A DNA stretch of 64,000 bases from positions 32,001 to 96,000 of IMG/VR virus record IMGVR_UViG_3300028837_000518; one strand, given 5' to 3'. The translations under genes and the position numbers were made by a program. This DNA comes from a virus. Of this stretch, positions 1 through 64,000 are shown in pieces (position 1 is the first letter of the stretch; each line of letters starts with the position of its first letter). The notes under the pieces were generated by a model, which was not told the DNA's origin, made no database searches, and saw only the letters and a program-made list of their open reading frames with translations.

Positions 1-219
1 CATCACGTTTTCCACTGCACTTTGCGAGACTACTCACTACATATCCGTTTGCACGCTATGAACGTAAGTTTCTGAATGCCAAACTTCAAGACCTAGCAAG
101 ACCTCCATACACACATAATGACTATGGAGACTACTGTGCACACTGTCTGAAGTTAAATACCGTGGAAGATGTAGCCAGTGGCTACTGCTCACATTGCGGT
201 AGTTTTTGGGAGGAGGGTT

Positions 220-630
220 ATGTTGAAGAAGGTGAAGGCTATAGTAGCGTCCGGGCCATATGAGGGTCAAGCCGTTACTATAACCCGCGCAGGTACAACT
301 CTTTGCGTCCGTGGTCTCTTTGTCCAAGGTTGGTTGGGCAAGAAGAAAAAACCTGACCTACTTATACCAATTACAACGTTACGCATTGAGTATTGCTCTG
401 CAAACGAGCCACGAAGTCCTGGCAGTATCGCTGCGGGCGGTATGGCTGGGACACTTCTCGGTGGTCCAGTAGTGGGGATTTTACTTGCATCTGGACTGGC
501 TGCACAGCGTATCAAGAGAGACTTTGTATTACTTCTCTACGATACAGTTGGGCCGGAGGCAGGAAAACTATGTCTGAGTAGTAAGAATCCCAAACGGTTC
601 TATCAGCAACTCATGGAGGTGGTACAGTGA
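220..630 (+). CDS. hypothetical protein with Gly-rich hydrophobic segment
   Basis: GGAGG upstream of ATG 220; AAGGMAGTLLGGPVVGILL segment. Confidence 0.6.
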   Translation: MLKKVKAIVASGPYEGQAVTITRAGTTLCVRGLFVQGWLGKKKKPDLLIPITTLRIEYCSANEPRSPGSIAAGGMAGTLLGGPVVGILLASGLAAQRIKRDFVLLLYDTVGPEAGKLCLSSKNPKRFYQQLMEVVQ

Positions 631-732
631 GTACAGCACAAGTTATCATTCTGGTTGTAGTAGCGATCTACATCATCGGTAACTTTGTTGCGACGACAAT
701 ACCCAGACAACCACCAGAGAGTATCAGTGGAA

Positions 733-921
733 ATGGATGACAGAGAACTAGACGATGTATGGTCAGCAGTTGTAGTAATATTCTTTGTAGTAGTTGTTGT
801 GTGTCTGAGAGTAGACGATGTACTAAACAGTAATAGTACTATTGCAATTGCCTGGCTTGTTTCGCGAGTATGTGTAGTCGCTCTTGGCTTACTAGTTGTC
901 TGGAAACTCATAAGGCGGTGA
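733..921 (+). CDS. small membrane protein
   Basis: two hydrophobic stretches; tightly packed with neighbours. Confidence 0.5.
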   Translation: MDDRELDDVWSAVVVIFFVVVVVCLRVDDVLNSNSTIAIAWLVSRVCVVALGLLVVWKLIRR

Positions 922-1295
922 TGATGCTTGATCCAGGAAATCTTCCTCCTCTTCAAAAGGGTGTAATTTACATTTTACCGGGTGGACCGTGGGAGTTCGG
1001 AATGGGCAAGCGTTACTGCCTACGATATGTTGATACAAAGATGTTGGTAATTGGTCCATTATGTATAGTAGCCGGTGATCGCTACCTAGAAGAAATGAAA
1101 AGATACTGGCATAACGGTCGGCGAACCGGCTCGATAGGTGAACACCGCCTTTGGTTTTACCGAACTACTCCGGGTGCTCGTAGAAGACTTATTGACTTGC
1201 TTCACGAGAGCCGAGGGATACGTTATGCCGTTGTAGAGCGAGTGAAGATGTTACAGCAGCGTAAAGATGCCAGAAGAATAGTGGAGGAAATCTAG
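921..1295 (+). CDS. hypothetical protein
   Basis: ORF overlaps next start (TAGTG). Confidence 0.55.
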   Translation: MMLDPGNLPPLQKGVIYILPGGPWEFGMGKRYCLRYVDTKMLVIGPLCIVAGDRYLEEMKRYWHNGRRTGSIGEHRLWFYRTTPGARRRLIDLLHESRGIRYAVVERVKMLQQRKDARRIVEEI

Positions 1296-1804
1296 TGAAG
1301 ATCAGGCTGTATGACACTCGTACAAAGAATATACTCTGGTCTGGCAACACCAAGACTTTTCCAGTTCCCAGTGTCGGTGACCTAATACAGGTGCCTGATG
1401 AGAGTAAGCGAGTGGATGGTACGGTGCCATCAATGGGCTTAGTAGTAAAGGCCAGAATGTTCATTCTGAATAACCAAGACATCACTGGAATGAAGATTCT
1501 AGTTCAGGAAAAGTTAGCTGATACATTTATCCTAGACGAGGGCCTGTACTGTGCCGAGTGCGGTATGCCCGAGATACTGTCAAGTGATTGGCGACCAGAC
1601 CCGGACTCCGAGGGTGGCTTTGCACGCACTGGAATCTGCGTGAGTTGCCTCACTGCGTGGACAGAGGTATTTCGTTTGGTAGACTACCATAGTGTCCGTA
1701 AAATCCCGAGGACACAGGTTGATGCATATGTAAAGGGGAGTATGCTACCAGAAGACCAGGAGGGAAGTCTCGATGAGGAGGTTGAAAACCTTTGGGGTGG
1801 CTAG
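1295..1804 (+). CDS. hypothetical protein with CxxC..CxxC zinc ribbon
   Basis: CAECG and CVSC motifs. Confidence 0.6.
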   Translation: MKIRLYDTRTKNILWSGNTKTFPVPSVGDLIQVPDESKRVDGTVPSMGLVVKARMFILNNQDITGMKILVQEKLADTFILDEGLYCAECGMPEILSSDWRPDPDSEGGFARTGICVSCLTAWTEVFRLVDYHSVRKIPRTQVDAYVKGSMLPEDQEGSLDEEVENLWGG

Positions 1805-1979
1805 TGGCAGACCAAAAGAGCTACTGGCACTATCTGCCGTTGCAACAGTCGCCATAGGTCTTGTCCTGCGATTTACCGTAAGTCATCCTCTACCAGTTGT
1901 GGTTGGCCTCGGGTTTGGTATAGTATTTCTGGCGGGAATGGCATACGGAATAGCCGTCACTTACTACACAGGGAGGTAA
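1797..1979 (+). CDS. small two-TM membrane protein
   Basis: two hydrophobic helices; lies immediately upstream of the E2-like gene. Confidence 0.5.
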   Translation: MASGRPKELLALSAVATVAIGLVLRFTVSHPLPVVVGLGFGIVFLAGMAYGIAVTYYTGR

Positions 1980-1982
1980 GCC

Positions 1983-3185
1983 TTGTACTTTGTACGATCA
2001 CTCGAAGAAGATCGGGAGATTTGGGGTGATGATAGTGCAGCTACAGATGAGGCTACATGGATAAACCTCATCACGCAGCAACTCAACAGCCGGCGAGAAG
2101 CAATTTTATCAGATGAGCGCAATCATCGCGCTAGACTAGAGCAGTTGATGGTCACTACGCGCGACCTGGTAAATAATCTCTCCAATAACCCGGCACTCTA
2201 TGTAACCGCTGCCGGCATAAGTGATCTGGCCGAGAGTGAAGTAGCACTGCTAAGACGAGTTGGTATCAACCACTTGCTTGACATCACTCTGAGTGGTTCA
2301 CACATGATTATGCGTCCGCTAGAGAATATGGGGTGGCAGACTACGAACTTTCGCAATAGAATGCGAGCGCATAGTGCATCAGTCGACCTATTTACTGGTC
2401 GGGTCTACATTGGTGACACACCCCTTGTGCATTGCAATGAGGAGCTACAAAACGTCGTACTTGCGCTGATTCTTTCAGGGCACTTGGCCATTGTACCTTA
2501 TCTGGTAATGGGAATCATAGAGTTAGCAGCCGCACAGTGCCTTGAGGAACCAATAGCTGAAGATATTGGTGATAGCTCCGGATATACCGAAGATGTTGTC
2601 GCTGGTATTCATAGTAGCGACTTCACGCACAGAGATGAAAGTATGTCCAGGTTTCATGAGGTTATCAGTACGACAACCACGACGCAACGTCGGTTACGCG
2701 AGAGTGCAATTGCGCTGGCTAATTTAGAGGCGCAGGCCAATAACGGTGAAGGACTCAGAGAAGAGCTTCAGAGACTGATTAGATTACCTAGTATACACAA
2801 GATATTGGTACGACCACATCCACGGCGAAACACTCCACGCGTGGTGGTTTATACCGAACCCCTCACTATCGCTGAGTGGGAAATTGGCCGGTACGTTATT
2901 GATATAGAGATGGGTGACTGGATACTGATACGCAACCTAGACTATGCGTTTCAGCAACAGTTTCCGCATCCACACGTACACGAGAATGGTAAACCGTGCT
3001 TTGGCCGACTAAGTGAGAGAATGCGTGAGGCGATGGCGCAAGGTAATATGCGCTCACTGATAATTGGTTCAGTGCGTTTGGTAGAATCTTACAATGCCAG
3101 AGACGCGTACTGCCCCATGCGACGCATTGCAGAACTCACGGAAGAAGACATCGGGCGAATCTACTGGACAAGGAGTTACTACTAA
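1983..3185 (+). CDS. prokaryotic E2/UBC-like conjugating enzyme with N-terminal helical/coiled-coil region
   Basis: C-terminal HPHVHENGKPCFG matches the E2 HP(N/H)(I/V)xxxGxxC active-site signature; adjacent to JAB, E1 and Ubl genes. Confidence 0.7.
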   Translation: MYFVRSLEEDREIWGDDSAATDEATWINLITQQLNSRREAILSDERNHRARLEQLMVTTRDLVNNLSNNPALYVTAAGISDLAESEVALLRRVGINHLLDITLSGSHMIMRPLENMGWQTTNFRNRMRAHSASVDLFTGRVYIGDTPLVHCNEELQNVVLALILSGHLAIVPYLVMGIIELAAAQCLEEPIAEDIGDSSGYTEDVVAGIHSSDFTHRDESMSRFHEVISTTTTTQRRLRESAIALANLEAQANNGEGLREELQRLIRLPSIHKILVRPHPRRNTPRVVVYTEPLTIAEWEIGRYVIDIEMGDWILIRNLDYAFQQQFPHPHVHENGKPCFGRLSERMREAMAQGNMRSLIIGSVRLVESYNARDAYCPMRRIAELTEEDIGRIYWTRSYY

Positions 3186-3186
3186 G

Positions 3187-3993
3187 ATGACGAAGGAGAA
3201 GTTTACCCCGGTACCCACCAGCAATACTAGCGTGCCAACAGTCAAGCACAAGAAGGTAGTGGTCGCCAAGAAGAAAATTACAGTTACCCAAGATAGTCGG
3301 CCAACGAAGTTTGAGAACCCTATGCTGGCAATGCTACCAGACTTCAAAACGAGACTTGATGCAATAGTTGACCAAGCACCAGTTGAAGTAAGTGGGTTTG
3401 GCAGCATGACTATTCATGAGAGCCGAGCAAGTAATGGTTCGGCACAGCATCTCATTGTGCCGCGCGAGTTGTTTGTTCTCGATCAAACTACAACATCTGG
3501 TTCAGCTGACATAGAACAAGATGCTGTCGGTAACTTCTTCGAGGACTGGGTAACCGAGGGTCGAGATGTAAAAGAGTTACGTGTGTGGTGGCACAGTCAT
3601 GGTAGAGGGGCAAAGCCAGTACCTTCGGCCACAGACTGGTCTACAATTACTCGCTCCTTTGGTCGTGTGCCCTGGTATATTATGCTTATTACCAACAAGG
3701 ACCGTCAATATACAGCATACCTCGTCTTGACTAAGCCGTTTCGGGTAAAGGTTGAGATTGAAGTTGGTTTGTTTGTTGACGCGGCAATACGCGACTGGGC
3801 AAAAAACGAAGTAGAAAAGCATGTTACAACCACAGCTGGATACAAGTATCCAACGGGCAGAAGGTGGGATGGTCGCTTGGCACGTTTTGTTGACGTTGAA
3901 GAGCCTGGTGCGAAACAGGCACAAAGTAAACAGGGAGTTTTGCTACCCAAGGGATCACCTGCGGATAACGAGTGGGAGCGGTGGTCATGGTAG
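3187..3993 (+). CDS. JAB/MPN+ (JAMM) metalloprotease, deubiquitinase-like
   Basis: upstream E (VEVSG) plus WWHSHGRGAKPVPSATD = HxH...SxxD. Confidence 0.85.
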   Translation: MTKEKFTPVPTSNTSVPTVKHKKVVVAKKKITVTQDSRPTKFENPMLAMLPDFKTRLDAIVDQAPVEVSGFGSMTIHESRASNGSAQHLIVPRELFVLDQTTTSGSADIEQDAVGNFFEDWVTEGRDVKELRVWWHSHGRGAKPVPSATDWSTITRSFGRVPWYIMLITNKDRQYTAYLVLTKPFRVKVEIEVGLFVDAAIRDWAKNEVEKHVTTTAGYKYPTGRRWDGRLARFVDVEEPGAKQAQSKQGVLLPKGSPADNEWERWSW

Positions 3994-4658
3994 ATGACAC
4001 CCGACAGTTAGATATTCTTTCGCCCAAGTTTCTACAGGATCGCCATGTTGACCTAATTGGTTGCGGTAGTGTTGGTAGTATGACTGCCTTTGTCCTCTCA
4101 AAAATGGTAGCAGGCGAGGAGGACTTCTCGGTTAGGCTGATTGATGGTGATATAGTAGGGGATGTCAACATTCGACCAAGCCTGTATACACCTGTTGATA
4201 TAGGTATATGTAAGGTCCTTGCGTTACAGCGCCTACTCCTCTACCTATCCAATCTTTCTACCACAGTCTGTAGTGAGTTTGTTGGTCCCGACAACTACCC
4301 TAGTCTCAAAGACATTGTAGTTGTTTCAGTAGATACTATGGCTGTGCGGAAAGATATATGGGAAAACTGTATCGGGCTATACAACCCTCACTGGCTGATA
4401 GATGCCAGAATGGGTGCCGAGATTTGCACTATCGTTACCGTTGATCTTAGTAGTGATGAGCAACGCGAGCGGTACGACGACGAGTTGTTTACTGACGATG
4501 AGGCTAGGCAGTTACCCTGCACTGCACGAGCAATTGCCTACAACACCGCATACATCGCGGCACTCATCGTTAGAACTATAAAGCGTATTCTAGTCGGAGA
4601 GGAGGTGGACTATCAAGTAGATTCAAGTCTAAAGAATCTTGTTATGTTACTTACTTAG
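3987..4658 (+). CDS. ThiF/E1-like ubiquitin-activating (adenylating) enzyme
   Basis: IGCGSVGS nucleotide loop, IDGDIV, VDTMAVR, IDARMG, candidate catalytic Cys in LPCTAR. Confidence 0.88.
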   Translation: MVDDTRQLDILSPKFLQDRHVDLIGCGSVGSMTAFVLSKMVAGEEDFSVRLIDGDIVGDVNIRPSLYTPVDIGICKVLALQRLLLYLSNLSTTVCSEFVGPDNYPSLKDIVVVSVDTMAVRKDIWENCIGLYNPHWLIDARMGAEICTIVTVDLSSDEQRERYDDELFTDDEARQLPCTARAIAYNTAYIAALIVRTIKRILVGEEVDYQVDSSLKNLVMLLT

Positions 4659-4706
4659 CAAATCGTTGATTGTAAAGCTATTCCTAACCTACAAAAGGAG
4701 AGTACA

Positions 4707-4976
4707 GTGTCAGCTGACAAGAGAACTATCCAGCTCAACCCGGACGATGAAGTTGAAGTTCTTGTTCCTTCGGGAGCCAAGGTCACCATCATCACCATGG
4801 ACGACACCCGCGAAGTCGACCCCGGCATCACCGTCGCCGAGGCACTCAACGCGGCCGGTATCGAAGTGCAGTCCGATGAGGTCGTGCGAGTCAACAAGCA
4901 GGCGTGCAGTGACGCGGATCTCACCCTCGACGCCGGTGATGTTCTGTCCGTGGTCCCTCGCGTTCGCGCGGGGTAG
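4707..4976 (+). CDS. ubiquitin-like beta-grasp protein (ThiS/MoaD/Ubl fold)
   Basis: TVAEALNAAGI..VRVN..LDAGDVLSVVPRVRAG-stop; strong AAGGAG RBS; ends in Gly. Confidence 0.8.
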   Translation: MSADKRTIQLNPDDEVEVLVPSGAKVTIITMDDTREVDPGITVAEALNAAGIEVQSDEVVRVNKQACSDADLTLDAGDVLSVVPRVRAG

Positions 4977-5020
4977 TCCTGTAGTAGCTTAGTCTTGGCT
5001 AAGTTAGAGCAGTAGGTCGC

Positions 5021-5054
5021 GGGGTGGTGCAGCCAAGGTTCTGCATCACCCCTT
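5021..5054 (+). terminator. GC-rich hairpin closing the Ubl operon
   Basis: GGGGTGGTGCAG/CTGCATCACCCC 12-bp stem; U-tail is short. Confidence 0.5.
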
Positions 5055-5075
5055 AGACACCCTGGAGGAGTAGAA

Positions 5076-5636
5076 GTGACTGAGAAAGAAGTCTACACTT
5101 TTCATTTCCGTGCCAACATAGAGGGGTTTCAGGTTGTGTAGGCTGACTCCGAAGAAAGTGCACGACGAAAAATCCTTGATAGTGCTCCGGGTGTCGAGGA
5201 ACAACAAGGCGAGTATGACAATTTAGTCTTGACACTGGTAGATGTACGCGAACCACCACGTGATAGACTGGTCTCTCTAGTGTATAGTGACAGTAGAATA
5301 CGTCTCACGGGTGATGAGAGTCGCCCTGTACTCATACAGGTTGCAAAGGGTTATGGTCAGCTCTTCCAACCAATCTGCACTACCATCCCACACTCCTATC
5401 TCAACTCTTATCACAAGTACCTTCACCAAGGTCTTGGTATTGACTGGTTGGACTGTCAACACACCTCTGATTGCATCCAGCGACTACAAGTCGCAGTCGT
5501 ATAACTAGGAGTTGATCGGAGTGAGCCATACATCGCACCAACACCCGGTAACCTTGGATATACCCTTGCTATCCTACTGCGATGGGCGCAACAATGGACT
5601 AATACACAGTTTAGAGTAAGAAAGGTGACTGGGTGA
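5076..5636 (+). pseudogene. interrupted ORF, paralog of 5733-6131 in its 3' half
   Basis: GGAGGAG RBS, GTG 5076; in-frame TAG 5139 and TAA 5502; tail GNLGYTLAILLRWA matches GNAGHTLAVILRWA of the next gene. Confidence 0.6.
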
Positions 5637-5732
5637 GTAAGTTAGGCAGGGTGGCCTTGACGATGTTCCTGTTATTTACCGTAGTAACTCCATTAGTTAT
5701 AGTAGTATTTTGGTAAGCAGAGGGAGAGTCGT

Positions 5733-6131
5733 GTGAGTTATGGTGTCAGTATCAAGGATGTAGAGCAGTATGTGGCAGTGTCGGAGTCTGGCGATGAAAT
5801 CCAGTGTGTGGTAACTACACCGCGCGTATGGATAAGTATACCGTCGGACTATAACACTGTATATCGTAAGTACTTGGACGAGAAGGATGGAATCTTCTGG
5901 TTGCACCATAAGCGTGGCCAAGATTGTGTAGTAAAGCTGGAAGAGGTATTGGCAATTCTTGGCACTATTCGTACCCATGTTTACTGGCAGGGGAGTCGTG
6001 GAAATGCTGGCCACACCCTGGCGGTAATACTACGATGGGCATTATTGTATCCACTTGCAGTATTTGAAGTAACCGAGCACAAAACAGAGGAGGTTAGTAC
6101 GTGGCCACCACCTGGCTTGCATCTGGTGTAA
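5733..6131 (+). CDS. hypothetical phage protein
   Basis: RBS present; paralogous to the upstream pseudogene. Confidence 0.65.
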   Translation: MSYGVSIKDVEQYVAVSESGDEIQCVVTTPRVWISIPSDYNTVYRKYLDEKDGIFWLHHKRGQDCVVKLEEVLAILGTIRTHVYWQGSRGNAGHTLAVILRWALLYPLAVFEVTEHKTEEVSTWPPPGLHLV

Positions 6132-6222
6132 CGGCTTGGGGCACTTTACCAGTTTGGGGTGTGTCCAAGAGTATAGCTGATGAGTGGATTATATCTTGCG
6201 ATAATACTTACTAAAGGTACCT

Positions 6223-6768
6223 ATGGACCCCTACCGCCAACCGAACCGCAAAACTCTGATTGGATTCGGTTACTGCGGTATCAGTGCGTCTTTGACTTCT
6301 GTAGAGCGTATTGTTTACATGACTGGTTGGCCGAGGAACTACGAAGTAACACGGAGTAATAACATGACAGAGTTCTCTATGTCATTCACTAAGCACTGTG
6401 ATTATTGCGGTGAAGAGATAGTTAGAGAAGTAGCTCAACCAACCAATCCTGTAAGCTGGTTTCAAGTACGACTACCTATTCAGGTATCAATGCCTGACCG
6501 CTTACATAACTTCTGTAGAGTCTCGTGTTTACTTCAGTGGGTTGCACAACAGCTAAGTAATGAGAATAGGAAAGCAAGCAGTAGTGAAGATAAGCAGTTG
6601 AATAACCTAGCAATAGACTTGCTTGAGATGGCAAAGTATGCAGCACACCATGCAATCCATAACGATATAGGTGATGGATACTGTCTACTTAGTTATTGCC
6701 CACTTCACTACCCGGCACAGCGGCGTTACCGTGGCTCACTTCTACTGGAGGGCAGTAAAGATGGCTAA
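6223..6768 (+). CDS. hypothetical protein (CxxC..FCxxxC, TRASH-like zinc motif)
   Basis: CDYCG, FCRVSC. Confidence 0.5.
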   Translation: MDPYRQPNRKTLIGFGYCGISASLTSVERIVYMTGWPRNYEVTRSNNMTEFSMSFTKHCDYCGEEIVREVAQPTNPVSWFQVRLPIQVSMPDRLHNFCRVSCLLQWVAQQLSNENRKASSSEDKQLNNLAIDLLEMAKYAAHHAIHNDIGDGYCLLSYCPLHYPAQRRYRGSLLLEGSKDG

Positions 6769-7450
6769 CTACTACACTGAGTTCTCACAGATCATCGAGT
6801 GTCAAAGTGACGAGCAGCGAGCGTTTCTTCGAGATGCCTTCGATCAGTTAAGTCAGAATGGCAGCGATACTAGCGTTGCTTATGCAGTAGACAGAGACGA
6901 AGGTGGGCACCCTAAAGATATTTGGGTTTACTCAGATACCGTTGACTATAGTAGTATAGAATCGGTAGTTGATGTGGTTTGTAGGTTTCAGAGGAAGTTT
7001 GCCATCCCAACACCTTGGCGACTAACTTGGGCTTTTACGTGCGAGAAACCGCGCGTCGGTGCGTTTAGTGGTGGTGGTGTGCTTTGCTTGAAAGGTGAGA
7101 GCTACTGGGTAAATGCCGATACTTGGCTCAATAACAAGTTGAAAGAACTTGTAAGAGCCTCTATGGAATACCGCACACTTTCTGTAGAATCGAAGAGAAT
7201 GCTCGTCAATCTTTGCCCGGAAGATAGTATAGTTGAGTTGCGATTAGGTACTGTGGAAGAAGGTTCTTGGTGTTACCAAGCAGGTTCACAAGGTGTAATA
7301 TGTCCTCATAGACATACAGTACGTTACCTTATAGAACACCAACTTCTCCAACAGGTTTTCCGCTGTGTAGGAATGCCCATTGGGTATACACTGACACCCT
7401 TAGGTAGATTGTTAGCCAATTGCCTACCGTCACCACACTATCGAGGATGA
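6761..7450 (+). CDS. hypothetical phage protein
   Basis: GGAGG RBS, MANYYTEFS start. Confidence 0.6.
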   Translation: MANYYTEFSQIIECQSDEQRAFLRDAFDQLSQNGSDTSVAYAVDRDEGGHPKDIWVYSDTVDYSSIESVVDVVCRFQRKFAIPTPWRLTWAFTCEKPRVGAFSGGGVLCLKGESYWVNADTWLNNKLKELVRASMEYRTLSVESKRMLVNLCPEDSIVELRLGTVEEGSWCYQAGSQGVICPHRHTVRYLIEHQLLQQVFRCVGMPIGYTLTPLGRLLANCLPSPHYRG

Positions 7451-7701
7451 GGAGATTCCTAATGTCTCTAAGATTTCTCGCAAGTTTATGTTCACAACGA
7501 GTGTACTGTGAGTATGACGGTCGCATTATAGGTAAGGTTTCACCGGGGCATATCATGCCTAACTCACAGAACCTTTCAGTAGTAGCAATAGTCTACCAAG
7601 ATGCCTTCAGAACACGTTACTTCTGTCACCCTGGATGTCTCAAGAAGTGGCTGGCAGACTCGAAGGTTGGTGTATACAGAACTCCCAGTGATGAGGGGTG
7701 A
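7447..7701 (+). CDS. hypothetical protein
   Basis: packed ORF. Confidence 0.45.
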   Translation: MRRFLMSLRFLASLCSQRVYCEYDGRIIGKVSPGHIMPNSQNLSVVAIVYQDAFRTRYFCHPGCLKKWLADSKVGVYRTPSDEG

Positions 7702-7702
7702 T

Positions 7703-7936
7703 ATGATAATAATTACTTTGTTTGTTTTACTGGTAGTACTGGTGATTGCGTTTGCACTTGCAGACGATATAGGAGTGCAGGCAAGAAGGCGTGAACTACG
7801 CAAGCGCATCAGTGAGATTGACACTCAACTTGACTATATTGATAGTGAGATTGAATCGCGTGCGAAAGAAATTGAAGCGTGCAAAAGAGAGCAAGAGAGA
7901 GCACTTGAGTATCTTGAGCGTATGCTTGACTACTGA
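7703..7936 (+). CDS. membrane-anchored coiled-coil protein
   Basis: N-terminal TM helix then charged heptads. Confidence 0.55.
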   Translation: MIIITLFVLLVVLVIAFALADDIGVQARRRELRKRISEIDTQLDYIDSEIESRAKEIEACKREQERALEYLERMLDY

Positions 7937-7953
7937 GTATAGGAGGTTCAGGA

Positions 7954-8544
7954 GTGGATGGGCACTTGGAAATTCGTGAAGCAGATGCACTTGCGGGTAG
8001 TTGTAACTTCTGCTCTAGGATGGCAGCTAGAGTAGTTTCAGTGATGGGGAGACATTCGGGACCCAATATGCTAGTTCGGTTCTGCCAGAAGTGCTTGGAT
8101 GAACTGGTTGCTTATAGTAATACTCCTGTACCAGTAAGTCCTATTTTCCAGAGGATCAGTTCAAAGAGGGTGGCTCAGTTGAAAGCCGCAGCTGAGGAGA
8201 TTCACGAACACTTCTTAGCCTTGAAAGAAGAGGAGGCAAGTATGGCAAGGAAAGAGTTGAAAGGGTACTTGGTCAAGGTTAGACTCAATGTTATGGTGTT
8301 TACCAATGACGAGAAAGGGGCTGCAAGAATAGCCCTAACCAAGTTCAAAGAACAGATGACCTACAACGGGTGGGATAACCACCCACTAGCTACGAGTGCT
8401 ATCCCCGGCACATTCTACGAGGATGGCGAGGACACCTTTGTTGACAGTGTTGAGGAACTGGTTATATCATCAGAGTGGCAAGGTATCAATGGTGTTTGGG
8501 CTAAACGAGAAGAAGAGGAACAAGGAGGAAGTCGTGAGGAGTAA
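7954..8544 (+). CDS. hypothetical protein (possible internal second start at MARKELK)
   Basis: RBS; internal GAGGAGG before ATG. Confidence 0.55.
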   Translation: MDGHLEIREADALAGSCNFCSRMAARVVSVMGRHSGPNMLVRFCQKCLDELVAYSNTPVPVSPIFQRISSKRVAQLKAAAEEIHEHFLALKEEEASMARKELKGYLVKVRLNVMVFTNDEKGAARIALTKFKEQMTYNGWDNHPLATSAIPGTFYEDGEDTFVDSVEELVISSEWQGINGVWAKREEEEQGGSREE

Positions 8545-8701
8545 CTCCGTCGCCCCGAGTTTGAGGAACTGATGAATAGGTGATTATTTTACTTCTCCCC
8601 ATTCTTGGTATGTTAGCGATACTGGTAGTTGAGGATGTGAGGCGGTGTATACGCCAGAAGAACAGTCACAGTATTATTAGCAACCTAAGGAGAAGAAACA
8701 G

Positions 8702-9052
8702 GTGAGTCAATCTATACCCGTGCGTGATGTAACTGGTTCGACGCTAGAGGATTTACTTCTTAGTGCAAAGGAAGTTTTATTCAGGTGGGTAAAAGATGCG
8801 GAGCAAGATGAGTGGGGTAATGCAGCAAATACTGCGATAGACCAGATTACCAGGGCAGTTGCACCCACAGAAACCAACCACATTCTACGCATTTTAGTTG
8901 CCAACCCAACACTGGCATGTCGAGGAGCTATATGGTATGAACACAAGGGAATGCCAACAGTACACGACTTAGCCAGAGTAGTAATCTATGAATACATCGC
9001 GGAGATGTTGTGGGCTGAATACCATAAAGCGGTAGAGGAGAGAATATTATGA
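8702..9052 (+). CDS. Ocr (T7 gp0.3)-like helical protein, paralog 1 of 4
   Basis: AxExL..AI..AVAP..IL..IYEYIxxxLW pattern. Confidence 0.45.
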   Translation: MSQSIPVRDVTGSTLEDLLLSAKEVLFRWVKDAEQDEWGNAANTAIDQITRAVAPTETNHILRILVANPTLACRGAIWYEHKGMPTVHDLARVVIYEYIAEMLWAEYHKAVEERIL

Positions 9053-9267
9053 CATCGCGTTTCGTGGCCACGGTACAAATTCTACTTGATGCAGAGAACT
9101 CTGACGATGCCCTGCGCCAAGTAACAAATCTCCTAACTCACATTGATGCGAAGTCACCGCCTCTCGACTGGCAGTTTCTACGACTTGGCGGACAAGTACT
9201 ATTTCCTACTGCAAGAACAGGACTTCGTGGTATCTACCGACATGGCGACTTCTCTATTCAATGGTAG
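9049..9267 (+). CDS. hypothetical protein
   Basis: ATGA overlap with the previous gene. Confidence 0.55.
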   Translation: MTSRFVATVQILLDAENSDDALRQVTNLLTHIDAKSPPLDWQFLRLGGQVLFPTARTGLRGIYRHGDFSIQW

Positions 9268-9722
9268 CACTCATCATATTGACCATGATTTGGGTTCCAA
9301 TTAGTGGTGTCCGGGAGCACGTATGCACTTGGTATGGTAATGAGTTTCTAGGCCGCAAACCAAGTGCGGCATGGCACGGAGTAGCAGACGTTGTAGTTGA
9401 TGAAGTTACTTACGGTATTGCCGCGCCAATTGAGATACCACTTGGTAGTTACGTTCGTGTATGTCGTACAGGCACCTGTTCTGACTCAACAAGGTTACTC
9501 AGCACCGACTATAACGGTCGGTGTGTTGTCGCACGTGTACTTGATCGTCGCGCGCGCTCTATACCGGGCTACTGGGATTTATGGCCAGCTACTGCCGAGG
9601 CCCTTGGTTTTGGACCATCATGGGCACACCGTGGGTTAGACGCTGGTTGTATTCAGGCCACAGTAGAAATTCGCAGAATAGGGAGGATACAGTGGGACTT
9701 GATATCTACCTTTACAAAGTAA
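9261..9722 (+). CDS. RlpA-like double-psi beta-barrel / lytic transglycosylase-like secreted protein
   Basis: signal-like N-terminus; TWYG, IPLGSYVRV, VLDR, DLWPATAEALG. Confidence 0.6.
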   Translation: MVALIILTMIWVPISGVREHVCTWYGNEFLGRKPSAAWHGVADVVVDEVTYGIAAPIEIPLGSYVRVCRTGTCSDSTRLLSTDYNGRCVVARVLDRRARSIPGYWDLWPATAEALGFGPSWAHRGLDAGCIQATVEIRRIGRIQWDLISTFTK

Positions 9723-10528
9723 ATGATCTTGATAAAACAGCCCGTGTTGAGTCTCAGTATAAACGTGATGCTGACAGTTTGTGGGCGGATGGCATACGAG
9801 AGTTTGGCGCGTCCTCGTACCAAGGTCTGAGTGAAGAGCAGCAAGATACTGTAGCGGCACGAGTCAGAGTAATGGGTAGTGAACTTGGCGTTGACGAATT
9901 TGGCCAAGATACTGCCGGCAAAGAACCCATTGAAATAGACTCATTATCTTTTCCCGATCACCTCTTCAAAATTGGGAACTTCCATAGTTCTTACAACAAC
10001 AGTGGGCTTGATAGTATTCTTCGCAATGTGGTGGATACTTCTCTGTGGGATATTTTCGCAATTGATACACGCAATCCCGGCGAGGGTGATCGTGCCGAGA
10101 GATGTGGCACCTACTACATCCCTGATTGGAAAGCATCACTGGCACGCGCTGAAGATGCAGCCACACAACTTGCACTTGCTGGTGATTATAATGTAATGAG
10201 AGTGCGTCCCAGCATGATGCTACCACAACTGTCGCCACCACCACGAAGTGCTCGAGAAGCACTGTTGGCATTTCAGGAAGTAAAAGAAAAGTATAAAACA
10301 ACACTGGATTTTCATTGCAGATATGGTGAGTTTCACTTAGGAGTCCCACTGCAATGCACTGCCATTATTCCTGGTACATTCGACAACGTGCCTACGGCCC
10401 ATATAGTTTACCAAAACAGTCTTGATTGGTATAGAGAGGCTTTGCATATTGTAATTGAGACTTGTAGTTTAGTTCTTTCTATACCTTCGGATTATATCGG
10501 TAAGTACGTGCTTCAGTGGTCGCATTAG
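9692..10528 (+). CDS. hypothetical phage protein (MGLDIYL family)
   Basis: GGAGG RBS, GTG start. Confidence 0.65.
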   Translation: MGLDIYLYKVNDLDKTARVESQYKRDADSLWADGIREFGASSYQGLSEEQQDTVAARVRVMGSELGVDEFGQDTAGKEPIEIDSLSFPDHLFKIGNFHSSYNNSGLDSILRNVVDTSLWDIFAIDTRNPGEGDRAERCGTYYIPDWKASLARAEDAATQLALAGDYNVMRVRPSMMLPQLSPPPRSAREALLAFQEVKEKYKTTLDFHCRYGEFHLGVPLQCTAIIPGTFDNVPTAHIVYQNSLDWYREALHIVIETCSLVLSIPSDYIGKYVLQWSH

Positions 10529-10529
10529 A

Positions 10530-11498
10530 GTGCCTTTGGATAACCTACAAGAAATCCTTGCGAACCTAGCAATAGCACAAGGGACCTCAGAACCCAAGCC
10601 CAAAGTTGTATCTATCCGTGCCAGAAAGGTATTTCGTCCGGCTGGCTGGTCTGAGTTTGTTGGTCATAAAGATGTAGTGCGCATACTACGTCAGGCACGA
10701 CAGTCAGCAGAGTCAAGAATGGAAACACTTCGACCCGTACTGCTTTGGGGACCACCCGGTTGTGGCAAGACTACAGTTGCTCGTCTACTGGCAGGTAGTG
10801 CGGGGCTACGGGAACTATCAGGCCCCACTATTGACCCAATAGAACTAGCCAATGCTCTCCAAGAGTTGTATGGTGCGAGATTTGTTCTTATTGATGAGAT
10901 ACATGGGTTGGCTAGACCCGCCCAAGAAGTTCTTTACCCCGTTCTGGATGACGGTATAGTTCACTGGGCAGGTCTAGCTACAGAGATAACCACTTCCCTC
11001 ATTGGTGCTACAACCGAGCTTGGAAAGTTAGTCAAACCTCTTCGCGATAGATTCTCTCTATCACTCTACATTGGTCATTATAACGATGAAGAGATGACGA
11101 AGATTGCTGGACTCATGGCAAGGTCTCTCAAGCTGACTATACAACAACATGGTGCAAGAACAGTAGTAAAGTGGGCGCGAGGAACGCCGCGGTGGGCTTT
11201 ACGAATCATAGAGCGTGTTCGTGACTTTTCAACTTCTATGAGTAGACGGTCGGTAAGAAAAGCAGTTGAGGACTTAGGGTTTGATACTACTGGTCTACTG
11301 CCCGAAGAGCGGGTATATCTAACAGCACTATATCTACTTGGTGGTCGCTCGGGTATATCAAACCTTTCTGCATCCATGCAACAAGATAACAACTCAGTTA
11401 GAATAGTAGAGGCCTACCTGATTCGTGCTGGTTACGTTACAATTACATCACGCGGACGAACACTCACCGATAAAGGTGTTAGATACATTGACAAGTAA
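10530..11498 (+). CDS. ruvB: Holliday junction branch-migration ATPase RuvB-like
   Basis: FRP..W.EFVG, GPPGCGKTT, IDEIH, GATT, PLRDRF, RGTPR, C-terminal winged helix TSRGR. Confidence 0.9.
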   Translation: MPLDNLQEILANLAIAQGTSEPKPKVVSIRARKVFRPAGWSEFVGHKDVVRILRQARQSAESRMETLRPVLLWGPPGCGKTTVARLLAGSAGLRELSGPTIDPIELANALQELYGARFVLIDEIHGLARPAQEVLYPVLDDGIVHWAGLATEITTSLIGATTELGKLVKPLRDRFSLSLYIGHYNDEEMTKIAGLMARSLKLTIQQHGARTVVKWARGTPRWALRIIERVRDFSTSMSRRSVRKAVEDLGFDTTGLLPEERVYLTALYLLGGRSGISNLSASMQQDNNSVRIVEAYLIRAGYVTITSRGRTLTDKGVRYIDK

Positions 11499-11526
11499 CT
11501 ACTCGCTCATCCTGCTTGCAAGTCCT

Positions 11527-11571
11527 AACCGTAGACTACACCACGCCATGGTGCGGTCTGCGGTTTTTTTT
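11527..11571 (+). terminator. rho-independent terminator
   Basis: ACCGTAGAC..GTCTGCGGT stem followed by a T run. Confidence 0.75.
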
Positions 11572-11638
11572 GTACCGTTCTTTTTTTTGGTGTTCACTAT
11601 TAGATATATTTGTAACTTCATAGTAACCGCGAATTGAC

Positions 11639-12286
11639 ATGCAGAGAAACTTCTCATTCATTGCCAACTCAAATACTTTAGAGTTTCTAGCGCGTGTAGT
11701 AGCGGTTATTCGAGAGGATGACGCCTGGATTAGTAAGCGCAGAAAGCGCGAAGTGATACCCTGGGCTACAGTCACTGCCGACCGCGCAATGCGTTATACA
11801 GGAGTACTATTCCCTCATGACTGGGACCTTGCTTGGCAAGCTATCTCATGGTGTCGCGAGGTAATGGGAAAGAGAGAAGATGTTAATGACTATGAAGTGA
11901 ACCTACTCTTTTCTGTTATGGATGATAACTTTCCACATGAACAGCGCGCACTTCTGGCCAGCCTCATTCCTAAGTTTTACCGCGAGGGTGGCAGCACTGA
12001 CAGTATACATCTTGGCTCCGTTGCTATACGACAGTACTTCGACTACCTAAAACTAGAATGCACGCTGCCTATAGATACGGTTTGGGGTCATGGATATGTA
12101 TACCGATTCTCTGACTCTGATAGTAATGTACTCATTTGGTCAACAAGTAGTAAAAAACTGGATACTGGTTTAGTTTATGCCGGCAGATGTACCGTTAAAG
12201 CACATCGAGAAGTGCATGGTATTTGCAGTACTATTTTGACGCGATGCGCAATATCTGAATGTGGCAGCGATATAGTCCGAGCTTGA
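11639..12286 (+). CDS. hypothetical phage protein with C-terminal OB-like domain
   Basis: TVKAHREVHG..TILTRC tail. Confidence 0.55.
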   Translation: MQRNFSFIANSNTLEFLARVVAVIREDDAWISKRRKREVIPWATVTADRAMRYTGVLFPHDWDLAWQAISWCREVMGKREDVNDYEVNLLFSVMDDNFPHEQRALLASLIPKFYREGGSTDSIHLGSVAIRQYFDYLKLECTLPIDTVWGHGYVYRFSDSDSNVLIWSTSSKKLDTGLVYAGRCTVKAHREVHGICSTILTRCAISECGSDIVRA

Positions 12287-12343
12287 CCAATTATCCTTAT
12301 CGTCTTTTGCTGTCTTTTACGGCCTACCACTGCGGGTTGGGAT

Positions 12344-12372
12344 TTGACAAGACGTAGAATCTATGCTACAAT
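12344..12372 (+). promoter_or_regulatory. sigma70 promoter for the ORF / Y RNA-tRNA array / rsr unit
   Basis: TTGACA-17 bp-TACAAT with extended -10 TG. Confidence 0.75.
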
Positions 12373-12385
12373 TTTCGGCGCATAA

Positions 12386-13149
12386 TTGCGTGTGCAGGTG
12401 AAACTCCTACGGAAAACACAAATCCAGGAGGCAGTAATGAAGTTCAATAATTTTTCCCTTAGAGTTATCGGAGGGCGCGAGAAAGCAAGTGGTTATGTTG
12501 AGATAACGCATGGCCAGCAATACTCGCTATCCATGCGTAACTTCGATAGTTTACCATGTGATGCAAAAGTAGTAATAGGTGATGTGCATATCGGCACCTG
12601 GCGTATTAGAGGCAATCGCTCCATCATCATTGAGCGGCCAGTAAATGACCAGGGTCGGTTCACCTTCTATAAGGTTGGTTCGAGTGAAGCTGAGAAGATA
12701 GGTGCTACACCGGGTGCGTCCCGTAACGGCCTAATCACGGTTACATTCACGCCAGAAATACCAAAGCCCGTACAACTTATCTACCCCCATCATTCATATA
12801 ACGACCCTTGGCGATGGCGGCCACGATATGATAGTAATTGGCTCTTTTCCTGTGGTTCGAGTACAGGTGGTGGTAGCGTACAGTCGCAGCTGCGGGGCAG
12901 CCCTGTCAGCTTTGGTGATACTCCCGTTACTGCTGATTCGTATGAAGAGGGTGTTTCTGGTCTTTCAGGATATAGTGATCAAAGATTCACCCGCGTTGCA
13001 CCACTTGACTACGATCTAACACGACAGACAACAATATCTTTGCGACTAGTCTGTAGTGACATCAGGGGGGAACCACGACCGCTAGTTTCTTGCGGTAATC
13101 CAGTCCCTCCGCCAGTATAGATATTCTTTAGTTTCTACTGCACACGCAA
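12386..13149. repeat. 20-bp inverted repeat (12386-12405 / 13130-13149) bracketing ORF 12437-13120
   Basis: TTGCGTGTGCAGgtGAAACT vs AGTTTCtaCTGCACACGCAA, 18/20 complementary. Confidence 0.8.
12437..13120 (+). CDS. hypothetical beta-rich protein, first gene of the Ro60/Y RNA unit
   Basis: AGGAGG RBS, ATG 12437; no recognised catalytic motif. Confidence 0.75.
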   Translation: MKFNNFSLRVIGGREKASGYVEITHGQQYSLSMRNFDSLPCDAKVVIGDVHIGTWRIRGNRSIIIERPVNDQGRFTFYKVGSSEAEKIGATPGASRNGLITVTFTPEIPKPVQLIYPHHSYNDPWRWRPRYDSNWLFSCGSSTGGGSVQSQLRGSPVSFGDTPVTADSYEEGVSGLSGYSDQRFTRVAPLDYDLTRQTTISLRLVCSDIRGEPRPLVSCGNPVPPPV

Positions 13150-13151
13150 CA

Positions 13152-13214
13152 CGTCTGGGTCGCCGATTGCTGGTTACCACTTAAATGTTCCAGTAATCAC
13201 GAACTTATCCGGCG
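13152..13214 (+). ncRNA. Y-RNA-like element Y1
   Basis: outer CGUCUGGGU/AUCCGGCG, inner GAUUGCUGG/CCAGUAAUC, GGUUA and CUUAUC motifs. Confidence 0.7.
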
Positions 13215-13226
13215 CTTACTTTAAAC

Positions 13227-13320
13227 ACCACACCGAGCTAGTATTTCTAAAGAAACCGTGCGATCTTTGATTCTAAGATCAAAGATTCTACAACTTCTAA
13301 GTGACAGTCTTGGTGTTGGT
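13227..13320 (+). ncRNA. structured RNA lacking the Y motif, between Y1 and Y2
   Basis: ACCACACCGAG/CUUGGUGUUGGU closing stem; perfect AUCUUUGAU/AUCAAAGAU hairpin. Confidence 0.4.
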
Positions 13321-13322
13321 AC

Positions 13323-13423
13323 GGGTTGGGTCGAAGTATGTCGGTTATCATACATAGTAATAGCATGGGTAAGAGTACGGCTCTACCATGCCCAAACTCG
13401 ACATACATTCCCTTATCCAATCC
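13323..13423 (+). ncRNA. Y-RNA-like element Y2
   Basis: GGGUUGGGU/AUCCAAUCC, GUAUGUCG/CGACAUAC, GGUCGAAG, GGUUAUC, CUUAUC; internal GCAUGG/CCAUGC arm. Confidence 0.8.
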
Positions 13424-13440
13424 ATAATACTTAAATTGTT

Positions 13441-13499
13441 GGCTAGGTCGAAGTATGCTGGTTATCCTCTATGATCCCGGCTACAATCCTTATCTAGCC
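13441..13499 (+). ncRNA. Y-RNA-like element Y3 (minimal)
   Basis: GGCUAGGU/AUCUAGCC, GUAuGCUGG/CCGGCUAC, GGUCGAAG, GGUUAUC. Confidence 0.8.
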
Positions 13500-13502
13500 T
13501 TT

Positions 13503-13575
13503 AGGTAAATAGCTCAGTTGGTAGAGCACTTCTTTTACAAAGAAGAGATCGCAGGTTCGAGTCCTGCTTTGCCTA
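13503..13575 (+). tRNA. tRNA-Val(TAC)
   Basis: full cloverleaf, anticodon loop TT-TAC-AA, T arm GCAGG TTCGAGT CCTGC; no encoded CCA. Confidence 0.92.
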
Positions 13576-13586
13576 CTAAAACTTAA

Positions 13587-13693
13587 TAGATTAGGTCGAA
13601 GAGTATCGGTTATCAAGGCAAGCCGAGAGGTTGGTCTGGTGAGCCAGACTTAACATCGGTTATGAAAACGATCTCACAAACTTATCTAATCTA
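13587..13693 (+). ncRNA. Y-RNA-like element Y4
   Basis: UAGAUUAGGU/AUCUAAUCUA, GAGuAUCG/CGAUCUC, GGUUAUC; long internal arm GGUCUGG/CCAGACU. Confidence 0.8.
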
Positions 13694-13696
13694 CAT

Positions 13697-13768
13697 GGGG
13701 GCGTAGCTTAACGGGAAAGCACCTCTTTTGCAAGGAGGGTACTGGAGGTTCAATTCCTCCCGTCTCCA
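13697..13768 (+). tRNA. tRNA-Ala(TGC)
   Basis: cloverleaf, G3:U70 identity pair, anticodon TGC. Confidence 0.92.
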
Positions 13769-13771
13769 CCT

Positions 13772-13834
13772 CTTGGGTCGAATGCATTGGGTTATTCAAG
13801 GTGAAAACTTCCCAACGCAGTTAACTTATCCAAG
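13772..13834 (+). ncRNA. Y-RNA-like element Y5
   Basis: CUUGGGU/AUCCAAG, UGCaUUGGG/CCCAAcGCA, GGUCGAA, GGUUAU, CUUAUC. Confidence 0.8.
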
Positions 13835-13843
13835 TAATAATAT

Positions 13844-13916
13844 GCGGGAGTAGCTCAGTTGGTAGAGCATCGCCTTGCCAGGGCGAGGGTCACGAGTTCG
13901 AGTCTCGTTTTCCGCT
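13844..13916 (+). tRNA. tRNA-Gly(GCC)
   Basis: cloverleaf, anticodon GCC, U73 discriminator. Confidence 0.92.
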
Positions 13917-13925
13917 TATGTTGTT

Positions 13926-14004
13926 AAGCCGGGTCGAGTTCAGTGGGTTATTGTGTATAATAATCCTTGTGTGTGTTTTCCCACTGGAAAAGTTAACCTG
14001 GCTT
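13926..14004 (+). ncRNA. Y-RNA-like element Y6
   Basis: AAGCCGGGU/ACCUGGCUU, UUCAGUGGG/CCCACUGGA, GGUCGAG, GGGUUAUUG; followed by a U-run. Confidence 0.78.
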
Positions 14005-14051
14005 TTATCTCTCTGGGACGCTTTTCCATCCACCACTACTAGGAGGTTATA

Positions 14052-15752
14052 ATGAGCAATTACGGCCAACACTTCTCTACACAGCAAACCGTCCAGACCG
14101 AGCCCATCCCAGGAAAAGATATGGGAGAAAACTTGGCTGGTGGTTATGCATTCAAGATTGATAAGTGGGCAAGACTTCAGCGTTTTCTTATCCTCGGCGC
14201 GGAAGGCACCTACTATGCTAGCGGTCAAGCAATGACCATTGATAATGCTAACGTAGTAGTGGATTGTATTCGGGAAGATGGCCGGCGAGTGGTAGATAGT
14301 ATTGTTACTACCTCACAAGAGGGTCGTGCGCCCAAGAATGACTCAGCACTATTTGCCCTTCTCATGTGTATGACACCAGACTTTGCCAATCTTGCAACTC
14401 GCCAAGCAGCATTTGCTGCTCTTCCTGCAGTTGCACGAATTGGTACGCACCTATTTAAGTTCTGCTCTGAGGTTGACTCAATGCGGGGTTGGGGACGTGG
14501 GCTACGACGCGCACTCTCTAGGTGGTACAACTCTAAAGCTCCTGCTCGCCTTGCATACCAAGTTGTAAAGTATCAGCAGCGGCATGGCTGGACCCACAGA
14601 GATGTATTGCGCAAGGCTCACCCAGTCCCCTTATCGGATGCGCACAAGATTATCTATCACTACATAACTCAAAAGGAGCTACCATGTAGTCTCGCGCAGA
14701 CAGAGGGTGGTGTGGATATGTTGTATGCCTTCGAGTCTATCAAACGGGCCGAGAGTGTTAATCAGGCCACACAACTAATCCGTGAATTCAGACTTCCTCG
14801 CGAGGCAGTGCCAACTCGATTCTTGAATGATAGTGCTATTTGGCAAGCACTACTAGAATCTATGCCTATGACCGCCATGATTCGCAACCTTGCCAAGATG
14901 ACCAGTATTGGTCTACTTGCTCCCTTGTCGTTCGCAGCTAACTTTGTAGTAAAGCAATTAGGTAATGCAGATTATCTGAGACGCGCACGCGTTCACCCAT
15001 TCTCTGTATTTCTTGCGTTGCGAACCTACGCGATGGGTTGCGGTATTCGTGGTAAGCTTCGGTGGGAACCAGTACCTGCCATAGTAGATGCGCTTGACAA
15101 GGCTTTTTACTTGTGTTTTGATAATGTTGAGCCAACTGGAAAGCGTATAGTAATCGGCGTTGATGTCTCGGGTAGCATGAGTGCGCCGATACTCGCTGAT
15201 CCTAATACACAATTCATGGTACCGGGGCCACCATCAGTCCTGGAGGCCGCTGCTGCAATTGCGTTAGTTACTAACGCTGTGGAACCCAATAGTACTATAG
15301 TAGCATTCTCGCATGATATAGTACCAATCACTATTACACCGCGCCAGCGGATTGATAACCTTTGCAACGAGCTACGCGGCCTACCAATGGGCAATACAGA
15401 CTGTGCTCTACCCATGCTTTGGGCGCTAGGTTATGCGCCCGATGTACGTGGTGGTATTCACAGATGGTTCCGTCACCCCTGCGATTATAAGAAAGTTAGG
15501 GACAACGTTATCGAGGCTGATGTTTTCATAGTAATTACCGACAACGAGACTTGGTTTGGCAAGATACACCCTGTGCAGGCACTAAACAAGTATCGAAAGC
15601 AAACAGGTATTGACGCCAAGCTAGTTGTTCTCGCTATGACCTCTACCGGATTTTCTATAGCTGACCCCAATGATTCTGGAATGCTTGATATTTGTGGTAT
15701 GGATAGCGCTGTTCCCACACTTATCTCTGACTTTATAAGTGGCAGAGTTTAG
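14052..15752 (+). CDS. rsr: Ro60/Rsr TROVE-domain RNA-binding protein with vWA domain
   Basis: LQRFLILG..GTYY, GWGRGLRRA, KYQQRHGWTHRDVLRKAHP, MTAMIRNL, MIDAS DVSGSM and TDNET. Confidence 0.95.
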   Translation: MSNYGQHFSTQQTVQTEPIPGKDMGENLAGGYAFKIDKWARLQRFLILGAEGTYYASGQAMTIDNANVVVDCIREDGRRVVDSIVTTSQEGRAPKNDSALFALLMCMTPDFANLATRQAAFAALPAVARIGTHLFKFCSEVDSMRGWGRGLRRALSRWYNSKAPARLAYQVVKYQQRHGWTHRDVLRKAHPVPLSDAHKIIYHYITQKELPCSLAQTEGGVDMLYAFESIKRAESVNQATQLIREFRLPREAVPTRFLNDSAIWQALLESMPMTAMIRNLAKMTSIGLLAPLSFAANFVVKQLGNADYLRRARVHPFSVFLALRTYAMGCGIRGKLRWEPVPAIVDALDKAFYLCFDNVEPTGKRIVIGVDVSGSMSAPILADPNTQFMVPGPPSVLEAAAAIALVTNAVEPNSTIVAFSHDIVPITITPRQRIDNLCNELRGLPMGNTDCALPMLWALGYAPDVRGGIHRWFRHPCDYKKVRDNVIEADVFIVITDNETWFGKIHPVQALNKYRKQTGIDAKLVVLAMTSTGFSIADPNDSGMLDICGMDSAVPTLISDFISGRV

Positions 15753-15753
15753 C

Positions 15754-16209
15754 ATGAGCGAGGCGGAAAGACTTGAGGCTCTAATAGATCAGTTAGCAGA
15801 GCTAAGAGATATGGTGCACTTTCTTCAAAGTGCCGAAGACGATGCGAAAGCAACGCTAGAGCAAGTACAAGAATACCAAATCTATAACAATATAGTAGAT
15901 GGGCGCAAAAAGCTAAAGCGACAGGTTAAAGAACACGAAGTAGTAATACGTAACTTAGTTGTTAAAGTCTTTAGTGAAACAGGCATAAGGTATCCGGGGA
16001 CAGGTCGTGCATATATTCAAATGGTTAAGACTTGTGTCTACGACGAAACCAATATTCATGCCTGGTGTGTCGAACGCGCCCCCGGCTTTCTCAATCTTAA
16101 TACTAGAGCAATTGAGAAAGCAGCAAAGTCGGGTGCAAATGGTATGCCTATAGAAGTTACTGTAGTTCCGCGCGGTTATATCAAGGGCAAGCTAGATGTC
16201 CCGGCCTAA
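15754..16209 (+). CDS. hypothetical coiled-coil phage protein
   Basis: starts 1 nt after the rsr stop. Confidence 0.65.
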   Translation: MSEAERLEALIDQLAELRDMVHFLQSAEDDAKATLEQVQEYQIYNNIVDGRKKLKRQVKEHEVVIRNLVVKVFSETGIRYPGTGRAYIQMVKTCVYDETNIHAWCVERAPGFLNLNTRAIEKAAKSGANGMPIEVTVVPRGYIKGKLDVPA

Positions 16210-16699
16210 TACACCAAGCTTTTGGACAACAACACATACTACCAGTGAAAAGGACGAGTGGGAAACACCGCGAAGTCTCGTTAGCTACTTAGCACAGTAC
16301 TTTTCCTGGGACCTTGATGTGTGTGCGAGTCGAGCAAATGTCTGCGAGACCTTTCTTACTAAGGCCGATAACGCCCTAAGTTGTAGTTGGACGGGACTGT
16401 GCTGGAATAACCCACCATACGGAAAAGAGATGCGTCGGTGGATTGCTAAAGCAAAACACGCTGCGCAGTCCCCCGGCACTACAGTAGTCTGTCTAGTGCC
16501 GGCTCGCACCGATACTAAGTGGTGGCATCACAACGTTCCTGAAGCAAGCTTGGTAGTTTTCTTAAAGGGTCGACTTAGCTTTGAACTAGATAACATTGGG
16601 CAACCCGCACCATTCCCATCAGCTATAATAGTGTTTGGTCCACTAAGTGAACTACAGAAAAATGTTCTAAAACACATGGGCTGGTCACCACTAGGATAG
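16196..16699 (+). CDS. phage DNA N6-adenine methyltransferase (Dam-like family)
   Basis: DEWETP, LDVCA, NPPYG, VPARTDTKWW, FLKGRL. Confidence 0.9.
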   Translation: MSRPNTPSFWTTTHTTSEKDEWETPRSLVSYLAQYFSWDLDVCASRANVCETFLTKADNALSCSWTGLCWNNPPYGKEMRRWIAKAKHAAQSPGTTVVCLVPARTDTKWWHHNVPEASLVVFLKGRLSFELDNIGQPAPFPSAIIVFGPLSELQKNVLKHMGWSPLG

Positions 16700-16706
16700 G
16701 AGAGAG

Positions 16707-17078
16707 ATGTTACTTAGTAAAAAGGAAACTAAACAACTGTTGCGCGCACTCTGTGAAGTCACCGACATTGAGCAATGTCAACCTTATACAATGGTGCGAG
16801 TAGTTATACCTAAGCTTCCCAACGTCTTAGGGGCGCATCCCGAGGCAATAACCGCTGCTGGATTCTCTAAAGTTGTATGGCCCGATAAGTGGTCGCCCAC
16901 GATTGGTATTCGTATTGCTAAAGTACGCGCTGCCGACCGTATATTTAACGGGCTATGGGATGTTAACTTTCGCGTTACAGTAGAGTGTGCGCAGAAGTGG
17001 CGGGAGCAAGTTAAGGCAGCCCGACCAGAGCTACACACTGATGAGGTAGAACTTCTTCCCGCGAGTGTTCCTGCGTGA
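16707..17078 (+). CDS. hypothetical protein
   Basis: AGGAG RBS. Confidence 0.6.
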   Translation: MLLSKKETKQLLRALCEVTDIEQCQPYTMVRVVIPKLPNVLGAHPEAITAAGFSKVVWPDKWSPTIGIRIAKVRAADRIFNGLWDVNFRVTVECAQKWREQVKAARPELHTDEVELLPASVPA

Positions 17079-17464
17079 AGAAAACACGGTTAGCATTCAA
17101 TCACTACACGAGTATAGGGTGGTTACTACGACACCCCAAGGAACTCTTTCAGGAACTAAAGTGGTTTATTCAGCGTGGTCTTTATGGGTATTCTGATAGA
17201 GATGTTTGGGGTATATGTGACTACCTCGTAGCGTGGATGCCGTCTGCAATTGACCAACTAAGGAAAAATTCCCATAGTTTTCCCACTGAACTATCACATT
17301 TTGACTGGCATGTTATTCTTGCCGAGATAAAGAATGGTTGGCAAGCAGGTGAAAAGTGGCTAGCTTGTGAATATACTAGCGATGACGAGCGTGAAGAGAT
17401 AGAGAAGACTTTCTACAAAGGCTTTGCTCTCTTCTATGCGTGGTTCTGGCACCTTTGGGATTGA
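17075..17464 (+). CDS. hypothetical phage protein
   Basis: Trp-rich ORF ending FWHLWD. Confidence 0.6.
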   Translation: MKKTRLAFNHYTSIGWLLRHPKELFQELKWFIQRGLYGYSDRDVWGICDYLVAWMPSAIDQLRKNSHSFPTELSHFDWHVILAEIKNGWQAGEKWLACEYTSDDEREEIEKTFYKGFALFYAWFWHLWD

Positions 17465-17500
17465 CAACGTGATTACTAAAGTAGTAAGTATTCAATTGGG

Positions 17501-17923
17501 ATGCGAGAAATAAAAGGCGATTTGTGGCGTTACTACGCAGCCGGCGTACCATGCTGTATTACAGTGAATGGTTTTGTAAAGGCTAATGGTTGTGCTGTGA
17601 TGGGGCGTGGTAGCGTGTATTCCTACTGCGTCCCCATTTGTTTTCTTTTCCAGTTAAAAGAGATCGGGCTACCTGCGTTAGTAATCGTAGTAATGTAGTG
17701 CGACACATGCGAAGGAAATTTAGGCCCGGTATGGGCACTAAAGGCTGAGCCACTTGTTATCAGGGCAAGCCTTTCATATCTCGATCACATTCGTATAGCA
17801 ATGGATTGGCGTGTAGTAATACTACCAAGGCCAGGATGTGGTGCTGGTGAACTTGACTGGGAAGAAGATGTACGCCCTATTTGTAATAAGTATAAGGAAT
17901 GGTTATGGATAATCTCGAAGTGA
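17501..17923 (+). pseudogene. fragmented macrodomain (ADP-ribose-binding) gene
   Basis: IKGDLW..ITVNG..AVMGRG in one frame; FSFPVK and ILPRPGCGAGELDWEEDVRP downstream in shifted frame(s); central segment missing. Confidence 0.65.
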
Positions 17924-18228
17924 TATTAACTATATCGGTGCTTGACAATTTTACCAGTACTTTAGGTGAATCCAAGCTAGCATTGGACGCACTGGTTATT
18001 GCTATCCAAAGCTGTAAGCGCACTCAACTAGAAGTTACCCTTCTACATTGGCACTTTCCTTATGTGCTAGCAGGTTTCATAGCGGATTACTGCCCAACAA
18101 AATGGCTATTTTTATTGTAAATTGGAATACTGAGTTAACACGTACTGAGATACTGGCAAGTACGAAGTCACAACTAGGCAATATTGATTTTAGTTATAGC
18201 GGCACACATGATGCCCTGTATATAGGTT

Positions 18229-18816
18229 TTGGTGATTTTTGTTGCGGCACAAGGAGTTTTGACGACTACTGTGGTAAACACTTCGCCTGTGGATGATACA
18301 GATAAACTTATTCGTCACCTTTATGTAGAGCAAGAACTTAGCTTAGGTACTGTAAGTAAGAACGTGGGTCATAGTAAGTACCAGGTTGAGAAAAGACTTA
18401 CTCGCATGGGGGTAAAAATTCGTAGTCCTGAAGAAGGTGTAAGAATCAGGGAAGAGCGGAAAAAAGAAAGAGTAAAACAAATACTGCGTACAATACCGCA
18501 AGATATTCCCGTTGAGCAACAAGTCAGGTTAATGCACAAAGCATCTCTGTCGAGAACGATTATTAGTCAACACTCAGGCTTAAGTACCCACTACGTTCAT
18601 AAAATCATTAACAATATTAATGGTTATATTCCAGCCGATGATGACCGACAACGCTGCAAACACTGCACTATTATTCTGGCAGAGTGTGATGATATAGTTC
18701 GTGAGCACGAGCGCGATGGTTATTGTGGGTATTGTGTTAGCGAAGGTATTCCCGAGAGAGTTCTGGCCAAGGAGGATACATGGACCCCCAACAGATCACT
18801 GAACCACAACAGATAG
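18229..18816 (+). CDS. HTH plus zinc-ribbon protein (paralog of 41340-41648)
   Basis: RCKHCTIILAEC..ERDGYCG vs RCRSCGIILEEC..ERDGLCG. Confidence 0.55.
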   Translation: MVIFVAAQGVLTTTVVNTSPVDDTDKLIRHLYVEQELSLGTVSKNVGHSKYQVEKRLTRMGVKIRSPEEGVRIREERKKERVKQILRTIPQDIPVEQQVRLMHKASLSRTIISQHSGLSTHYVHKIINNINGYIPADDDRQRCKHCTIILAECDDIVREHERDGYCGYCVSEGIPERVLAKEDTWTPNRSLNHNR

Positions 18817-18835
18817 ATAAAGGGAGATAGAATAG

Positions 18836-19462
18836 ATGCATCATTGGGGACAAGAAGGTGTTGAGTTACCAGTACCGGCGACTAAGCTGGTTAGTGCCGA
18901 GGCCAGTACACCAAAACTGACTGTAGAAACAGTAGATAATCACGTGTACTTTTATGCTACTGTTAACAGTGATCGCTGTTTAGCCTTAGTTCGTACCATT
19001 CGCGAACTTGATGGAAAACTTAGGAACGAACATGCCTCACGTGCATTGCCGGCAGAGCACCCATTAACACCTATTTGGTTGCATGTGAATAGCGATGGGG
19101 GCAGTGTGTTTGACGCGCTTGGTGTTGCCGATCAACTGAAAAGTATTAAGACACCAATATTCTCTGTAGTAGAGGGGTGTGCAGCAAGCTCTGCGACTCT
19201 CCTCAGTGTCCCTTGTACGAAGCGGTTTATTACTTCATCTTCTTTCATGCTTATTCATCAAGTTTCCAGCATTATGTGGGGAACATACGAGCAGTTTAAA
19301 GATCAGATGAAGGTACTTGACATGATCATGCGTCAACTTGTCAACTTTTACTCGACTCACACAAAGCTGGAGCCATTAAAGCTCGAGGAGCTTCTCAAGC
19401 GTGATTCGTGGTTTGCCGCACAGCAATGTGTGGATATAGGGTTAGTGGACGCTATTCTATAG
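18836..19462 (+). CDS. ClpP-family serine protease
   Basis: VNSDGGSV, CAASSAT (Ser), FMLIHQ (His), RDSWF..GLVDAI. Confidence 0.88.
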   Translation: MHHWGQEGVELPVPATKLVSAEASTPKLTVETVDNHVYFYATVNSDRCLALVRTIRELDGKLRNEHASRALPAEHPLTPIWLHVNSDGGSVFDALGVADQLKSIKTPIFSVVEGCAASSATLLSVPCTKRFITSSSFMLIHQVSSIMWGTYEQFKDQMKVLDMIMRQLVNFYSTHTKLEPLKLEELLKRDSWFAAQQCVDIGLVDAIL

Positions 19463-19473
19463 GAGGCGTAAAA

Positions 19474-19647
19474 ATGGGTAGATACAGTGTGAAACCGAAA
19501 GATAGTGATATTGACGACGTTCTAAATATCTGTACTGAGCGTGCGAACTCGGGAAATTCGCCGCTTTGGGGTATGACTTATGAGGAAGGTGTAGAGGCGG
19601 GAATTAGGTGGGTTCTTGGTCAAACTGATGATTCTCCACTAGATTAA
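19474..19647 (+). CDS. small hypothetical protein (paralog of 29806-29994)
   Basis: MTYEEGVEAGIRWVLG vs MTYEQGVDAALRWVIG. Confidence 0.65.
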   Translation: MGRYSVKPKDSDIDDVLNICTERANSGNSPLWGMTYEEGVEAGIRWVLGQTDDSPLD

Positions 19648-19660
19648 ATAAAGGAGAGAA

Positions 19661-19996
19661 ATGAGTAAGGCAGGTACTTATCTTTGCGGCGTACCATTCG
19701 AGCACTGTATGGCTCCAATGAAAGATTGTTCCGCGTCTCTTCGTGATAGGCATTATCGAACTGGTGCGCTTAAAGCGCACTCATCTCGCGACGAATCATT
19801 CCGATGCTGTGTTCACTACCTAACTAAAGTGTTAGGATACAAGCGAGTAGGTGGTCGTGAGTTCTCTCCTCCAGACGGTGGACCAATTAGGGTGCTGACT
19901 AAAAAGATACGGTTCGGTGGACGCCTGCGTGGTGGCAAACAAGAAAGAGCAATGCCGTCAGGAATACATACTGGCGGAATGGTCTTTTCAGCCTAG
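19661..19996 (+). CDS. basic hypothetical protein
   Basis: AAGGAG RBS. Confidence 0.6.
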   Translation: MSKAGTYLCGVPFEHCMAPMKDCSASLRDRHYRTGALKAHSSRDESFRCCVHYLTKVLGYKRVGGREFSPPDGGPIRVLTKKIRFGGRLRGGKQERAMPSGIHTGGMVFSA

Positions 19997-20024
19997 TGAC
20001 TTGGTTAGCCCAGGAGGCTGGCTA

Positions 20025-20480
20025 GTGAATGTTGAGCGCGTAAACCCTTATGACTTAAATGCAATAGCAGAGGTGAATCTCGCACGCCGACAATCACGTT
20101 CTCGAAACCCAAATCCATACAGTCTTGACGGTGAAAGAAACCTTCTCTATACTGCAGGAAAGAGTACAATGCTTACTCAGACGAATGATGCGCTAAACCG
20201 CTGGGCAGCCCAAGTGGTAGAAGAGTCCCAAGAAACCTGTGATTCAGAGGGGCTAGAGCCACTCGACTACGTTTGTGATGCTAACGCTTGTCTGCAATTA
20301 ATGAAAAAGGTGGGTGAACGTGGACGGCTTTGGTGGGAGTCAATATGTCAGCGATGGATATACGAGCTACTAGATACAGTAATAGGTACAATTTGGTTTC
20401 ATTCATCTGAACAAGAACCTGGTCGTTGCGTTATCGAGGCGCTGATGTATATAAAAGGTGATACTGATGATGATGGCTGA
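20025..20480 (+). CDS. hypothetical protein, LNRWAA/EPGRC family (ABA-sandwich-like)
   Basis: shared motifs with the next gene. Confidence 0.55.
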   Translation: MNVERVNPYDLNAIAEVNLARRQSRSRNPNPYSLDGERNLLYTAGKSTMLTQTNDALNRWAAQVVEESQETCDSEGLEPLDYVCDANACLQLMKKVGERGRLWWESICQRWIYELLDTVIGTIWFHSSEQEPGRCVIEALMYIKGDTDDDG

Positions 20481-21000
20481 GCTACCTTGTTCTATGAACT
20501 CTCTCTCGGATGAACAAAGATATGAAGATGCCGTGCGACGGGATGCTATTGAACTCGAAGGCGAAATGTTACTAACTGCAGAGCTGTCGGGAATGAGTGC
20601 TGCTGACGCAGCAAAGTTTGCAATGCAATTAGTTGGTTCAGCAAGTGGCGAAACACCTGGCAAAACTAACGCACAACTGAACCGCTGGGCGGCGGAGCTG
20701 GTGGGGTGGAAAGAGGCATGGCGTGGTTTGTGGTTTTGGCCTGGCACATCGTCACGAGAACAACATGAGCCCATAGAGCCTCCCGACCCCGTCTACGACC
20801 TCGGTGCCTGCCCGCCGCTGTTCCAGATGCTGGGTACGCAAGCCCGCTTTTGGTGGGACGAGGAGGAGGAGACTTGGATATGTGATGTAGACGGTATGCC
20901 ACACAAGCCCTATGGTATATTCTATTCCCCCGAGTCCGAGCCTGGCCGCTGCATCGTCGAGGCGGCGATGTATGTGTTTGGGAAGAAGAGCGATGAGTGA
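20467..21000 (+). CDS. hypothetical protein, LNRWAA/EPGRC family
   Basis: TNAQLNRWAA..EPGRCIVEA. Confidence 0.6.
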   Translation: MMMAELPCSMNSLSDEQRYEDAVRRDAIELEGEMLLTAELSGMSAADAAKFAMQLVGSASGETPGKTNAQLNRWAAELVGWKEAWRGLWFWPGTSSREQHEPIEPPDPVYDLGACPPLFQMLGTQARFWWDEEEETWICDVDGMPHKPYGIFYSPESEPGRCIVEAAMYVFGKKSDE

Positions 21001-21163
21001 GACATTCCACACTTTCGAGGAGTACCGACAACGCTTCTTTCCAGAGGAGTGCGAGCAGGAACGCTGAGAGAAGCTGACCGTGGAGGAGCGGGTGCGTGAG
21101 TGGGCGGAGAAGCACGCCGCCAGGATATTCGGGAAGGAGCGCGATGAAGCCGCTGACGGATGA
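20993..21163 (+). pseudogene. small ORF with in-frame TGA at 21065
   Basis: MSETFHTFEEYRQRFFPEECEQER*EKLTVEERVREWAEKHAARIFGKE. Confidence 0.45.
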
Positions 21164-21434
21164 GAACGAATTAGACGAGTTGGAAACCTACCAGTTACGC
21201 CAGTTAGATGATTGGGAAGTCAAGGAGCTTCGGACATACCTCATCCGCGCCGTGGCGACGATTCGGGCGCTGAAGTCGCAACTCGATGAAATGGCTGAGG
21301 CGGCAATCAGATTGGCAAATGCGCTTTGGGAAGTCGGCGCAACCCATCTGCTTACCAATTACGATGACTACGTTGCTCTCGCCGAATCCACGAGAGCGCG
21401 GCTGGAGAAGCTGATGGAGGGAAGCGATGATTGA
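21144..21434 (+). CDS. hypothetical helical protein (RAVATIR family)
   Basis: AAGGAG RBS; shares a 21-bp repeat with 21839-22228. Confidence 0.6.
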   Translation: MKPLTDENELDELETYQLRQLDDWEVKELRTYLIRAVATIRALKSQLDEMAEAAIRLANALWEVGATHLLTNYDDYVALAESTRARLEKLMEGSDD

Positions 21435-21858
21435 CGACGCGACGCTGGCCAAGCTGGAGGAAGTCGAAAAGAAGGCGACGGATGGGCCGTGGGATTATGA
21501 TGGTCAGCACAACGAGATCATCGCGCCCACGACCGACGCTGAACAATACTGGCTCATCGTATCTGAGTGCCGGAGTGCTCCTGACCAAACCGCTGAACGA
21601 GATCGCTGGGGACACCACTACGACGCGAACTATGATCTCATAGTCCGCAGCCGCAACGCCATGCCCGACCTCCTGGAGACGATTCGGGTGCTGAGGGCGG
21701 CGCTGGAAAATGTAGCAATAGGTTGCGATGAGGCGTTGAAGAACCTGAGAAAAGGGAATCTCACTGACGTTGGTCGGAACCTGGCAGCGACGCAAACCAT
21801 CTTACGCGCCGCCCTTCAGGAAGAGGAGGCAGAGCGTAGTGAACCTACTGACGGATGA
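21427..21858 (+). CDS. Ead/Ea22-like phage protein
   Basis: LEEVEKKATDGPW..ANYDLIVRSRNAMPDLL. Confidence 0.65.
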   Translation: MIDDATLAKLEEVEKKATDGPWDYDGQHNEIIAPTTDAEQYWLIVSECRSAPDQTAERDRWGHHYDANYDLIVRSRNAMPDLLETIRVLRAALENVAIGCDEALKNLRKGNLTDVGRNLAATQTILRAALQEEEAERSEPTDG

Positions 21859-22228
21859 GAAGGAGCTGGCCGAGATCGAGGCGCTGTGCGAGGCGGCAAC
21901 GCCGGGTCCGTGGGTGATTGGCATTCAGATAGCTGCCCGAAGCTGGCCCGTCTTCTCGTTGCGAGACATGGAGACTGCTACTGAAGATGAGGCGCGGCGA
22001 GACGCAGCATTGATTGAACGCTGCCGCACCGACTTTCCTCGCGCCGTGGCGACGATTCGGAAGTTGACGGCGGCGCTGGAGCGACTCACAAAACTGGCCT
22101 CAGAGAGTTTGCCAGTAGCTCAAGGAGGGGTCTCTGCCCGCCTAGATTGGGAGCTAGGAGTTGATGCTGGTCGCTACGAGGCTGCCGAGATTGCGCAAAC
22201 CGTCCTTCGCAGCGAGGAGGCCCCATGA
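21839..22228 (+). CDS. Ead/Ea22-like phage protein
   Basis: IEALCEAATPGPW..DAALIERCR. Confidence 0.65.
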   Translation: MNLLTDEKELAEIEALCEAATPGPWVIGIQIAARSWPVFSLRDMETATEDEARRDAALIERCRTDFPRAVATIRKLTAALERLTKLASESLPVAQGGVSARLDWELGVDAGRYEAAEIAQTVLRSEEAP

Positions 22229-22611
22229 GCCACGAATACAAACCTGGCAGCCCTTACGGTAGACCAGTTGATCCTAAGCGATGCAAAGCATCCGTTTCCG
22301 AGAGTGGACGCTCACTATGGTATAACCAGTGTAGCCGCAAGCCCTGGAAGGATGGCTGGTGCAAGCAACACCACCCCGATACTACAGCGGCACGGCGGGC
22401 GCAGGCCCAAGAGCGCTATGAGACAAAGCACCGAAACAGCCCATCAGTACAACTGCGGCGAGCCAATGCAGAGATTGTTCAACTGAAGGAACGTGTAGCG
22501 GAGTTGGAACAAATACATAATGTTCCTTCAAACTGCCGTGTGATGATTGTGCCACTTGGAGGCCATGATGTTGAAGAGTTCTATAAGGAGGATACCTCGT
22601 GCCTGAATTGA
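22225..22611 (+). CDS. hypothetical Cys/His zinc-finger protein
   Basis: RCKA..QCSRK..WCKQHHP. Confidence 0.6.
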   Translation: MSHEYKPGSPYGRPVDPKRCKASVSESGRSLWYNQCSRKPWKDGWCKQHHPDTTAARRAQAQERYETKHRNSPSVQLRRANAEIVQLKERVAELEQIHNVPSNCRVMIVPLGGHDVEEFYKEDTSCLN

Positions 22612-22808
22612 CCGATACAGAACTACTCACTCTAGCAATAAATGTGCTAGAGGGAACACAGATGGCAGTATCGCCGCAATCAACAATAGACCGACTAGAG
22701 CAGTTAGGCTGGGTACATTGTCCCTTTTGTGGAAACTGGACATCGGACGATGAACTTAGGCTGAGTGGCGAGAACGATGGCTGCAACTGGTGTCTGTAAG
22801 GAGGCCGT

Positions 22809-23249
22809 ATGACCAAGCGAGTGACGTGGGACGAAACAAAAGAGCTTAAGGATCATATTCGTACACTGCGAGCACAAATCTCAGTCTGGCAAGGCATAGA
22901 ACTTATTTGGACTAAGCAGAAGGCAGAGCTACAAGAGGAACTTGCCACTACAGCAGCACGCATTGAAGAGTTGGAATCTGAGGCGGCTGCCATTCGTGGT
23001 TCTCTCGGTGCAGTTGTCTTAGCCGGCTCTATTATTCAGGAAGCTCGGGCCTCAGTTAGGCTCGATAAGAATAAGGATGGGTCATCAGTAACACAATCTG
23101 CATGGGACTTGCCTGAAAAAGAAGATGAGTGGGGTCAGAGTTATGGACGCTGCGATATTTGCGGAACCCCCATTAATATTGTACGCCCGGGGAAGGGACA
23201 ACTAGCATGTGATTGTCAACAAGAGGGTGCCATATGCCCGGACTATTAA
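22809..23249 (+). CDS. coiled-coil plus zinc ribbon hypothetical protein
   Basis: AGGAGG RBS; CDICG. Confidence 0.55.
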   Translation: MTKRVTWDETKELKDHIRTLRAQISVWQGIELIWTKQKAELQEELATTAARIEELESEAAAIRGSLGAVVLAGSIIQEARASVRLDKNKDGSSVTQSAWDLPEKEDEWGQSYGRCDICGTPINIVRPGKGQLACDCQQEGAICPDY

Positions 23250-23575
23250 TGACTCAGGTGAATGTTAGGGATAGGCTAAAGTTTTGGGCTAAACTTCCCT
23301 ACCATCTTCGCCAAGGTACATAGGAACGTTTAAATGCTCTTCATACCGCCGACGTTCTCTATAACCGTGTTACCGCATTTAATGATTGGGCCTGGGAGTA
23401 CCTTCTCAGTACGCGGCGTAGGATGTTTGACCGTAATTACGGTAGGATAGTATGGCGCTGCGTTAGATGTTGGGCATTGGTTGACTGTAACCCAAACCCA
23501 GAATTGCACGCACCTGGATGTTATGTAGGTCGTTTAGAGAGACTGATGGGTAAGGTTTCTAATGCCAGTCCTTAA
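23249..23575 (+). pseudogene. paralog of 24309-24857 with in-frame TAG at 23321
   Basis: ALHTADVLYNRVTAFNDWAWEYL..HAPGCYVGRL vs ALHTALALYERVEAFKEWGREYL..HTPDCLVGRL. Confidence 0.65.
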
Positions 23576-23930
23576 CACAATCAACGCTAAGATAGCATTG
23601 GCGAAGGGGTGGAAAGTTGATATTTTCCCCGCTATTAACCTGCTAACTGGCGAGCGCATCACTAAGGAAGGCAAGCCGGTCCAGCAATGTTTTTGGTATT
23701 CGCCCAGTGGTCAATTTTACGACGAGTATCCTCCCGACTGGGTGGGTACGCTGACGGGAGTAATGGAACTACTGTGGGACTTACTACCCACATGGAGTTT
23801 AGAACGAACAGTTAATGAGTGGGGTCTAGTTGATGGCACTAGGTTGCCACGATAGTTCTTCTATGCACCACACGACAAGTTAGGTGAGTGTGTAGGTAGA
23901 GCCTGGTTAAGTGAATTTGGTGGAGAATAA
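23562..23930 (+). pseudogene. ABA-sandwich-like ORF with in-frame TAG at 23853
   Basis: read-through FFYAPHDKLGECVGRAW aligns with IFYSPESEPGRCIVEAA of 20467-21000 and ends 1 nt before the next ATG. Confidence 0.6.
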
Positions 23931-23931
23931 T

Positions 23932-24312
23932 ATGGTACAACAGAATCCTGTTACGAATGATCGTTCTAGAGATGTTACACCTGTCGCAGAGCAAGAGTTT
24001 GTGAAGGCCATTCGCGAGAGAGAGCAAGTGGGAATAGCAACTTATGGAGTCTCCCTCCAGACTCATAACGGAAGGGATGCTATTCAAGACGCGATGGAGG
24101 AAGTAGTTGATTTGTGGCAGTATATCGTACAGATCAAAATGGAAGCAGCTGACTTAAAACAACAGTTATCAATTGACCGCGACGAGTTGGTTGAACAGAT
24201 TATGGGTGTAGTAAAGGCTATGACACAGGCCCATCCCACACTTATTGATACGACTGCATGGAGAACAATACTTCGGCAGCGTATTGAAGCAATTTGGGAG
24301 AAGGTTCCATGA
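23932..24312 (+). CDS. all-alpha NTP-pyrophosphatase-like phage protein
   Basis: REQVGIATYG..GRDAIQDAMEEVVDLWQY. Confidence 0.55.
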   Translation: MVQQNPVTNDRSRDVTPVAEQEFVKAIREREQVGIATYGVSLQTHNGRDAIQDAMEEVVDLWQYIVQIKMEAADLKQQLSIDRDELVEQIMGVVKAMTQAHPTLIDTTAWRTILRQRIEAIWEKVP

Positions 24313-24857
24313 CCGAGCGAATGATGACGCGGAACGAATTGCATGTGGCATTACTATGCAAGGATGCTCCCCTTACAGAGAGTTTCCTATACCCTGTGAT
24401 GAGCAAAGACGCAGCCCAACTTGCTCTAGCTCGTTACAAGAAAGCACTCCATACTGCCCTCGCCCTCTATGAGCGCGTGGAGGCCTTCAAAGAGTGGGGG
24501 CGGGAGTATCTGGCTATACCTACTAGGAGTGGCGCGGTTATTTCCTCTCTCTACGGATCTCTATTTTGCAGCTTATGTGGCAGTGCCCTTCACAAAGATG
24601 AGCCACACACACCTGACTGCCTCGTGGGACGCCTGAAGGAGATAGTAGAGGAGGTTTCTAATGCCAATTCCTGTAGCGCTGACCGGGGGGTGAAAGGACG
24701 AGATACAAGAACTATTTCTCGGACGCCGGAGGAGCGGCAAAGCCTGCGCGAGTGGATCGACAGTATAATGGGTCCCCGGCGCCGGGCGCGCGAGGAGGAG
24801 AATCGCAGAACGCGGCGACCGAACCCCGGGGTTTTCAATCAACCAATGACATACTAG
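24309..24857 (+). CDS. hypothetical protein with CxxC..H..C motif
   Basis: FCSLCG..HTPDC. Confidence 0.55.
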   Translation: MTERMMTRNELHVALLCKDAPLTESFLYPVMSKDAAQLALARYKKALHTALALYERVEAFKEWGREYLAIPTRSGAVISSLYGSLFCSLCGSALHKDEPHTPDCLVGRLKEIVEEVSNANSCSADRGVKGRDTRTISRTPEERQSLREWIDSIMGPRRRAREEENRRTRRPNPGVFNQPMTY

Positions 24858-26039
24858 CGAGATGGGGAAATGAGCATTAGCGGGGCGCTGGCTGATGCGC
24901 GGCGATATGTGATGATAGCGGCTGATACACTACAATGCTATGTTGATAATTACCGTTCAGCTACTGATCATGGTGTGCCCTGGCGCTACGTTAGAGAAGT
25001 GGCAACGGACCTGTATATCATTACGGAGACCCTTGATGCAAACCCTTAAACGCATTGCCTGGTTCATCGTTCTCGCTTTGTGGATATTAGTACTCATGCT
25101 AATCACAAGTCAATTATTCCTAGCGACGAAATTATAATGAGTACTACTAAGCGCAGTCGACTACTTGAGATTGCTGGAATGCCCACGATTGTAGGGGCAC
25201 AACACACTACATATAGGATAGGCGAGAAGTCTTCCGTTTACTTCCTAGAGCATAATGGTGCGCAAGTATACGAAAGTGTCTGTCGTGCTTATCATATCCT
25301 AGAGCAGGTGAAGGATTGGCTCAAGCGCGGCGTGCCCCTAGAGACTATCCTAGAACTGGTAGAGTTCATGGAATCAGGATGACAAGAGGGGTAAAAGTAA
25401 TGCTAGCACAATTTATTCGGTGGATAGGCTGTACGTCTGGTCTCTTTCACTTACGGTGTCTCTGGAAAGAAGAAGGTATCTATTGTGTAGACTGCGAGTT
25501 TTTTAAGAGCAAGGCAGCGCATCTAGCAGATTTGCACGCAGGCGGTGGGTGGTAAAGGCCGCAAAATGACAATCACTGAGAAATCAGTACTTCTAGGATT
25601 CGCCATAACTTATCGTTTTGAGAATCAAGGATTCAACGAACACGGTAAAAAAGTCTATACACACTCTGCTATCCGTCTTGCGCCACGGATAATTCAGGCA
25701 AATGCGCTACCGAAAGAGTTGGTCGTTTCTATTGCGCGTTTTCTACAAGAGCATATCGAGCAAATAGACGAGTAAGAGGAGGTATAAAGTGTCTATTAGC
25801 TATCTCGTACTCTTAATGATTGGAGCTATTAATAATGGTGTTTAAGCAAGGGAGGTGATGTGGAGTGCCAGACGGTTATCACTATGTTTATAGTCCTAGC
25901 GGTCGAGAATTAGTGCTAGTTGCGGTCGAGGGGTCGATAACGAGCGTATAGACAGAAACTTGACCCTACGGAATGACGCGCTGACCGCAACTTAGACATT
26001 CAATGACAGGCTATTCGACTCAGCCACAAGGTAAAAGAA

Positions 26040-26375
26040 ATGCCATTGCCGAATACTATTGATCCTGAATGCATAATCCCATGTAGGGCAATGAATCGCC
26101 TACCCGGAATCACAACCGTAGAATCATGTTGTGACCATAACAAACGGGCATTCAAGATATGGTTTGTTGTTGATAACCTAGCAGCCCTACCACCTCTTTT
26201 GTACTGGATTGATTCTTGACATTCCGGCATTCCCGGATGGTCGGTGACCGTTCTAACGGACTGTGCGATGTATCCAACCTTCTTTCGTCTGACTGGCGGC
26301 TTAGGTGAAGTAGCCTATGATGGTGCCAGGCAGATTGCCAAAGCAATAGATGAATACTTAGATACTATTCAATGA
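26040..26375 (+). pseudogene. ORF with in-frame TGA at 26217
   Basis: IDPECI..TTVESCCDH..WIDS*HSGIPGW continues 52 codons to a stop just before the next RBS. Confidence 0.55.
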
Positions 26376-26387
26376 TGGGAGGTATTA

Positions 26388-26597
26388 ATGCGTTATCCAG
26401 ATGTTACAGTACCGGTATGTCTGGCCGGGCCAGAGGGCAATGCTATGGCCATTATGGGTTTAGTAGCACAGTCATTGAGACGAGCAGGCGTACCACGAGC
26501 CGAGATAGATGAGTTCTACAAAGATGCAACAAGTGGTGATTACGAGCATTTGCGCGCTGTGTGTGATGAGTGAGTAGATATGGAGTGGGAGTACTAG
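26388..26597 (+). CDS. small phage protein (GNAxAIMG..SGDYxHL); TGA 26571 may truncate a W-V tail
   Basis: GGAGG RBS; recurring phage motif. Confidence 0.6.
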
Positions 26598-26601
26598 AAA
26601 G

Positions 26602-26829
26602 ATGTCAAAGTTTCGCAAGAAACCAGTAGTAGTTGAGGCAGTGCAGTTAACACATCGCGTTGTTATTCGGACCCTTGAGGGTGAAATGGTGGGAGAGCCT
26701 GGGGATTGGCTTATCACTGGCCTTAGAGGTGAGCAATATCCCTGTAAGGATGATATTTTTCAAGCGACGTATGAACCAGTGGGAGAAATAACACCTATAA
26801 CACCCTTTCTTGGGCCTTGTAGGTACTAA
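26602..26829 (+). CDS. conserved phage protein (FRKKPVVVEA..TLEG..PGDW family)
   Basis: YPCKDDIFQATYE. Confidence 0.8.
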   Translation: MSKFRKKPVVVEAVQLTHRVVIRTLEGEMVGEPGDWLITGLRGEQYPCKDDIFQATYEPVGEITPITPFLGPCRY

Positions 26830-26837
26830 GCAATAAC

Positions 26838-26908
26838 GCCGGAGTAGCTTAATGGAAAGCGGTGCTCTTGTAAAGCACAAGTAGTGGGTTCGAATCCCAT
26901 CCTCGGCT
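26838..26908 (+). tRNA. tRNA-Thr(TGT)
   Basis: cloverleaf, anticodon loop CT-TGT-AA; one acceptor mismatch. Confidence 0.85.
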
Positions 26909-26965
26909 CTGGTGCGCTCCGCGTGAGGGGCGCATGGCATGGATCACAGTAGAAAGGAGAGCATC

Positions 26966-27118
26966 ATGGAAAAGCTGTGGACTTGGGTGTCGTGGAAGTT
27001 GCCCAGGAAGCTGGTGTACTGGGCTTCCGTGCGTCTCATGGCTTATGCAACCACGGGTGAGCACGCCAGCAAAGAAGCACCGAAAGTTACTATACTCGAC
27101 GCGCTTCAAGCCTGGTAA
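26966..27118 (+). CDS. 50-aa protein (not in the ORF track)
   Basis: AAAGGAG RBS; MEKLWTWVSWKLPRKLVYWASVRL.. Confidence 0.65.
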   Translation: MEKLWTWVSWKLPRKLVYWASVRLMAYATTGEHASKEAPKVTILDALQAW

Positions 27119-27150
27119 GGCGCACGGCATGACAGCGGGAAAAGACCCGC

Positions 27151-27200
27151 GTGGCTGGATAGGAGGTTATGACGGGCCGTTCGACTCGGCCACCAGCCAT
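27151..27200 (+). ncRNA. tRNA-like mini-RNA (acceptor stem + T arm only)
   Basis: GUGGCUGG/CCAGCCAU plus GGCCG UUCGACU CGGCC. Confidence 0.55.
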
Positions 27201-27212
27201 TGGAGGGAGCAG

Positions 27213-27443
27213 ATGGTTGTGCAATCGTTCGTGGGGGGACTGCCCCCACACATTCGGGCTATTTAGGACAATGCTACGAGACACGAAAACAAAACGCCTT
27301 CACTAGCAATGCTTTTGGAGGAAGTCGCTGAACTTGCAGCCGCGCTTGAAGGGAAGCATGAGCACTCTCCAGAAATCGAACTGGTACAAATTGGTGGTAT
27401 CGCCGCGAACTGGCTAAGGCTTCAGGCGGCGGGGCGAGACTAA
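27213..27443 (+). pseudogene. MazG-like pyrophosphatase with in-frame TAG at 27264
   Basis: GGAGGGAG RBS; LLEEVAELAAAL..ELVQIGGIAANW. Confidence 0.6.
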
Positions 27444-27462
27444 CAAAGAAAGGAGCAAGGAT

Positions 27463-27648
27463 ATGTTCGACCTATGCGCAGAAATGTGGAGAGCTGTCGG
27501 CGGAGAGCCGTCCGTTGTGGTCGCCAGGTTGACGGATGAGGAAGCTCAGCAACTAATCGCTCAATCCGAGCGAGACCTCAAGAGAGACATAGAGAAAATG
27601 CGAGCGAGAGTCGAGCCGACTGCTGAATCCTGGATTCGTCTGTACTGA
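27463..27648 (+). CDS. hypothetical protein
   Basis: AAGGAG RBS. Confidence 0.5.
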   Translation: MFDLCAEMWRAVGGEPSVVVARLTDEEAQQLIAQSERDLKRDIEKMRARVEPTAESWIRLY

Positions 27649-27690
27649 CCTACGGGCGGCGGGGCGCAACATCTAGCGACGGGAGGAATC

Positions 27691-27891
27691 ATGCGCGAAA
27701 TTGCATCTGATGAAATGTATAAAGCTCTGAGTGATCTTCTTGCAGAAGAAAAGGAGACTGAAGAACTACCCGACGATCTAGAAGAAGCAGTCAAACGCAT
27801 CAAGGAGAGCCTTGAGAAACCGGACGTGGAGGCAGTGTTGGTATTTCCTACGTCCCGACGACACTTTCCAATCCCACCACGTAAGTTATAA
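27691..27891 (+). CDS. small acidic protein
   Basis: GGAGG RBS. Confidence 0.55.
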   Translation: MREIASDEMYKALSDLLAEEKETEELPDDLEEAVKRIKESLEKPDVEAVLVFPTSRRHFPIPPRKL

Positions 27892-28200
27892 TGTGTGCTA
27901 CAGCAACACGCAACCGAACCGGAGGATAGGTGTGGAAAGCCGATAGGCTCTCGCTGAGGCAGGGTTTTGACAGGCCACACCATGTGTTGCTTAATCTCTG
28001 ACTACGAGTTTGATTCCGAACCCGGTTATACAATCAGTTAGGAGGGTCGCGTGGGAGCTTGGCTTGTAGTATCTCTTGGGATTATATTGGCGTGCAGGCT
28101 AGTGAAGCTGGTGGTTTGGTTGCGTGGTTTCTCCGAACCATACTCAGGAGCTTGCTAAGGAAACCAAGCAAAGCCCTGATGACATCTCGGAAAGACGAGA

Positions 28201-28342
28201 AGAATGGTGCGGCGTGGAGGACACGCTAGGTTGGGGTTATCTGACTAGGCACTAGTAGGTACTGGAGTTCTAGAGTGACAGCCGAATAGCTAATAGTCCC
28301 TGGTTTAAGGTCAGAAGCGGGTTCAAATCCCGCCACCATTCT
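28201..28342 (+). ncRNA. tRNA-like RNA with about 90 nt in place of the anticodon arm
   Basis: AGAAUGGUG/CACCAUUCU, D-like GCGU GGAGGAC ACGC, T arm GCGGG UUCAAAU CCCGC. Confidence 0.6.
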
Positions 28343-28374
28343 TGGACGGTGCGGCATAGTGCGATGAAAGGAGA

Positions 28375-28935
28375 GTGAATATGCAAACTGACAAGAACAA
28401 CAAAGATTGTCCAGCCACACTCGGAGAGTATCGGCGTCTTTGCATAGCCTTATCACCATATCGCGAGAATTGTGAGGCAGTCGCCCTTCTCGACCGCAAG
28501 ATTGCAAATTCCCCAATCGGTGCTGACGACTTAGTGATAGCGCCAGACAGTCAGATGAGAATACTGCTTATGCCTATGTTGACACGCGAGCATTGCTCAC
28601 AGCCTACCGAGACTTCGGCGTCAGAGGTAGGTTCTTGTCCCAAGTGCGGATACAAGGGCCTAACTAAAAAAGGGGGAGTTCTTACGCAACGGCTGGGAGA
28701 ATTTGGTGACGGACGAATAAAGCAGTGCCCCACTTGCGACGCTTGGCTCTTCATTGGTCCAAGTGGTACTGTAGAAGAGAGCAATGCCGGAGTATGTATT
28801 GGCGGTATGTTACGTGGCGAGCAAGCACTGTACTCGTTAGATAGCGGGCTAAACCGAGTTGATGCTCACATTGAGGAACTTAGCACTAATCGTGATGTTG
28901 TCAGACGGGAGATAGAAAGGCGTGGCATAGCATAA
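28375..28935 (+). CDS. hypothetical zinc-ribbon protein
   Basis: CPKCG, CPTCD. Confidence 0.6.
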   Translation: MNMQTDKNNKDCPATLGEYRRLCIALSPYRENCEAVALLDRKIANSPIGADDLVIAPDSQMRILLMPMLTREHCSQPTETSASEVGSCPKCGYKGLTKKGGVLTQRLGEFGDGRIKQCPTCDAWLFIGPSGTVEESNAGVCIGGMLRGEQALYSLDSGLNRVDAHIEELSTNRDVVRREIERRGIA

Positions 28936-29234
28936 TGCACAAGAAACCTCGTCGCTGGGCGGTTCGTACAGTTAAGAATGGACGAGTTCTAATCTTCGGC
29001 TACTGGTATAGGCCATCCAATACTCATCTAAAGTATGATGGTAGGTTTGAAAACTGGCGACTAATCTTTGGTCTATACGCAAGGTATGATGAGGATGGCT
29101 GGTGTGGTTACGAACCTTTTGTCTACCTCTGGGGAACTGAACACCGGTTCCGTGAACGAAATCCTCATGCTGTAGACACTACCGCTGTAAATGGAACGCT
29201 ACCATGGAGTTTCTGGAGACGTGATGATAACTAA
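28935..29234 (+). CDS. hypothetical protein
   Basis: TAATG overlap. Confidence 0.55.
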   Translation: MHKKPRRWAVRTVKNGRVLIFGYWYRPSNTHLKYDGRFENWRLIFGLYARYDEDGWCGYEPFVYLWGTEHRFRERNPHAVDTTAVNGTLPWSFWRRDDN

Positions 29235-29637
29235 ACGTATCGGCTTTACTGGTACACGTCAAGGTATGACGGCACGGCAAAAGGCAGAACTTACACTCAT
29301 CTTGTCTGAGGTTGAAGGCGGCCACAGCGAGCACCAATTTATTCACGGCGACTGTATTGGTGCCGATGCGCGAGCACATAATATTGCCCTAGCATTAGGT
29401 TATCATATAGTGATATATCCCTGTACTATTCATAAGCAACGCGCTTACTGTCAGGATGCGGACAAAGTTCACCGCCCTCAAAACCCTCTTGCTCGGAATA
29501 GAGACATTGTAAATGCGGCACAACAACTTATAGCCGCTCCCGGCATGGTATATGAGGTTGTTCGCTCTGGAACATGGTACACGGTTCGGTACGCTCGGCG
29601 AGTTGGCGTGCCAATGACTATTCTAAAACCATGGTAA
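29224..29637 (+). CDS. SLOG-family (YspA/DprA-like) nucleotide-binding protein
   Basis: IGFTGTR, HGDCIGAD, ARNRDIV, SGTWYTVRYA. Confidence 0.75.
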   Translation: MITKRIGFTGTRQGMTARQKAELTLILSEVEGGHSEHQFIHGDCIGADARAHNIALALGYHIVIYPCTIHKQRAYCQDADKVHRPQNPLARNRDIVNAAQQLIAAPGMVYEVVRSGTWYTVRYARRVGVPMTILKPW

Positions 29638-29716
29638 CGTGTCATTTATAATTATAGTTGTGTTAATAGTTATAATAGTAGTTATCTTTCACGATGAAGA
29701 ACTCTAACTGTGCTAT

Positions 29717-29790
29717 ACGGCGGTAGCTTAACAGGCTAGAGCAACGATCTCCAAAATCGTAAGGTGTAGGTTCAACCCCTACCCGCCGTG
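29717..29790 (+). tRNA. tRNA-Trp(CCA)
   Basis: cloverleaf, ACGAT CT-CCA-AA ATCGT, G73. Confidence 0.9.
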
Positions 29791-29805
29791 TATAGGAGGA
29801 AAAGA

Positions 29806-29994
29806 ATGAGTCGCTTTATAGTTGCAGTATCGGATAATGATGTTGAGAACTTGCTAGACGAGTGTATAGAGCAAGATATAATTGGTGGGTCCAGGTTCGC
29901 GCAAATGACCTACGAGCAGGGTGTTGATGCGGCCTTGCGTTGGGTTATAGGGCTTGCTGATGAGCACCCTCTACACCCTCTATCAAACACGTAG
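29806..29994 (+). CDS. small hypothetical protein (paralog of 19474-19647)
   Basis: MTYEQGV motif. Confidence 0.6.
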   Translation: MSRFIVAVSDNDVENLLDECIEQDIIGGSRFAQMTYEQGVDAALRWVIGLADEHPLHPLSNT

Positions 29995-30000
29995 GTAGCA

Positions 30001-30151
30001 AGCTCGGGTAGCTGGTGCTACTGTAGCTCACTTTCTCAGTCGGCTTCATTAAAGTACGACGACTTAACGAGACACGGGGGGATGTGAGACCGTAAAATGG
30101 CACCAAGCGTCGTGAACAGGTGTCAAGCTGGTTCGATTCCGGCCCCGGGCT
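30001..30151 (+). ncRNA. tRNA-like RNA with an expanded 5' arm
   Basis: AGCUCGGG/CCCGGGCU, T arm GCUGG UUCGAUU CCGGC, nested stems UGGUGCUA/UGGCACCA, CUCAC/GUGAG, AGUCG/CGACU. Confidence 0.6.
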
Positions 30152-30172
30152 ATAGCATAAAGGAGGAGTGAT

Positions 30173-30580
30173 GTGGCAGAACTACTTATCAACACTGATG
30201 AGGTTAGTGCAGCATTTCTTGACTGTCTTTACAGTATGGAAGAAACAGGTAATTATATGCCGGCCGATGCTGTTGTCGTGAAGGGAATCTTAGGTAAATA
30301 TGGGTTTCATCCTGCTCGCTTAGAGGCGAATCGTGCGCGAGTTGCAGAATGGTTAGTTACTCTTCCCAATGCCTTTCGATCAAGTGCAAGCGATGGGTGG
30401 GGTTGGACTTTTCTAAAAGCCTGTTATCAAGAGAATGGTGTACAGTGGACGAGCTTTCACCGCCACATGGAGCAACTCTTTTGCCTCGGGCTTGGCCTCG
30501 GCCCAGTTCGCTCTACTATAGAACGCCGATACTGGCCTTATCTCGCCGGCGGAATGCCATACTATGTGATTAATCTATAA
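30173..30580 (+). CDS. hypothetical phage protein
   Basis: AGGAGG RBS; GGMPYY tail. Confidence 0.65.
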   Translation: MAELLINTDEVSAAFLDCLYSMEETGNYMPADAVVVKGILGKYGFHPARLEANRARVAEWLVTLPNAFRSSASDGWGWTFLKACYQENGVQWTSFHRHMEQLFCLGLGLGPVRSTIERRYWPYLAGGMPYYVINL

Positions 30581-30773
30581 TGATTAAGTTTATACGGTTT
30601 AGAACTACGCGACTATTTACCATCGGCGTCACCTGGTATAAGCGCGCAAACTATTGGGATAAAGGGAATCTAACTTTAGCCCTTGGGCACTTACGACTGG
30701 GTATTCAATATGGTCACACCTTTTTCCCCACTTTCCCTTGGGGGTTTGACCACTTTAGATAAGGAGATAGAGT

Positions 30774-31364
30774 GTGAAGGTTACGCTTCTTCATATTACT
30801 GCAAATGCTACAGAGTTAATTGAGGATGCCGGACGAACAGCATGGGCATCATCCGGCCGAAAATCCGAGGGAAGTGATAGTGTCTTTATAGGAAGGCTGA
30901 TACATCTGGGGCATCTTAGTGTTTTGGAACATGCAACAGCCACGTTTAGAATTGAGGATATCTCACGAGCATGTTCGCATCAAGTCGTCCGTCATAGACT
31001 TTGTTCATGCACTCAGCGTTCACAACGATATGTTAACGAGCAGTCATTTGAATATGTTATGCCCGCGAGTATAGCATCTCATCTGACGGCCTGTACTAGT
31101 TTTACACGGGCAATGAATTATGCGAGGATGATGTATCGCGAACTACGTCGTATGGGGATTCCCAAGGAGGACGCTCGATTTGTTTTACCAAATGCAACAC
31201 GTACTGAGATTGTAATAACTGCCAACCTTCGACAGTGGCGACACATGATTGAGCTACGAACCAGCAAACACGCACAGTGGGAGATTAGAGAAGTTATGAT
31301 GGCAGTGTTGCGGATACTAAAAGATGAAGTTCCTGCTGTCTTTCTTGACTTTGGAATAGTGTAG
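30774..31364 (+). CDS. thyX: flavin-dependent thymidylate synthase
   Basis: GHLSVLEH, SRACSHQVVRHR..TQRSQRY, EDARFVLPNA, AQWEIR. Confidence 0.95.
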   Translation: MKVTLLHITANATELIEDAGRTAWASSGRKSEGSDSVFIGRLIHLGHLSVLEHATATFRIEDISRACSHQVVRHRLCSCTQRSQRYVNEQSFEYVMPASIASHLTACTSFTRAMNYARMMYRELRRMGIPKEDARFVLPNATRTEIVITANLRQWRHMIELRTSKHAQWEIREVMMAVLRILKDEVPAVFLDFGIV

Positions 31365-31389
31365 CCATCGCGGGAGGATTTCTACCAAA

Positions 31390-31632
31390 ATGACAACAGT
31401 AATAACACGCAGAGAGCTTGAAGTGATAATGGCAGAATCAGATTCATACTCTATTGGGGAACGCGCTACTTGGATGGAATCTCTCATTCATACAGTATCA
31501 GTACTGTATGAACAGCTGAAAAAACTAGAGTGGTCTAGCCAGACAGGTTTCATATATTTTTGCCCTGTATGCAACCGCTTACCTTCCTCTGGACACAGTA
31601 AACATTGCGGACTAGGAAAGCTGCTGGCGTGA
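31390..31632 (+). CDS. hypothetical CxxC..H..C protein
   Basis: FCPVC..HSKHC. Confidence 0.5.
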   Translation: MTTVITRRELEVIMAESDSYSIGERATWMESLIHTVSVLYEQLKKLEWSSQTGFIYFCPVCNRLPSSGHSKHCGLGKLLA

Positions 31633-31971
31633 ATGGGTAGAACATTAAATACCTTTAAGGAATACCTGCAGTGCTGTCGTTGCGAGGAACGTGCAGGGGC
31701 GCACGCCAGAGCTTTGCGCGAGAACTCTTGGCGGACTGACCGAGCAGTAGAGTGGGTGTGCTATACAATACGAATACCACATCTCATCTCTATATGGGCA
31801 GAGAACGAATTGGATGCTCGTTATAGAGTTTTGCAACAGCTAATGGATGATGGCCGGTGGTGGGCATACTGGGTCTGTACGCGAAAAGGATATGGAGTGA
31901 GTAGAGTGGGTTGTCCTAAAGACAACATATGGCTACCTATAGATTGGTGTTATGTTTTTAGATCGGAGTAA
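31633..31971 (+). CDS. hypothetical protein
   Basis: packed ORF. Confidence 0.45.
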   Translation: MGRTLNTFKEYLQCCRCEERAGAHARALRENSWRTDRAVEWVCYTIRIPHLISIWAENELDARYRVLQQLMDDGRWWAYWVCTRKGYGVSRVGCPKDNIWLPIDWCYVFRSE

Positions 31972-32551
31972 AAAATAACGCGACTTCGCACAGCAGCACG
32001 GTTGATGCGTGAACTGAATAATAATAGTCATGGTGATACGTGGGAATGGGGCTATGCGCCAGTACCTTATTCACCTGTTCATTACATAGAACATTGTAAC
32101 CGTGATGGTATTTTCCTGGAAGTCTTTGAGTCGCCAGAGGAACATCCTGCGAAGTGTATAATGGATGCGTGGCAGAGTGTATTTGGTGGAAGAGCATGAC
32201 AGATCATCTTGTTGAGTTCCGTTGTACAGCTTGTGGCCGCATTCAGGAAGGGTATAATAATCTTCGTCTATGCCTCTATTGCAGCGGTGGTATACTTGTG
32301 CGCTGGCCATTATCAAAAGATACTTTGATACAGTGGTTTGGCGGTATAGCCATGATACGAAGTTGGTTAAGAGAAGCTGCCGGCGAAGAGTTAGTAAGAC
32401 GAAGTTTAAGAGACCGCATTACTGATATATTCCGACCATGGTTCATACGACAGCAAGGCCAGGTACTTTTCCCTAAGTGTGAACTGGATAATATTGTAAG
32501 TGACATCTTAATAATTATAGGGAGTGAAAATAACTAAAGGGAGAATGTCAA

Positions 32552-33220
32552 ATGAAATACCATAAGATAAAGACAGTGTATAAGCGAAACCCAGATGACA
32601 AGTACCGCACTCTTATCGAGGGCGTATATAGTACGGAGACGCTAGAGTATTTGGCCGACAACAGATGGGAATGGACAGAGAAAGTTGATGGAACAAACAT
32701 TCGAGTAGTGTGGGATGGAAAACTGGCGCGGTTTGCGGGACGAACAGATAAGGCGCAATTATACGCACCTCTCGTTAGTCGTTTACAGGATTTGTTTACA
32801 GCAGAGAAGTTAGGTATATTCGGTGCTGGCGATATACCTGCTGTCTTTCATCTCTTTGGCGAGGGATATGGGGCTAGAATACAGAATGGTGGCGGTAATT
32901 ACATTCCAGATGGCGTGGACTTTATACTCTTCGACGTGCTAGTTACACCTAGTCCAGGTGTACCGGGCACTGTCCTCTGGTTAAGTCGCTTTAACATTGA
33001 GAATATAGCAGAGAAGCTGGGCATTCAAGCTGTTCCTATAGTGGGGCGCGGCACACTATCAGAGGCTATAAATCTTGCACGAACAGGGTTTGAATCACTT
33101 ATTGCAGCCACATCAACCATAGCTGAAGGATTAGTAATGCGTCCAGCCGTAGAGTTAATTGATCGTCGCGGAGACAGGGTTATGTGCAAGATTAAGCACA
33201 AGGACTTTCCTGTGGAATGA
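32552..33220 (+). CDS. RNA ligase (Rnl2-like nucleotidyltransferase domain)
   Basis: motif I EKVDGTN, GEGYG, FDV, EGLV, KIK. Confidence 0.8.
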   Translation: MKYHKIKTVYKRNPDDKYRTLIEGVYSTETLEYLADNRWEWTEKVDGTNIRVVWDGKLARFAGRTDKAQLYAPLVSRLQDLFTAEKLGIFGAGDIPAVFHLFGEGYGARIQNGGGNYIPDGVDFILFDVLVTPSPGVPGTVLWLSRFNIENIAEKLGIQAVPIVGRGTLSEAINLARTGFESLIAATSTIAEGLVMRPAVELIDRRGDRVMCKIKHKDFPVE

Positions 33221-33990
33221 GCACAAGTCATAGAAACATTTTCTGCGAGGATTGCCTAGAGACTATGGAGCGACTAAGTGATGGTGAAGTTAATTGCATT
33301 GTTACTAGCCCTCCGTACTGGAACACTAAGCCCTATTCACATTGGCCAACTTATGCAGAGTACATGCAAGACGTAAGTTTATGGCTAAGTGGTTTGTTTC
33401 GTGTCCTTGAGCCTGGCCGTCACTGCTTCTGGGTTATCCCCGACAAACTACCCTATCCGCCTAAGGTGAGTGGGGTGAAGGAGCGACTATATCTTTCCAT
33501 CTATGCTGACACTGAACGTACTGCGGCTGAGGCTGGGTTCGTTTGCAAGTATCCTATTGTGTGGAAGAAGCCGCACGGAACACAAAAAATGTTCGGGTCA
33601 TATCCTTTCCCACCTACCGTAATCCATACTCCTATGACTGAGCGAATCTGTATATGGAGAAAACCAGGAAAGTATATTAGAAGGTCAGGGGAAGTCAAGG
33701 AATCAAGCCGTTTTACCAAGGAACAATGGGTAGCTTGGGCACAGGATGTATGGGAAATAAGGCCGACAAGTCGAAAAGATCATCCCGCTCCCTTTCCCGA
33801 GGAACTAGTGGTAAGGATTCTCACCCTATGGTCTTTTAGAGGAGATTTAATTTATGATCCCTTTATTGGTTCTGGTACTACTGCTGTAGTGGCAACTAGA
33901 ATGGGTCGCAAGTTTATCGGCAGTGATATTCACCAAGAGTATATTGACGCGGCGAAGAATAGGTTGACTTTTACACCTAACATGGTATAG
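33217..33990 (+). CDS. DNA N4-C/N6-A methyltransferase (beta class)
   Basis: TSPPY..HPAPFP..DPFIGSGTT. Confidence 0.92.
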   Translation: MSTSHRNIFCEDCLETMERLSDGEVNCIVTSPPYWNTKPYSHWPTYAEYMQDVSLWLSGLFRVLEPGRHCFWVIPDKLPYPPKVSGVKERLYLSIYADTERTAAEAGFVCKYPIVWKKPHGTQKMFGSYPFPPTVIHTPMTERICIWRKPGKYIRRSGEVKESSRFTKEQWVAWAQDVWEIRPTSRKDHPAPFPEELVVRILTLWSFRGDLIYDPFIGSGTTAVVATRMGRKFIGSDIHQEYIDAAKNRLTFTPNMV

Positions 33991-33996
33991 AGAAAT

Positions 33997-34389
33997 ATGA
34001 CTGACACAGAATATATCAAGCGCATGAAAGAGTGTGCTATTCGGGCATACATGAAGTCATGCAATATGCTTCTCGCCCAAGACCCAACGGGCGAAACTTT
34101 CTTGGCGAAACGCAGTAGGCTTTACAGACGAGAGCAAAACGCAATCAAACGGGGGGTTATGCCCTTTGTGGAATTGCAAGACAGTCGCACAAAGAGATGG
34201 AAAGTTTATTCTGTACTAGGAATGGATGCGACTATAGGTGTAGAAGCTCGCAAGAATCGGTGTGGGTACAATGATTGGGACGTTCGGCTTGCGGAAAAGC
34301 GGTTAGCTACAGGTTTTTCGGAAGGCCATTGGACGGGTGTAGCCGATGCCTTGATTGCCTACTGGAAATTTGTGTCCGACAACGCGTGA
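33997..34389 (+). CDS. hypothetical protein
   Basis: packed ORF. Confidence 0.55.
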   Translation: MTDTEYIKRMKECAIRAYMKSCNMLLAQDPTGETFLAKRSRLYRREQNAIKRGVMPFVELQDSRTKRWKVYSVLGMDATIGVEARKNRCGYNDWDVRLAEKRLATGFSEGHWTGVADALIAYWKFVSDNA

Positions 34390-34406
34390 AAGGTTGTCTT
34401 GTAACT

Positions 34407-34742
34407 ATGACTAATGATTGGACTAAAACAGAGTTAGAGAGATTAGTTGATATAGCAATACACAAGCTACATGTATGGATGAACCTACCTGCACAACATA
34501 CATACAAAACACCTATATCAATGATACACGGTATCGCCGCAACTGTAGCGCCTAAAGATGCCACAAAGATTCTACGCCTACTAACCAACAACATACAGTT
34601 GGTGTTTAAAGATACTGAATCATACGTACAGGGCAAATACTCTACAATATATACAATGGGAACTGCTCTACTTCGAGAACATATCTTTGAACTACTTTGG
34701 GCAGAGTACTTAAAGATAAGGGGGACAGAAATAATTGGCTAA
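34407..34742 (+). CDS. Ocr-like helical protein, paralog 2
   Basis: MIHGIAATVAP..ILRLL..REHIFELLWAEY. Confidence 0.45.
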   Translation: MTNDWTKTELERLVDIAIHKLHVWMNLPAQHTYKTPISMIHGIAATVAPKDATKILRLLTNNIQLVFKDTESYVQGKYSTIYTMGTALLREHIFELLWAEYLKIRGTEIIG

Positions 34743-35047
34743 TGCTAGATAAACTAATTGCTAACGCAAAAGAATCTCTGCATTTATGGATGAACAAACC
34801 GTTCGTAGAGCAAAGTAGGGATAACGCACGTCATAGCGCGATACGTCAGATTGCTATAGCAGCGGTAGGAAACAGTGATGTTCTGCATATTGTACTTAAT
34901 AACCCGCACTTAGCAACACGCAGTGCAGCAGAATACATACAACAATCAAGAATGCCAACAGTGTATAATCTAAGTCTTGTGGTGCTTCAAGAGTATATAG
35001 AACATTTACTTATGCAGGAGTATCGAATGAGTGGAGGAATACAATGA
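34742..35047 (+). CDS. Ocr-like helical protein, paralog 3
   Basis: AKESLHLW..AIRQIA..NPHLA..MPTV..QEYIEHLL. Confidence 0.45.
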   Translation: MLDKLIANAKESLHLWMNKPFVEQSRDNARHSAIRQIAIAAVGNSDVLHIVLNNPHLATRSAAEYIQQSRMPTVYNLSLVVLQEYIEHLLMQEYRMSGGIQ

Positions 35048-35216
35048 CAATGCAAGAAAATCTTGATAATCTTTCCTACCTATTGGATGATATTTGGGAC
35101 TCTGCCAAAGAGGCGCCTTCCAGTGCCCTAGAAGATACTCTGGATACCCTTAGTAATATCGTTGTTGATGCTGACCGAGCACGACGCATTCTCGTGCAGG
35201 TTCGTGAGGAAATGTC

Positions 35217-35528
35217 ATGAGTGAGAGCCTATCAGTTCTAATTGACGGTGCAAAGGCCGACCTACATACGTGGATGACACTACCCGCGCGATATACTCGT
35301 GGCTCCATTCCCTCGCAAGTAATACACGACATTGCTTGCGCCATAGTGCCGGAGGACAATGACAGGGTTCTACGAATGTTTCTTGGTAATATAGGACTGG
35401 CTTCTGAGTCTATACCATGCGCAGGCGATCCTTCAGTGCATGAGTTAGCAAAATTCGTACTTCAGCACTACATTGAGAAAATACTTTGGACAGAGTACGT
35501 AGACGTGGGTTCAGGAGGAACACCATGA
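35217..35528 (+). CDS. Ocr-like helical protein, paralog 4
   Basis: VIHDIACAIVP..QHYIEKILWTEY. Confidence 0.45.
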   Translation: MSESLSVLIDGAKADLHTWMTLPARYTRGSIPSQVIHDIACAIVPEDNDRVLRMFLGNIGLASESIPCAGDPSVHELAKFVLQHYIEKILWTEYVDVGSGGTP

Positions 35529-35619
35529 CCACTCTTCTTTTAGCCGCAGTCATCGCACTTGGTTTGGGGGCTATCGTTCTTGGAATTCGCCTATTGCAAA
35601 TATCAGGGAGGAATAGAAC

Positions 35620-35805
35620 ATGACTGACGCATTCATGGACGCTCCGAATTGGGCACAGTGGATTATAGTGGCTTTTGGGCTAATCGGCACTCTAGTTTCA
35701 GCTATCCCTGCGGATGGGTGGGAGTGGTGCATACTGCGGAATGCGACGGCTTTTGCATTGTTTGCTTTTGGTGCCTTACTTTTTTACAACATTTACTTGA
35801 GCTAG
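35620..35805 (+). CDS. small two-TM membrane protein
   Basis: GGAGG RBS, two hydrophobic helices. Confidence 0.55.
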   Translation: MTDAFMDAPNWAQWIIVAFGLIGTLVSAIPADGWEWCILRNATAFALFAFGALLFYNIYLS

Positions 35806-35997
35806 GTGGAGGGTATGATGGAAGATATAGGTGTGGCGTATTTAGCAGCGGTGATGTTTGCGGGGGTGGTTGCTAGTATAGCAATAATGGTCGATGAAAG
35901 ACGTGGCACTTTCTCTAGGTTTTTTGCTATCCTAACAACAATTGCTTGTTACGCGGGAATGTTCCGTTATCTACGCCAGTTCTTCAAGGGAGGGTGA
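35806..35997 (+). CDS. small two-TM membrane protein
   Basis: two hydrophobic helices. Confidence 0.55.
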   Translation: MEGMMEDIGVAYLAAVMFAGVVASIAIMVDERRGTFSRFFAILTTIACYAGMFRYLRQFFKGG

Positions 35998-35998
35998 G

Positions 35999-37558
35999 AT
36001 GAAGGTAGGGATAACCAATTTTGTTAAACTTGGCGCGCTAGTACGCGATGGTGTTACAGACTGGTTAGAGTACGGGAATGTGCGTGCCGTGTACCACGAG
36101 GGACTAGTTCTGTTTAACTATACAGCAAAAGCACAGTTCCAGAATCGCTGGAACTGGTTTGAGCGTGTGAGTCGCGGGCTAATTTTAGACGCAACCACTG
36201 GCAAGGTTATAGCTCGCCCCTTCGACAAGTTCTGGAACTGGGGTGCATTCGGGCGGACGACTGACGCGGACTTGATTGAGGTAACAGAGAAGCTAGATGG
36301 GTGTTTTACTGGCTATACAAAACTAAATCTATGGGGTGGTGGTACAATTCCTATTAGGGAAGTAGTAAAAAAGCAACTAGCAGTAACACTTATAGGGATA
36401 AATAAGAGTGGGCAAGTTGTTCCTGCAAAAGTTGTTGACTGGTTCAACAACGGTACAAAAACTGAGTGGCTTTTACTGACGGTAGATTGTGATGTCTCTA
36501 AGCTATCAGGAACTCGGACAGGGAACCATATTGTTGTTACACCTAATCACCATATACTCCTAAACGGACGATACCAACCAGTAGTTAATGCAAGACCAGG
36601 TGATTATGTTTTAAACTATGGATGGTGGCCAGATGATCGTCAGCAAGGCAAACTTATACGGCGAGTAAAAGAGGTGAAAGTTCTTGACATACAGCATCTT
36701 AAACATGATGGTTCACACTCACACTTTTCCGCTGGGCGTGTTGGTTTCGATGTAGAGACAACGACGGGAAATTATTTTGCTAAGGGTGTCTTAGTACATA
36801 ATTCGCTTGGCATTATGTACTGGCATGAAGGCAAGTACAAGATTGCCACACGCGGATCATTCACAAGCGAACAGGCGTTGTGGGCGACAGAGTATTTGAA
36901 TACGAACTATGATCTTAGTACTTGTGATTTTCCTGGCACATTGCTTTTTGAGATAATCTACCCAGAAAATCGTGTCGTGGTGGATTATGGTAGGCAGCAT
37001 GAAGACTTGGTGTTAATCGGAATACGGCTGCGTGAATCAGATTATGATGCCCTTTATCCTCATTTGGAATATTTTGCTCAGAAATACGGATTTACTTTGC
37101 CTCAGACCTATGAATTCTCTGACATAGCCAGCATTCTCGCCGCCCGCGAAGAGATTGTAGGCACTGAGCAAGAGGGCTGGGCACTACGGTTTGCTGATGG
37201 GCAACGATTTAAAGTGAAGGGAACGTCCTACCTAACACTACATCGTTTGGTTAGTCGTGCAACATATCCTGCTGTAGTTAAGGCTATGATGCGAGGCGAG
37301 TTGGACGAAACATTGCAAGATTTGCCCAGCGAGCTATCGGGCGAGATCGTAGAATGGCGGGACATAACTAATGAGAGAGTGGCGCACATAAAACGGTGCG
37401 TTGAGCTGAACTTTGCCATTGCGCCACAGGGAAGTCGGAAAGAGTTTGCTATATGGGCTAATACGGTTTTCCCAAGTCTCGCTCCATATCTATTCAGGCG
37501 GCTAGATGGGTGCGACTATACACAGTTGATCTATAAGAATATTCTAAAGGAGTGCTAG
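35999..37558 (+). CDS. T4 Rnl1-type RNA ligase containing an intein
   Basis: SRGLIL, RPFDKFWN, EKLDG|SLG, ATRGSF, FEIIYPENRVVVDY, EGW, KVK. Confidence 0.9.
   Translation: MKVGITNFVKLGALVRDGVTDWLEYGNVRAVYHEGLVLFNYTAKAQFQNRWNWFERVSRGLILDATTGKVIARPFDKFWNWGAFGRTTDADLIEVTEKLDGCFTGYTKLNLWGGGTIPIREVVKKQLAVTLIGINKSGQVVPAKVVDWFNNGTKTEWLLLTVDCDVSKLSGTRTGNHIVVTPNHHILLNGRYQPVVNARPGDYVLNYGWWPDDRQQGKLIRRVKEVKVLDIQHLKHDGSHSHFSAGRVGFDVETTTGNYFAKGVLVHNSLGIMYWHEGKYKIATRGSFTSEQALWATEYLNTNYDLSTCDFPGTLLFEIIYPENRVVVDYGRQHEDLVLIGIRLRESDYDALYPHLEYFAQKYGFTLPQTYEFSDIASILAAREEIVGTEQEGWALRFADGQRFKVKGTSYLTLHRLVSRATYPAVVKAMMRGELDETLQDLPSELSGEIVEWRDITNERVAHIKRCVELNFAIAPQGSRKEFAIWANTVFPSLAPYLFRRLDGCDYTQLIYKNILKEC
36302..36802 (+). 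mobile_element. mini-intein (167 aa) in the RNA ligase
   Basis: C1 (CFTGYT), block B VTPNH, terminal GVLVHN followed by Ser. Confidence 0.9.
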
Positions 37559-38034
37559 ACTGCATGGAACACTCAGATTTAGCTGCAAGCCTTCACGTAC
37601 TTCATCCTAGCCCCGAGTGGGTATTTGTAACAGAAGTGCGGGTTAGGGCAGGATGGGCTGACTATAGCGAGCGCAATCAGGCTAATGCCGAGCGAATAAT
37701 AGATGCGTTTGCCATGAATACTTGGCCATCGCGTGGTCACTTGCGCATTGCCTATGAAGTGAAAACATCTCGTTCGGACTGGCTTAGAGAACTTCGCGAC
37801 CAAATGAAGAGTGTGCCGGCATACTATCTCAGTCACCGTTTCTACTACGTACTAGCCGAGGGGGTATGGCGTCCCCAAGATAGGTCAAATCCCGCACTAC
37901 GAAGCGCAGGAATTATTCTGGTAAGGCAGGGTAATTTTGAGAGGTTAAGAATTGCTACTAAACGAGTAGCCTGGCCAATGCCCGAGGGGTTTGTCGCCAT
38001 GCTACTAAGGCGAATGCAGGACGTGTCAACATGA
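37552..38034 (+). CDS. PD-(D/E)XK nuclease-like protein (MmcB-like)
   Basis: EVR..IDA..YEVKTSRSDW..FYYV. Confidence 0.7.
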   Translation: MLDCMEHSDLAASLHVLHPSPEWVFVTEVRVRAGWADYSERNQANAERIIDAFAMNTWPSRGHLRIAYEVKTSRSDWLRELRDQMKSVPAYYLSHRFYYVLAEGVWRPQDRSNPALRSAGIILVRQGNFERLRIATKRVAWPMPEGFVAMLLRRMQDVST

Positions 38035-38208
38035 ACCTTACTACATTAGGACGACTACTTAGAGCCTCACCTGGATTGCTTGTCGGGTTGGCCGGCGATA
38101 TTATAGTCGGTGTGGGCTGGTGGCTGTTAGATATAGGCGGAGCATTGTTACGCTGGAGTTGGAAGCAGTACGATCAGTTATCCTGGAAGCAATAAGTGGA
38201 GGTTTGCA

Positions 38209-38700
38209 ATGATGTTGGTTTACCTTGTTGGTCCAATTAGTGGTATGACGTGGGAGGAGTCAACAACTTAGCGACGTTATGTTGAACACGCACTTAGCAT
38301 AAGTAATATTGGTGTCCTCGACCCACTGCGCGGTAAACAATTTCTAGAGAAGCGAACAACTAATGGTGTTATCACGGGCACTTATGAAGATGACGCCATT
38401 ACAACAGCACAGGGTATTGCCGGGCGAGACATTAACGATGTACGGCGTTGCGACGCAGTGCTTGCTAACTTTCTAGGCGCACGCAAAGCCAGTCAGTTCT
38501 CGCTTATAGAAATAGGTATAGCATTCGAGTGCCGGAAGCCCATTATAATTGTAGTAGATAAAACAGGCAATCCGCACAACCACTCATTAATAGAGGAACG
38601 CATTGCCACTTATACAACCGATAACCTCGATGAGGCTATAGATTTGACAAAACATCTTCTCGCGCCTATTCCAACGACCACCCTCACTATTATGGGTTAA
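38209..38700 (+). pseudogene. nucleoside 2-deoxyribosyltransferase-like gene with in-frame TAG at 38269
   Basis: VYLVGPISG..TT*RR..RDINDVRRCDAVLANF..IEIGIA..KPII. Confidence 0.75.
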
Positions 38701-38711
38701 TATGGAGTTCA

Positions 38712-39392
38712 ATGCTAACACTAGGACCTTACACCTTGGGACCTAATGACACACCCGAGAACGGGGTGTATGTAGGTGATGCACGGGAGTTAGCGCGTGC
38801 TATTCCTGACGAGTCAGTAGACCTAATTTTCACAGACCCACCATGGGATAACAATAGCGTAGTTTTATATGATGACTTAGCACAAATGGCTATACGTATT
38901 CTCAAGCCTGGTAGTCTCGTCTTTGCATATACAGGAAATGACTGGCTGCCTCGCATAATGCAGGCCATGAGTAATGCTGGCCTATCTTGGCTTCGTATGT
39001 TTGCAGGCATACAACTTGCTAGCAATAATAGATATTTTCGCAAGCGTTTGTTTGTAAAGTGGCGACCAATTGTAGTCTATGTTAAAGGTGAATATAATCC
39101 CAAGAGTTGGCTCCCTGATGCTCTGCCAACTAACCGTGATAAACGGTATCATCCCCGGGGCCAAGGTGCAAAGCCTGTCCTTCGATGGATTCAGAATGCA
39201 AGTCCACCAAACGCTATCGTATTAGACCCGTTTGTAGGTGGTGGAACATTTATCGCCGTGTGTAAAATGCTTAGTCGGCGTTTTCTAGCTTTTGATATTG
39301 ACTCAAGCGCGGCAGACATAGCTCGTCAGCACGTGCGCGATACTCAACCACCACTATTTGTACTGAAGCCAAAGCAGGGGGACTTACTGTGA
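38712..39392 (+). CDS. DNA methyltransferase (beta class)
   Basis: TDPPW..DPFVGGGT. Confidence 0.85.
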   Translation: MLTLGPYTLGPNDTPENGVYVGDARELARAIPDESVDLIFTDPPWDNNSVVLYDDLAQMAIRILKPGSLVFAYTGNDWLPRIMQAMSNAGLSWLRMFAGIQLASNNRYFRKRLFVKWRPIVVYVKGEYNPKSWLPDALPTNRDKRYHPRGQGAKPVLRWIQNASPPNAIVLDPFVGGGTFIAVCKMLSRRFLAFDIDSSAADIARQHVRDTQPPLFVLKPKQGDLL

Positions 39393-40069
39393 GTATTGGA
39401 CCGTATCAACTCGGCCCAAACAATACAGCTGAGAATGGAATATATACGGGAGATGCACGCGATCTTGCACGTGCTATCCCTGATGAGTCGGTGGACCTCA
39501 TCTTTACCGACCCCGTGTATCAAAACATTGATGATTACCGGTGGTTGACAGAGATGGGGGCGAGAGTGTTAGTGGATGGTGGAAGTTGTATTGCGCAAAT
39601 TGGACCAGAGTATATGCCAGAGGTTCTGGCTGCAATGACACCCGCACTAGATTGGGTTTGGGAGTTAATGGAATGGTATGGCTCTGGCGCGGGCAAAATC
39701 TGGTACAAACGTATCTTTTTAGCTCATAAGCCGTGGCTTTGGTTTAGTAAGGGGCCACGAGCGGGCAAGTGGGTTAGAACTGGTGGGCAATCAGTAAGAG
39801 ACAAAAACCACCATCGGTGGGGAGACAGTGCGGGATTTATGCTCCCCTATATTCGTGCCCTATGTCCCCAAGATGGGGTTACCCTCGACCCATTCACCGG
39901 AGGCGGTACTGTTCCCGCCGCCTGTAAAATGCTGAATCGCTGTTACTTGGCTTTTGAGATTGAACCAGATACGGCAGATGATGCACGTCAGCGTATACGT
40001 GAAACTCAACCACCGCTGCCACTAGAGATACCGACACAAGGAAAGCCACTAAATGAGTGTCTACGTTGA
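39389..40069 (+). CDS. DNA methyltransferase (beta class, variant DPVY)
   Basis: TDPVY..DPFTGGGT. Confidence 0.8.
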   Translation: MSIGPYQLGPNNTAENGIYTGDARDLARAIPDESVDLIFTDPVYQNIDDYRWLTEMGARVLVDGGSCIAQIGPEYMPEVLAAMTPALDWVWELMEWYGSGAGKIWYKRIFLAHKPWLWFSKGPRAGKWVRTGGQSVRDKNHHRWGDSAGFMLPYIRALCPQDGVTLDPFTGGGTVPAACKMLNRCYLAFEIEPDTADDARQRIRETQPPLPLEIPTQGKPLNECLR

Positions 40070-40322
40070 TGAGCTAAGAACTTATATCATTCACCAGCGA
40101 CATGGCCCGCAGTGGTGTCATTTACTAGCTGACAGTGTAGCAGAATTACACGTCTTTGCAACTCGTCTTGGTCTAAAACGTCACTGGTTCCAAGACGGGC
40201 GCTGGCCTCATTATGACCTAACAGTAAATAAGCGTGCACTGGCTATTCAATTAGGGGCTAAAGAGATACATAGTCGAGACTGGATAACAGCTCATAGTGA
40301 AGAATTACCGGGGAGGAGTTAG
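40053..40322 (+). CDS. DUF4031-like protein
   Basis: VYVD..WCHLLAD..ELHVFA..LGLKRHWFQ..PHYDL. Confidence 0.8.
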   Translation: MSVYVDELRTYIIHQRHGPQWCHLLADSVAELHVFATRLGLKRHWFQDGRWPHYDLTVNKRALAIQLGAKEIHSRDWITAHSEELPGRS

Positions 40323-40448
40323 CGACAATGCTAAATAGCAGGGAATAATGAAACTTAACGAGCACAGTGGTAGATTGTATTGGCGCTGTCCACGATGCGG
40401 TAATCGGTATACTCTGTCTATGTGCTTGCAACGCGAGCCGAAGAACCC

Positions 40449-40889
40449 GTGAGACTAGAATTACAGCCTATCTCATACCCAGAAGCTTGCGCATTCATCA
40501 AAGAGCATCATAGCCATCACCTGCCACCGCAGGGATGGAAGTTCGGAATCGCTGTCAATGATGGTGAGAAAATCGTCGGCGTTGTAACGGTGGGGCGTCC
40601 AGTGGCGCGACACCATGATGATGGGTGGACGCTTGAAGTCACTCGTTGTTGTACGGATGGAACTAAAAACGCAGCAAGTAAACTCTACGCGGCGGCGAGT
40701 CGTGCGTGTCATGCACTAGGCTATAAGCGTCTCATTACTTATACACTTCTAGAGGAGCCGGGAACATGTCTTCGTGTGGCAGGATGGAAGGTCATTAGTA
40801 TCTCGCATGGTGGCACGTGGAACCGAAAGGCCAGACCTAGGATAGATAAGCACCAAACTGGTCAGAAACGGCTTTGGGAGGGGCCATGA
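40449..40889 (+). CDS. XF1762-family (GNAT/Mom-like) protein
   Basis: AFIKEHHSHH..GRPVAR..LEVTRCCTDG..NAASKLY..ITYTL. Confidence 0.75.
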   Translation: MRLELQPISYPEACAFIKEHHSHHLPPQGWKFGIAVNDGEKIVGVVTVGRPVARHHDDGWTLEVTRCCTDGTKNAASKLYAAASRACHALGYKRLITYTLLEEPGTCLRVAGWKVISISHGGTWNRKARPRIDKHQTGQKRLWEGP

Positions 40890-41356
40890 TTATTCTTTTA
40901 CTACTTCTACTCATCTTCCCCCCATTATTGCCATGCGCGTTTCACGGTATAGTGACTATTAATGGTGTCAATGCACCTGAAGGTACATTCATTACTATGG
41001 GAGGGGATGGGGAGACAGTTTATGCCCGAACTACAGTATTCCCATATGAGGATATATCAGTTTACCGCATTAATATACCGGGTGATGATCCCGATACACC
41101 CGAGCGCGAAGGCGGTATAGAGAGTGAAGAAATATGGGCCAAAGTATCTGATGATATTCAGATCGAGGAAACGCGAACTTGGAGCTCTGGCGAGCCGTCA
41201 GAGTATTGGGATTTAGTTATAACAGGAGGTGCCACAGTAACGCCGACTATACCACCACCACCGGCGACTGTGTTTCTCCCGCTGATTATGAATAATTACC
41301 CCCAAGTGGTCAGCGGGGGAAGTAGTATGGGGGATAAATATGAAGAGGGGACCTAA
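40886..41356 (+). CDS. secreted protein with Pro/Thr linker and FLPLI tail
   Basis: hydrophobic N-terminus, TVTPTIPPPPATVFLPLIM. Confidence 0.65.
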   Translation: MIILLLLLLIFPPLLPCAFHGIVTINGVNAPEGTFITMGGDGETVYARTTVFPYEDISVYRINIPGDDPDTPEREGGIESEEIWAKVSDDIQIEETRTWSSGEPSEYWDLVITGGATVTPTIPPPPATVFLPLIMNNYPQVVSGGSSMGDKYEEGT

Positions 41357-41648
41357 ACCTCGAAAGCTACCTGTAATGATCGCACAGCAGATTATCACTC
41401 GCTATCAAGCCGGCGAGATAGGCACCGACCTTTGCAGTGAGTACCATATAGGTTATGATAGGTTTCGCAATATCCTAGCAGTACATAGTGTCAAGATACG
41501 CCCGTATAGGCGAAGGCGCAGAACAAAGGACACACGGGAGCGGTGCAGGAGTTGTGGCATCATATTGGAAGAATGTGAGGACTGGGAGCGAGCACTGGAG
41601 CGCGATGGGCTGTGCGGGGGGACTGTGTGCCGAAAGATTATATTATGA
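41340..41648 (+). CDS. HTH plus zinc-ribbon protein
   Basis: paralog of 18229-18816. Confidence 0.55.
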   Translation: MKRGPKPRKLPVMIAQQIITRYQAGEIGTDLCSEYHIGYDRFRNILAVHSVKIRPYRRRRRTKDTRERCRSCGIILEECEDWERALERDGLCGGTVCRKIIL

Positions 41649-41695
41649 GGAGGGGAGACAATGAGAATACTGCTAGCATGGAAGAAGGTCGCGAC

Positions 41696-41893
41696 ATGAG
41701 AACCAAAAGAGTGTTGTGGTCTCTAGCTCTAGCAATCATCTTTAGCCTGAGCTTGCTTACTGTTCAGGCTTGGCGACACTATACCATCTACCTGCCATTA
41801 GTGATAGGGGGTGGTAGAGAAAGCGGGCAAGTCAAACCAACTCCCACTGCGATACCTATACTAACAGATATGACCAAAAGTAAAGGAGAATAA
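41696..41893 (+). CDS. small secreted protein with YLPLV motif
   Basis: signal peptide, YTIYLPLVIGG, PTPTAIP. Confidence 0.6.
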   Translation: MRTKRVLWSLALAIIFSLSLLTVQAWRHYTIYLPLVIGGGRESGQVKPTPTAIPILTDMTKSKGE

Positions 41894-42082
41894 GATATGA
41901 AACTACAGTGTCCAACATGCAAAAGAGAATTGAAGGTAAACCCCAAACGTGAAGCGTGTCTTGCATGTGGAGTTATTGATCACAAAACATGCGCCACATG
42001 TGGAACCACGGTAACTCTGCGCTTTCCACCATCTTTGCTTGTGCTGCAGTAATCTTCTACAATGTATTTATGAGGTAGAGAA

Positions 42083-42331
42083 ATGGGACTTAGTCGACCG
42101 ATGAAGTGGGTACTTTTCTTAATGCAAACAGAGAACGTTAGCATTGAGCGCTTCCTGCGAACTTACCGTTTCTACCCATGGCTCCAAAGTACTAAAGCAC
42201 ATCCAAGCCGAGTCACAGTACGAGCACTAGAAAACAAAGGGTATATCGTGCTAGAACGCAGAGGCGAACGAAATCTCTGGGTTCTTACTGATAGCGGCAG
42301 AAGACAACCCGTAATAAAGGAGAAGGCATGA
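42083..42331 (+). CDS. winged-helix-like protein
   Basis: TVRALENKGYI..WVLTDSGR. Confidence 0.55.
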   Translation: MGLSRPMKWVLFLMQTENVSIERFLRTYRFYPWLQSTKAHPSRVTVRALENKGYIVLERRGERNLWVLTDSGRRQPVIKEKA

Positions 42332-42529
42332 GAGTCGTAACTATGTTTTGTTTGTTTAATGCTACGTGTTTGTTTTGGGCGCGAAAGCTGGGTTACATTG
42401 GCAATAAAGATATATGGGGTTTTGTAGCATTCGTAGCATTTGGCGTAATTTCTGCAATGACTGAATATGGTCAGAAATACAGTCAATCAATAACATAATA
42501 CTATTACAACTACTACCTGGAGGAACAAG

Positions 42530-43945
42530 ATGAAACCACTTAACGTGTTTAATGTTAGACTTGGACTAGCAACTAATAGTAGTAGTTCGCACAGTATTAT
42601 ATTCACTGAGCAGCGCGTTCGAGATAGCTATGATAACTTAGAAGGGTTTGGCTGGGATTTCTTTACACTTGCGTCGCAACAAGCAAAGGAATCGTACTTT
42701 CAAGTCGCACTATATCAAACCCTACGCCATACCGTAGGCAAAGACATTGCAAGGATGGTTGCACAGTCATTTGTGATGGAGCCACACCACCTCACAGAAT
42801 CAGCTAACTATCTATTCCCCTACATTGATCATCAGAGTGCGCCGACAATTCCTAGTGACTGGGGTGGGCATGGGATAGACATGGAGTTTGCACAGGACTT
42901 CTACAACTTCCTCATGCAAGATAACTTAGTAGTGCTTGGCGGTAATGATAACGACGGAAAGGTTCACCCCCTAGCTATTAATGGTGCCGTAACATTACCA
43001 TTTGCTAACTGGGGAAGTTCAGCGGCATGGGTGGCACGCAAAGACCACGCACATAACTACTGGACACTTTTCAGCCGCACATCAGGTGCAAAGCTTAGAT
43101 TTGGTTTCAATGAAGACATGACAGCGCCAGCCCGGGCTTCTGTACCTGAACTAGTAGATATAAAGATTACAGACTACTGCGACCACAATTGTCCTTGGTG
43201 CTACCAAAGCTCGTCTGTTGACGGTAAACATGCTGATTATATCCACCCAATTACAAAGGCACTAGGCGAGCTAAAAGTCTTTGAAGTTGCGCTAGGTGGT
43301 GGCGAGCCAACCCTACATCCTAGATTTACCTCAATACTCCGAGACTTTCAATATTGCGGTGTAGTGCCAAACTTCACCACCCATAAACTAGCTTGGCTTC
43401 GTGATGATAGCCTGAGACAAGAGGTTCTTGCATCCTGTGGTGCATTCGCATACACTCCAGATAATATAGAGCAAGCACGAGCACTATGCTCTCTAGTAGA
43501 CGTACATGAAATTAACCCACGGCGAGTATCAATACAACTTATTGCTGGATTTTGGGAAGGGCCAGTCTTTGAGAAACTTCTTAGTCTAGCCCATGTTCAC
43601 AATATTGGTGTTACACTTCTAGGCTATAAGGCTACAGGTCGTGGTGCTAACTATAGATACCAACCGACACGTGAAAGCCTCGATGAAATGTGGACGGTAA
43701 TTCTTAAGTTGCGAGCAGTGTATGGTGCTCCGCGAATTTCCATAGATACCGTACTGGCCGAGCAGCTAAAAGATAAACTTGTAGAGACCGAGATTCCGCA
43801 CTGGCTATACCATACGAGTGATGGTACATTCTCCTACTACATTGACGCCGTAAGTAAAAAGATAGGACCGTCGTCTTACTGTCCAACTTATCGACTTATT
43901 GATATGAGCGCGGACTTAACGGCGCAAATAGCACGAGTATTTTAA
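42530..43945 (+). CDS. radical SAM protein with N-terminal TNSSS domain
   Basis: RLGLATNSSSSHS; CDHNCPWCY; GGGEPTLHP. Confidence 0.85.
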   Translation: MKPLNVFNVRLGLATNSSSSHSIIFTEQRVRDSYDNLEGFGWDFFTLASQQAKESYFQVALYQTLRHTVGKDIARMVAQSFVMEPHHLTESANYLFPYIDHQSAPTIPSDWGGHGIDMEFAQDFYNFLMQDNLVVLGGNDNDGKVHPLAINGAVTLPFANWGSSAAWVARKDHAHNYWTLFSRTSGAKLRFGFNEDMTAPARASVPELVDIKITDYCDHNCPWCYQSSSVDGKHADYIHPITKALGELKVFEVALGGGEPTLHPRFTSILRDFQYCGVVPNFTTHKLAWLRDDSLRQEVLASCGAFAYTPDNIEQARALCSLVDVHEINPRRVSIQLIAGFWEGPVFEKLLSLAHVHNIGVTLLGYKATGRGANYRYQPTRESLDEMWTVILKLRAVYGAPRISIDTVLAEQLKDKLVETEIPHWLYHTSDGTFSYYIDAVSKKIGPSSYCPTYRLIDMSADLTAQIARVF

Positions 43946-44291
43946 TATAATGGATATTACATCAACAAGTTGGATTGAGTACGGCTTGGGTCAGAGCGCT
44001 ACCCCCTTTGCGTGCGCAAAGGAAAAAGCACTATCCTGGTATCGCTTTATAATATCGGTAATCTACTCCGGACAATATGATGATGTAATAGTAGGTGAGT
44101 TAAGAGAGGGAGTTCTTGCACAAATGAATGATGAAGTGCGTGCCGAGTTTGATAAACTAGTACAAAGTGGCTAAGTGTAAGCATAATAGCCTTAAACTAA
44201 AAGAACCATATGTGAAGGGTGAGCCCATGATCTTCATATGCCTAGACTGCGATCAAGAAATTACAAGAAGCAAGCACAAGAGAGGGGCAAA

Positions 44292-44651
44292 ATGACTCAC
44301 CAATATCCTGAATCAGTTAATATTCTTGGCGTAAATTACGCTATAGCGTATCACGACAATCCTGCGGAGGTAGACATATATAAACGCGAGTCGTTATGGG
44401 GGCAAATAGATTACTGGACACGTACTATTCGCATCTATGATAATGAACGTCCCAAGCAGGATGTTTGGCAAACGATTCTTCATGAGGTAATGCATGGCAT
44501 TATGAATATGTTACACTTGAACAAGCTGCATGATGACGCTGCGCATAGTGAAATGGATTCATTAGCACTGGCTCTCACGGATGTATTTGTAAGAAATGGA
44601 TGGTTGGTAGGAGTGCGGGAGGATGACGCGGATGACGTGGAAAGAATCTAG
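44292..44651 (+). CDS. HExxH zinc metallopeptidase-like protein
   Basis: TILHEVMHG. Confidence 0.7.
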   Translation: MTHQYPESVNILGVNYAIAYHDNPAEVDIYKRESLWGQIDYWTRTIRIYDNERPKQDVWQTILHEVMHGIMNMLHLNKLHDDAAHSEMDSLALALTDVFVRNGWLVGVREDDADDVERI

Positions 44652-45498
44652 CATTTCTTGGACAGATTACTCAGGTGGTGCCGCAAACTTTGTGTTGGGC
44701 TGTACGCCTATATCGTTGGGATGCAAGAACTGTTATGCTCATCGTAATTTCAGGCGGTTTGGCAAAGACTTTTCCAAGGTAGTTTGTAGTCCAAAGAAGC
44801 TCAGGGGACTAGCTAGTACCAGATTTCCAGTATTCAGCCCTAAGCGTGGTGCACCACATAAACCCATGGTGTTTGTAGTAAACATGGGAGACCTCTTTCA
44901 CACATCAGTTACAGACGAGTTTCTCTTAGATGTGTTTAGAATGTTTCAGGCTCGCCCGAATGTAGTTTGGCAAGTACTAACAAAACGCGCAGATCGAATG
45001 CGACGATTCATACTTAAGTATCTAGCGCATCCCTATAGTGAATTTGGACGCTGTACCACAAAGCATCCCTGGCCCTTCCCTCATGTCTGGCTTAACGTGT
45101 CAGTAGAGTCACCACAGTATCTCTGGCGAGTTCGAGAATTGCTAGACACACCAGCCGCTATACGGGGTGTAAGTTTAGAACCACTACTTGCTCCCGTAGA
45201 TTTGCGACCTTGGATGTTTGATGGTATGGGGCATGATAATCACCCCAAATATAAAAGGTATGAGTACCCCACGGGTGCAATTGACTGGGTTGTTGTTGGC
45301 GGCGAGTCAGGTCCAAATCATCGCGCCTTTAATAAACAGTGGGCAATAGACATTCGTAATCACTGTATCGGCCATACACCATTCTTCTTTAAGCAGTCTG
45401 CCGGTCTCTACCCCGGTACAGACCCTACGCTTAATGGACAAATCTATCAGCAATGGCCAGGATATAAAGCAATTAGACACAATAACTGGACACAATAA
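44623..45498 (+). CDS. DUF5131 (phage Gp37/Gp68) radical-SAM-like protein
   Basis: ISWTD..GCTPISLGCKNCYA..MGDLFH..LTKR..SLEPLL..GGESG..FFFKQ. Confidence 0.9.
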   Translation: MTRMTWKESSISWTDYSGGAANFVLGCTPISLGCKNCYAHRNFRRFGKDFSKVVCSPKKLRGLASTRFPVFSPKRGAPHKPMVFVVNMGDLFHTSVTDEFLLDVFRMFQARPNVVWQVLTKRADRMRRFILKYLAHPYSEFGRCTTKHPWPFPHVWLNVSVESPQYLWRVRELLDTPAAIRGVSLEPLLAPVDLRPWMFDGMGHDNHPKYKRYEYPTGAIDWVVVGGESGPNHRAFNKQWAIDIRNHCIGHTPFFFKQSAGLYPGTDPTLNGQIYQQWPGYKAIRHNNWTQ

Positions 45499-45759
45499 TT
45501 GGACACCTTGCTAATAAAAAGGAAAGCACAACATGACAAGGCGCAACGTGGCAGAGTCAAATTGGTTACGGTGCGAGCAATGCACGCACTGGCATTACGT
45601 AGATGGTATGGCATGGCATAGCAGGCAAAACAGACCTATTAATGGCATCTGCGTTAACCCAGAGTCAGATCACTGTGGCCATGTACTTGATAGACAGCAC
45701 CATATTTGCAACCCAGACCATTACCTTCCGTTAGTTAAAGCTCGCTGGTGGGAAAAATA

Positions 45760-46113
45760 ATGTCATGGCAAGCAACACTAAGCATAATTAAGAAGTCAAT
45801 AAGGGCTGAAGGCTGGCGAATACTCTACAAGGACCTAGAAAAAATCAGGACACCAGATGGCATACGTGCTGTTACAGAATCCATTGACTTTGTTGGTAGA
45901 ATAATCTATCTCCCCAAGGCGACACAGGGCACAGAGGAAACCCTGCAACAATTGGCAGATGTGTGGTTGAGCATACAGGGTGTTATTGCGTTTGAGAATC
46001 GAATGAAATCAACAATTAATGAAAGAACTGATGAGCCCAAGGAAATAACAGCAATAACACTACCGCTCTCTCTATTGGACAAAAACACAAAAGTGTGCTA
46101 TGATGACGGATAG
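45760..46113 (+). CDS. hypothetical protein
   Basis: packed ORF. Confidence 0.45.
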   Translation: MSWQATLSIIKKSIRAEGWRILYKDLEKIRTPDGIRAVTESIDFVGRIIYLPKATQGTEETLQQLADVWLSIQGVIAFENRMKSTINERTDEPKEITAITLPLSLLDKNTKVCYDDG

Positions 46114-46147
46114 TATTAGTCATATAGCAAAAAGGAGAGATTGGTAA

Positions 46148-47323
46148 GTGCTTAGAATACTTTGGCATTCCAATGCGGTTTGGGCAAGAAGTGGTTATGG
46201 TGGTCAGAGCAAGATAAATGGTGAAGCGATAGCACAACTGGGTCATACAGTACATTATAGCGCTAACTGGGGACTACAGGGTTCCATAGTTGACCTCGAT
46301 GCGAATACGAAGGTTTATCCGTCGCTACGTGCTGAATCTGGTGATGACCTATTACTTCCCAGTCATGCCGAAGCCATGAAGGCTGATATTGTTATTACTC
46401 TATATGATGCTTGGACTTTTGATCCAGTAATTACAAAGCAGTTTTGTTGGATTCCATGGTTGCCAATTGACATGGATAGAATATCAAAACAGCACTATCA
46501 GGCATTAGCACCGGCATATCGGGTAATTGCATTCACGCGGTATGGCCAAAAGAAGCTTAAGGAAGTAGGTATAGAGTCAAGTTATGTTCCCCACTCACTA
46601 GACACTCGTATATGGCGACCACTTGACAAAGCCGAAGCCCGTGAAGGCCTTGGTTTTCCGCCTGATAAATTTATAGTATTAGTAACGGCAATGAATAAGG
46701 GCTACCCAGCGCGAAAGGCATTTCCCGAGATATTATGGGCGTGGAAAGCATTTGCCGAGGGTAAGAAAGATAAAGTTCTGCTTCACTTCCACTCTAATGA
46801 TGGCCCTGCTATCGGTGGCCCCAGTATCAGGGGAATGGCCAGCGAACTAGGCATTACGCCCGAGACACTTTCTATTGCTGATCAGTACTCGTACTTTCTG
46901 GGTTACAAAACATCCTATATGGTTGGACTTACTAACGCGGCTGATGTGCTACTTCTTCCCAGCTATGGTGAAGGATTTGGGATTCCCCTCATCGAAGCGC
47001 AAAGCGTAGGCGTACCTGTAATCACCAGCGACTTTGGCGCTATGAAGGAACTATGCAATGCTGGTTGGTTGGTAGAGGGGCAGCCCTTTCTTAATGTGTT
47101 GGCCGGTTTTTACCAAGTCCCCTTCATTGACAGTATTGTGGCTGCACTTGAGGAATCATATAAGTGCCGCGGTGATACTAGCTTGTCGGAACAGGCTATA
47201 GAAAGTATGAAGCAGTATGATATTCGTTATGTTACCCAAGAGCATTGGACACCAGTGTTAGATGAGATTGAAGAGTCTTTGAGTACCGGTGGCGAGCTAA
47301 ATCTCTTTGAGGGGCTAGAGTGA
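46148..47323 (+). CDS. GT-B (family 4-like) glycosyltransferase
   Basis: SGYG, RK, PSYGEGFGIPLIEAQSVGVPVI. Confidence 0.9.
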   Translation: MLRILWHSNAVWARSGYGGQSKINGEAIAQLGHTVHYSANWGLQGSIVDLDANTKVYPSLRAESGDDLLLPSHAEAMKADIVITLYDAWTFDPVITKQFCWIPWLPIDMDRISKQHYQALAPAYRVIAFTRYGQKKLKEVGIESSYVPHSLDTRIWRPLDKAEAREGLGFPPDKFIVLVTAMNKGYPARKAFPEILWAWKAFAEGKKDKVLLHFHSNDGPAIGGPSIRGMASELGITPETLSIADQYSYFLGYKTSYMVGLTNAADVLLLPSYGEGFGIPLIEAQSVGVPVITSDFGAMKELCNAGWLVEGQPFLNVLAGFYQVPFIDSIVAALEESYKCRGDTSLSEQAIESMKQYDIRYVTQEHWTPVLDEIEESLSTGGELNLFEGLE

Positions 47324-47440
47324 TAGACTTCATATTTATGCGTAAAGCATTAGTTACAGATTTCACCATAGCTTCCGGTGTAATGTCTGTTTTCATTCTC
47401 TTCTGGTTAATAGGTAAAGTAGCACGCCGGTTGTTCACCA

Positions 47441-49813
47441 GTGAGTAAAATACTTCTCCTTAATCCTCCCGTCCATCACTACACAGGTTTTCAGTTTAAG
47501 ATTAACCCCACTCTTGGCCTAGCTATTATAGCGTCACTATTGGATACAGCAGGACACTCAGTGAAGGTAATAGACTTAGAAGCTGTCGGAATAACGCCCA
47601 ATAAACTACATGCCTACTTTAAAAATAACAAAGATAATTGGCCAGACATAGTAGGATTTACTGCGTTATCAGTAGCTGCGCGTGGATGTAAAGAATCTAT
47701 CAGTGCTATACGTGCAGCAGGATACAATAAAAAAGTTATGGTTGGCGGTATATATGCTACGCTATCCCCACAAGAGCTGATAAACGAGGGCGCTGACTTA
47801 GTTGTTACGGGTGAATGTGAGGGGAATATTGTTGAAGTAGTAGATAATGATATTGTTGGTGTAGTAAGCGGTACAGCAGCACCTATTGCAGATATTCCCA
47901 TACCTCTTTGGAATAAGCATGTTCCCACAATCAATACCTACCAGGGTAATCAACCTCATATTGGCTGGCCCGAAACCGTAACCATGTTTACACGCGGATG
48001 TCCACATCGTTGTATCTTCTGCGTAACCGGTGATACACGTATAGAGACGCTTGCAGGTAGTAAAACCATTATTGAAATTAGCAAGGGTGACGAGGTGCTT
48101 ACCGCCAATGGTGTAGCTGCTATACAAGACAAGCAAATACTAAAAGCTACAAACGGTCTTATAGAGATAAATGTCCAAGGTATGTTTAACAACTTAAGAC
48201 TTACACCAGACCATAAAGTATTAGCCATTCGATATAAAGCACTTAACCGTATGGCCTCGGCAGCCAATGTAAAACACCGACCGGCATGGATACAGGAAGA
48301 GACGCCGCATTTCGTGCAAGCCGGTAAGTTACAGAAGGGTGACTTTTTAATTGCCCCCTATCCCACTAAAACTGTTCCAACCCACTATTCTGAAAGTGAC
48401 TTTGAGCTTTTCGGACTATATATAGCAGAGGGACATATAAGTAAACAATTGCATCGCAAGAATTACTATATGCTTGTATTAACTTTATCAGCTCGTGAAG
48501 GGGCTTTGGCTAACCATGCATTAAAACTACTACGTAAATTCCTTGCAACAGATAAGGGAAGCATCTATCATAATCAGTGCAACAATACACTACAGGTTAC
48601 AATAGGAGGGCGCAATAAGATTCTATGGTTTAGGGAAACGTTCAGAACAGGCGCAAAACACAAGACACTTCCACCTTGGGCGCTTTTAGCACCTAGGGCA
48701 CATCAGATTGCCCTACTACGAGGTATGTTTTGGGGTGACGGACATAATTCCCATAGCGGCATTCGTTACACAACCGTATCACGAGTTCTTGCAGAGCAAT
48801 TGCGACTGATACTATTGCGTACAGGCGGTGTTCCTAATCTTTTTCAGACTCCTGCCAATAAACGACCTAATCAGATACAAGGACGAACTGTAAATGTAAG
48901 TGATACTTACGTTGTTACCCTATTTGGACCGGTAGCCGATGAAATGCGTCATGAGTTCAATTGGGTTATTCGTAACGATAGTGCTAACCGGCGTTTTAAT
49001 CGAGCTTATAACGTAGCGGGCAAGGGTTATGCGCTCTATCCTATTCAAGCTATTAACAAAACGCCGTATGAAGGTGTAGTGTATGACTTAACTACTAATG
49101 GAACATTTGTTGCAAATGGAGTGGCTATCTCGAACTGCGCCAATACTATATTCGGACACCAACCCATTAGGTTTCGACCGCCCGAGAACATTGAGCAAGA
49201 ACTTAGATTCGACAAGGACCAGTTTGGAATTCAGTCACTGTTTGTTTATGATGATGAACTCTTTGGCTGCAAGTACTCAAGTGGTTGGTTTGCGGAAGTG
49301 ATGGAGCGAATAACACCACTAGAACTCACGTGGAAAGCACAGGGTCGGTGCTCGGAGCGCTATGTAACCTCCGATGTTTTAGAAAAAGCATACGCAGCCG
49401 GTTGTCGTGCTATCATGTGGGGCATTGAAAGTTTCAGTCCTAAAGTCCTAGATGCTATAAAGAAAGATACAAAAGTTAGCGACATATGGGCAACTCTTAA
49501 GCGAGCCAAAGCCGCAGGTATTAAAAACTGGGCTTTCACAATGATTGGTAACTATAAGGAGACTGAGCGTGACTTGGCCATAACAGCTGCCGCTCTAGAG
49601 AAAGCTAAGGGTATGGGGTTAATTGACTGGCGTCAAACTACTATCGTTACTTCGTGGCCGGGAACAGAACTGTGGGATATTCAAGAACGTGAGGGTTGGC
49701 TGACACCGCCACCTGATACAGGACCGCAGACACAGCAAGTATATGCCGATACACCTTGGTTAACTAAAAAACAGATGTTATATTGGCTGGGAAAGTTTTC
49801 TACCATTTGTTAG
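47441..49813 (+). CDS. cobalamin-binding radical SAM enzyme containing an intein
   Basis: PTLGLAIIAS, VGGIYAT, GECE; TRGCPHRCIF|C; DDE, GIESFS. Confidence 0.9.
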   Translation: MSKILLLNPPVHHYTGFQFKINPTLGLAIIASLLDTAGHSVKVIDLEAVGITPNKLHAYFKNNKDNWPDIVGFTALSVAARGCKESISAIRAAGYNKKVMVGGIYATLSPQELINEGADLVVTGECEGNIVEVVDNDIVGVVSGTAAPIADIPIPLWNKHVPTINTYQGNQPHIGWPETVTMFTRGCPHRCIFCVTGDTRIETLAGSKTIIEISKGDEVLTANGVAAIQDKQILKATNGLIEINVQGMFNNLRLTPDHKVLAIRYKALNRMASAANVKHRPAWIQEETPHFVQAGKLQKGDFLIAPYPTKTVPTHYSESDFELFGLYIAEGHISKQLHRKNYYMLVLTLSAREGALANHALKLLRKFLATDKGSIYHNQCNNTLQVTIGGRNKILWFRETFRTGAKHKTLPPWALLAPRAHQIALLRGMFWGDGHNSHSGIRYTTVSRVLAEQLRLILLRTGGVPNLFQTPANKRPNQIQGRTVNVSDTYVVTLFGPVADEMRHEFNWVIRNDSANRRFNRAYNVAGKGYALYPIQAINKTPYEGVVYDLTTNGTFVANGVAISNCANTIFGHQPIRFRPPENIEQELRFDKDQFGIQSLFVYDDELFGCKYSSGWFAEVMERITPLELTWKAQGRCSERYVTSDVLEKAYAAGCRAIMWGIESFSPKVLDAIKKDTKVSDIWATLKRAKAAGIKNWAFTMIGNYKETERDLAITAAALEKAKGMGLIDWRQTTIVTSWPGTELWDIQEREGWLTPPPDTGPQTQQVYADTPWLTKKQMLYWLGKFSTIC
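48020..49135 (+). mobile_element. intein (372 aa) with LAGLIDADG homing endonuclease
   Basis: CVTGDT start, LTPDH, LFGLYIAEGH and LLRGMFWGDGH, ends GVAISN|C. Confidence 0.9.
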
Positions 49814-49827
49814 TTAAAGGAGAGAAT

Positions 49828-50529
49828 ATGAGTGATAATATCCTCGTAACAGGTTCGGCCGGGTTCTTTGGTGAATGGGTAATACCGGCACTGGAGGGAG
49901 CAGGGTATAATGTTATACCATACGATATTGTAGACGGTGATGATGTTGGTAATAGGAGACGTCTAGCCGGCAGACTGCGCTCCTGTCTTGGTGTTGTGCA
50001 CTTAGCTGGTGTGGGAATGTTGGCTAAGGGACAAGACTACGGATGGCATCACGCCACCATTTACGAAACGTTTACAAGTACATTTCTGACATTCGTTGCG
50101 AGTCGAAGTGCCACCCACTTTATTCATATGTCGTCTGGTGCTATCTATGGGTTTGGACCCGAGCAAATGAATGGTTGGCTTACAGAGAATGATATGCCAA
50201 TAAGTGAGTTATTGATCCCCGACACTCAAGCGCGAATAGATATGCTCAATGCGTACTCGAAAAACAAATGGGAGATTGAAGAGTACTTAAGCAATGCCGA
50301 CTTGAAAACAAAAGTTGCAGTCTCTCTGCGCGTAAACTGCATCGAGCCTCATAACGCGGGTGCAGTACAACGCGGTGATCATTGGGGCTGGTGGTGCTCG
50401 CAGCGGTTAGTATGTGATGCTATACTGGCTGGGTTGCGGCGGCAGGAATCTGGTTTCTTTCCTGTAAATGTAGGCGAGGATAACCCTAACCTTGACAAGG
50501 AAAACTTAACGGAGCTTTTACGCTCATGA
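49828..50529 (+). CDS. NAD-dependent epimerase/dehydratase (SDR)
   Basis: VTGSAGFFG, HLAG, MSSGAIYG, YSKNK. Confidence 0.85.
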   Translation: MSDNILVTGSAGFFGEWVIPALEGAGYNVIPYDIVDGDDVGNRRRLAGRLRSCLGVVHLAGVGMLAKGQDYGWHHATIYETFTSTFLTFVASRSATHFIHMSSGAIYGFGPEQMNGWLTENDMPISELLIPDTQARIDMLNAYSKNKWEIEEYLSNADLKTKVAVSLRVNCIEPHNAGAVQRGDHWGWWCSQRLVCDAILAGLRRQESGFFPVNVGEDNPNLDKENLTELLRS

Positions 50530-51035
50530 CAAATAAAGAGTGGTTGCTGTGTGCTATTGACATGGCCGGATACGACGGTGTATCGCTGCGACAACTCGAA
50601 GTAATAATGTTTCTTATCTACCACGATAGCCCAATATACCTTCGGGGCGAGGGAAGCAAGGATACATTACCTGAATTAAACTTTCGTCCCGGACTGTTGG
50701 GCCCTATCAGTTACGATCTACGCGATATGCTCAGAATATTGGTAGACAAGAAATTAATTCAGACAAAAATGCTCTACGAGGGAGACACAGTTCTTCTCTA
50801 CACAATGTTATACTTTGTAACTAATGCGGGACATCATAGAGCTCTGGGTATACGCGGAAGGTATTTGGCCCGAACATTCACTGTACGAACACTCGAAATT
50901 ACTTTCCCTATTACTTGGCTGACAAAGTTCCGTATAGTGCTAAAAGAAGTACAATCACAACAATTCTTGAAAGTAATTAAGGCACTTAGTCATAAGTACC
51001 CGAACTTTGCATCACCACTTTTCAGTGTGAACTAG
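50526..51035 (+). CDS. SocA/Panacea-like winged-helix protein
   Basis: LRQLEVIMFLI..FRPGLLGPISYDL..L..LV. Confidence 0.4.
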   Translation: MTNKEWLLCAIDMAGYDGVSLRQLEVIMFLIYHDSPIYLRGEGSKDTLPELNFRPGLLGPISYDLRDMLRILVDKKLIQTKMLYEGDTVLLYTMLYFVTNAGHHRALGIRGRYLARTFTVRTLEITFPITWLTKFRIVLKEVQSQQFLKVIKALSHKYPNFASPLFSVN

Positions 51036-51575
51036 AACTACTACAATTTATTCCTCATTATAACTACTACCATTTCTGTAGTAGTTATACCTATTCTACT
51101 ACTAAGTTAAGGAGATAAATGTTTATCTGTGATAAAGCCGGTTGTAATGTAAGAGTAGATGAATCCGAAGTAATTGAGGTGAGCAGAGATGGTAGTTATT
51201 TTCACTTCTGCTGCTACGCCCATCTCTACGATTGGGCCAAAACCCAAATGTATAATGAGTCAGGCTTAGGCGATAATACCCTCAGTATAACAATATATCA
51301 AGCAAGGCGTTTTAGGAAATGTCCCATTAACTGGCATATATCTAATTACTTTGCGAGCAGGGAATAGGCGAAATGATTACTGTTAAGTGTCCCAATTGTC
51401 AAACAATGATGGATGCGTATGACCCTAAGAACTGGCCCGGTCGTGAACCTGATGCTGAGTGTCCGAATTGTGGCGCGCTAGTAACTAGTTTGGGAAATGG
51501 AAGCACCTTTGCTCGTACTGGGGTAGGCTTCGTAGCGGTCTTATCTACACCTATTGCGCAAGAGGACCTTCATCA

Positions 51576-52397
51576 ATGACACACATACTTCTTAACCCAA
51601 CATGGTCATGTGTAAATAAGTGCGCTTATTGTTGGCTTAATAGCACTATAAGGAAAAGACCTGAACTATTAAATGCCAAGACTCGACCATTTGACGACTG
51701 GCTAAGTGCTGTTAAAAGAGAGTTAGTTAAGATAGAAACTACCACTGGTCGCACACCACTCGTCATAGATATTGCCGGCGGCGAACCATTTCTTCTTCCC
51801 TGGATTGTAGAGTTCATCGCGCACTTTCCTGAAGTACCCGTTGGTTTATCTACTAATGGATTACCTGATCACGTACTTCAATTGGTGCGAAGGCCCAAGT
51901 TACCCAACCTAATATCAATCAATATGAGCTATCACCCCGGCACAACAGAACGCTACCCTGACTACGAGCAATTCTTTCGCAATAGAGTACTAGACATTTT
52001 AGGTACTGGATACCCGCTGCATATAAGCGCTGTAGGTTATGGAGAGGGCGCACGGCTTGTACGCGACCTAGCTGGTTGGGCAACAGACATAGGAATTGAC
52101 GTATATGTATCTCCCTATGAGGATATGGCTATGTTGGCAGATAAACAAGAACAAGGTCTCGTGTGTAAAGGTGGAATAAACCATATCGTGGTTGCGCCTG
52201 ACGGCACTTCATGGCCCTGTCTCTCTACCTTGCGTTCACCATTCTGGCGCGAGTCAATATTGGGAAACTGGCTAGATGATAACATTGATATAAGCAAGAA
52301 GGAACAACCATGCCATATCTACTGCGTGGATTATTACTTTCTCAAACATCACCATAGAGATGGTGACATGTGGGGCGTGGAGGCACGAGAAGCATGA
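51576..52397 (+). CDS. radical SAM protein with SPASM/twitch-like tail
   Basis: CVNKCAYC, GGEPF, STNG, CKGG..PDG..PC. Confidence 0.85.
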   Translation: MTHILLNPTWSCVNKCAYCWLNSTIRKRPELLNAKTRPFDDWLSAVKRELVKIETTTGRTPLVIDIAGGEPFLLPWIVEFIAHFPEVPVGLSTNGLPDHVLQLVRRPKLPNLISINMSYHPGTTERYPDYEQFFRNRVLDILGTGYPLHISAVGYGEGARLVRDLAGWATDIGIDVYVSPYEDMAMLADKQEQGLVCKGGINHIVVAPDGTSWPCLSTLRSPFWRESILGNWLDDNIDISKKEQPCHIYCVDYYFLKHHHRDGDMWGVEAREA

Positions 52398-52614
52398 GAA
52401 TAGGAAACTTGGAGGTTACTTTTGAGCAACTACAACAGGCGCTCGGCTTACCGTCGGGTACGAGAATAGTCAGCATTGATTGTGGCGCACGAGAATCAGC
52501 TTGCCGGGTAGTGCATATCTATGTAGAACATCGGGCACTTAGTGATATTCAGAGTACAACCATACCGCGCGTAATACACAAAACCGTTTGGCATAATACG
52601 GATGGTACAAGAGC

Positions 52615-53601
52615 GTGATAATACTACTCGTCCACTATAATCCTCAGCATTACGGTGGCGCAGAAAGTAATCTGCACGACCAGGCCAAGGCACTCACGCT
52701 TGCTGGTCACACCGTCATAATTGAGCATAAAGACCCAGTGGCAGCATATGAAAAGCACCAGCCAGATATAGTACACTTTCACACTATTCATCTTGGCATA
52801 GGCGTAGGTATACTCACGTGGGCACAAAATCTAGGTATCCCTCATTGCATCAGTATGCATGATTACTGGCCCTTTAGCCGCAACAGACTACTAATCATTG
52901 ACTTCGATCAGTCCTGTCCCGGTGTCACGGGAGTCTGCGATAGAGATTGTATACGCTTTAACAATTGTCCGTATGGCCCAGCGCACACCGCGATTCGAGA
53001 CGCCGTTAACAACACACCAACTATTGCGTTTAATACCTACTCGGCTGAAATCTATACAAGAAATGGTATTCGAGTAGATGCTGTTATTCCACACGGCATT
53101 GATACCGATTACTTTTGCCCTGAAGGCGAGAAGGACTGGGGAAAAGTAGTAACAAGCGCAGCATGGGCAAATCAACCACATAAAGGCGTGCATATTCTCA
53201 AGGCGGCTCTGCGTCGCGCAAAGGTAGATGCTACACTTATAGTAGGCACAACACGCGATAACGTTAGAAAAGTATTACAACGATCAGGAATTTGGGTGGG
53301 AAGTAGCGTATATGAGGAAACATTTTGGCTAAGTTTAACAGAGGCAATGGCGGTTGGTTGTGCTGTTATTGCTACGGATGTAGCAGGTGGTAAGTTTCAA
53401 GTTCGACATGGCGCAACAGGACTAATAGTTCCCAAACTCGATATTCAAGCTATGGCTGACGCAATCACCCACCTCGTTAGTGATCGTGAGCGTGCTATGA
53501 TTCTCGGCAAGAACGCTAGGAAATGGGCAGCAGAAAACTATAGCTTCGCACGCTGGGGTCAGAACCTCTTACAATTCTATGAAAAACTTCTACAAGGATA
53601 G
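52615..53601 (+). CDS. GT-B (family 4-like) glycosyltransferase
   Basis: GGAE, PDIVHFH, HDYW, HGID, KG, EAMAVGCAVI. Confidence 0.9.
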   Translation: MIILLVHYNPQHYGGAESNLHDQAKALTLAGHTVIIEHKDPVAAYEKHQPDIVHFHTIHLGIGVGILTWAQNLGIPHCISMHDYWPFSRNRLLIIDFDQSCPGVTGVCDRDCIRFNNCPYGPAHTAIRDAVNNTPTIAFNTYSAEIYTRNGIRVDAVIPHGIDTDYFCPEGEKDWGKVVTSAAWANQPHKGVHILKAALRRAKVDATLIVGTTRDNVRKVLQRSGIWVGSSVYEETFWLSLTEAMAVGCAVIATDVAGGKFQVRHGATGLIVPKLDIQAMADAITHLVSDRERAMILGKNARKWAAENYSFARWGQNLLQFYEKLLQG

Positions 53602-53603
53602 TC

Positions 53604-56600
53604 ATGGTAAACTCCGTTGTAAAACGCGATGGGCGTACTGTGCCCTTCAAACAAGAAAGAATTACAAATGCCATTTTTAAGGCTGCGCAAGCCGTAGGTG
53701 GTGAAGATCGTGAACGTGCAGTTCTAATTTCTACTGCCGTAGTAGATAGTCTTAATGCGCAGTTTACTGACGATAACATACCAAGTGTTGAGCAGATTCA
53801 AGATACCGTAGAGAAGATACTTGTTGCGTATGGTCACGCAAAGACAGCAAAGGCGTTTATTCTCTATCGTGACCTGCACAGTAAATTGCGTGATATTCAC
53901 GCACTAATAGATGCTAACGAGCTAGTACAAGGGTACTTAGATCGCCTAGACTGGCGAGTTAATGAGAACTCGAACATGAGTTACTCGCTACAGGGGCTCA
54001 ATAACCATATTTTTACTGCTGTGAATAATGCTTACTGGCTCAATCAACTATATCCTCGCAATATCCGTAATGCACACATGAATGGCGATATTCACATCCA
54101 TGACCTCTACCTACTGGCAGCATATTGTTGTGGCTGGAGCTTAGAGGACTTGTTGCTTCGTGGCTTTGGTGGTGTGCCGGGTAAGCTAGAGTGTAGTCCG
54201 CCTCGGCACTTTCGCTCCGCTTTGGGTCAAATTGCTAACTTTCTTTATACTGTTCAGGGCGAGGTGGCGGGCGCAGTAGCAATTAGTAGTTTTGATACAC
54301 TGCTTGCACCTTATGTTTGGGCTGATGACTTGGAATATGATGAAGTCAAACAAGCTATGCAAGAGTTCATCTTTAACATGAACGTGCCTACGCGAGTAGG
54401 GTTTCAGTGCTTCTCAGAGGATACTGAGATTCTAACTAGTTATGGGTGGCGAAGTTACCAAGATGTAAAAGTTGACGACGCTATAGCTACATATAATCCC
54501 GATACTGAAATAATAGAGTATCTCCCGGTACTACGAATGTTTAGTGCACCATACTCGGGAATAATGTACAACCTAAAAAACAGAGTGAATGACCAGCTTA
54601 TATCACCTGGGCATAGAGTTGTAAGGCGGGGGTTCAACAATAACAAGAAGATTACTATTCAGCCAATTGAGCAAGTACTAGAGTATAATTCGCCAGTTTG
54701 CATACCACTCCTGACAGGCGGAAACTCTATGGGTAGCAGCGAGCTAAATAATGACCTCGTTCGTATTGCTGCATGGATTATCTCAGATGGAACTTGGGAT
54801 AAAACTGGTAGAGGTTTTGGAAGAATAACCATTTTCCAAAATAAAGACAAACACCCCGATGCATACCAGGAGATTATAGAAATCCTTGACAGACTTGAAT
54901 TGGTCTACTCTATTAATGATAGCACTACTGGGTTTGGCTCAGTAACTCAAATACGTATTGACACACCTGGCTCACGACAGTTGGTAGAGAGTTTATGGAA
55001 AACTAGCAAAGACCAGGGCCTAAAGTTTATTCCAGAATGTATATTAAACGCAGATACCCGCCTTTCACGTCTTTTCATAGAAACTTACTTAAAAGGTGAT
55101 GGCGATACCATCAGAGTAAGAACATCTACAGCGAGTAAAGAAATCAGGGATGGCTTGATCCATGTAGGAATAAATGCGGGCTTTATGTGTACAGTCTTTA
55201 CGCGGGAATTTGATGGTCATTCGACCAATAAACAGGACTTATATGTTATTAATTTCCTCCGTTCAGAAAATACATATATTCAGGGAGTACGAGAAGTTCC
55301 TTATGAAGGTATAATTTGGTGTCCAACTACTAAGAACGATACTGTTATAGCGCGACGAAATGGAAAGACATTTATCACGGGAAACACACCATTCTCAAAT
55401 ATTACTATGGATGTACAGGTTCCCGCACACTTAGCTGATGGTAGTGTTGTCTTAGCTGGTGCATATAATCCACATACATATGGCGAGTTTCAAGAACAGG
55501 TTAATATGATTAATCGTGCATTCGCCGAGGTAATGCTGGAAGGCGATGCCAGCGGGCGAGTGTTTACTTTTCCTATACCTACATACAATATCACAGCTGA
55601 CTTTGAATGGAATAATCCTAGCCTTGACGCTATGTGGCAAATGACGGGTAAGTATGGCATTCCCTACTTTGCCAACTTTGTCAACTCTAATATGAATTTA
55701 GAAGATACGCGTTCTATGTGTTGCCGGCTTCATATCAATACCAGTGAGCTAAACAAGCGTGGCGGTGGGCTTTTTGGTTCAAATCCGCTAACGGGAAGCC
55801 TGGGTGTAGTTACGCTGAATATGGCACGCATAGGATACACAAGCGATACGGACGAGGAGTTTCTAAATCGCGTAGCCGAACTAATGGATATAGCGCGCGA
55901 CAGCCTACTCCTCAAGCGACAGGTTATAGAGGGCTTTACAGAAAAAGGGTTGTATCCCTACTCTAAGTATTACCTCAATAATGTAAAGAGGCGTTTTGAC
56001 TCCTACTGGGCCAATCACTTTAACACCATCGGCGTCATTGGTATGAACGAGGCGCTACGTAACTTTATGAATGTAGACTTAACTAGTGAAGTTGGTCGCG
56101 CCTTTACATTGCACGTTCTTGACTTTATGCGTAAACGGCTACTGGCATATCAAGAAGAAACTGGCCAGATGTTTAACCTTGAAGCCACACCGGGGGAAGG
56201 CGCATCCTATCGCCTTGCACTACTAGATAAAGAAAGATTCCCCAATGCCTTCACGGCTGGACAAAATGTGCCATACTACACCAACTCTACGCAGTTGCCT
56301 GTAGATGCAACTGATGACCTATTTGAGGCGCTTGGCTGGCAGGATGAGATTCAAACTCAGTACACTGGCGGCACAGTCTTTCACGCTTATCTGGGCGAAA
56401 GCCTATCAAATACAACTCTGATTAAGCAAGTTGTCAGGACTATAGCTCTTCGATTTCGTCTGCCATACTTTACTATTACACCAACATTTAGTATCTGTCC
56501 CGAGCATGGATATATCACGGGGGAACACTTTACTTGCCCAACGTGCGAATCTGACTGTGAAGTTTACTCAAGGGTGGTTGGTTATATACGACCGGTGAAG

Positions 56601-56684
56601 CAGTGGAATAGAGGTAAGCAAGCTGAGTTTGCCGAGAGGAAAAGCTTTGAGACAATGCGTGTCGCCGCCGTTCCCAAGGAGTAA
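53604..56684 (+). CDS. nrdD: anaerobic class III ribonucleoside-triphosphate reductase with ATP cone and intein
   Basis: VVKRDG ATP cone, HIHDL, YCCG, FTFPIPT, SMCCRL, EATPGEG, YSRVVGYIRP glycyl-radical loop. Confidence 0.95.
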   Translation: MVNSVVKRDGRTVPFKQERITNAIFKAAQAVGGEDRERAVLISTAVVDSLNAQFTDDNIPSVEQIQDTVEKILVAYGHAKTAKAFILYRDLHSKLRDIHALIDANELVQGYLDRLDWRVNENSNMSYSLQGLNNHIFTAVNNAYWLNQLYPRNIRNAHMNGDIHIHDLYLLAAYCCGWSLEDLLLRGFGGVPGKLECSPPRHFRSALGQIANFLYTVQGEVAGAVAISSFDTLLAPYVWADDLEYDEVKQAMQEFIFNMNVPTRVGFQCFSEDTEILTSYGWRSYQDVKVDDAIATYNPDTEIIEYLPVLRMFSAPYSGIMYNLKNRVNDQLISPGHRVVRRGFNNNKKITIQPIEQVLEYNSPVCIPLLTGGNSMGSSELNNDLVRIAAWIISDGTWDKTGRGFGRITIFQNKDKHPDAYQEIIEILDRLELVYSINDSTTGFGSVTQIRIDTPGSRQLVESLWKTSKDQGLKFIPECILNADTRLSRLFIETYLKGDGDTIRVRTSTASKEIRDGLIHVGINAGFMCTVFTREFDGHSTNKQDLYVINFLRSENTYIQGVREVPYEGIIWCPTTKNDTVIARRNGKTFITGNTPFSNITMDVQVPAHLADGSVVLAGAYNPHTYGEFQEQVNMINRAFAEVMLEGDASGRVFTFPIPTYNITADFEWNNPSLDAMWQMTGKYGIPYFANFVNSNMNLEDTRSMCCRLHINTSELNKRGGGLFGSNPLTGSLGVVTLNMARIGYTSDTDEEFLNRVAELMDIARDSLLLKRQVIEGFTEKGLYPYSKYYLNNVKRRFDSYWANHFNTIGVIGMNEALRNFMNVDLTSEVGRAFTLHVLDFMRKRLLAYQEETGQMFNLEATPGEGASYRLALLDKERFPNAFTAGQNVPYYTNSTQLPVDATDDLFEALGWQDEIQTQYTGGTVFHAYLGESLSNTTLIKQVVRTIALRFRLPYFTITPTFSICPEHGYITGEHFTCPTCESDCEVYSRVVGYIRPVKQWNRGKQAEFAERKSFETMRVAAVPKE
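54408..55385 (+). mobile_element. intein (326 aa) in NrdD with LAGLIDADG-like motifs
   Basis: Q|CFSEDTE, ISPGH, AWIISDG and TYLKGDG, ends FITGN|T. Confidence 0.9.
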
Positions 56685-56738
56685 GTAGATGAAAGTATTA
56701 TTACAAATGAGTGGTTACTCATGGAGATTATGTCATAA

Positions 56739-57419
56739 ATGAAGATAGGGCCGTACACTTTGGGTTATAATGACGAGAATCAGGGAATATATATGGGTGA
56801 TTCTCAGGTTTTAAGTCAAGAGTTGCCCGATGAAAGTATAGATTACATTGTTACGGACCCCCCATATCCTCGAAAGTATCTGCACCTCTATGAGTGGCTG
56901 GCAAAGGAAGCTAGTCGTGTTCTAAAACCTGGCGGTCTTTGTTTGGCCATGAGTGGTCATTACCACCTACCCACCGTTATAGATTTAATGGGTAAGTACT
57001 TATCCTACCACTGGATATTTGCAATATATCTCCCGGGACCAAAGAATAGTGTTTTCCCACGAAAGATTCTGGCTAGTTGGAAACCAGTTCTCTCCTTTTC
57101 CAAGGGCAAGTATACGGGACCCTGGTGGGTGAAAGATATTTTCTTCTCACCAGCGCGAGAAAGCGGACTTCATATATGGCAACAATCGGTAGCAATGATG
57201 GAGTGGTTCGTTTGTCGCTTACCGCCTGACAGTATTATTCTCGATCCGTTCTGCGGGTCAGGAACTACCTGTGTGGCTAGTCGTATGAATAATCGAACAT
57301 ACCTAAGCTTTGATAATGATGAAGTGGCTGTGCATACAGCACGCGAGCGACTTAAGACAGTGCAACCTTATCCTATTATGGTAGAATATGAGCAGCCCAT
57401 GATAGGGAATTTATTATAG
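56739..57419 (+). CDS. DNA methyltransferase (beta class)
   Basis: TDPPY..DPFCGSGTT; paralog of the 38.7-40 kb pair. Confidence 0.9.
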   Translation: MKIGPYTLGYNDENQGIYMGDSQVLSQELPDESIDYIVTDPPYPRKYLHLYEWLAKEASRVLKPGGLCLAMSGHYHLPTVIDLMGKYLSYHWIFAIYLPGPKNSVFPRKILASWKPVLSFSKGKYTGPWWVKDIFFSPARESGLHIWQQSVAMMEWFVCRLPPDSIILDPFCGSGTTCVASRMNNRTYLSFDNDEVAVHTARERLKTVQPYPIMVEYEQPMIGNLL

Positions 57420-57430
57420 AAGAGGATAAG

Positions 57431-57586
57431 AAAGTTCGACATTCATTATGAATTCGGCCCGAATATTCAATGTTTACAGTATACAGCAATACACGTATAC
57501 TACTTAAGTAGTACTGGTATACATGTATTACTGTTTGCAGTAAACAAATAAGATTCGGACCGAATTCTGAATGAATTCATAACTTT
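57431..57586. repeat. long imperfect intergenic palindrome
   Basis: nested arms around the perfect 16-bp TACTACTTAAGTAGTA (57498-57513). Confidence 0.75.
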
Positions 57587-57606
57587 TGAAGGGGAGCTAT
57601 AACGTA

Positions 57607-58554
57607 ATGAAAAATGATCGCTCGCTTATGTTTAGAATGCCTGAAAATCTTTTTCAGGTTCTCGAAAATTATGCCAGCGAATTACACGTAAGTAAATCAG
57701 AGTTCATGCGAGGTATGCTACGAACTTTAGCATCCAATAAGGCTATAGAACCAGAAGACTTTGCCAAAGAAATTAAAGCTGATATTGTGTCTACCAAAGA
57801 ACCTCCCAACATAGAGGGTCATATCGTCTCAACACGGGTACCACTCGGGCACCATGATATAATTTCTAGTTATGCTGATACAAAAAATACCTCAGTTTCA
57901 GCCATTGTACGCGCTTTAATCAGGGCTTTTGCTGAGGGTAAAACCACAATTTCTAGTAACTTGCCAGTCAGACAACATGTTCGGAAACAAACGAATCCAG
58001 ATAGCGAAGGAGTTTATAGAAGTCAAAGTAAGTGGGCTAATGCAGTAAAATCACGCGATAACTATTGCTGTGTTGAATGTGGAGATCAAGGGCCAGTTGT
58101 AGCTCATCATATCATTTTTATTGAGAGTGGTGGGGAACACACATTAGAAAATGGCATGACTCTCTGTCATCCCTGTCATAGCAAGAAACATACAGTTGAC
58201 GACTACATAGGCATAGACGTTCCCAATGCCTGGAAAACCAGGGAGAGAAATTATAAAGGTAACCATGGTGGCGAGACAGAAGCATTCTGGAAGGAGCAAT
58301 TGGCCCGTCTAAACACTCGCCGATGTATCAAGTGGACAAGGATAACTAAGAGGTATATTAACACGTTTCTACAAGATATACCTGAACACGTTGTCAAAAG
58401 AACAGTCATTACGCTGTGTCCAGACCCGCGCGCTATTAAACAGAAACCCGTAGAGTCATTCATACCTTATAAGGAAGAGCTTACGCCACCAACTTTGATT
58501 TGGTTAGAGGGAGAACAAGATGCGAGCACCAAGGAAGAATCTATCAATACATAA
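57607..58554 (+). CDS. tandem RHH-like domains fused to an HNH endonuclease
   Basis: SKSEFMR and SVSAIVR repeats; CVECG..AHHI..GG..NGMTLCHPCH..H. Confidence 0.8.
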   Translation: MKNDRSLMFRMPENLFQVLENYASELHVSKSEFMRGMLRTLASNKAIEPEDFAKEIKADIVSTKEPPNIEGHIVSTRVPLGHHDIISSYADTKNTSVSAIVRALIRAFAEGKTTISSNLPVRQHVRKQTNPDSEGVYRSQSKWANAVKSRDNYCCVECGDQGPVVAHHIIFIESGGEHTLENGMTLCHPCHSKKHTVDDYIGIDVPNAWKTRERNYKGNHGGETEAFWKEQLARLNTRRCIKWTRITKRYINTFLQDIPEHVVKRTVITLCPDPRAIKQKPVESFIPYKEELTPPTLIWLEGEQDASTKEESINT

Positions 58555-58705
58555 AGACACCCATAAGTTACTAAAAGTCATTGCGCTATTCCAAGAGGAA
58601 ACAATCACGAGTCTTATACATCGACTGGCGCTAAAGGAAGCTAGAAGAATCGGCGAAGAAACAATCCTTCAGCATCTAGCATCACTTCTTCCGAGGGAGA
58701 TATAA
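58520..58705 (+). CDS. small RHH-like DNA-binding protein
   Basis: NLSIHKDTHKLLK..ITSLIHRL. Confidence 0.55.
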   Translation: MRAPRKNLSIHKDTHKLLKVIALFQEETITSLIHRLALKEARRIGEETILQHLASLLPREI

Positions 58706-58992
58706 TGCAGTATGAGGACGTAAAAGTAAGACCTGCGACACATCAGAAACTTCTAATGTTGCGCAAAGCTACTAGTTTACCCATGGTAAGAATTATTGAT
58801 GCAATGACTGATAAAGCTATGCTGATGGTAATGGGCGAGATCGCACCAGAGCTACAGATCAATTGGGGTCGGCAAACGAAAAATGCGCTAGAAGCTCTTG
58901 CGGAAGCACAAAAAGAATCAATTGAGACCAAAGAGCCGCTAATGTGGATTTTTATGAAAAAGATGGGTATGAACAGGAATGAAGATGAATAA
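58705..58992 (+). CDS. RHH-like DNA-binding protein
   Basis: VKVRPATHQKL..MVRIID. Confidence 0.5.
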   Translation: MQYEDVKVRPATHQKLLMLRKATSLPMVRIIDAMTDKAMLMVMGEIAPELQINWGRQTKNALEALAEAQKESIETKEPLMWIFMKKMGMNRNEDE

Positions 58993-59042
58993 ACAGCAAG
59001 GCTTGCTTGACAATAACGAACACATACGGTCTTTGCGAATTT

Positions 59043-59071
59043 TTGACAAAAAGAGGACAATGTGCTAGAAT
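59043..59071 (+). promoter_or_regulatory. sigma70 promoter for the replication/recombination block
   Basis: TTGACA-17 bp-TAGAAT with extended TG, same design as 12344. Confidence 0.7.
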
Positions 59072-59111
59072 CATTCCCCCTGCTTTATCCCGCACCAACA
59101 AGTGGGCGCTT

Positions 59112-59711
59112 ATGGTACAATCACAAGAAGTAGAACAAGATCGGAAACTTCATCTCTTTAGCCCCGCAGCTAGTCCTGGCGGGGCATCTATACCTGTGGC
59201 TAGTAGAGTATCAACGGAACTATACGACACTATCACACGGCTCGTAGAACATCCCAACAGTCCCTGGGATACAAAGGCCGAGTTTATGCGCGATGCACTT
59301 GATAACTTCATAGACTTTGTGGCCGGCGGTGTTAGTGATGGAACAGCAATACCGCAAATCATAATGTTAGTCAGAGTACTACGAGATCGTAGCGAACAAT
59401 CCACAACACTTAGAAAGCTATCAAGGAGCGTTTATGATACTCTTGAAGAACTAGAAATCTATTATAGAGATAGGGACCTTGCCAAGCTAGCTATACGAAT
59501 GGAAGAGACTGCCGAAACAATACAGGCAATAGAGGATTACTTCTGGTTCAGACGAGCTATAGAAGGGTTATTTTCCAGTTCTATAACAGTTAAGATTATG
59601 GAGGCATTGGAACGCAGCAACAATATCGGTCCAAGTGCAAAAGCTATTTGGCAGACCTGGCAAAATCTGAGGGAGGAAATACCCAGTGAAGCCACCGCAA
59701 AAACCGAGTGA
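59112..59711 (+). CDS. RHH/CopG-like regulator
   Basis: VASRVS..TKAEFMRDAL. Confidence 0.55.
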   Translation: MVQSQEVEQDRKLHLFSPAASPGGASIPVASRVSTELYDTITRLVEHPNSPWDTKAEFMRDALDNFIDFVAGGVSDGTAIPQIIMLVRVLRDRSEQSTTLRKLSRSVYDTLEELEIYYRDRDLAKLAIRMEETAETIQAIEDYFWFRRAIEGLFSSSITVKIMEALERSNNIGPSAKAIWQTWQNLREEIPSEATAKTE

Positions 59712-61254
59712 TTTAGGTTTTCCAGAGTTTGAGGAATTCAGACCTGGTCAAGCTGAGATTATTGCCGAGATTGTTAACATTTTCCAAAGCGGCAAAAGAA
59801 TCATAATCTTAGAAGCGCCGACTGGTAGTGGTAAAAGTCTCATTGCTATGTCGGTTATTGCCGCACTGAATCAACGTGCGGTAATAACAACACAGACTAA
59901 ACAACTGGCTTCGCAGTATCACGACGCTCACCCGACCACTACCGTTATTCAGGGGCGAGAGAATTACCAGTGTGCACTACAGCCCGAGTTACCTTGCGCT
60001 ATAGGTCCATGTATAGCAGCAAGTTTTGAGTGTGCAAGCAAGAAGTCAATTTGCCCCTACTACCTTGCCAAACAAGACGCACTAAAGTCACCATGTGCCA
60101 TTATGAACATTTGGTACTTTATGTATGAAGCCAACTACGTGGGCGGATTCTCTAATAGAGACTTGTTAGTAATAGATGAGGGGCACTTGCTAGAGAGTGC
60201 ACTAATGAGTTTTATTTCCATCGAACTATCTAAGCGGCAGCTTACGCTTCTCGGCTGCGAACTGCCGTCGTTACAAACTACGCAGCAAGTAAGTATGTGG
60301 GCAGAGAACGTAATGCCCAAACTCCAAAGTATGCTTGCTGATGCTATTTACGAAGATAACCCACGGCGATATAGAAACTTACAAACACAGAATAAAAGAG
60401 TACAAAGTATAGCAAGCACTGACTTAAGTAAGTGGATACTAACGAAGACCTATCATGGTTACACGTTAAAGCCGGTTTGGGTTACAACTTATGGTAACCC
60501 GGCTATCTTTCAACACGCTAGTAAAATCCTAATAATGTCAGCTACAATTAGAGACGCCAAGCAGTACTGTAAGTGCTTGGGTATACCACAAAGTTCACTG
60601 CATTACATGGAAGCCCCATCACACTTTCCCAAAGAACACAGACCAATAAACTTTTGGCCTGTTGCCAAGATAGGTTATAAGTCAACCCCACGTGACTATA
60701 GTAAGCTTGTAAAAGCTATTGATACTATTTTGGAACTTCATAGGGGCGATAAGGGAATCTTGCACACTGTCTCATATAAACTGCTAAAGAAAATTGTAGC
60801 TGCTTCACGACATAATGGCCGTATACTAACACATGATTATAAAAATAGGGAGGAAGTTATAAGAAGGTTTAAAGAGTCTAAGAGAAACCCTGTTCTAGCA
60901 TCACCATCTATTGGTATTGGATTGGACTTACCAGATGATGAATCACGATTTTGTATTATTGCCAAAGTGCCCTGGCAAGATATGTCGGATGAACAAGTAA
61001 AGAAACGTGTTAATGATGATCGTGGCTGGTACTCTTGGAATACAGCTTGTGCAATGATACAAATGAGTGGGCGGTGTATAAGGTCGGATACCGATTACGC
61101 CACCACTTATCTACTTGACGGACATGCTGGATGGTTTATGCAAAGGAATGCACGACTATTCCCAATTTGGTGGAGGGAATCTGTATACCATGTAGAAAAA
61201 CCGTCGCAGTTTGTTCTTCCTCGCACTGTAATGCAACCCAAACTAGCCTGGTAG
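59686..61254 (+). CDS. DinG/XPD-family SF2 helicase with Fe-S-type Cys cluster
   Basis: FRPGQ, APTGSGKS, GRENYQC..C..C..CPY, DEGH, MSAT, QMSGRCIRS. Confidence 0.9.
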   Translation: MKPPQKPSDLGFPEFEEFRPGQAEIIAEIVNIFQSGKRIIILEAPTGSGKSLIAMSVIAALNQRAVITTQTKQLASQYHDAHPTTTVIQGRENYQCALQPELPCAIGPCIAASFECASKKSICPYYLAKQDALKSPCAIMNIWYFMYEANYVGGFSNRDLLVIDEGHLLESALMSFISIELSKRQLTLLGCELPSLQTTQQVSMWAENVMPKLQSMLADAIYEDNPRRYRNLQTQNKRVQSIASTDLSKWILTKTYHGYTLKPVWVTTYGNPAIFQHASKILIMSATIRDAKQYCKCLGIPQSSLHYMEAPSHFPKEHRPINFWPVAKIGYKSTPRDYSKLVKAIDTILELHRGDKGILHTVSYKLLKKIVAASRHNGRILTHDYKNREEVIRRFKESKRNPVLASPSIGIGLDLPDDESRFCIIAKVPWQDMSDEQVKKRVNDDRGWYSWNTACAMIQMSGRCIRSDTDYATTYLLDGHAGWFMQRNARLFPIWWRESVYHVEKPSQFVLPRTVMQPKLAW

Positions 61255-61283
61255 GTTGCTTTGCAGATATATAAGGAGTAATA

Positions 61284-61955
61284 ATGACCGATCAGAACGC
61301 AGTACCGAAGAAATGGTTTGAAGAGACACCTGATAGTATTGTTGTGCTTGTTTCGGGCCTTGATATTATCCCCACACAACGCTTCAATAGAGAGGGTGAG
61401 CAGGAGCTCATGGACACCATTGTTCTGCAATGCGATGACCTCACTGGGCGATTTCCTGATGGCACCACACAGTGGTTTACGCCCAGCAACCACCCTAACA
61501 GTAAGTGGCAGAAGTGGCTCAAGGTTGTAAAGGCCAAGAGTGGAGTGAAGGTGCGGAGCTCTAAGGACCTAGTGGGCCGATACTTCATAGCCGAGTTCCA
61601 TCAGTGGGAGTGGGGTGGCGGCCTGCCAGCTAGTCGCGTACTTGAACTTGTCGAGGAGTTGCCGGGCCTAGAAGTCGCTGAGACTAAGGCTCGTGAGTTC
61701 GGTGGAGGTTCTACAACGAGTTCAACAGGAGCTACTTTCGATGACCTTACAGATGAACAGAAAGTAGTTATCGAGCTTATTGACGGCAAGACCTACGAGG
61801 CATTTTTAACCGAAGCCGTCACTGACGCAAGGGTTTCCAGTAACCCAGCGCTGCTAACACGACTTGTAGACCCTCAGAGACTATTGGTTGAGGCGATGAT
61901 TGACCTTGGTTACCTCAACCTCAATGATGACGAGACATATTCGGCATCACAGTAG
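61284..61955 (+). CDS. hypothetical protein, possibly ssDNA-binding
   Basis: AAGGAG RBS, beta-rich N-half, acidic tail, between helicase and nuclease. Confidence 0.55.
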   Translation: MTDQNAVPKKWFEETPDSIVVLVSGLDIIPTQRFNREGEQELMDTIVLQCDDLTGRFPDGTTQWFTPSNHPNSKWQKWLKVVKAKSGVKVRSSKDLVGRYFIAEFHQWEWGGGLPASRVLELVEELPGLEVAETKAREFGGGSTTSSTGATFDDLTDEQKVVIELIDGKTYEAFLTEAVTDARVSSNPALLTRLVDPQRLLVEAMIDLGYLNLNDDETYSASQ

Positions 61956-61962
61956 TTTACCA

Positions 61963-62001
61963 TTCATCCTCTCGTCAAACCAGGCTTGGCGAGAGGATGA
62001 A
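61963..62001 (+). terminator. strong hairpin (terminator or processing site)
   Basis: TTCATCCTCTCGTCAA/TTGGCGAGAGGATGAA. Confidence 0.55.
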
Positions 62002-62015
62002 AACATAGGAGATTA

Positions 62016-62678
62016 ATGATCCTTGTAGATAAGTTTGAACCACAAGAAGTACTAGAGGCCCTAAGCGAACACGCCCGGCAAGCATCAATGGATACAGGTG
62101 ATTACGCCTTTACTACATGTAGTGGGCAAAGCGTACTTATAGAGCGCAAGCAAGTTAGTGACCTTCTACACTCTCTAAGCACAGGCCGACTAATGGATCA
62201 ATTACGCCGCATCATCATAGAAAGTGATATTCCCATCCTACTCGTCGAGGGATTCATCACAATTACTAAAGATGGCTTTGTACGATACAGGGCTGGTAAG
62301 TCAAGGTGGCGCTATACCTCCGTACAAAATCTAATCTTAACAGCACAGTTATCAGGTGTTTATCTTATTCAGTCACCAAGTCAATATAATACGCCGCGAA
62401 TAATTCTTAGTCTTTATAAGTACTTTCAGAAGCCAGAACATACTAGCTTAGTACGGCAGAAAGTCTTTACCGTTTTCCCCAAAGATAGAGATTATAAGCG
62501 TGCTGAAATGCTTATGAGTTTACCAGGTGTGGGCGTAGAAATTGCTACACGGATGGTAGAGAGATTTGGTACGCCAATGACAGCATTTAGCGCATCAGAT
62601 GAAGAGCTAAATGAAGTAGGTGGTCTTGGCCCTAAAAAAATCAAAGCCATAAGAAAGTTTCTCGATGACCCTCGATAG
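62016..62678 (+). CDS. ERCC4/XPF nuclease with HhH2 tail
   Basis: VDxxE, GDY, IERKQVSD, GRLMDQ, LPGVG, VGGLGPKK. Confidence 0.9.
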   Translation: MILVDKFEPQEVLEALSEHARQASMDTGDYAFTTCSGQSVLIERKQVSDLLHSLSTGRLMDQLRRIIIESDIPILLVEGFITITKDGFVRYRAGKSRWRYTSVQNLILTAQLSGVYLIQSPSQYNTPRIILSLYKYFQKPEHTSLVRQKVFTVFPKDRDYKRAEMLMSLPGVGVEIATRMVERFGTPMTAFSASDEELNEVGGLGPKKIKAIRKFLDDPR

Positions 62679-63051
62679 GCCCGATAACTATAATGAACGC
62701 CTTCACTACCTTGTGGCTAAGTATGTAATGGGATGGGAACTAAAACATATACAAGAAGGGTGTCCTAATTACACGGATTATGGAATGTGGTGGCACTACC
62801 TTACATTTCCGTATAAACATAAGAGTTGGTGGAGACCCACGCATGAAGATGGCGACACGGAGGAAGTACTAAAAAGACTACACAAGCTAGGTTATGACGT
62901 ACACATAGTTCGATTTGCTGAATCACATTACTGGGAGTGTATTATACACATACCGGCAGGACTTAGTTTTACTGCAAGACATAAAATAAGAGGACATGCT
63001 ATCTGTCTTGCAGCATGTTTGGCAGTGGGGTTAAAGGTAACTACATGTTAG
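62665..63051 (+). CDS. ABA-sandwich-like phage protein
   Basis: LVAKYVMGW..AICLAACLAVG. Confidence 0.55.
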   Translation: MTLDRPDNYNERLHYLVAKYVMGWELKHIQEGCPNYTDYGMWWHYLTFPYKHKSWWRPTHEDGDTEEVLKRLHKLGYDVHIVRFAESHYWECIIHIPAGLSFTARHKIRGHAICLAACLAVGLKVTTC

Positions 63052-64000
63052 ACCACCTCTCGTACTCTAGTATAGTAAGATTTATTATGTGTCCTAGGTC
63101 ATGGGAATACCACTATATTCACCGTATCGCACGCCCAGTTTCTAGCGCACTCTTTGTGGGAAGTTGTACGCACGGTGCCCTAGAGCATAACTATAAACAG
63201 AAAGTGTTAACGCATGAGGACTTGCCAGTAGATGAAGTTCTACAGTGGTTCTCAGATCGGTGGGACACTTTGGACCCATCAGTGGGGCGTCCCGCAAGCA
63301 GTACCGGCGCTGAATCATTGGGTATAGACTGGAAAAACAAAGACCCAGGCCTTGAGAAAGACATGGGTGTAGCCATGGTTGGTAAGTATCAGAAAACAAT
63401 AGCCAAGACCGTACAGCCTGTAGTTGCTGAACTTGGCTGGAGTCGGAAAGTAGATGATATGAAAATCATCGGTCGCGTAGACCTTATTGATGATAACGCT
63501 ATCGTTACAGACTTTAAAACAGCAAGCCGGCGACCGCGAAGAGGTAGCTGGCATACAGACTTACAACCAACATTCTATGCACTTGGTATGAAAAGCGCAA
63601 TAGTTTTTGAGTATCATTACATGCTTAAGTTAAAATCGCCAGCTGTAGAAAAGTACCGCACGCAACGAACGAAATCTGACATAGAATGGATAGTGAAAGT
63701 ACTTATACCGCCAATCGTAAAAAGCATTCGCCGAGGTATATTCTTCCCTAACACGCAAACATGGAAGTGTTTCTCGCTAGATACTGAAGTACTAACTAAT
63801 AATGGATGGAAGGGGTATAATAGCTTATCTTATCAGGATGATGTTTTAACCCTAAATCAGCAGACGGGTTTTCTAGAGTGGCAAAAACCCTATGCCATCT
63901 TTACACGGAAGTATAATCAACCTAAGCGAATAGTATCATTCGATGGTAGGACAATTAGCTTTAGTGTTACACCAGATCACCTAATGCTGAGTCGTTCCTG
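63045..64000 (+). CDS. PD-(D/E)XK RecB/Cas4-like exonuclease, partial, with intein (not in the ORF track)
   Basis: HLSYSSI..CPRSW..GSCTH..GRVDLID..DFKT..LQPTFY; open to the window end. Confidence 0.85.
   Translation, partial: MLDHLSYSSIVRFIMCPRSWEYHYIHRIARPVSSALFVGSCTHGALEHNYKQKVLTHEDLPVDEVLQWFSDRWDTLDPSVGRPASSTGAESLGIDWKNKDPGLEKDMGVAMVGKYQKTIAKTVQPVVAELGWSRKVDDMKIIGRVDLIDDNAIVTDFKTASRRPRRGSWHTDLQPTFYALGMKSAIVFEYHYMLKLKSPAVEKYRTQRTKSDIEWIVKVLIPPIVKSIRRGIFFPNTQTWKCFSLDTEVLTNNGWKGYNSLSYQDDVLTLNQQTGFLEWQKPYAIFTRKYNQPKRIVSFDGRTISFSVTPDHLMLSRS
63768..64000 (+). mobile_element. intein N-terminus (truncated by the window end)
   Basis: WK|CFSLDTEVLTNNGW..VTPDH. Confidence 0.85.

Follow-up and report, generated by a model that had tools for sequence, protein, structure and literature searches.

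A predicted E3-less ubiquitin-like conjugation cassette in the genome of a lytic-looking bacteriophage

Where prokaryotic ubiquitin-like (Ubl) conjugation has been characterised so far, bacteria turn it against phages (Bil, type II CBASS); no role has been assigned to Bub. What, then, would a phage do with an operon that appears to encode an E2, a JAB peptidase, an E1 and a Ubl of its own? Here, we analysed such a locus within a window of 64,000 nucleotides (the whole stretch of DNA examined) and conclude that it probably encodes a self-contained, E3-less system for conjugating a Ubl to proteins, carried by a phage of the lytic type.

The source record is a complete bacteriophage genome of 109 kb with direct terminal repeats (100% complete according to CheckV) and a terminase-like gene. 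No integrase was found in the 109-kb genome, and the phage looks lytic. An earlier note on this DNA had assigned the cassette to a virus and had named a host chromosomal island as the competing origin; the viral assignment holds, and the terminal repeats, the completeness and the missing integrase rule out the island. Small ORFs surround the cassette, which is located about 10 kb inside the non-structural arm on the + strand and about 10 kb away from the structural block on the minus strand. Of the proposed early-gene setting, the location in the non-structural + arm stands, while early timing itself is only plausible from this layout. A tail-assembly protein of the lambda TAPI/K type was rejected as an identity on account of the position in the non-structural arm and of a TAPI match that reaches only E 0.019. 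Rfam matches in the window consist of tRNAs only. The locus contains the following features:

1983..3185, + strand: E2-like protein, 400 aa; TTG start with a GGAGG Shine-Dalgarno site upstream
2967..2999, + strand: putative E2 active-site stretch HPHVHENGKPC, residues 329-339; Cys339 codon at 2997-2999
3187..3993, + strand: JAB/JAMM (MPN+) metallopeptidase, 268 aa; ATG start
3987..4658, + strand: minimal ThiF-type E1 (adenylating enzyme), 223 aa; ATG overlapping the JAB stop codon (ATGGTAG)
4707..4976, + strand: ThiS/SAMP2-like beta-grasp Ubl, 89 aa; GTG start with AAGGAG upstream; Gly89 codon at 4971-4973
4985-5006 and 5021-5052, + strand: two stem-loops 3' of the Ubl stop codon, the second with a 12-bp stem

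All four genes and the closing hairpin lie where the earlier note had placed them, with just the gene starts refined from the sequence, and its core reading of a virus-encoded E2-JAB-E1-Ubl conjugation operon is supported by predicted folds, protein families, catalytic residues and gene order. The genes overlap or are closely spaced, each is preceded by its own Shine-Dalgarno site, and the family matches (ThiF, ThiS, the invariant JAMM residues and the relatives found with the E2 profile) go far beyond chance. A longer JAB ORF starting at 3094 is unlikely to represent the real start, as it overlaps the E2 gene. The operon as a whole has no blastn match among 50,697 GenBank phages. Downstream, the stem-loops at 4985..5052 fold together at a minimum free energy of -41.9 kcal/mol (z = -3.57), a stability reached by 0 of 200 shuffles. 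Because no U-tract follows the hairpin at 5021-5052, a role of the 12-bp hairpin as intrinsic terminator is not supported, and a terminator scan made no call at 4985..5052; the stem-loops may mark the end of the operon or stabilise the RNA.

The E2-like protein falls into an unconserved, mostly helical region (residues 1 to ~215) whose length varies across the family, a long helix (~216-266) and a predicted UBC-fold domain (~270-400). An AF2 model computed from the alignment for residues 215-400, the span to which the informative model is confined, reached a pLDDT of 89; single-sequence AlphaFold prediction of the whole protein gave a pLDDT of 37. With the model as query, the top 50 Foldseek matches were all E2 enzymes (probability 0.91-1.0), as were the top 20 matches in VIA-align (Z 7.6-6.1, 113-140 residues aligned), and since these Z scores stay below 8, the UBC assignment leans on the uniformity of the match list together with the motif. 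The proposed E2-type motif, HPHVHENGKPC at residues 329-339, is well kept: in alignments of 80 and 22 sequences, Cys339 is invariant and the residues H, P and H are invariant or nearly so. The family profile matches residues 10-140 of Ubc13 marginally (E 0.007) and aligns HPHV..G.PC with HPNV..G.IC, which puts Cys339 opposite the catalytic Cys87, the third residue of the HPx motif being His rather than Asn. In ORF 1983-3185, the UBC fold in question is thus present in the model, and a cysteine occupies the catalytic E2 position in the alignment.

At E<=1e-3, the family profile of this protein found 81 relatives in a set of 1.84 billion representatives, and each of them aligns to residues 215-390 only; a word-index homologue search returned only the protein itself, tblastn of the E2 domain against the 50,697 GenBank phages gave no match, and the best score of the N-terminus in the ESM Atlas (0.75) offered no lead. 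Curated E2 models were not matched at E<=1 in Pfam (including UQ_con and Prok-E2_A-E), NCBIfam, PADLOC or PHROGs, and the Pfam E2 models were matched by 0 of 80 family members. Sequence and model together place the family in the UBC/E2 superfamily, where it has no curated model.

The putative E1 matches Pfam ThiF (E 4.7e-10; 39.5 bits, cut-off 28.1). Its expected GxGxxG motif reads GCGSVG (residues 25-30), and the candidate catalytic cysteine is Cys178, which lies in an invariant LPCT motif. The 121 homologues, each of about 220 aa, share R6, G25, G27, G30, D53, N61, K76, D116, R121 and C178 as invariant residues. Compared with solved structures, the family profile matches ThiF best (7.6e-18), along with Uba1 and Uba5 (1e-17) and MoeB, and the BubCD E1 weakly (1.6e-8), the alignment to E1 structures being confined to positions 1-125; from its place in the sequence, Cys178 may be the equivalent of the crossover-loop cysteine. 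The protein is a single domain with neither an inactive adenylation domain nor a CYS-domain insertion, a CxxC zinc site, a UFD or a rhodanese domain, and its 223 residues do not have the canonical E1 architecture of the Uba1/BilD type. Other E1s use the CYS domain, zinc site or UFD for thioester formation and E2 docking, and their absence here counts against conjugation. The E1 is the sole cassette gene with matches in the 50,697 GenBank phages, where it has distant relatives only, and a single-protein E1 query for related loci in viral contigs found none.

In the JAB protein, the residues expected of a JAMM protease are all present (Glu67, His136 and His138 of the HSH at 136-138, Ser147 and Asp150) and invariant in 36 of 36 cassette JABs, the spacer between HxH and Ser being one residue longer than in the canonical HxH-x7-S-xx-D. 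The match to Pfam Prok-JAB scores 19.2 bits (E 1.2e-3), below the gathering score of 25, and tblastn against the 50,697 GenBank phages found no match.

The Ubl ends in ...RVRAG, in keeping with the beta-grasp protein with a terminal Gly recognised before, and matches Pfam ThiS at 25.7 bits (cut-off 22.5). The profile of the cassette Ubls aligns with PF1061 (2.4e-9), SAMP2 (8e-9, second best) and ThiS (3e-8) up to their C-terminal GG, with the terminal Gly sitting opposite. SAMP2 is a protein-conjugating modifier, and its place among the closest solved relatives was counted for conjugation; the tail of the phage Ubl, Ala-Gly instead of Gly-Gly, counts against it. With a GC content of 0.61 against ~0.47 in its neighbours and no close homologue (self-match only in the word-index search), the Ubl gene may be a recent replacement. 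Across the family, Ubl tails consist of (K/R/E)GG followed by 0-6 residues. Where a JAB gene is present, 26 tails carry an extension and 8 end exactly in Gly; in JAB-less loci, 11 end exactly in Gly and 4 are extended. Such tracking of JAB presence is the pattern predicted by a peptidase that both processes and deconjugates, in counts that are dominated by a single clade (NC10) and hence are not independent.

From these residues and folds we infer a chemistry that would include an E1 thioester and would be directed at proteins rather than other targets. The minimal E1, probably a homodimer like ThiF and MoeB, would bind the 89-residue Ubl and adenylate Gly89. The activated Ubl would pass to Cys339 of the E2, probably through a thioester on Cys178 of the E1, and the E2 would move it onto lysines of target proteins. 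Judged by its lack of conservation and its variable length across the family, the helical N-terminal half of the E2 most likely does the work of an E3 by selecting or scaffolding the target. The JAMM peptidase would strip the tag again and, in relatives with 1-6 residues beyond Gly-Gly, trim the precursor; as the phage Ubl already ends in Gly, the JAB protein would act mainly as a deconjugase.

The cassette is common to phages and uncultured bacteria and is not virus-specific. The search for the same synteny in viral genomes that had been suggested recovered the order E2-[JAB]-E1-Ubl in about 18 of 80 fetched IMG/VR contigs; hundreds of viral contigs carry relatives, and distant versions are present in crAss-like gut phages and in cultured Xanthomonas and Erwinia jumbo phages. 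Among metagenome-assembled genomes (MAGs), 40 contigs contain the family as well, most of them keeping the order, and some of these are clearly chromosomal, with the cassette standing as an operon of its own between housekeeping genes. In the loci examined, the UBC-fold E2 with its invariant Cys is always linked to E1 and Ubl, and bacterial copies without JAB retain E2-E1-Ubl. Flanking genes are unrelated between loci, the cassette being the sole shared part of otherwise unrelated phages, and its behaviour in phages appears moron-like. In a quick tree of the E1s, phage and bacterial sequences interleave.

For the biological role, we infer, and prefer, that host or phage proteins are modified in the infected cell to the benefit of the phage, with expression from the non-structural arm. 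A more specific version holds that the cassette, together with a more distantly related E2-like/JAB/E1 triad fixed in replication modules of marine and crAss-like phages, tags host or replisome proteins during infection, for offence or for the phage's own replication; we put this forward tentatively and with more doubt than confidence. In marine and crAss-like phages, a related JAB-E1 pair is a constant component of the replication module.

The same chemistry could instead serve defence or competition, as Bil-like mobile cargo that tags, and so disables, the proteins of rival phages or other mobile elements during co-infection rather than manipulating the host. The characterised bacterial E1/E2/JAB/Ubl systems, Bil and type II CBASS, are all anti-phage (PMC11601596), and the stand-alone chromosomal operons, the interleaved E1s and the moron-like occurrence in unrelated phages all fit a role of this kind; given the chromosomal copies, it is about as arguable as a pro-viral one. 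Against it, an integrase-less, lytic-looking phage would not protect its host in the long term, the bacterial copies checked were flanked by housekeeping genes or weak matches and not by recognisable defence islands, and the JAB-E1 pair is fixed in a phage replication module. In this competitive form, we consider the role unlikely.

Far less probable is that the locus works as counter-defence, with the JAB protein stripping Bil- or CBASS-type conjugates of the host and E1, E2 and Ubl acting as decoys or competitors for the host machinery. In 81 of 85 viral-contig loci, the E1 gene is immediately preceded by a JAB gene, the most widely kept E1 partner there, and the phage Ubl needs no processing, but all four catalytic centres are conserved and not only that of the JAB protein, PADLOC gives no BilA or BilB match and a generic JAB match only, and JAB-less bacterial copies still keep the other three genes. 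The least probable reading, that the E1 makes a Ubl thiocarboxylate for cofactor, tRNA or nucleotide thiolation as in ThiS/ThiF, MoaD/MoeB and TtuB/TtuC, with no protein conjugation, would suit a minimal ThiF/MoeB-like E1 and best sequence matches of Ubl and E1 to ThiS, MoaD, TtuB and ThiF, but was rejected because sulfur carriers need no linked E2 with an invariant Cys, because JAB-linked tail extensions suit a modifier, and because ThiG, MoaE, TtuA-type PP-loop and rhodanese genes are absent across the whole 109-kb genome, which extends what the earlier note had reported for the window, as is a rhodanese domain from the E1.

If the preferred pro-viral conjugation is correct, the expected direction of the arms race is reversed, and offensive or replicative use would make this the first pro-viral Ubl system of prokaryotic viruses, one with a minimal E1 and with an E2 of the HPH type whose variable N-terminus stands in for the E3. 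In the present case, the predicted Ubl conjugation kit is complete and lies inside a complete phage genome. To our knowledge, the 223-aa type described here is the smallest E1 that occurs alongside an E2, and the pairing bears on how E1-to-E2 transfer may proceed without CYS domain or UFD, as the cassette does on the evolution of the ubiquitin system.

Judged by sequence, the cassette is neither Bil, CBASS nor Bub and forms an uncurated family of its own, E2-[JAB]-E1-Ubl. Archaeal SAMP/UbaA/HvJAMM1 and Thermus TtuB/TtuC resemble it in their minimal ThiF/MoeB-like E1, ThiS/MoaD-type beta-grasp modifier and JAMM deconjugase; however, the SAMP/UbaA and TtuB/TtuC systems lack an E2 and double as sulfur carriers, whereas the phage cassette has an obligate UBC-fold E2 neighbour and no sulfur-pathway partner in the genome. 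The Bub (6E/DUF6527) pathways, which form Tyr/Ser oxyesters without catalytic cysteines (Ye et al., PMC11601596), are likewise diverged prokaryotic operons of E1, E2, Ubl and peptidase, and their BubCD E1 is weakly matched; their E1 and E2 are Cys-less, while Cys339 and Cys178 are invariant in the phage proteins, and the phage has no DUF6527/BubE protease (DUF6527 was not found in its genome), no Ubl-E2 fusion and no JAB-E1 fusion. With type II CBASS, the cassette shares a JAB partner (compare Cap3) and a match of the N-terminal Rossmann region of the E1 to the PADLOC 'E1-E2' models (3e-7), which covers ~70 residues of the nucleotide-binding fold only. Cap2 is an E2-E1 fusion, whereas the phage E2 and E1 are separate genes, and a dedicated Ubl takes the place of the CD-NTase C-terminus; CD-NTase/SMODS genes were not found in the phage genome.

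The Bil systems type I/II (BilABCD; ISG15-like, anti-phage, operon classes 6d/6c) offer a further comparison (Iyer et al. 2006, PMC1779556; Chambers et al., 10.1101/2023.09.26.559546). Both encode Ubl, E2, JAB deubiquitinase and E1 as separate genes without an E3, and both would be expected to use an E2-Cys thioester cascade with a Ubl C-terminal Gly, which in relatives of the cassette would be exposed by JAB. The cassette is no relative of Bil or Cap2/Cap3. Neither the phage E2 nor the Ubl has a PADLOC match of any kind, in a collection that includes a BilD model and hence probably BilA and BilB models too, and the order is Ubl-E2-DUB-E1 in Bil and E2-JAB-E1-Ubl in the phage. The Bil E1 (~450-500 aa) has a zinc site and a mobile CYS domain in addition to its adenylation domains, inactive as well as active, in contrast to the single 223-aa domain of the phage E1, and unlike Bil, the cassette is virus-encoded and its E2 is extended by a long N-terminal region. 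In structure as in sequence, the phage E2 is matched best by the UBC E2s of eukaryotes and giant viruses (e.g. Ubc13, UbcH10, UbcH7): fold, HPx motif and catalytic Cys align, and so does the helix region further downstream ('N-x-D-D/Y'). It differs from these UBCs in its low identity (~16-21%), HPH instead of HPN, the ~250-residue helical N-terminal extension, the lack of a UQ_con Pfam match and a ThiF-size E1 as partner. Bil E2s, for their part, lack the HPN histidine and use a His after the Cys, while the phage E2 keeps HPH before it; by this comparison of motifs, the active site of the phage E2 family stays closer to the eukaryote-like HPx-Cys form than that of the Bil E2s.

The four genes that the earlier note had reported from the sequence alone are real, and their limits could be refined from the sequence as follows.

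1983-3185, + strand: E2 candidate, with a TTG start behind GGAGG
3187-3993, + strand: JAB, a JAMM peptidase
3987-4658, + strand: E1, a ThiF-type activating enzyme, whose ATG overlaps the JAB stop codon (ATGGTAG)
4707-4976, + strand: Ubl, a ubiquitin-like tag, with a GTG start behind AAGGAG and the C-terminus ...RVRAG
4985-5006 and 5021-5052, 3' of Ubl: two stable hairpins (z = -3.6)

The hairpin said to close the operon is present, in fact as a pair, and since no U-tract follows either one, a putative terminator role is without support. An ORF of 68 amino acids at 1773-1979, which encodes two predicted hydrophobic helices and overlaps the preceding ORF, ends 3 nt short of the start codon of E2 and may share a transcript with the cassette.

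The cassette lies in a phage genome. The IMG/VR record, of which the window covers positions 32,001-96,000, is 109,319 bp long, is bounded by direct terminal repeats and is rated 100% complete by CheckV. A minus-strand block that stops at about 23.6 kb in genome coordinates contains a terminase-like ORF, and the genome lacks an integrase, all of which argues against a host chromosomal island. Almost all genes of the window are on the + strand. The window also contains five tRNAs, and its PHROG matches include a clamp loader, an RNA ligase, NrdD and a helicase. A Ro60-like gene (13150-15752; PHROG RNA-binding protein, 1e-71) adjoins three tRNAs at 9 kb from the cassette. Small ORFs with paired, zinc-ribbon-like CxxC motifs surround the cassette (3-263, 1295-1804, 6223-6768, 7420-7701 and 7954-8544); none has a Pfam match, and they may be paralogues of one another that encode small, zinc-binding early proteins. 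The absence from the window of a sulfur partner of the thiamine or molybdopterin type was borne out over the whole 109-kb genome, in which no ThiG, MoaE, TtuA-type PP-loop protein or rhodanese was found.

The E2 was the doubtful part of the cassette, because none of the curated libraries (Pfam, NCBIfam, PADLOC, PHROGs) recognizes it. Scanning all 1.84 billion representatives recovered 81 relatives, with alignments confined to residues 215-390, that share the motif V.T.P...IG.F.I.I...NL...HPHV...G.PC.GN...SYN..D.Y with an invariant Cys. AlphaFold, supplied with the family alignment, modeled residues 215-400 at a pLDDT of 89 as a long helix followed by a beta-meander, the HPH-Cys loop and further helices. 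The top 50 Foldseek matches of this model in the PDB were all ubiquitin-conjugating enzymes (50/50, probability 0.91-1.0), and in an independent all-against-all structural search E2s took places 1-20 (Z 7.6-6.1, 113-140 residues aligned), with RWD and UEV domains ranking below them. A 22-sequence E2 profile aligned end to end with Ubc13 residues 10-140 (E 0.007), placing HPH over HPN and Cys339 over the catalytic Cys87. The single scores are not overwhelming, but because motif, model, structural searches and profile alignment concur, we regard the predicted UBC fold with an E2-type active site, and with it the earlier assignment of this ORF, as established. No conservation is seen over the 215 N-terminal residues. 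In some E2-family members (P0122, P0170, P0184 and P0197 in alignment A3) the UBC domain is followed by a Cys-rich C-terminal extension in which C..C and DC..C patterns recur; this may represent a zinc finger or an E3-like module fused to the enzyme.

The E1 belongs to a family of ThiF-like proteins of about 220 residues (121 homologues) in which one cysteine, Cys178 of the LPCT motif, is invariant alongside the adenylation residues. Its profile matches ThiF, Uba1, Uba5, UBA6, MccB and MoeB at 1e-18 to 1e-14 over the nucleotide-binding half only, and it has no second adenylation domain, CYS domain or zinc site. JAB residues Glu67, His136, His138, Ser147 and Asp150 are invariant in 36 cassette homologues.

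The Ubl scores above the Pfam ThiS threshold, and the profile built from 16 cassette Ubls finds PF1061, SAMP2 and ThiS (2e-9 to 3e-8), with alignments that extend through the terminal GG. Cassette tails read (K/R/E)GG followed by 0-6 residues. In JAB-containing loci 26 are extended and 8 end at Gly; in JAB-less loci, a set drawn mostly from one clade (NC10), 4 are extended and 11 end at Gly, a pattern consistent with a peptidase that would perform both processing and deconjugation. The GC content of the Ubl gene is 0.607 (GC3 0.71), that of E2, JAB, E1 and the flanking genes is 0.45-0.49 (GC3 0.44-0.47), and none of 5.8 billion proteins is a close Ubl homologue; transfer from a GC-rich source may have replaced the tag gene recently.

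On balance, the cassette probably conjugates Ubl to proteins through a thioester-type cascade. E1 would adenylate Ubl Gly89, the activated Ubl would move to E2 Cys339, probably via E1 Cys178, E2 would pass it to lysines, and JAB would reverse the conjugation, with the variable E2 N-terminus as a possible specificity element. For its role we prefer pro-viral modification of host or phage proteins, of which we are much less sure than of conjugation itself; the main rival is use against competing elements.

An alignment search with E1 yielded 242 IMG/VR contigs; 80 of these were examined by calling ORFs and searching them with profiles built here. JAB lies directly upstream of E1 in 81 of 85 loci. 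In about 18 loci among the 80 contigs (group A; contigs of 14 to 193 kb) the complete series E2-JAB-E1 is present, with a Ubl of 65-138 residues close by, and as their flanks share nothing else with the window phage, the cassette moves as one unit. The genome collection added 40 loci, all in metagenome-assembled genomes (MAGs; Anaerolineae, Methylomirabilota, Planctomycetota, CPR and others), most with the order E2-[JAB]-E1-Ubl. Three MAG cassettes examined, on contigs of 38-482 kb, are flanked by housekeeping genes, GlnE, HrcA, SurA and UDP-glucose dehydrogenase among them, and the cassette is thus also chromosomal in bacteria. The closest relatives come from an Anaerolineae MAG (identities of 42% for E1, 33% for JAB and 31% for E2; Ubl tail ...VVARVVAG), and in a quick E1 tree, where viral and MAG sequences interleave, the window E1 groups with two Anaerolineae sequences (SH-aLRT 98, long branches). 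The closest bacterial cassette, in the Anaerolineae MAG locus L085 (2865-8226), is preceded on the same strand by a second and longer ThiF-family protein (381 amino acids; weak PADLOC BilD/Cap2 matches) and by an AAA ATPase that weakly matches IetA and TRIP13. In three MAG contigs (L109, L110 and L112) the cassette E1 is directly followed by a homologue (24-26% identity) of the window PD-(D/E)XK nuclease (63015-63998; Pfam 2.3e-19), which links the module elsewhere to recombination/replication genes.

The remaining viral loci (group B), mostly marine, encode a protein of 490-740 residues with JAB and E1 after it, all preceding replication genes; this first protein weakly matches the E2 active-site core over 55 columns (hhalign profile-profile probability 85%). 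In more than 50 mostly marine viral contigs (L021-L084) and the crAss-like phage loci L002 and L004, this triad of large protein, JAB and ThiF-like E1 is a fixed part of the replication module, with UDG, PD-(D/E)XK exonuclease and primase as neighbors. The crAss-like phages Kehishuvirus and Dulem virus 41 show the order hypothetical-JAB-ThiF beside primase, UDG and exonuclease, and one of the best structural matches of the E2 model in BFVD is a crAss-like protein of 373 residues. In Xanthomonas phage PhiXhv-15 (L003, 1283-4836) and Erwinia phage Ep032, the gene directly upstream of the ThiF-like E1 encodes an 892-amino-acid protein with a weak E2-domain match at residues 607-711, and no JAB or Ubl was recognized near this pair; Xanthomonas phages PhiXhv-12 and PhiXhv-16 likewise have an E2-like protein beside the ThiF-like E1. 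We treat the ties of all these loci to the cassette as leads; these cultured jumbo phages offer a possible laboratory handle.

No description of a phage-encoded cassette of this kind was found in the full-text literature, the coverage of which is incomplete, so that absence is not proven. Among known systems, CBASS differs in its E2-E1 fusion that acts on a CD-NTase, none of which is encoded in the phage genome, and Bub works without catalytic cysteines and includes DUF6527, of which the phage genome has none. Bil differs in its gene order (Ubl-E2-DUB-E1), in an E1 of ~500 residues with IAD, AAD, CYS domain and zinc site, and in an E2 without the HPN histidine; the PADLOC library, which includes a BilD model, has no match to the cassette E2 or Ubl. 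The SAMP and TtuB systems resemble the cassette in their minimal E1 and ThiS-like tag but, unlike it, operate without an E2.

What the first reader, a model, noticed from the sequence alone, without database searches (positions are those of the whole stretch)
13152..15752. Array of six Y-RNA-like ncRNAs with variable cargo loops directly upstream of a viral Ro60/Rsr
Seen: six 59-107 nt elements (13152, 13323, 13441, 13587, 13772, 13926) share one architecture: outer stem ending GGU, CG(A)(A), an 8-9 bp inner stem, invariant GGUUA, a variable domain, the inner stem partner, then (C)UUA(U/A)C and the outer stem partner. Stem sequences differ between copies yet pair almost perfectly, which is built-in covariation. 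The C of GGUCG is bulged against UUAUC. Known: Ro60 binds a bulged-C helix formed by the Y RNA ends, and bacterial rsr loci typically have one or two adjacent Y RNAs, often the tRNA-mimic YrlA. From memory, vertebrate Y RNAs read GGUCCGA..GUGGGUUAU, close to Y6 (GGUCGAGUUCAGUGGGUUAUUG). Inference: a modular viral RNP system in which one Ro60 ring is loaded with six different RNA adaptors (tethers, decoys or guides). These lack the YrlA tRNA-like module and look more like animal Y RNAs.
Basis: partly seen in the sequence, partly recalled or inferred. Interest (0 to 1): 0.93.

Follow-up and report, generated by a model that had tools for sequence, protein, structure and literature searches.

The report
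Phage Ro60 gene with six Y RNAs
A complete 109-kb phage genome carries, just upstream of its Ro60 gene, six small hairpin RNAs with the Ro60-docking helix of Y RNAs, with three ordinary tRNA genes between the last four; this is a well-supported but expanded example of a known protein-RNA partnership, and such arrays are common beside Ro60 genes in other phages and bacteria.

Summary
Six elements share one architecture: a lower stem ending GGU, a bulged C, G.U plus A-U pairs, an internal loop, an 8-9 bp upper stem, then GUUA and a variable head. A covariance model built from three copies recovered the other three and nothing else in the genome. 13 of 20 pairs show compensatory changes. The downstream ORF is a full Ro60 (TROVE + Ro60 vWA). 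It keeps the residues at the X. laevis positions that I recall as the Y-RNA and misfolded-RNA binding sites.

The array is not unique. The same model finds elements on the Ro60 strand in 61 of 81 other viral Ro60 loci (up to 6 per locus) and in 63 of 80 bacterial loci (up to 10). Earlier rounds of this scan noted similar arrays on other DNA.

Published precedents are the D. radiodurans Yrn2-tRNAAsp-Yrn1 precursor, YrlA/YrlB, and Thermus phage phiLo Yrl1/Yrl2.

What differs here:
- six copies, all short;
- no tRNA-like module (no YrlA match);
- real tRNAs as likely processing punctuation.

Different partners for the six heads is inference only, and no loop complementarity to the phage genome was found. 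Verdict: a new variant of a known kind, of moderate interest.

The parts
12344..12372 (+). Sigma-70-like promoter (TTGACA, 17 nt, TG-n-TACAAT). It is the only + strand promoter-like site found upstream of the array.
   Evidence: 11 of 12 hexamer matches with an extended -10 TG. No other + strand promoter-like site and no + strand terminator-like site lies between here and the Ro60 gene.
12386..12405 (+). 5' arm of a long-range duplex that brackets the first ORF. It pairs with 13130-13149.
   Evidence: inverted repeat I1, 20 nt, 90% complementary, with a 12-nt exact core. About 0.09 such cores are expected in this 1.76-kb stretch (my estimate).
12437..13120 (+). First ORF of the unit, a hypothetical protein. 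It is 227 aa from the ATG behind the RBS CCAGGAGG; the ORF listing gives 244 aa from the TTG at 12386.
   Evidence: for the ORF and RBS. No Pfam or PHROG family. The protein atlas returns only hypothetical viral and bacterial clusters. It is not conserved beside Ro60 in 81 other viral loci.
13130..13149 (+). 3' arm of the long-range duplex. It ends 2 nt before Y1.
13152..13214 (+). Y1, a short Y-like RNA. Its core reads GGUCGCC (deviant), its upper stem is 9 bp and its loop is 16 nt.
   Evidence: 43-65 bits.
13227..13320 (+). Long imperfect hairpin in the Y1-Y2 spacer. It has no Y motif; it may be a further small RNA or a processing site.
   Evidence: folding 13215-13322 gives -31.2 kcal/mol, z -4.3. 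No Rfam match.
13323..13423 (+). Y2. Core GGUCGAAG, an 8-bp upper stem and a 53-nt head with its own hairpin.
   Evidence: (held-out hit, E 2.5e-8).
13441..13499 (+). Y3. Core GGUCGAAG and a 15-nt head. It lies 3 nt upstream of tRNA-Val.
13503..13576 (+). tRNA-Val (UAC). CCA is not encoded.
   Evidence: (75.3 bits).
13587..13693 (+). Y4. Core GGUCGAAG and a 58-nt head with a hairpin. It lies 10 nt after tRNA-Val and 3 nt before tRNA-Ala.
   Evidence: (held-out hit, E 6.7e-6).
13697..13770 (+). tRNA-Ala (UGC).
   Evidence: (64.4 bits).
13772..13834 (+). Y5. Core GGUCGAAUG and a 19-nt head. It lies 1-3 nt after tRNA-Ala and 9 nt before tRNA-Gly.
13844..13916 (+). tRNA-Gly (GCC).
   Evidence: (63.6 bits).
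13926..14004 (+). Y6. Core GGUCGAG, upper stem UCAGUGGG/CCCACUGG and a 32-nt U/G-rich head, followed by UUUU. It is the copy most like metazoan Y RNA.
   Evidence: Rfam Y_RNA 29.9 bits, E 0.0011, full length; held-out hit, E 8.4e-5.
14041..14046 (+). AGGAGG ribosome-binding site of the Ro60 gene, 5 nt before the ATG.
   Evidence: Read directly from the sequence.
14052..15752 (+). Ro60/Rsr orthologue, 566 aa, with TROVE and Ro60-type vWA domains and an intact MIDAS motif (DVSGSM).
   Evidence: human Ro60 9NEN at 7e-120, X. laevis 1YVP at 9e-120, D. radiodurans Rsr 2NVO at 1e-98, with K170/R174/H187 equivalents conserved.

Best explanation
The six elements are phage-encoded Y RNAs of the short, tRNA-module-free type, and they are partners of the phage's own Ro60.

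Shown:
- They share a covarying two-stem scaffold. Its sequence-invariant core (GGU, bulged C, GA on the 5' strand; UUAUC on the 3' strand) has the layout of the Ro60-docking helix of metazoan and bacterial Y RNAs.
- They occur only next to Ro60 and on its strand.
- The same scaffold recurs beside Ro60 genes in most related phage and bacterial loci.
- The Ro60 is intact and keeps the Y-RNA-binding lysine and arginine and the cavity histidine.

Inferred:
- The unit is transcribed from the promoter at 12344-12372 as one precursor: ORF, Y1, hairpin, Y2, Y3, tRNA-Val, Y4, tRNA-Ala, Y5, tRNA-Gly, Y6, Ro60.
- RNase P cuts at the tRNA 5' ends and RNase Z or exonucleases trim at the tRNA 3' ends. This releases Y3 to Y6 with tails of only 1-10 nt.
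- The 20-bp duplex flanking the first ORF may give an RNase III-type cut that frees Y1.
- Each Y RNA then docks by its conserved helix on the outer face of a Ro60 ring. It gates the ring's cavity and presents a different head.

By analogy with D. radiodurans and Thermus phage phiLo, at least some heads would tether host 3'-to-5' exonucleases such as PNPase. The phage would thereby reshape or police structured RNA, probably including tRNA, during infection. The genome also encodes two RNA ligases and five tRNAs.
For: Structure and specificity:
- Three copies predict the other three, with nothing else in the window or the genome.
- 13 of 20 pairs are compensatory among the six. Across 94 distinct viral sequences, 19 of 20 pairs are compensatory and 92.8% of cells are paired, against at most 47.7% with partners slid.

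Association with Ro60:
- R3 gives 167 hits in 82 sources (the window and 81 other viral loci), 166 of them on the Ro60 strand.
- 61 of 81 other viral loci have at least one element. 99 of 112 upstream elements end within 700 nt of the Ro60 start.
- In 80 bacterial loci there are 189 hits, all on the Ro60 strand.

Identity of the core:
- GUCGAAG or GUCGAAUG in Y2-Y5 fits the published GNCGAAN0-1G motif of bacterial Y RNAs (PMC4201824).
- Y6 aligns full length to Rfam Y_RNA with the bulged C in register.

Protein:
- TROVE plus vWA_Ro60.
- The KYxQR motif and the histidine align with X. laevis K170, R174 and H187. Their roles in binding are from my memory of Sim et al. 2009 and Stein et al. 2005.

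Processing:
- Gaps between Y elements and tRNAs are 1-10 nt here.
- Genuine tRNAs lie within 20 nt of a Y element in 16 of 122 non-redundant loci.
- There is one strong promoter and no terminator across the unit.
- D. radiodurans makes Yrn2, tRNA-Asp and Yrn1 from one precursor.

Function by analogy:
- phiLo Ro60 binds two upstream Yrl RNAs and assembles with host PNPase in vitro.
- A Ro60-like gene next to tRNAs in phage Bas63 counters a host defence.
- RNA ligase genes lie at 32552-33220 and 35942-37558.
Against: - There are no expression, end-mapping or binding data for this uncultivated phage.
- No copy reaches a curated Rfam threshold: Y_RNA 29.9 against 38 bits, and no YrlA match.
- Y1 (GGUCGCC) and Y6 (GGUCGAG, with a C/A mismatch instead of a bulge) depart from the core.
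- The Ro60 mRNA must be read through the array, so some copies, above all Y6 which ends 47 nt before the ATG, could act in cis.
- Nothing shows that the six heads bind different partners.
- Pair counts were made on model-fitted alignments, which favours pairing.
Confidence: 0.75

Rival explanations
1. The hairpins are mainly cis-acting leader elements. Ro60 binds its own polycistronic transcript, especially Y6 just upstream of the RBS, and feeds back on its own translation or mRNA stability. They would not make free adaptor RNAs.
For: No promoter or terminator separates the array from Ro60. In 112 of 132 non-redundant viral cases the elements lie upstream of Ro60, and the last one often ends 10-65 nt before the start.
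Against: 20 of 132 elements lie downstream of Ro60. Six copies are more than feedback needs. tRNA processing would cut the array away from the mRNA. Characterised upstream Y RNAs in D. radiodurans and M. smegmatis are processed into stable free RNAs.
Confidence: 0.12
2. The variable heads are antisense guides that direct Ro60, or a tethered nuclease, to particular phage or host RNAs.
For: The heads differ completely between copies while the scaffold stays constant.
Against: Against the phage genome with the array region masked, the longest perfect complementarity of each head was 9-12 nt. This is within the shuffled expectation in 11 of 12 tests. The exception (12 nt, minus strand, 4% of shuffles) does not survive 12 tests. 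The Y2 match of 9 nt to the tRNA D-arm is at chance level: about 6 such inverted 9-mers are expected in 1.76 kb (my estimate). The host genome is unknown, so host targets are untested. The heads of Y2 and Y4 are largely folded on themselves.
Confidence: 0.07
3. The RNAs are decoys that soak up a host factor, such as host Rsr, PNPase or another RNase or defence sensor, rather than serving the phage Ro60.
For: High copy number suits titration. phiLo Yrl RNAs bind PNPase on their own in vitro.
Against: The strict linkage to a phage-encoded Ro60 gene on the same strand in 61 of 81 viral loci points to a cognate protein partner. The phage Ro60 keeps its Y-RNA-binding residues.
Confidence: 0.05
4. 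The similarity is chance, or the elements are generic repeated hairpins such as terminators or REP-like repeats.
For: None beyond the fact that short hairpins are common.
Against: The held-out copies were recovered at E 1e-5 to 1e-8. The other 62 kb of the window give no hits. The strand bias is 166:1 in viral loci and 189:0 in bacterial loci. Covariation is strong.
Confidence: 0.01

Closest known systems
Deinococcus radiodurans rsr locus: Yrn2, tRNA-Asp and Yrn1 made as one precursor upstream of Rsr (Chen et al. 2014, PMC4201824)
   Same: There are several Y RNAs upstream of the Ro60 gene on its strand. A genuine tRNA lies between Y RNAs in one polycistronic precursor. Both strands of the Ro60-binding helix resemble the metazoan one. 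Yrn2 is a simple long hairpin, like the copies here.
   Different: D. radiodurans has two accepted Y RNAs plus three weaker RNAs; here there are six clear copies. Yrn1 has tRNA-like features and none of these does. That locus is cellular and stress-induced, this one is viral. Processing here is inferred, not shown.
Thermus phage phiLo Ro60 with Yrl1 and Yrl2 (PMC12135203; PDB 9KOP, 9L5Y)
   Same: A phage-encoded Ro60 has Y-like RNAs directly upstream. The RNAs have a stem, bulge, stem layout with a CGAA motif. Binding and assembly with host PNPase were shown in vitro, which gives the working model used here.
   Different: phiLo has two RNAs, this phage has six. No tRNAs are reported between the phiLo RNAs. 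phiLo Ro60 did not appear among the sequence matches in the PDB search at E 0.001, so the two proteins are distant.
YrlA and YrlB of Salmonella, M. smegmatis and mycobacteriophages (Rfam RF02553; Chen et al. 2014)
   Same: The RNAs are encoded next to rsr. The 5' strand of the docking helix carries a GNCGAAN0-1G motif. The long elements (130-165 nt) in other viral loci of my survey match RF02553 at 35-55 bits and carry T-arms. The short copies resemble YrlB-type long hairpins.
   Different: The defining tRNA-like module is absent from all six copies, and RF02553 finds nothing here. [quoted passage not shown]
Metazoan Y RNAs and nematode stem-bulge RNAs (Rfam RF00019, RF01656)
   Same: The lower stem is formed by the RNA ends. 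A bulged C is followed by G.U and A-U pairs, then an asymmetric internal loop, an upper stem and GUUAU(C). Y6 aligns over the whole Y_RNA model.
   Different: Scores are below threshold. There is no RNA polymerase III context and no La-binding biology. The elements are made from a polycistronic bacterial-type operon.

Membership tests
Rfam Y_RNA (RF00019) | Covariance-model score at or above the gathering score of 38 bits | tested here: not met
   Y6 scores 29.9 bits (E 0.0011, model positions 1-96). The other five give no match at E up to 10.
Rfam Y_RNA (RF00019) | Helix formed by the 5' and 3' ends, with a bulged C and conserved GGUC(C)GA / UU..AC strands | tested here: met
   The bulged C is in register with the model's bulge. 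The core pairs are invariant in 5-6 of 6 copies. Y6 has a C/A mismatch instead of a bulge.
YrlA (Rfam RF02553) | Covariance-model score at or above 69 bits | tested here: not met
   the best match in the whole genome is 16 bits and lies outside the array. Inside the array there are only 11-bit fragments on the tRNAs.
YrlA (Rfam RF02553) | tRNA-like module (T-arm and D-arm) in the head | tested here: not met
   none of the six has a GG-UUCRANY-CC T-arm. By contrast, 19 of 29 long elements in other viral loci have one.
Bacterial Y RNA (Chen et al. 2014 criteria) | GNCGAAN0-1G motif on the 5' strand of the docking helix | tested here: met
   Read. Y2, Y3 and Y4 have GUCGAAG and Y5 has GUCGAAUG. 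Y6 (GUCGAG) and Y1 (GUCGCC) deviate by one and two bases.
Bacterial Y RNA (Chen et al. 2014 criteria) | Encoded within a few kb of the Ro60 gene | tested here: met
   All six lie 47-900 nt upstream of Ro60 on its strand.
Y RNA (functional definition) | Stable small RNA bound by Ro60 through the bulged helix | not testable with these tools
   This needs RNA-seq or Northern blots, plus RIP or EMSA.
Ro60/Rsr protein | TROVE HEAT-repeat ring plus a Ro60-type vWA domain with MIDAS | tested here: met
   PF05731 at 8e-42 and PF25045 at 2e-57. DVSGSM and TDNET are present.
Ro60/Rsr protein | Residues equivalent to X. laevis K170 and R174 (Y RNA binding) and H187 (cavity) | tested here: met
   In the alignment, KYQQR...KAH aligns with KYKQR...LSH. 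These are K173, R177 and H190 here, and they are invariant or nearly so in 21 homologues. The functional roles are recalled from memory.

The most novel reading that the evidence does not exclude
One phage Ro60 ring is reprogrammed by a set of six adaptor RNAs. Their different heads would recruit different host nucleases or RNA substrates. Together with the co-transcribed tRNAs and the phage's two RNA ligases, this would form an RNA-surveillance and repair hub that counters host defences attacking tRNA or other RNA. The genuine tRNAs in the array would take the place of the tRNA-like module that other Y RNA sets carry.
Probability: 0.2. Interest if true: 0.75.

Novelty: new variant of a known kind. 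Interest (0 to 1): 0.45.

Why it matters
Ro60 and Y RNAs are conserved from bacteria to humans, and Ro60 is a major lupus and Sjogren autoantigen. What decides a Y RNA's job is still unclear.

A compact natural set offers a tractable system for asking what the head of a Y RNA does and how Y RNAs are matured. It has six Y RNAs with one docking helix and six different heads, made together with tRNAs and one Ro60.

The survey made here also shows that multi-copy Y RNA arrays beside Ro60 are the rule rather than the exception in uncultivated phages and bacteria. There are up to 6 in phages and up to 10 in a Chloroflexota genome. I found no paper that describes this.

It is not a new kind of system.

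Tried and rejected
- A hand-written motif-and-stem scan was too strict and found only Y2.
- MAFFT on all six copies did not align the 3' strand of the upper stem. I therefore seeded the model from the three short copies with a hand-drawn structure.
- Head complementarity to the phage genome was not above shuffles.
- I tested whether genuine tRNAs next to Y elements replace the tRNA-like module. There is no significant inverse association: Fisher p 0.33 for viral loci and 0.39 overall.
- Neighbouring proteins (the 244-aa ORF, the downstream 156-aa ORF, the 215-aa ORF and the RuvB-like ATPase) are not conserved beside Ro60 in other viral loci. Only a Dam methylase gave one weak hit.
- The first ORF has no family in Pfam, PHROGs or the protein atlas.
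- The 9-nt match of the Y2 head to the tRNA D-arm is at chance level.
- The Annual Review on bacterial Ro60 (PMC10870794) and the supplements of Chen et al. 2014 are not held.
- Four literature searches found no description of multi-copy phage Y RNA arrays.
Full report
WHAT IS THERE

The window is bases 32001-96000 of a complete 109,319-bp virus record. The record has 144-bp direct terminal repeats, 46.7% G+C and five tRNA genes.

At the reported place I find the six elements: Y1 13152-13214, Y2 13323-13423, Y3 13441-13499, Y4 13587-13693, Y5 13772-13834 and Y6 13926-14004. Each pairs its two ends.

Read by hand and confirmed by the covariance-model alignments, the common plan is:
- a lower stem of 7-10 bp ending G-C, G.U, U-A;
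- an unpaired C;
- G.U and A-U pairs (GA opposite UU);
- an asymmetric internal loop;
- an upper stem of 8-9 bp;
- GUUA(U/C), then a head of 15 to 58 nt.

Two copies deviate. Y1 reads GGUCGCC. In Y6 the C faces an extra A.

They sit only 1-10 nt from Y3, Y4, Y5 and Y6.

The ORF 14052-15752 is a full Ro60, with TROVE at 8e-42 and Ro60-type vWA at 2e-57.

IS IT MORE THAN CHANCE

Yes.
- A model built from Y1, Y3 and Y5 alone recovered Y2, Y4 and Y6 at E 2.5e-8 to 8.4e-5 in the 64-kb window searched on both strands. The next hit was at 12 bits, E 0.9.
- A model of all six finds exactly six places in the whole genome.
- Among the six, 89.8% of pair cells are standard pairs. Column shuffles give 71.7% and slid partners give at most 48.7%.
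- 13 of 20 pairs change on both sides, while the core pairs stay fixed.
- Fixed core and free stems are what a sequence-specific protein site in a structural scaffold should look like.
- These counts come from a model-fitted alignment, which favours pairing. The held-out recovery does not share that weakness.

RELATIVES

The Ro60 has 51-53% identical homologues in metagenomes. A profile of 21 of them retrieved 80 viral loci (460 viral stretches encoded a relative) and 80 bacterial loci.

Viral loci:
- The six-copy model hit 113 places in 81 other viral loci, 112 on the Ro60 strand.
- A family model built from 107 hits gave 167 hits at E up to 0.01 in 82 sources (the window and 81 other viral loci), 166 on the Ro60 strand. 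In the window it hit only the six known elements.
- Counting the best 150, 61 of 81 other viral loci have at least one element. The distribution is 0:20, 1:13, 2:29, 3:8, 4:8, 5:1, 6:2. The two six-copy loci are duplicates of one virus.
- 99 of 112 upstream elements end within 700 nt of the Ro60 start, many within 10-65 nt.
- Across 94 distinct viral sequences, 92.8% of cells pair and 19 of 20 pairs show compensatory change.
- The family consensus keeps GGG(C/U)-C-GA on the 5' strand, GGUUAUC after the upper stem, and CUU-GCCC on the 3' strand.

Bacterial loci (Chloroflexota, Armatimonadota, Verrucomicrobiota, Myxococcota, Gemmatimonadota and others):
- The same model gave 189 hits at E up to 0.001, all on the Ro60 strand. 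One Chloroflexota locus has up to 10.
- Counting the best 150, 63 of 80 loci have at least one element.

So the six-copy array is at the upper end for phages, but it is not exceptional in nature. Earlier rounds of this scan also reported Ro60-linked RNA arrays on other DNA.

TWO CLASSES, AND WHERE THIS ARRAY FALLS

Viral elements fall into two size classes: short (60-80 nt) and long (130-165 nt). 19 of 29 long ones carry a canonical T-arm. They match Rfam YrlA at 35-55 bits, which is significant but below the gathering score of 69. These are divergent YrlA-type tRNA mimics.

None of the six copies here has a T-arm. YrlA finds nothing in this genome. The array is therefore made only of the simple hairpin type, comparable to YrlB or Yrn2.

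Rfam's metazoan Y_RNA model aligns Y6 end to end (29.9 bits against a threshold of 38), with the bulged C in register and CAGUGGGUUAU matching the consensus.

THE PROTEIN

By sequence the phage Ro60 is closer to human and Xenopus Ro60 (about 1e-119) than to D. radiodurans Rsr (1e-98). Its KYQQR...KAH aligns with Xenopus K170, R174 and H187. These positions are invariant or nearly so in 21 homologues.

From memory, K170/R174 are needed for Y RNA binding and H187 for binding misfolded RNA in the cavity. That recollection is a lead, not a test. The MIDAS motif is intact.

HOW IT LIKELY WORKS

One strong sigma-70-like promoter lies at 12344-12372. No other + strand promoter-like or terminator-like site lies between it and Ro60. 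The unit would be: a hypothetical ORF (12437-13120), Y1, a long hairpin (13227-13320; z -4.3), Y2, Y3, tRNA-Val, Y4, tRNA-Ala, Y5, tRNA-Gly, Y6, RBS, Ro60.

The tight spacing means that ordinary tRNA maturation would by itself free Y3 to Y6. RNase P would cut at the 5' ends, and RNase Z or trimming would act at the 3' ends, since CCA is not encoded.

The same close Y-tRNA packing recurs in six other viral loci and in nine bacterial loci. D. radiodurans makes Yrn2, tRNA-Asp and Yrn1 from one precursor (PMC4201824).

A 20-nt, 90% complementary duplex joins 12386-12405, just after the predicted transcription start, to 13130-13149, which ends 2 nt before Y1. This looks like an RNase III-type processing stem.

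The mature RNAs would dock on Ro60 through the invariant core. For the role of the heads I rely on analogy:
- The D. radiodurans Y RNA tethers PNPase to Rsr.
- phiLo Ro60 binds two upstream Yrl RNAs and assembles with host PNPase in vitro.
- A Ro60-like gene beside tRNAs in phage Bas63 counters a host defence.

This phage also carries two RNA ligase genes, one of them Rnl1-like with an intein. That fits an RNA repair or surveillance role but does not prove one.

WHAT I COULD NOT SUPPORT

- The guide idea. Head complementarity to the phage genome is no better than shuffled heads, and the 9-nt Y2 match to the tRNA D-arm is at chance level.
- The idea that real tRNAs substitute for the missing tRNA-like module. 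There is no significant inverse association across 122 loci.
- The flanking proteins are not conserved with Ro60. The conserved module is Ro60 plus the RNAs, often with tRNAs.

COMPARISON AND NOVELTY

Already published:
- phage-encoded Ro60 with adjacent Y-like RNAs (Chen et al. 2014; phiLo 2025);
- a tRNA co-transcribed between Y RNAs;
- the use of several Y RNAs per species.

Different here:
- six clear copies;
- three genuine tRNAs as probable punctuation;
- a docking helix retained on both strands, as in metazoans and Deinococcus.

I found no paper describing multi-copy arrays of this short type in phages. No Rfam family captures them.

I class this as a new variant of a known kind, with interest 0.45. 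The mechanism is plausible and directly testable. The surprise to a specialist is moderate.

Noticed in passing
window 12386-12405 and 13130-13149: A 20-nt, 90% complementary long-range duplex brackets the first ORF of the unit. It runs from just after the predicted transcription start to 2 nt before Y1. It is a candidate RNase III-type processing stem.
   Followed up: partly
window 13227-13320: The Y1-Y2 spacer folds into a long imperfect hairpin (-31.2 kcal/mol, z -4.3). It has no Y motif and no Rfam match. It may be a seventh small RNA or a processing element.
   Followed up: partly
window 32552-33220 and 35942-37558: There are two RNA ligase genes. One is of the PF09414 type. The other is T4 Rnl1-like and interrupted by a Hint/intein module. 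Together they suggest an RNA repair toolkit in the same phage.
   Followed up: partly
window 47441-49813: A B12-binding radical SAM protein carries an intein with a LAGLIDADG endonuclease. An anaerobic ribonucleotide reductase NrdD (53604-56684) and other radical SAM genes suggest an anaerobic host.
   Followed up: no
L001:3555-3678 and L001:3770-3894: In an AT-rich 161-kb viral contig, two tRNA-shaped genes lie between Y-like elements upstream of Ro60. Each has a 58-62 nt insert in place of the anticodon loop (Rfam tRNA 48 and 44 bits). The inserts contain Y-like half motifs (GUACGAA..GGAUUAUC and GCACGGA..GGGUUAUC). This may be an inverse nesting of the YrlA design.
   Followed up: partly
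L094 (Chloroflexota MAG) 3385-6564; L090; L087; L157: Bacterial Ro60 loci hold 6 to 10 Y-type elements in a row. They mix short hairpins with T-arm-bearing YrlA-type copies. This is far more than the one or two usually cited.
   Followed up: partly
window 15426-15512 (Ro60 residues 459-487): The phage Ro60 has an insertion of about 30 residues in the vWA domain relative to human, Xenopus and Deinococcus Ro60. The HMMER alignment breaks there.
   Followed up: no
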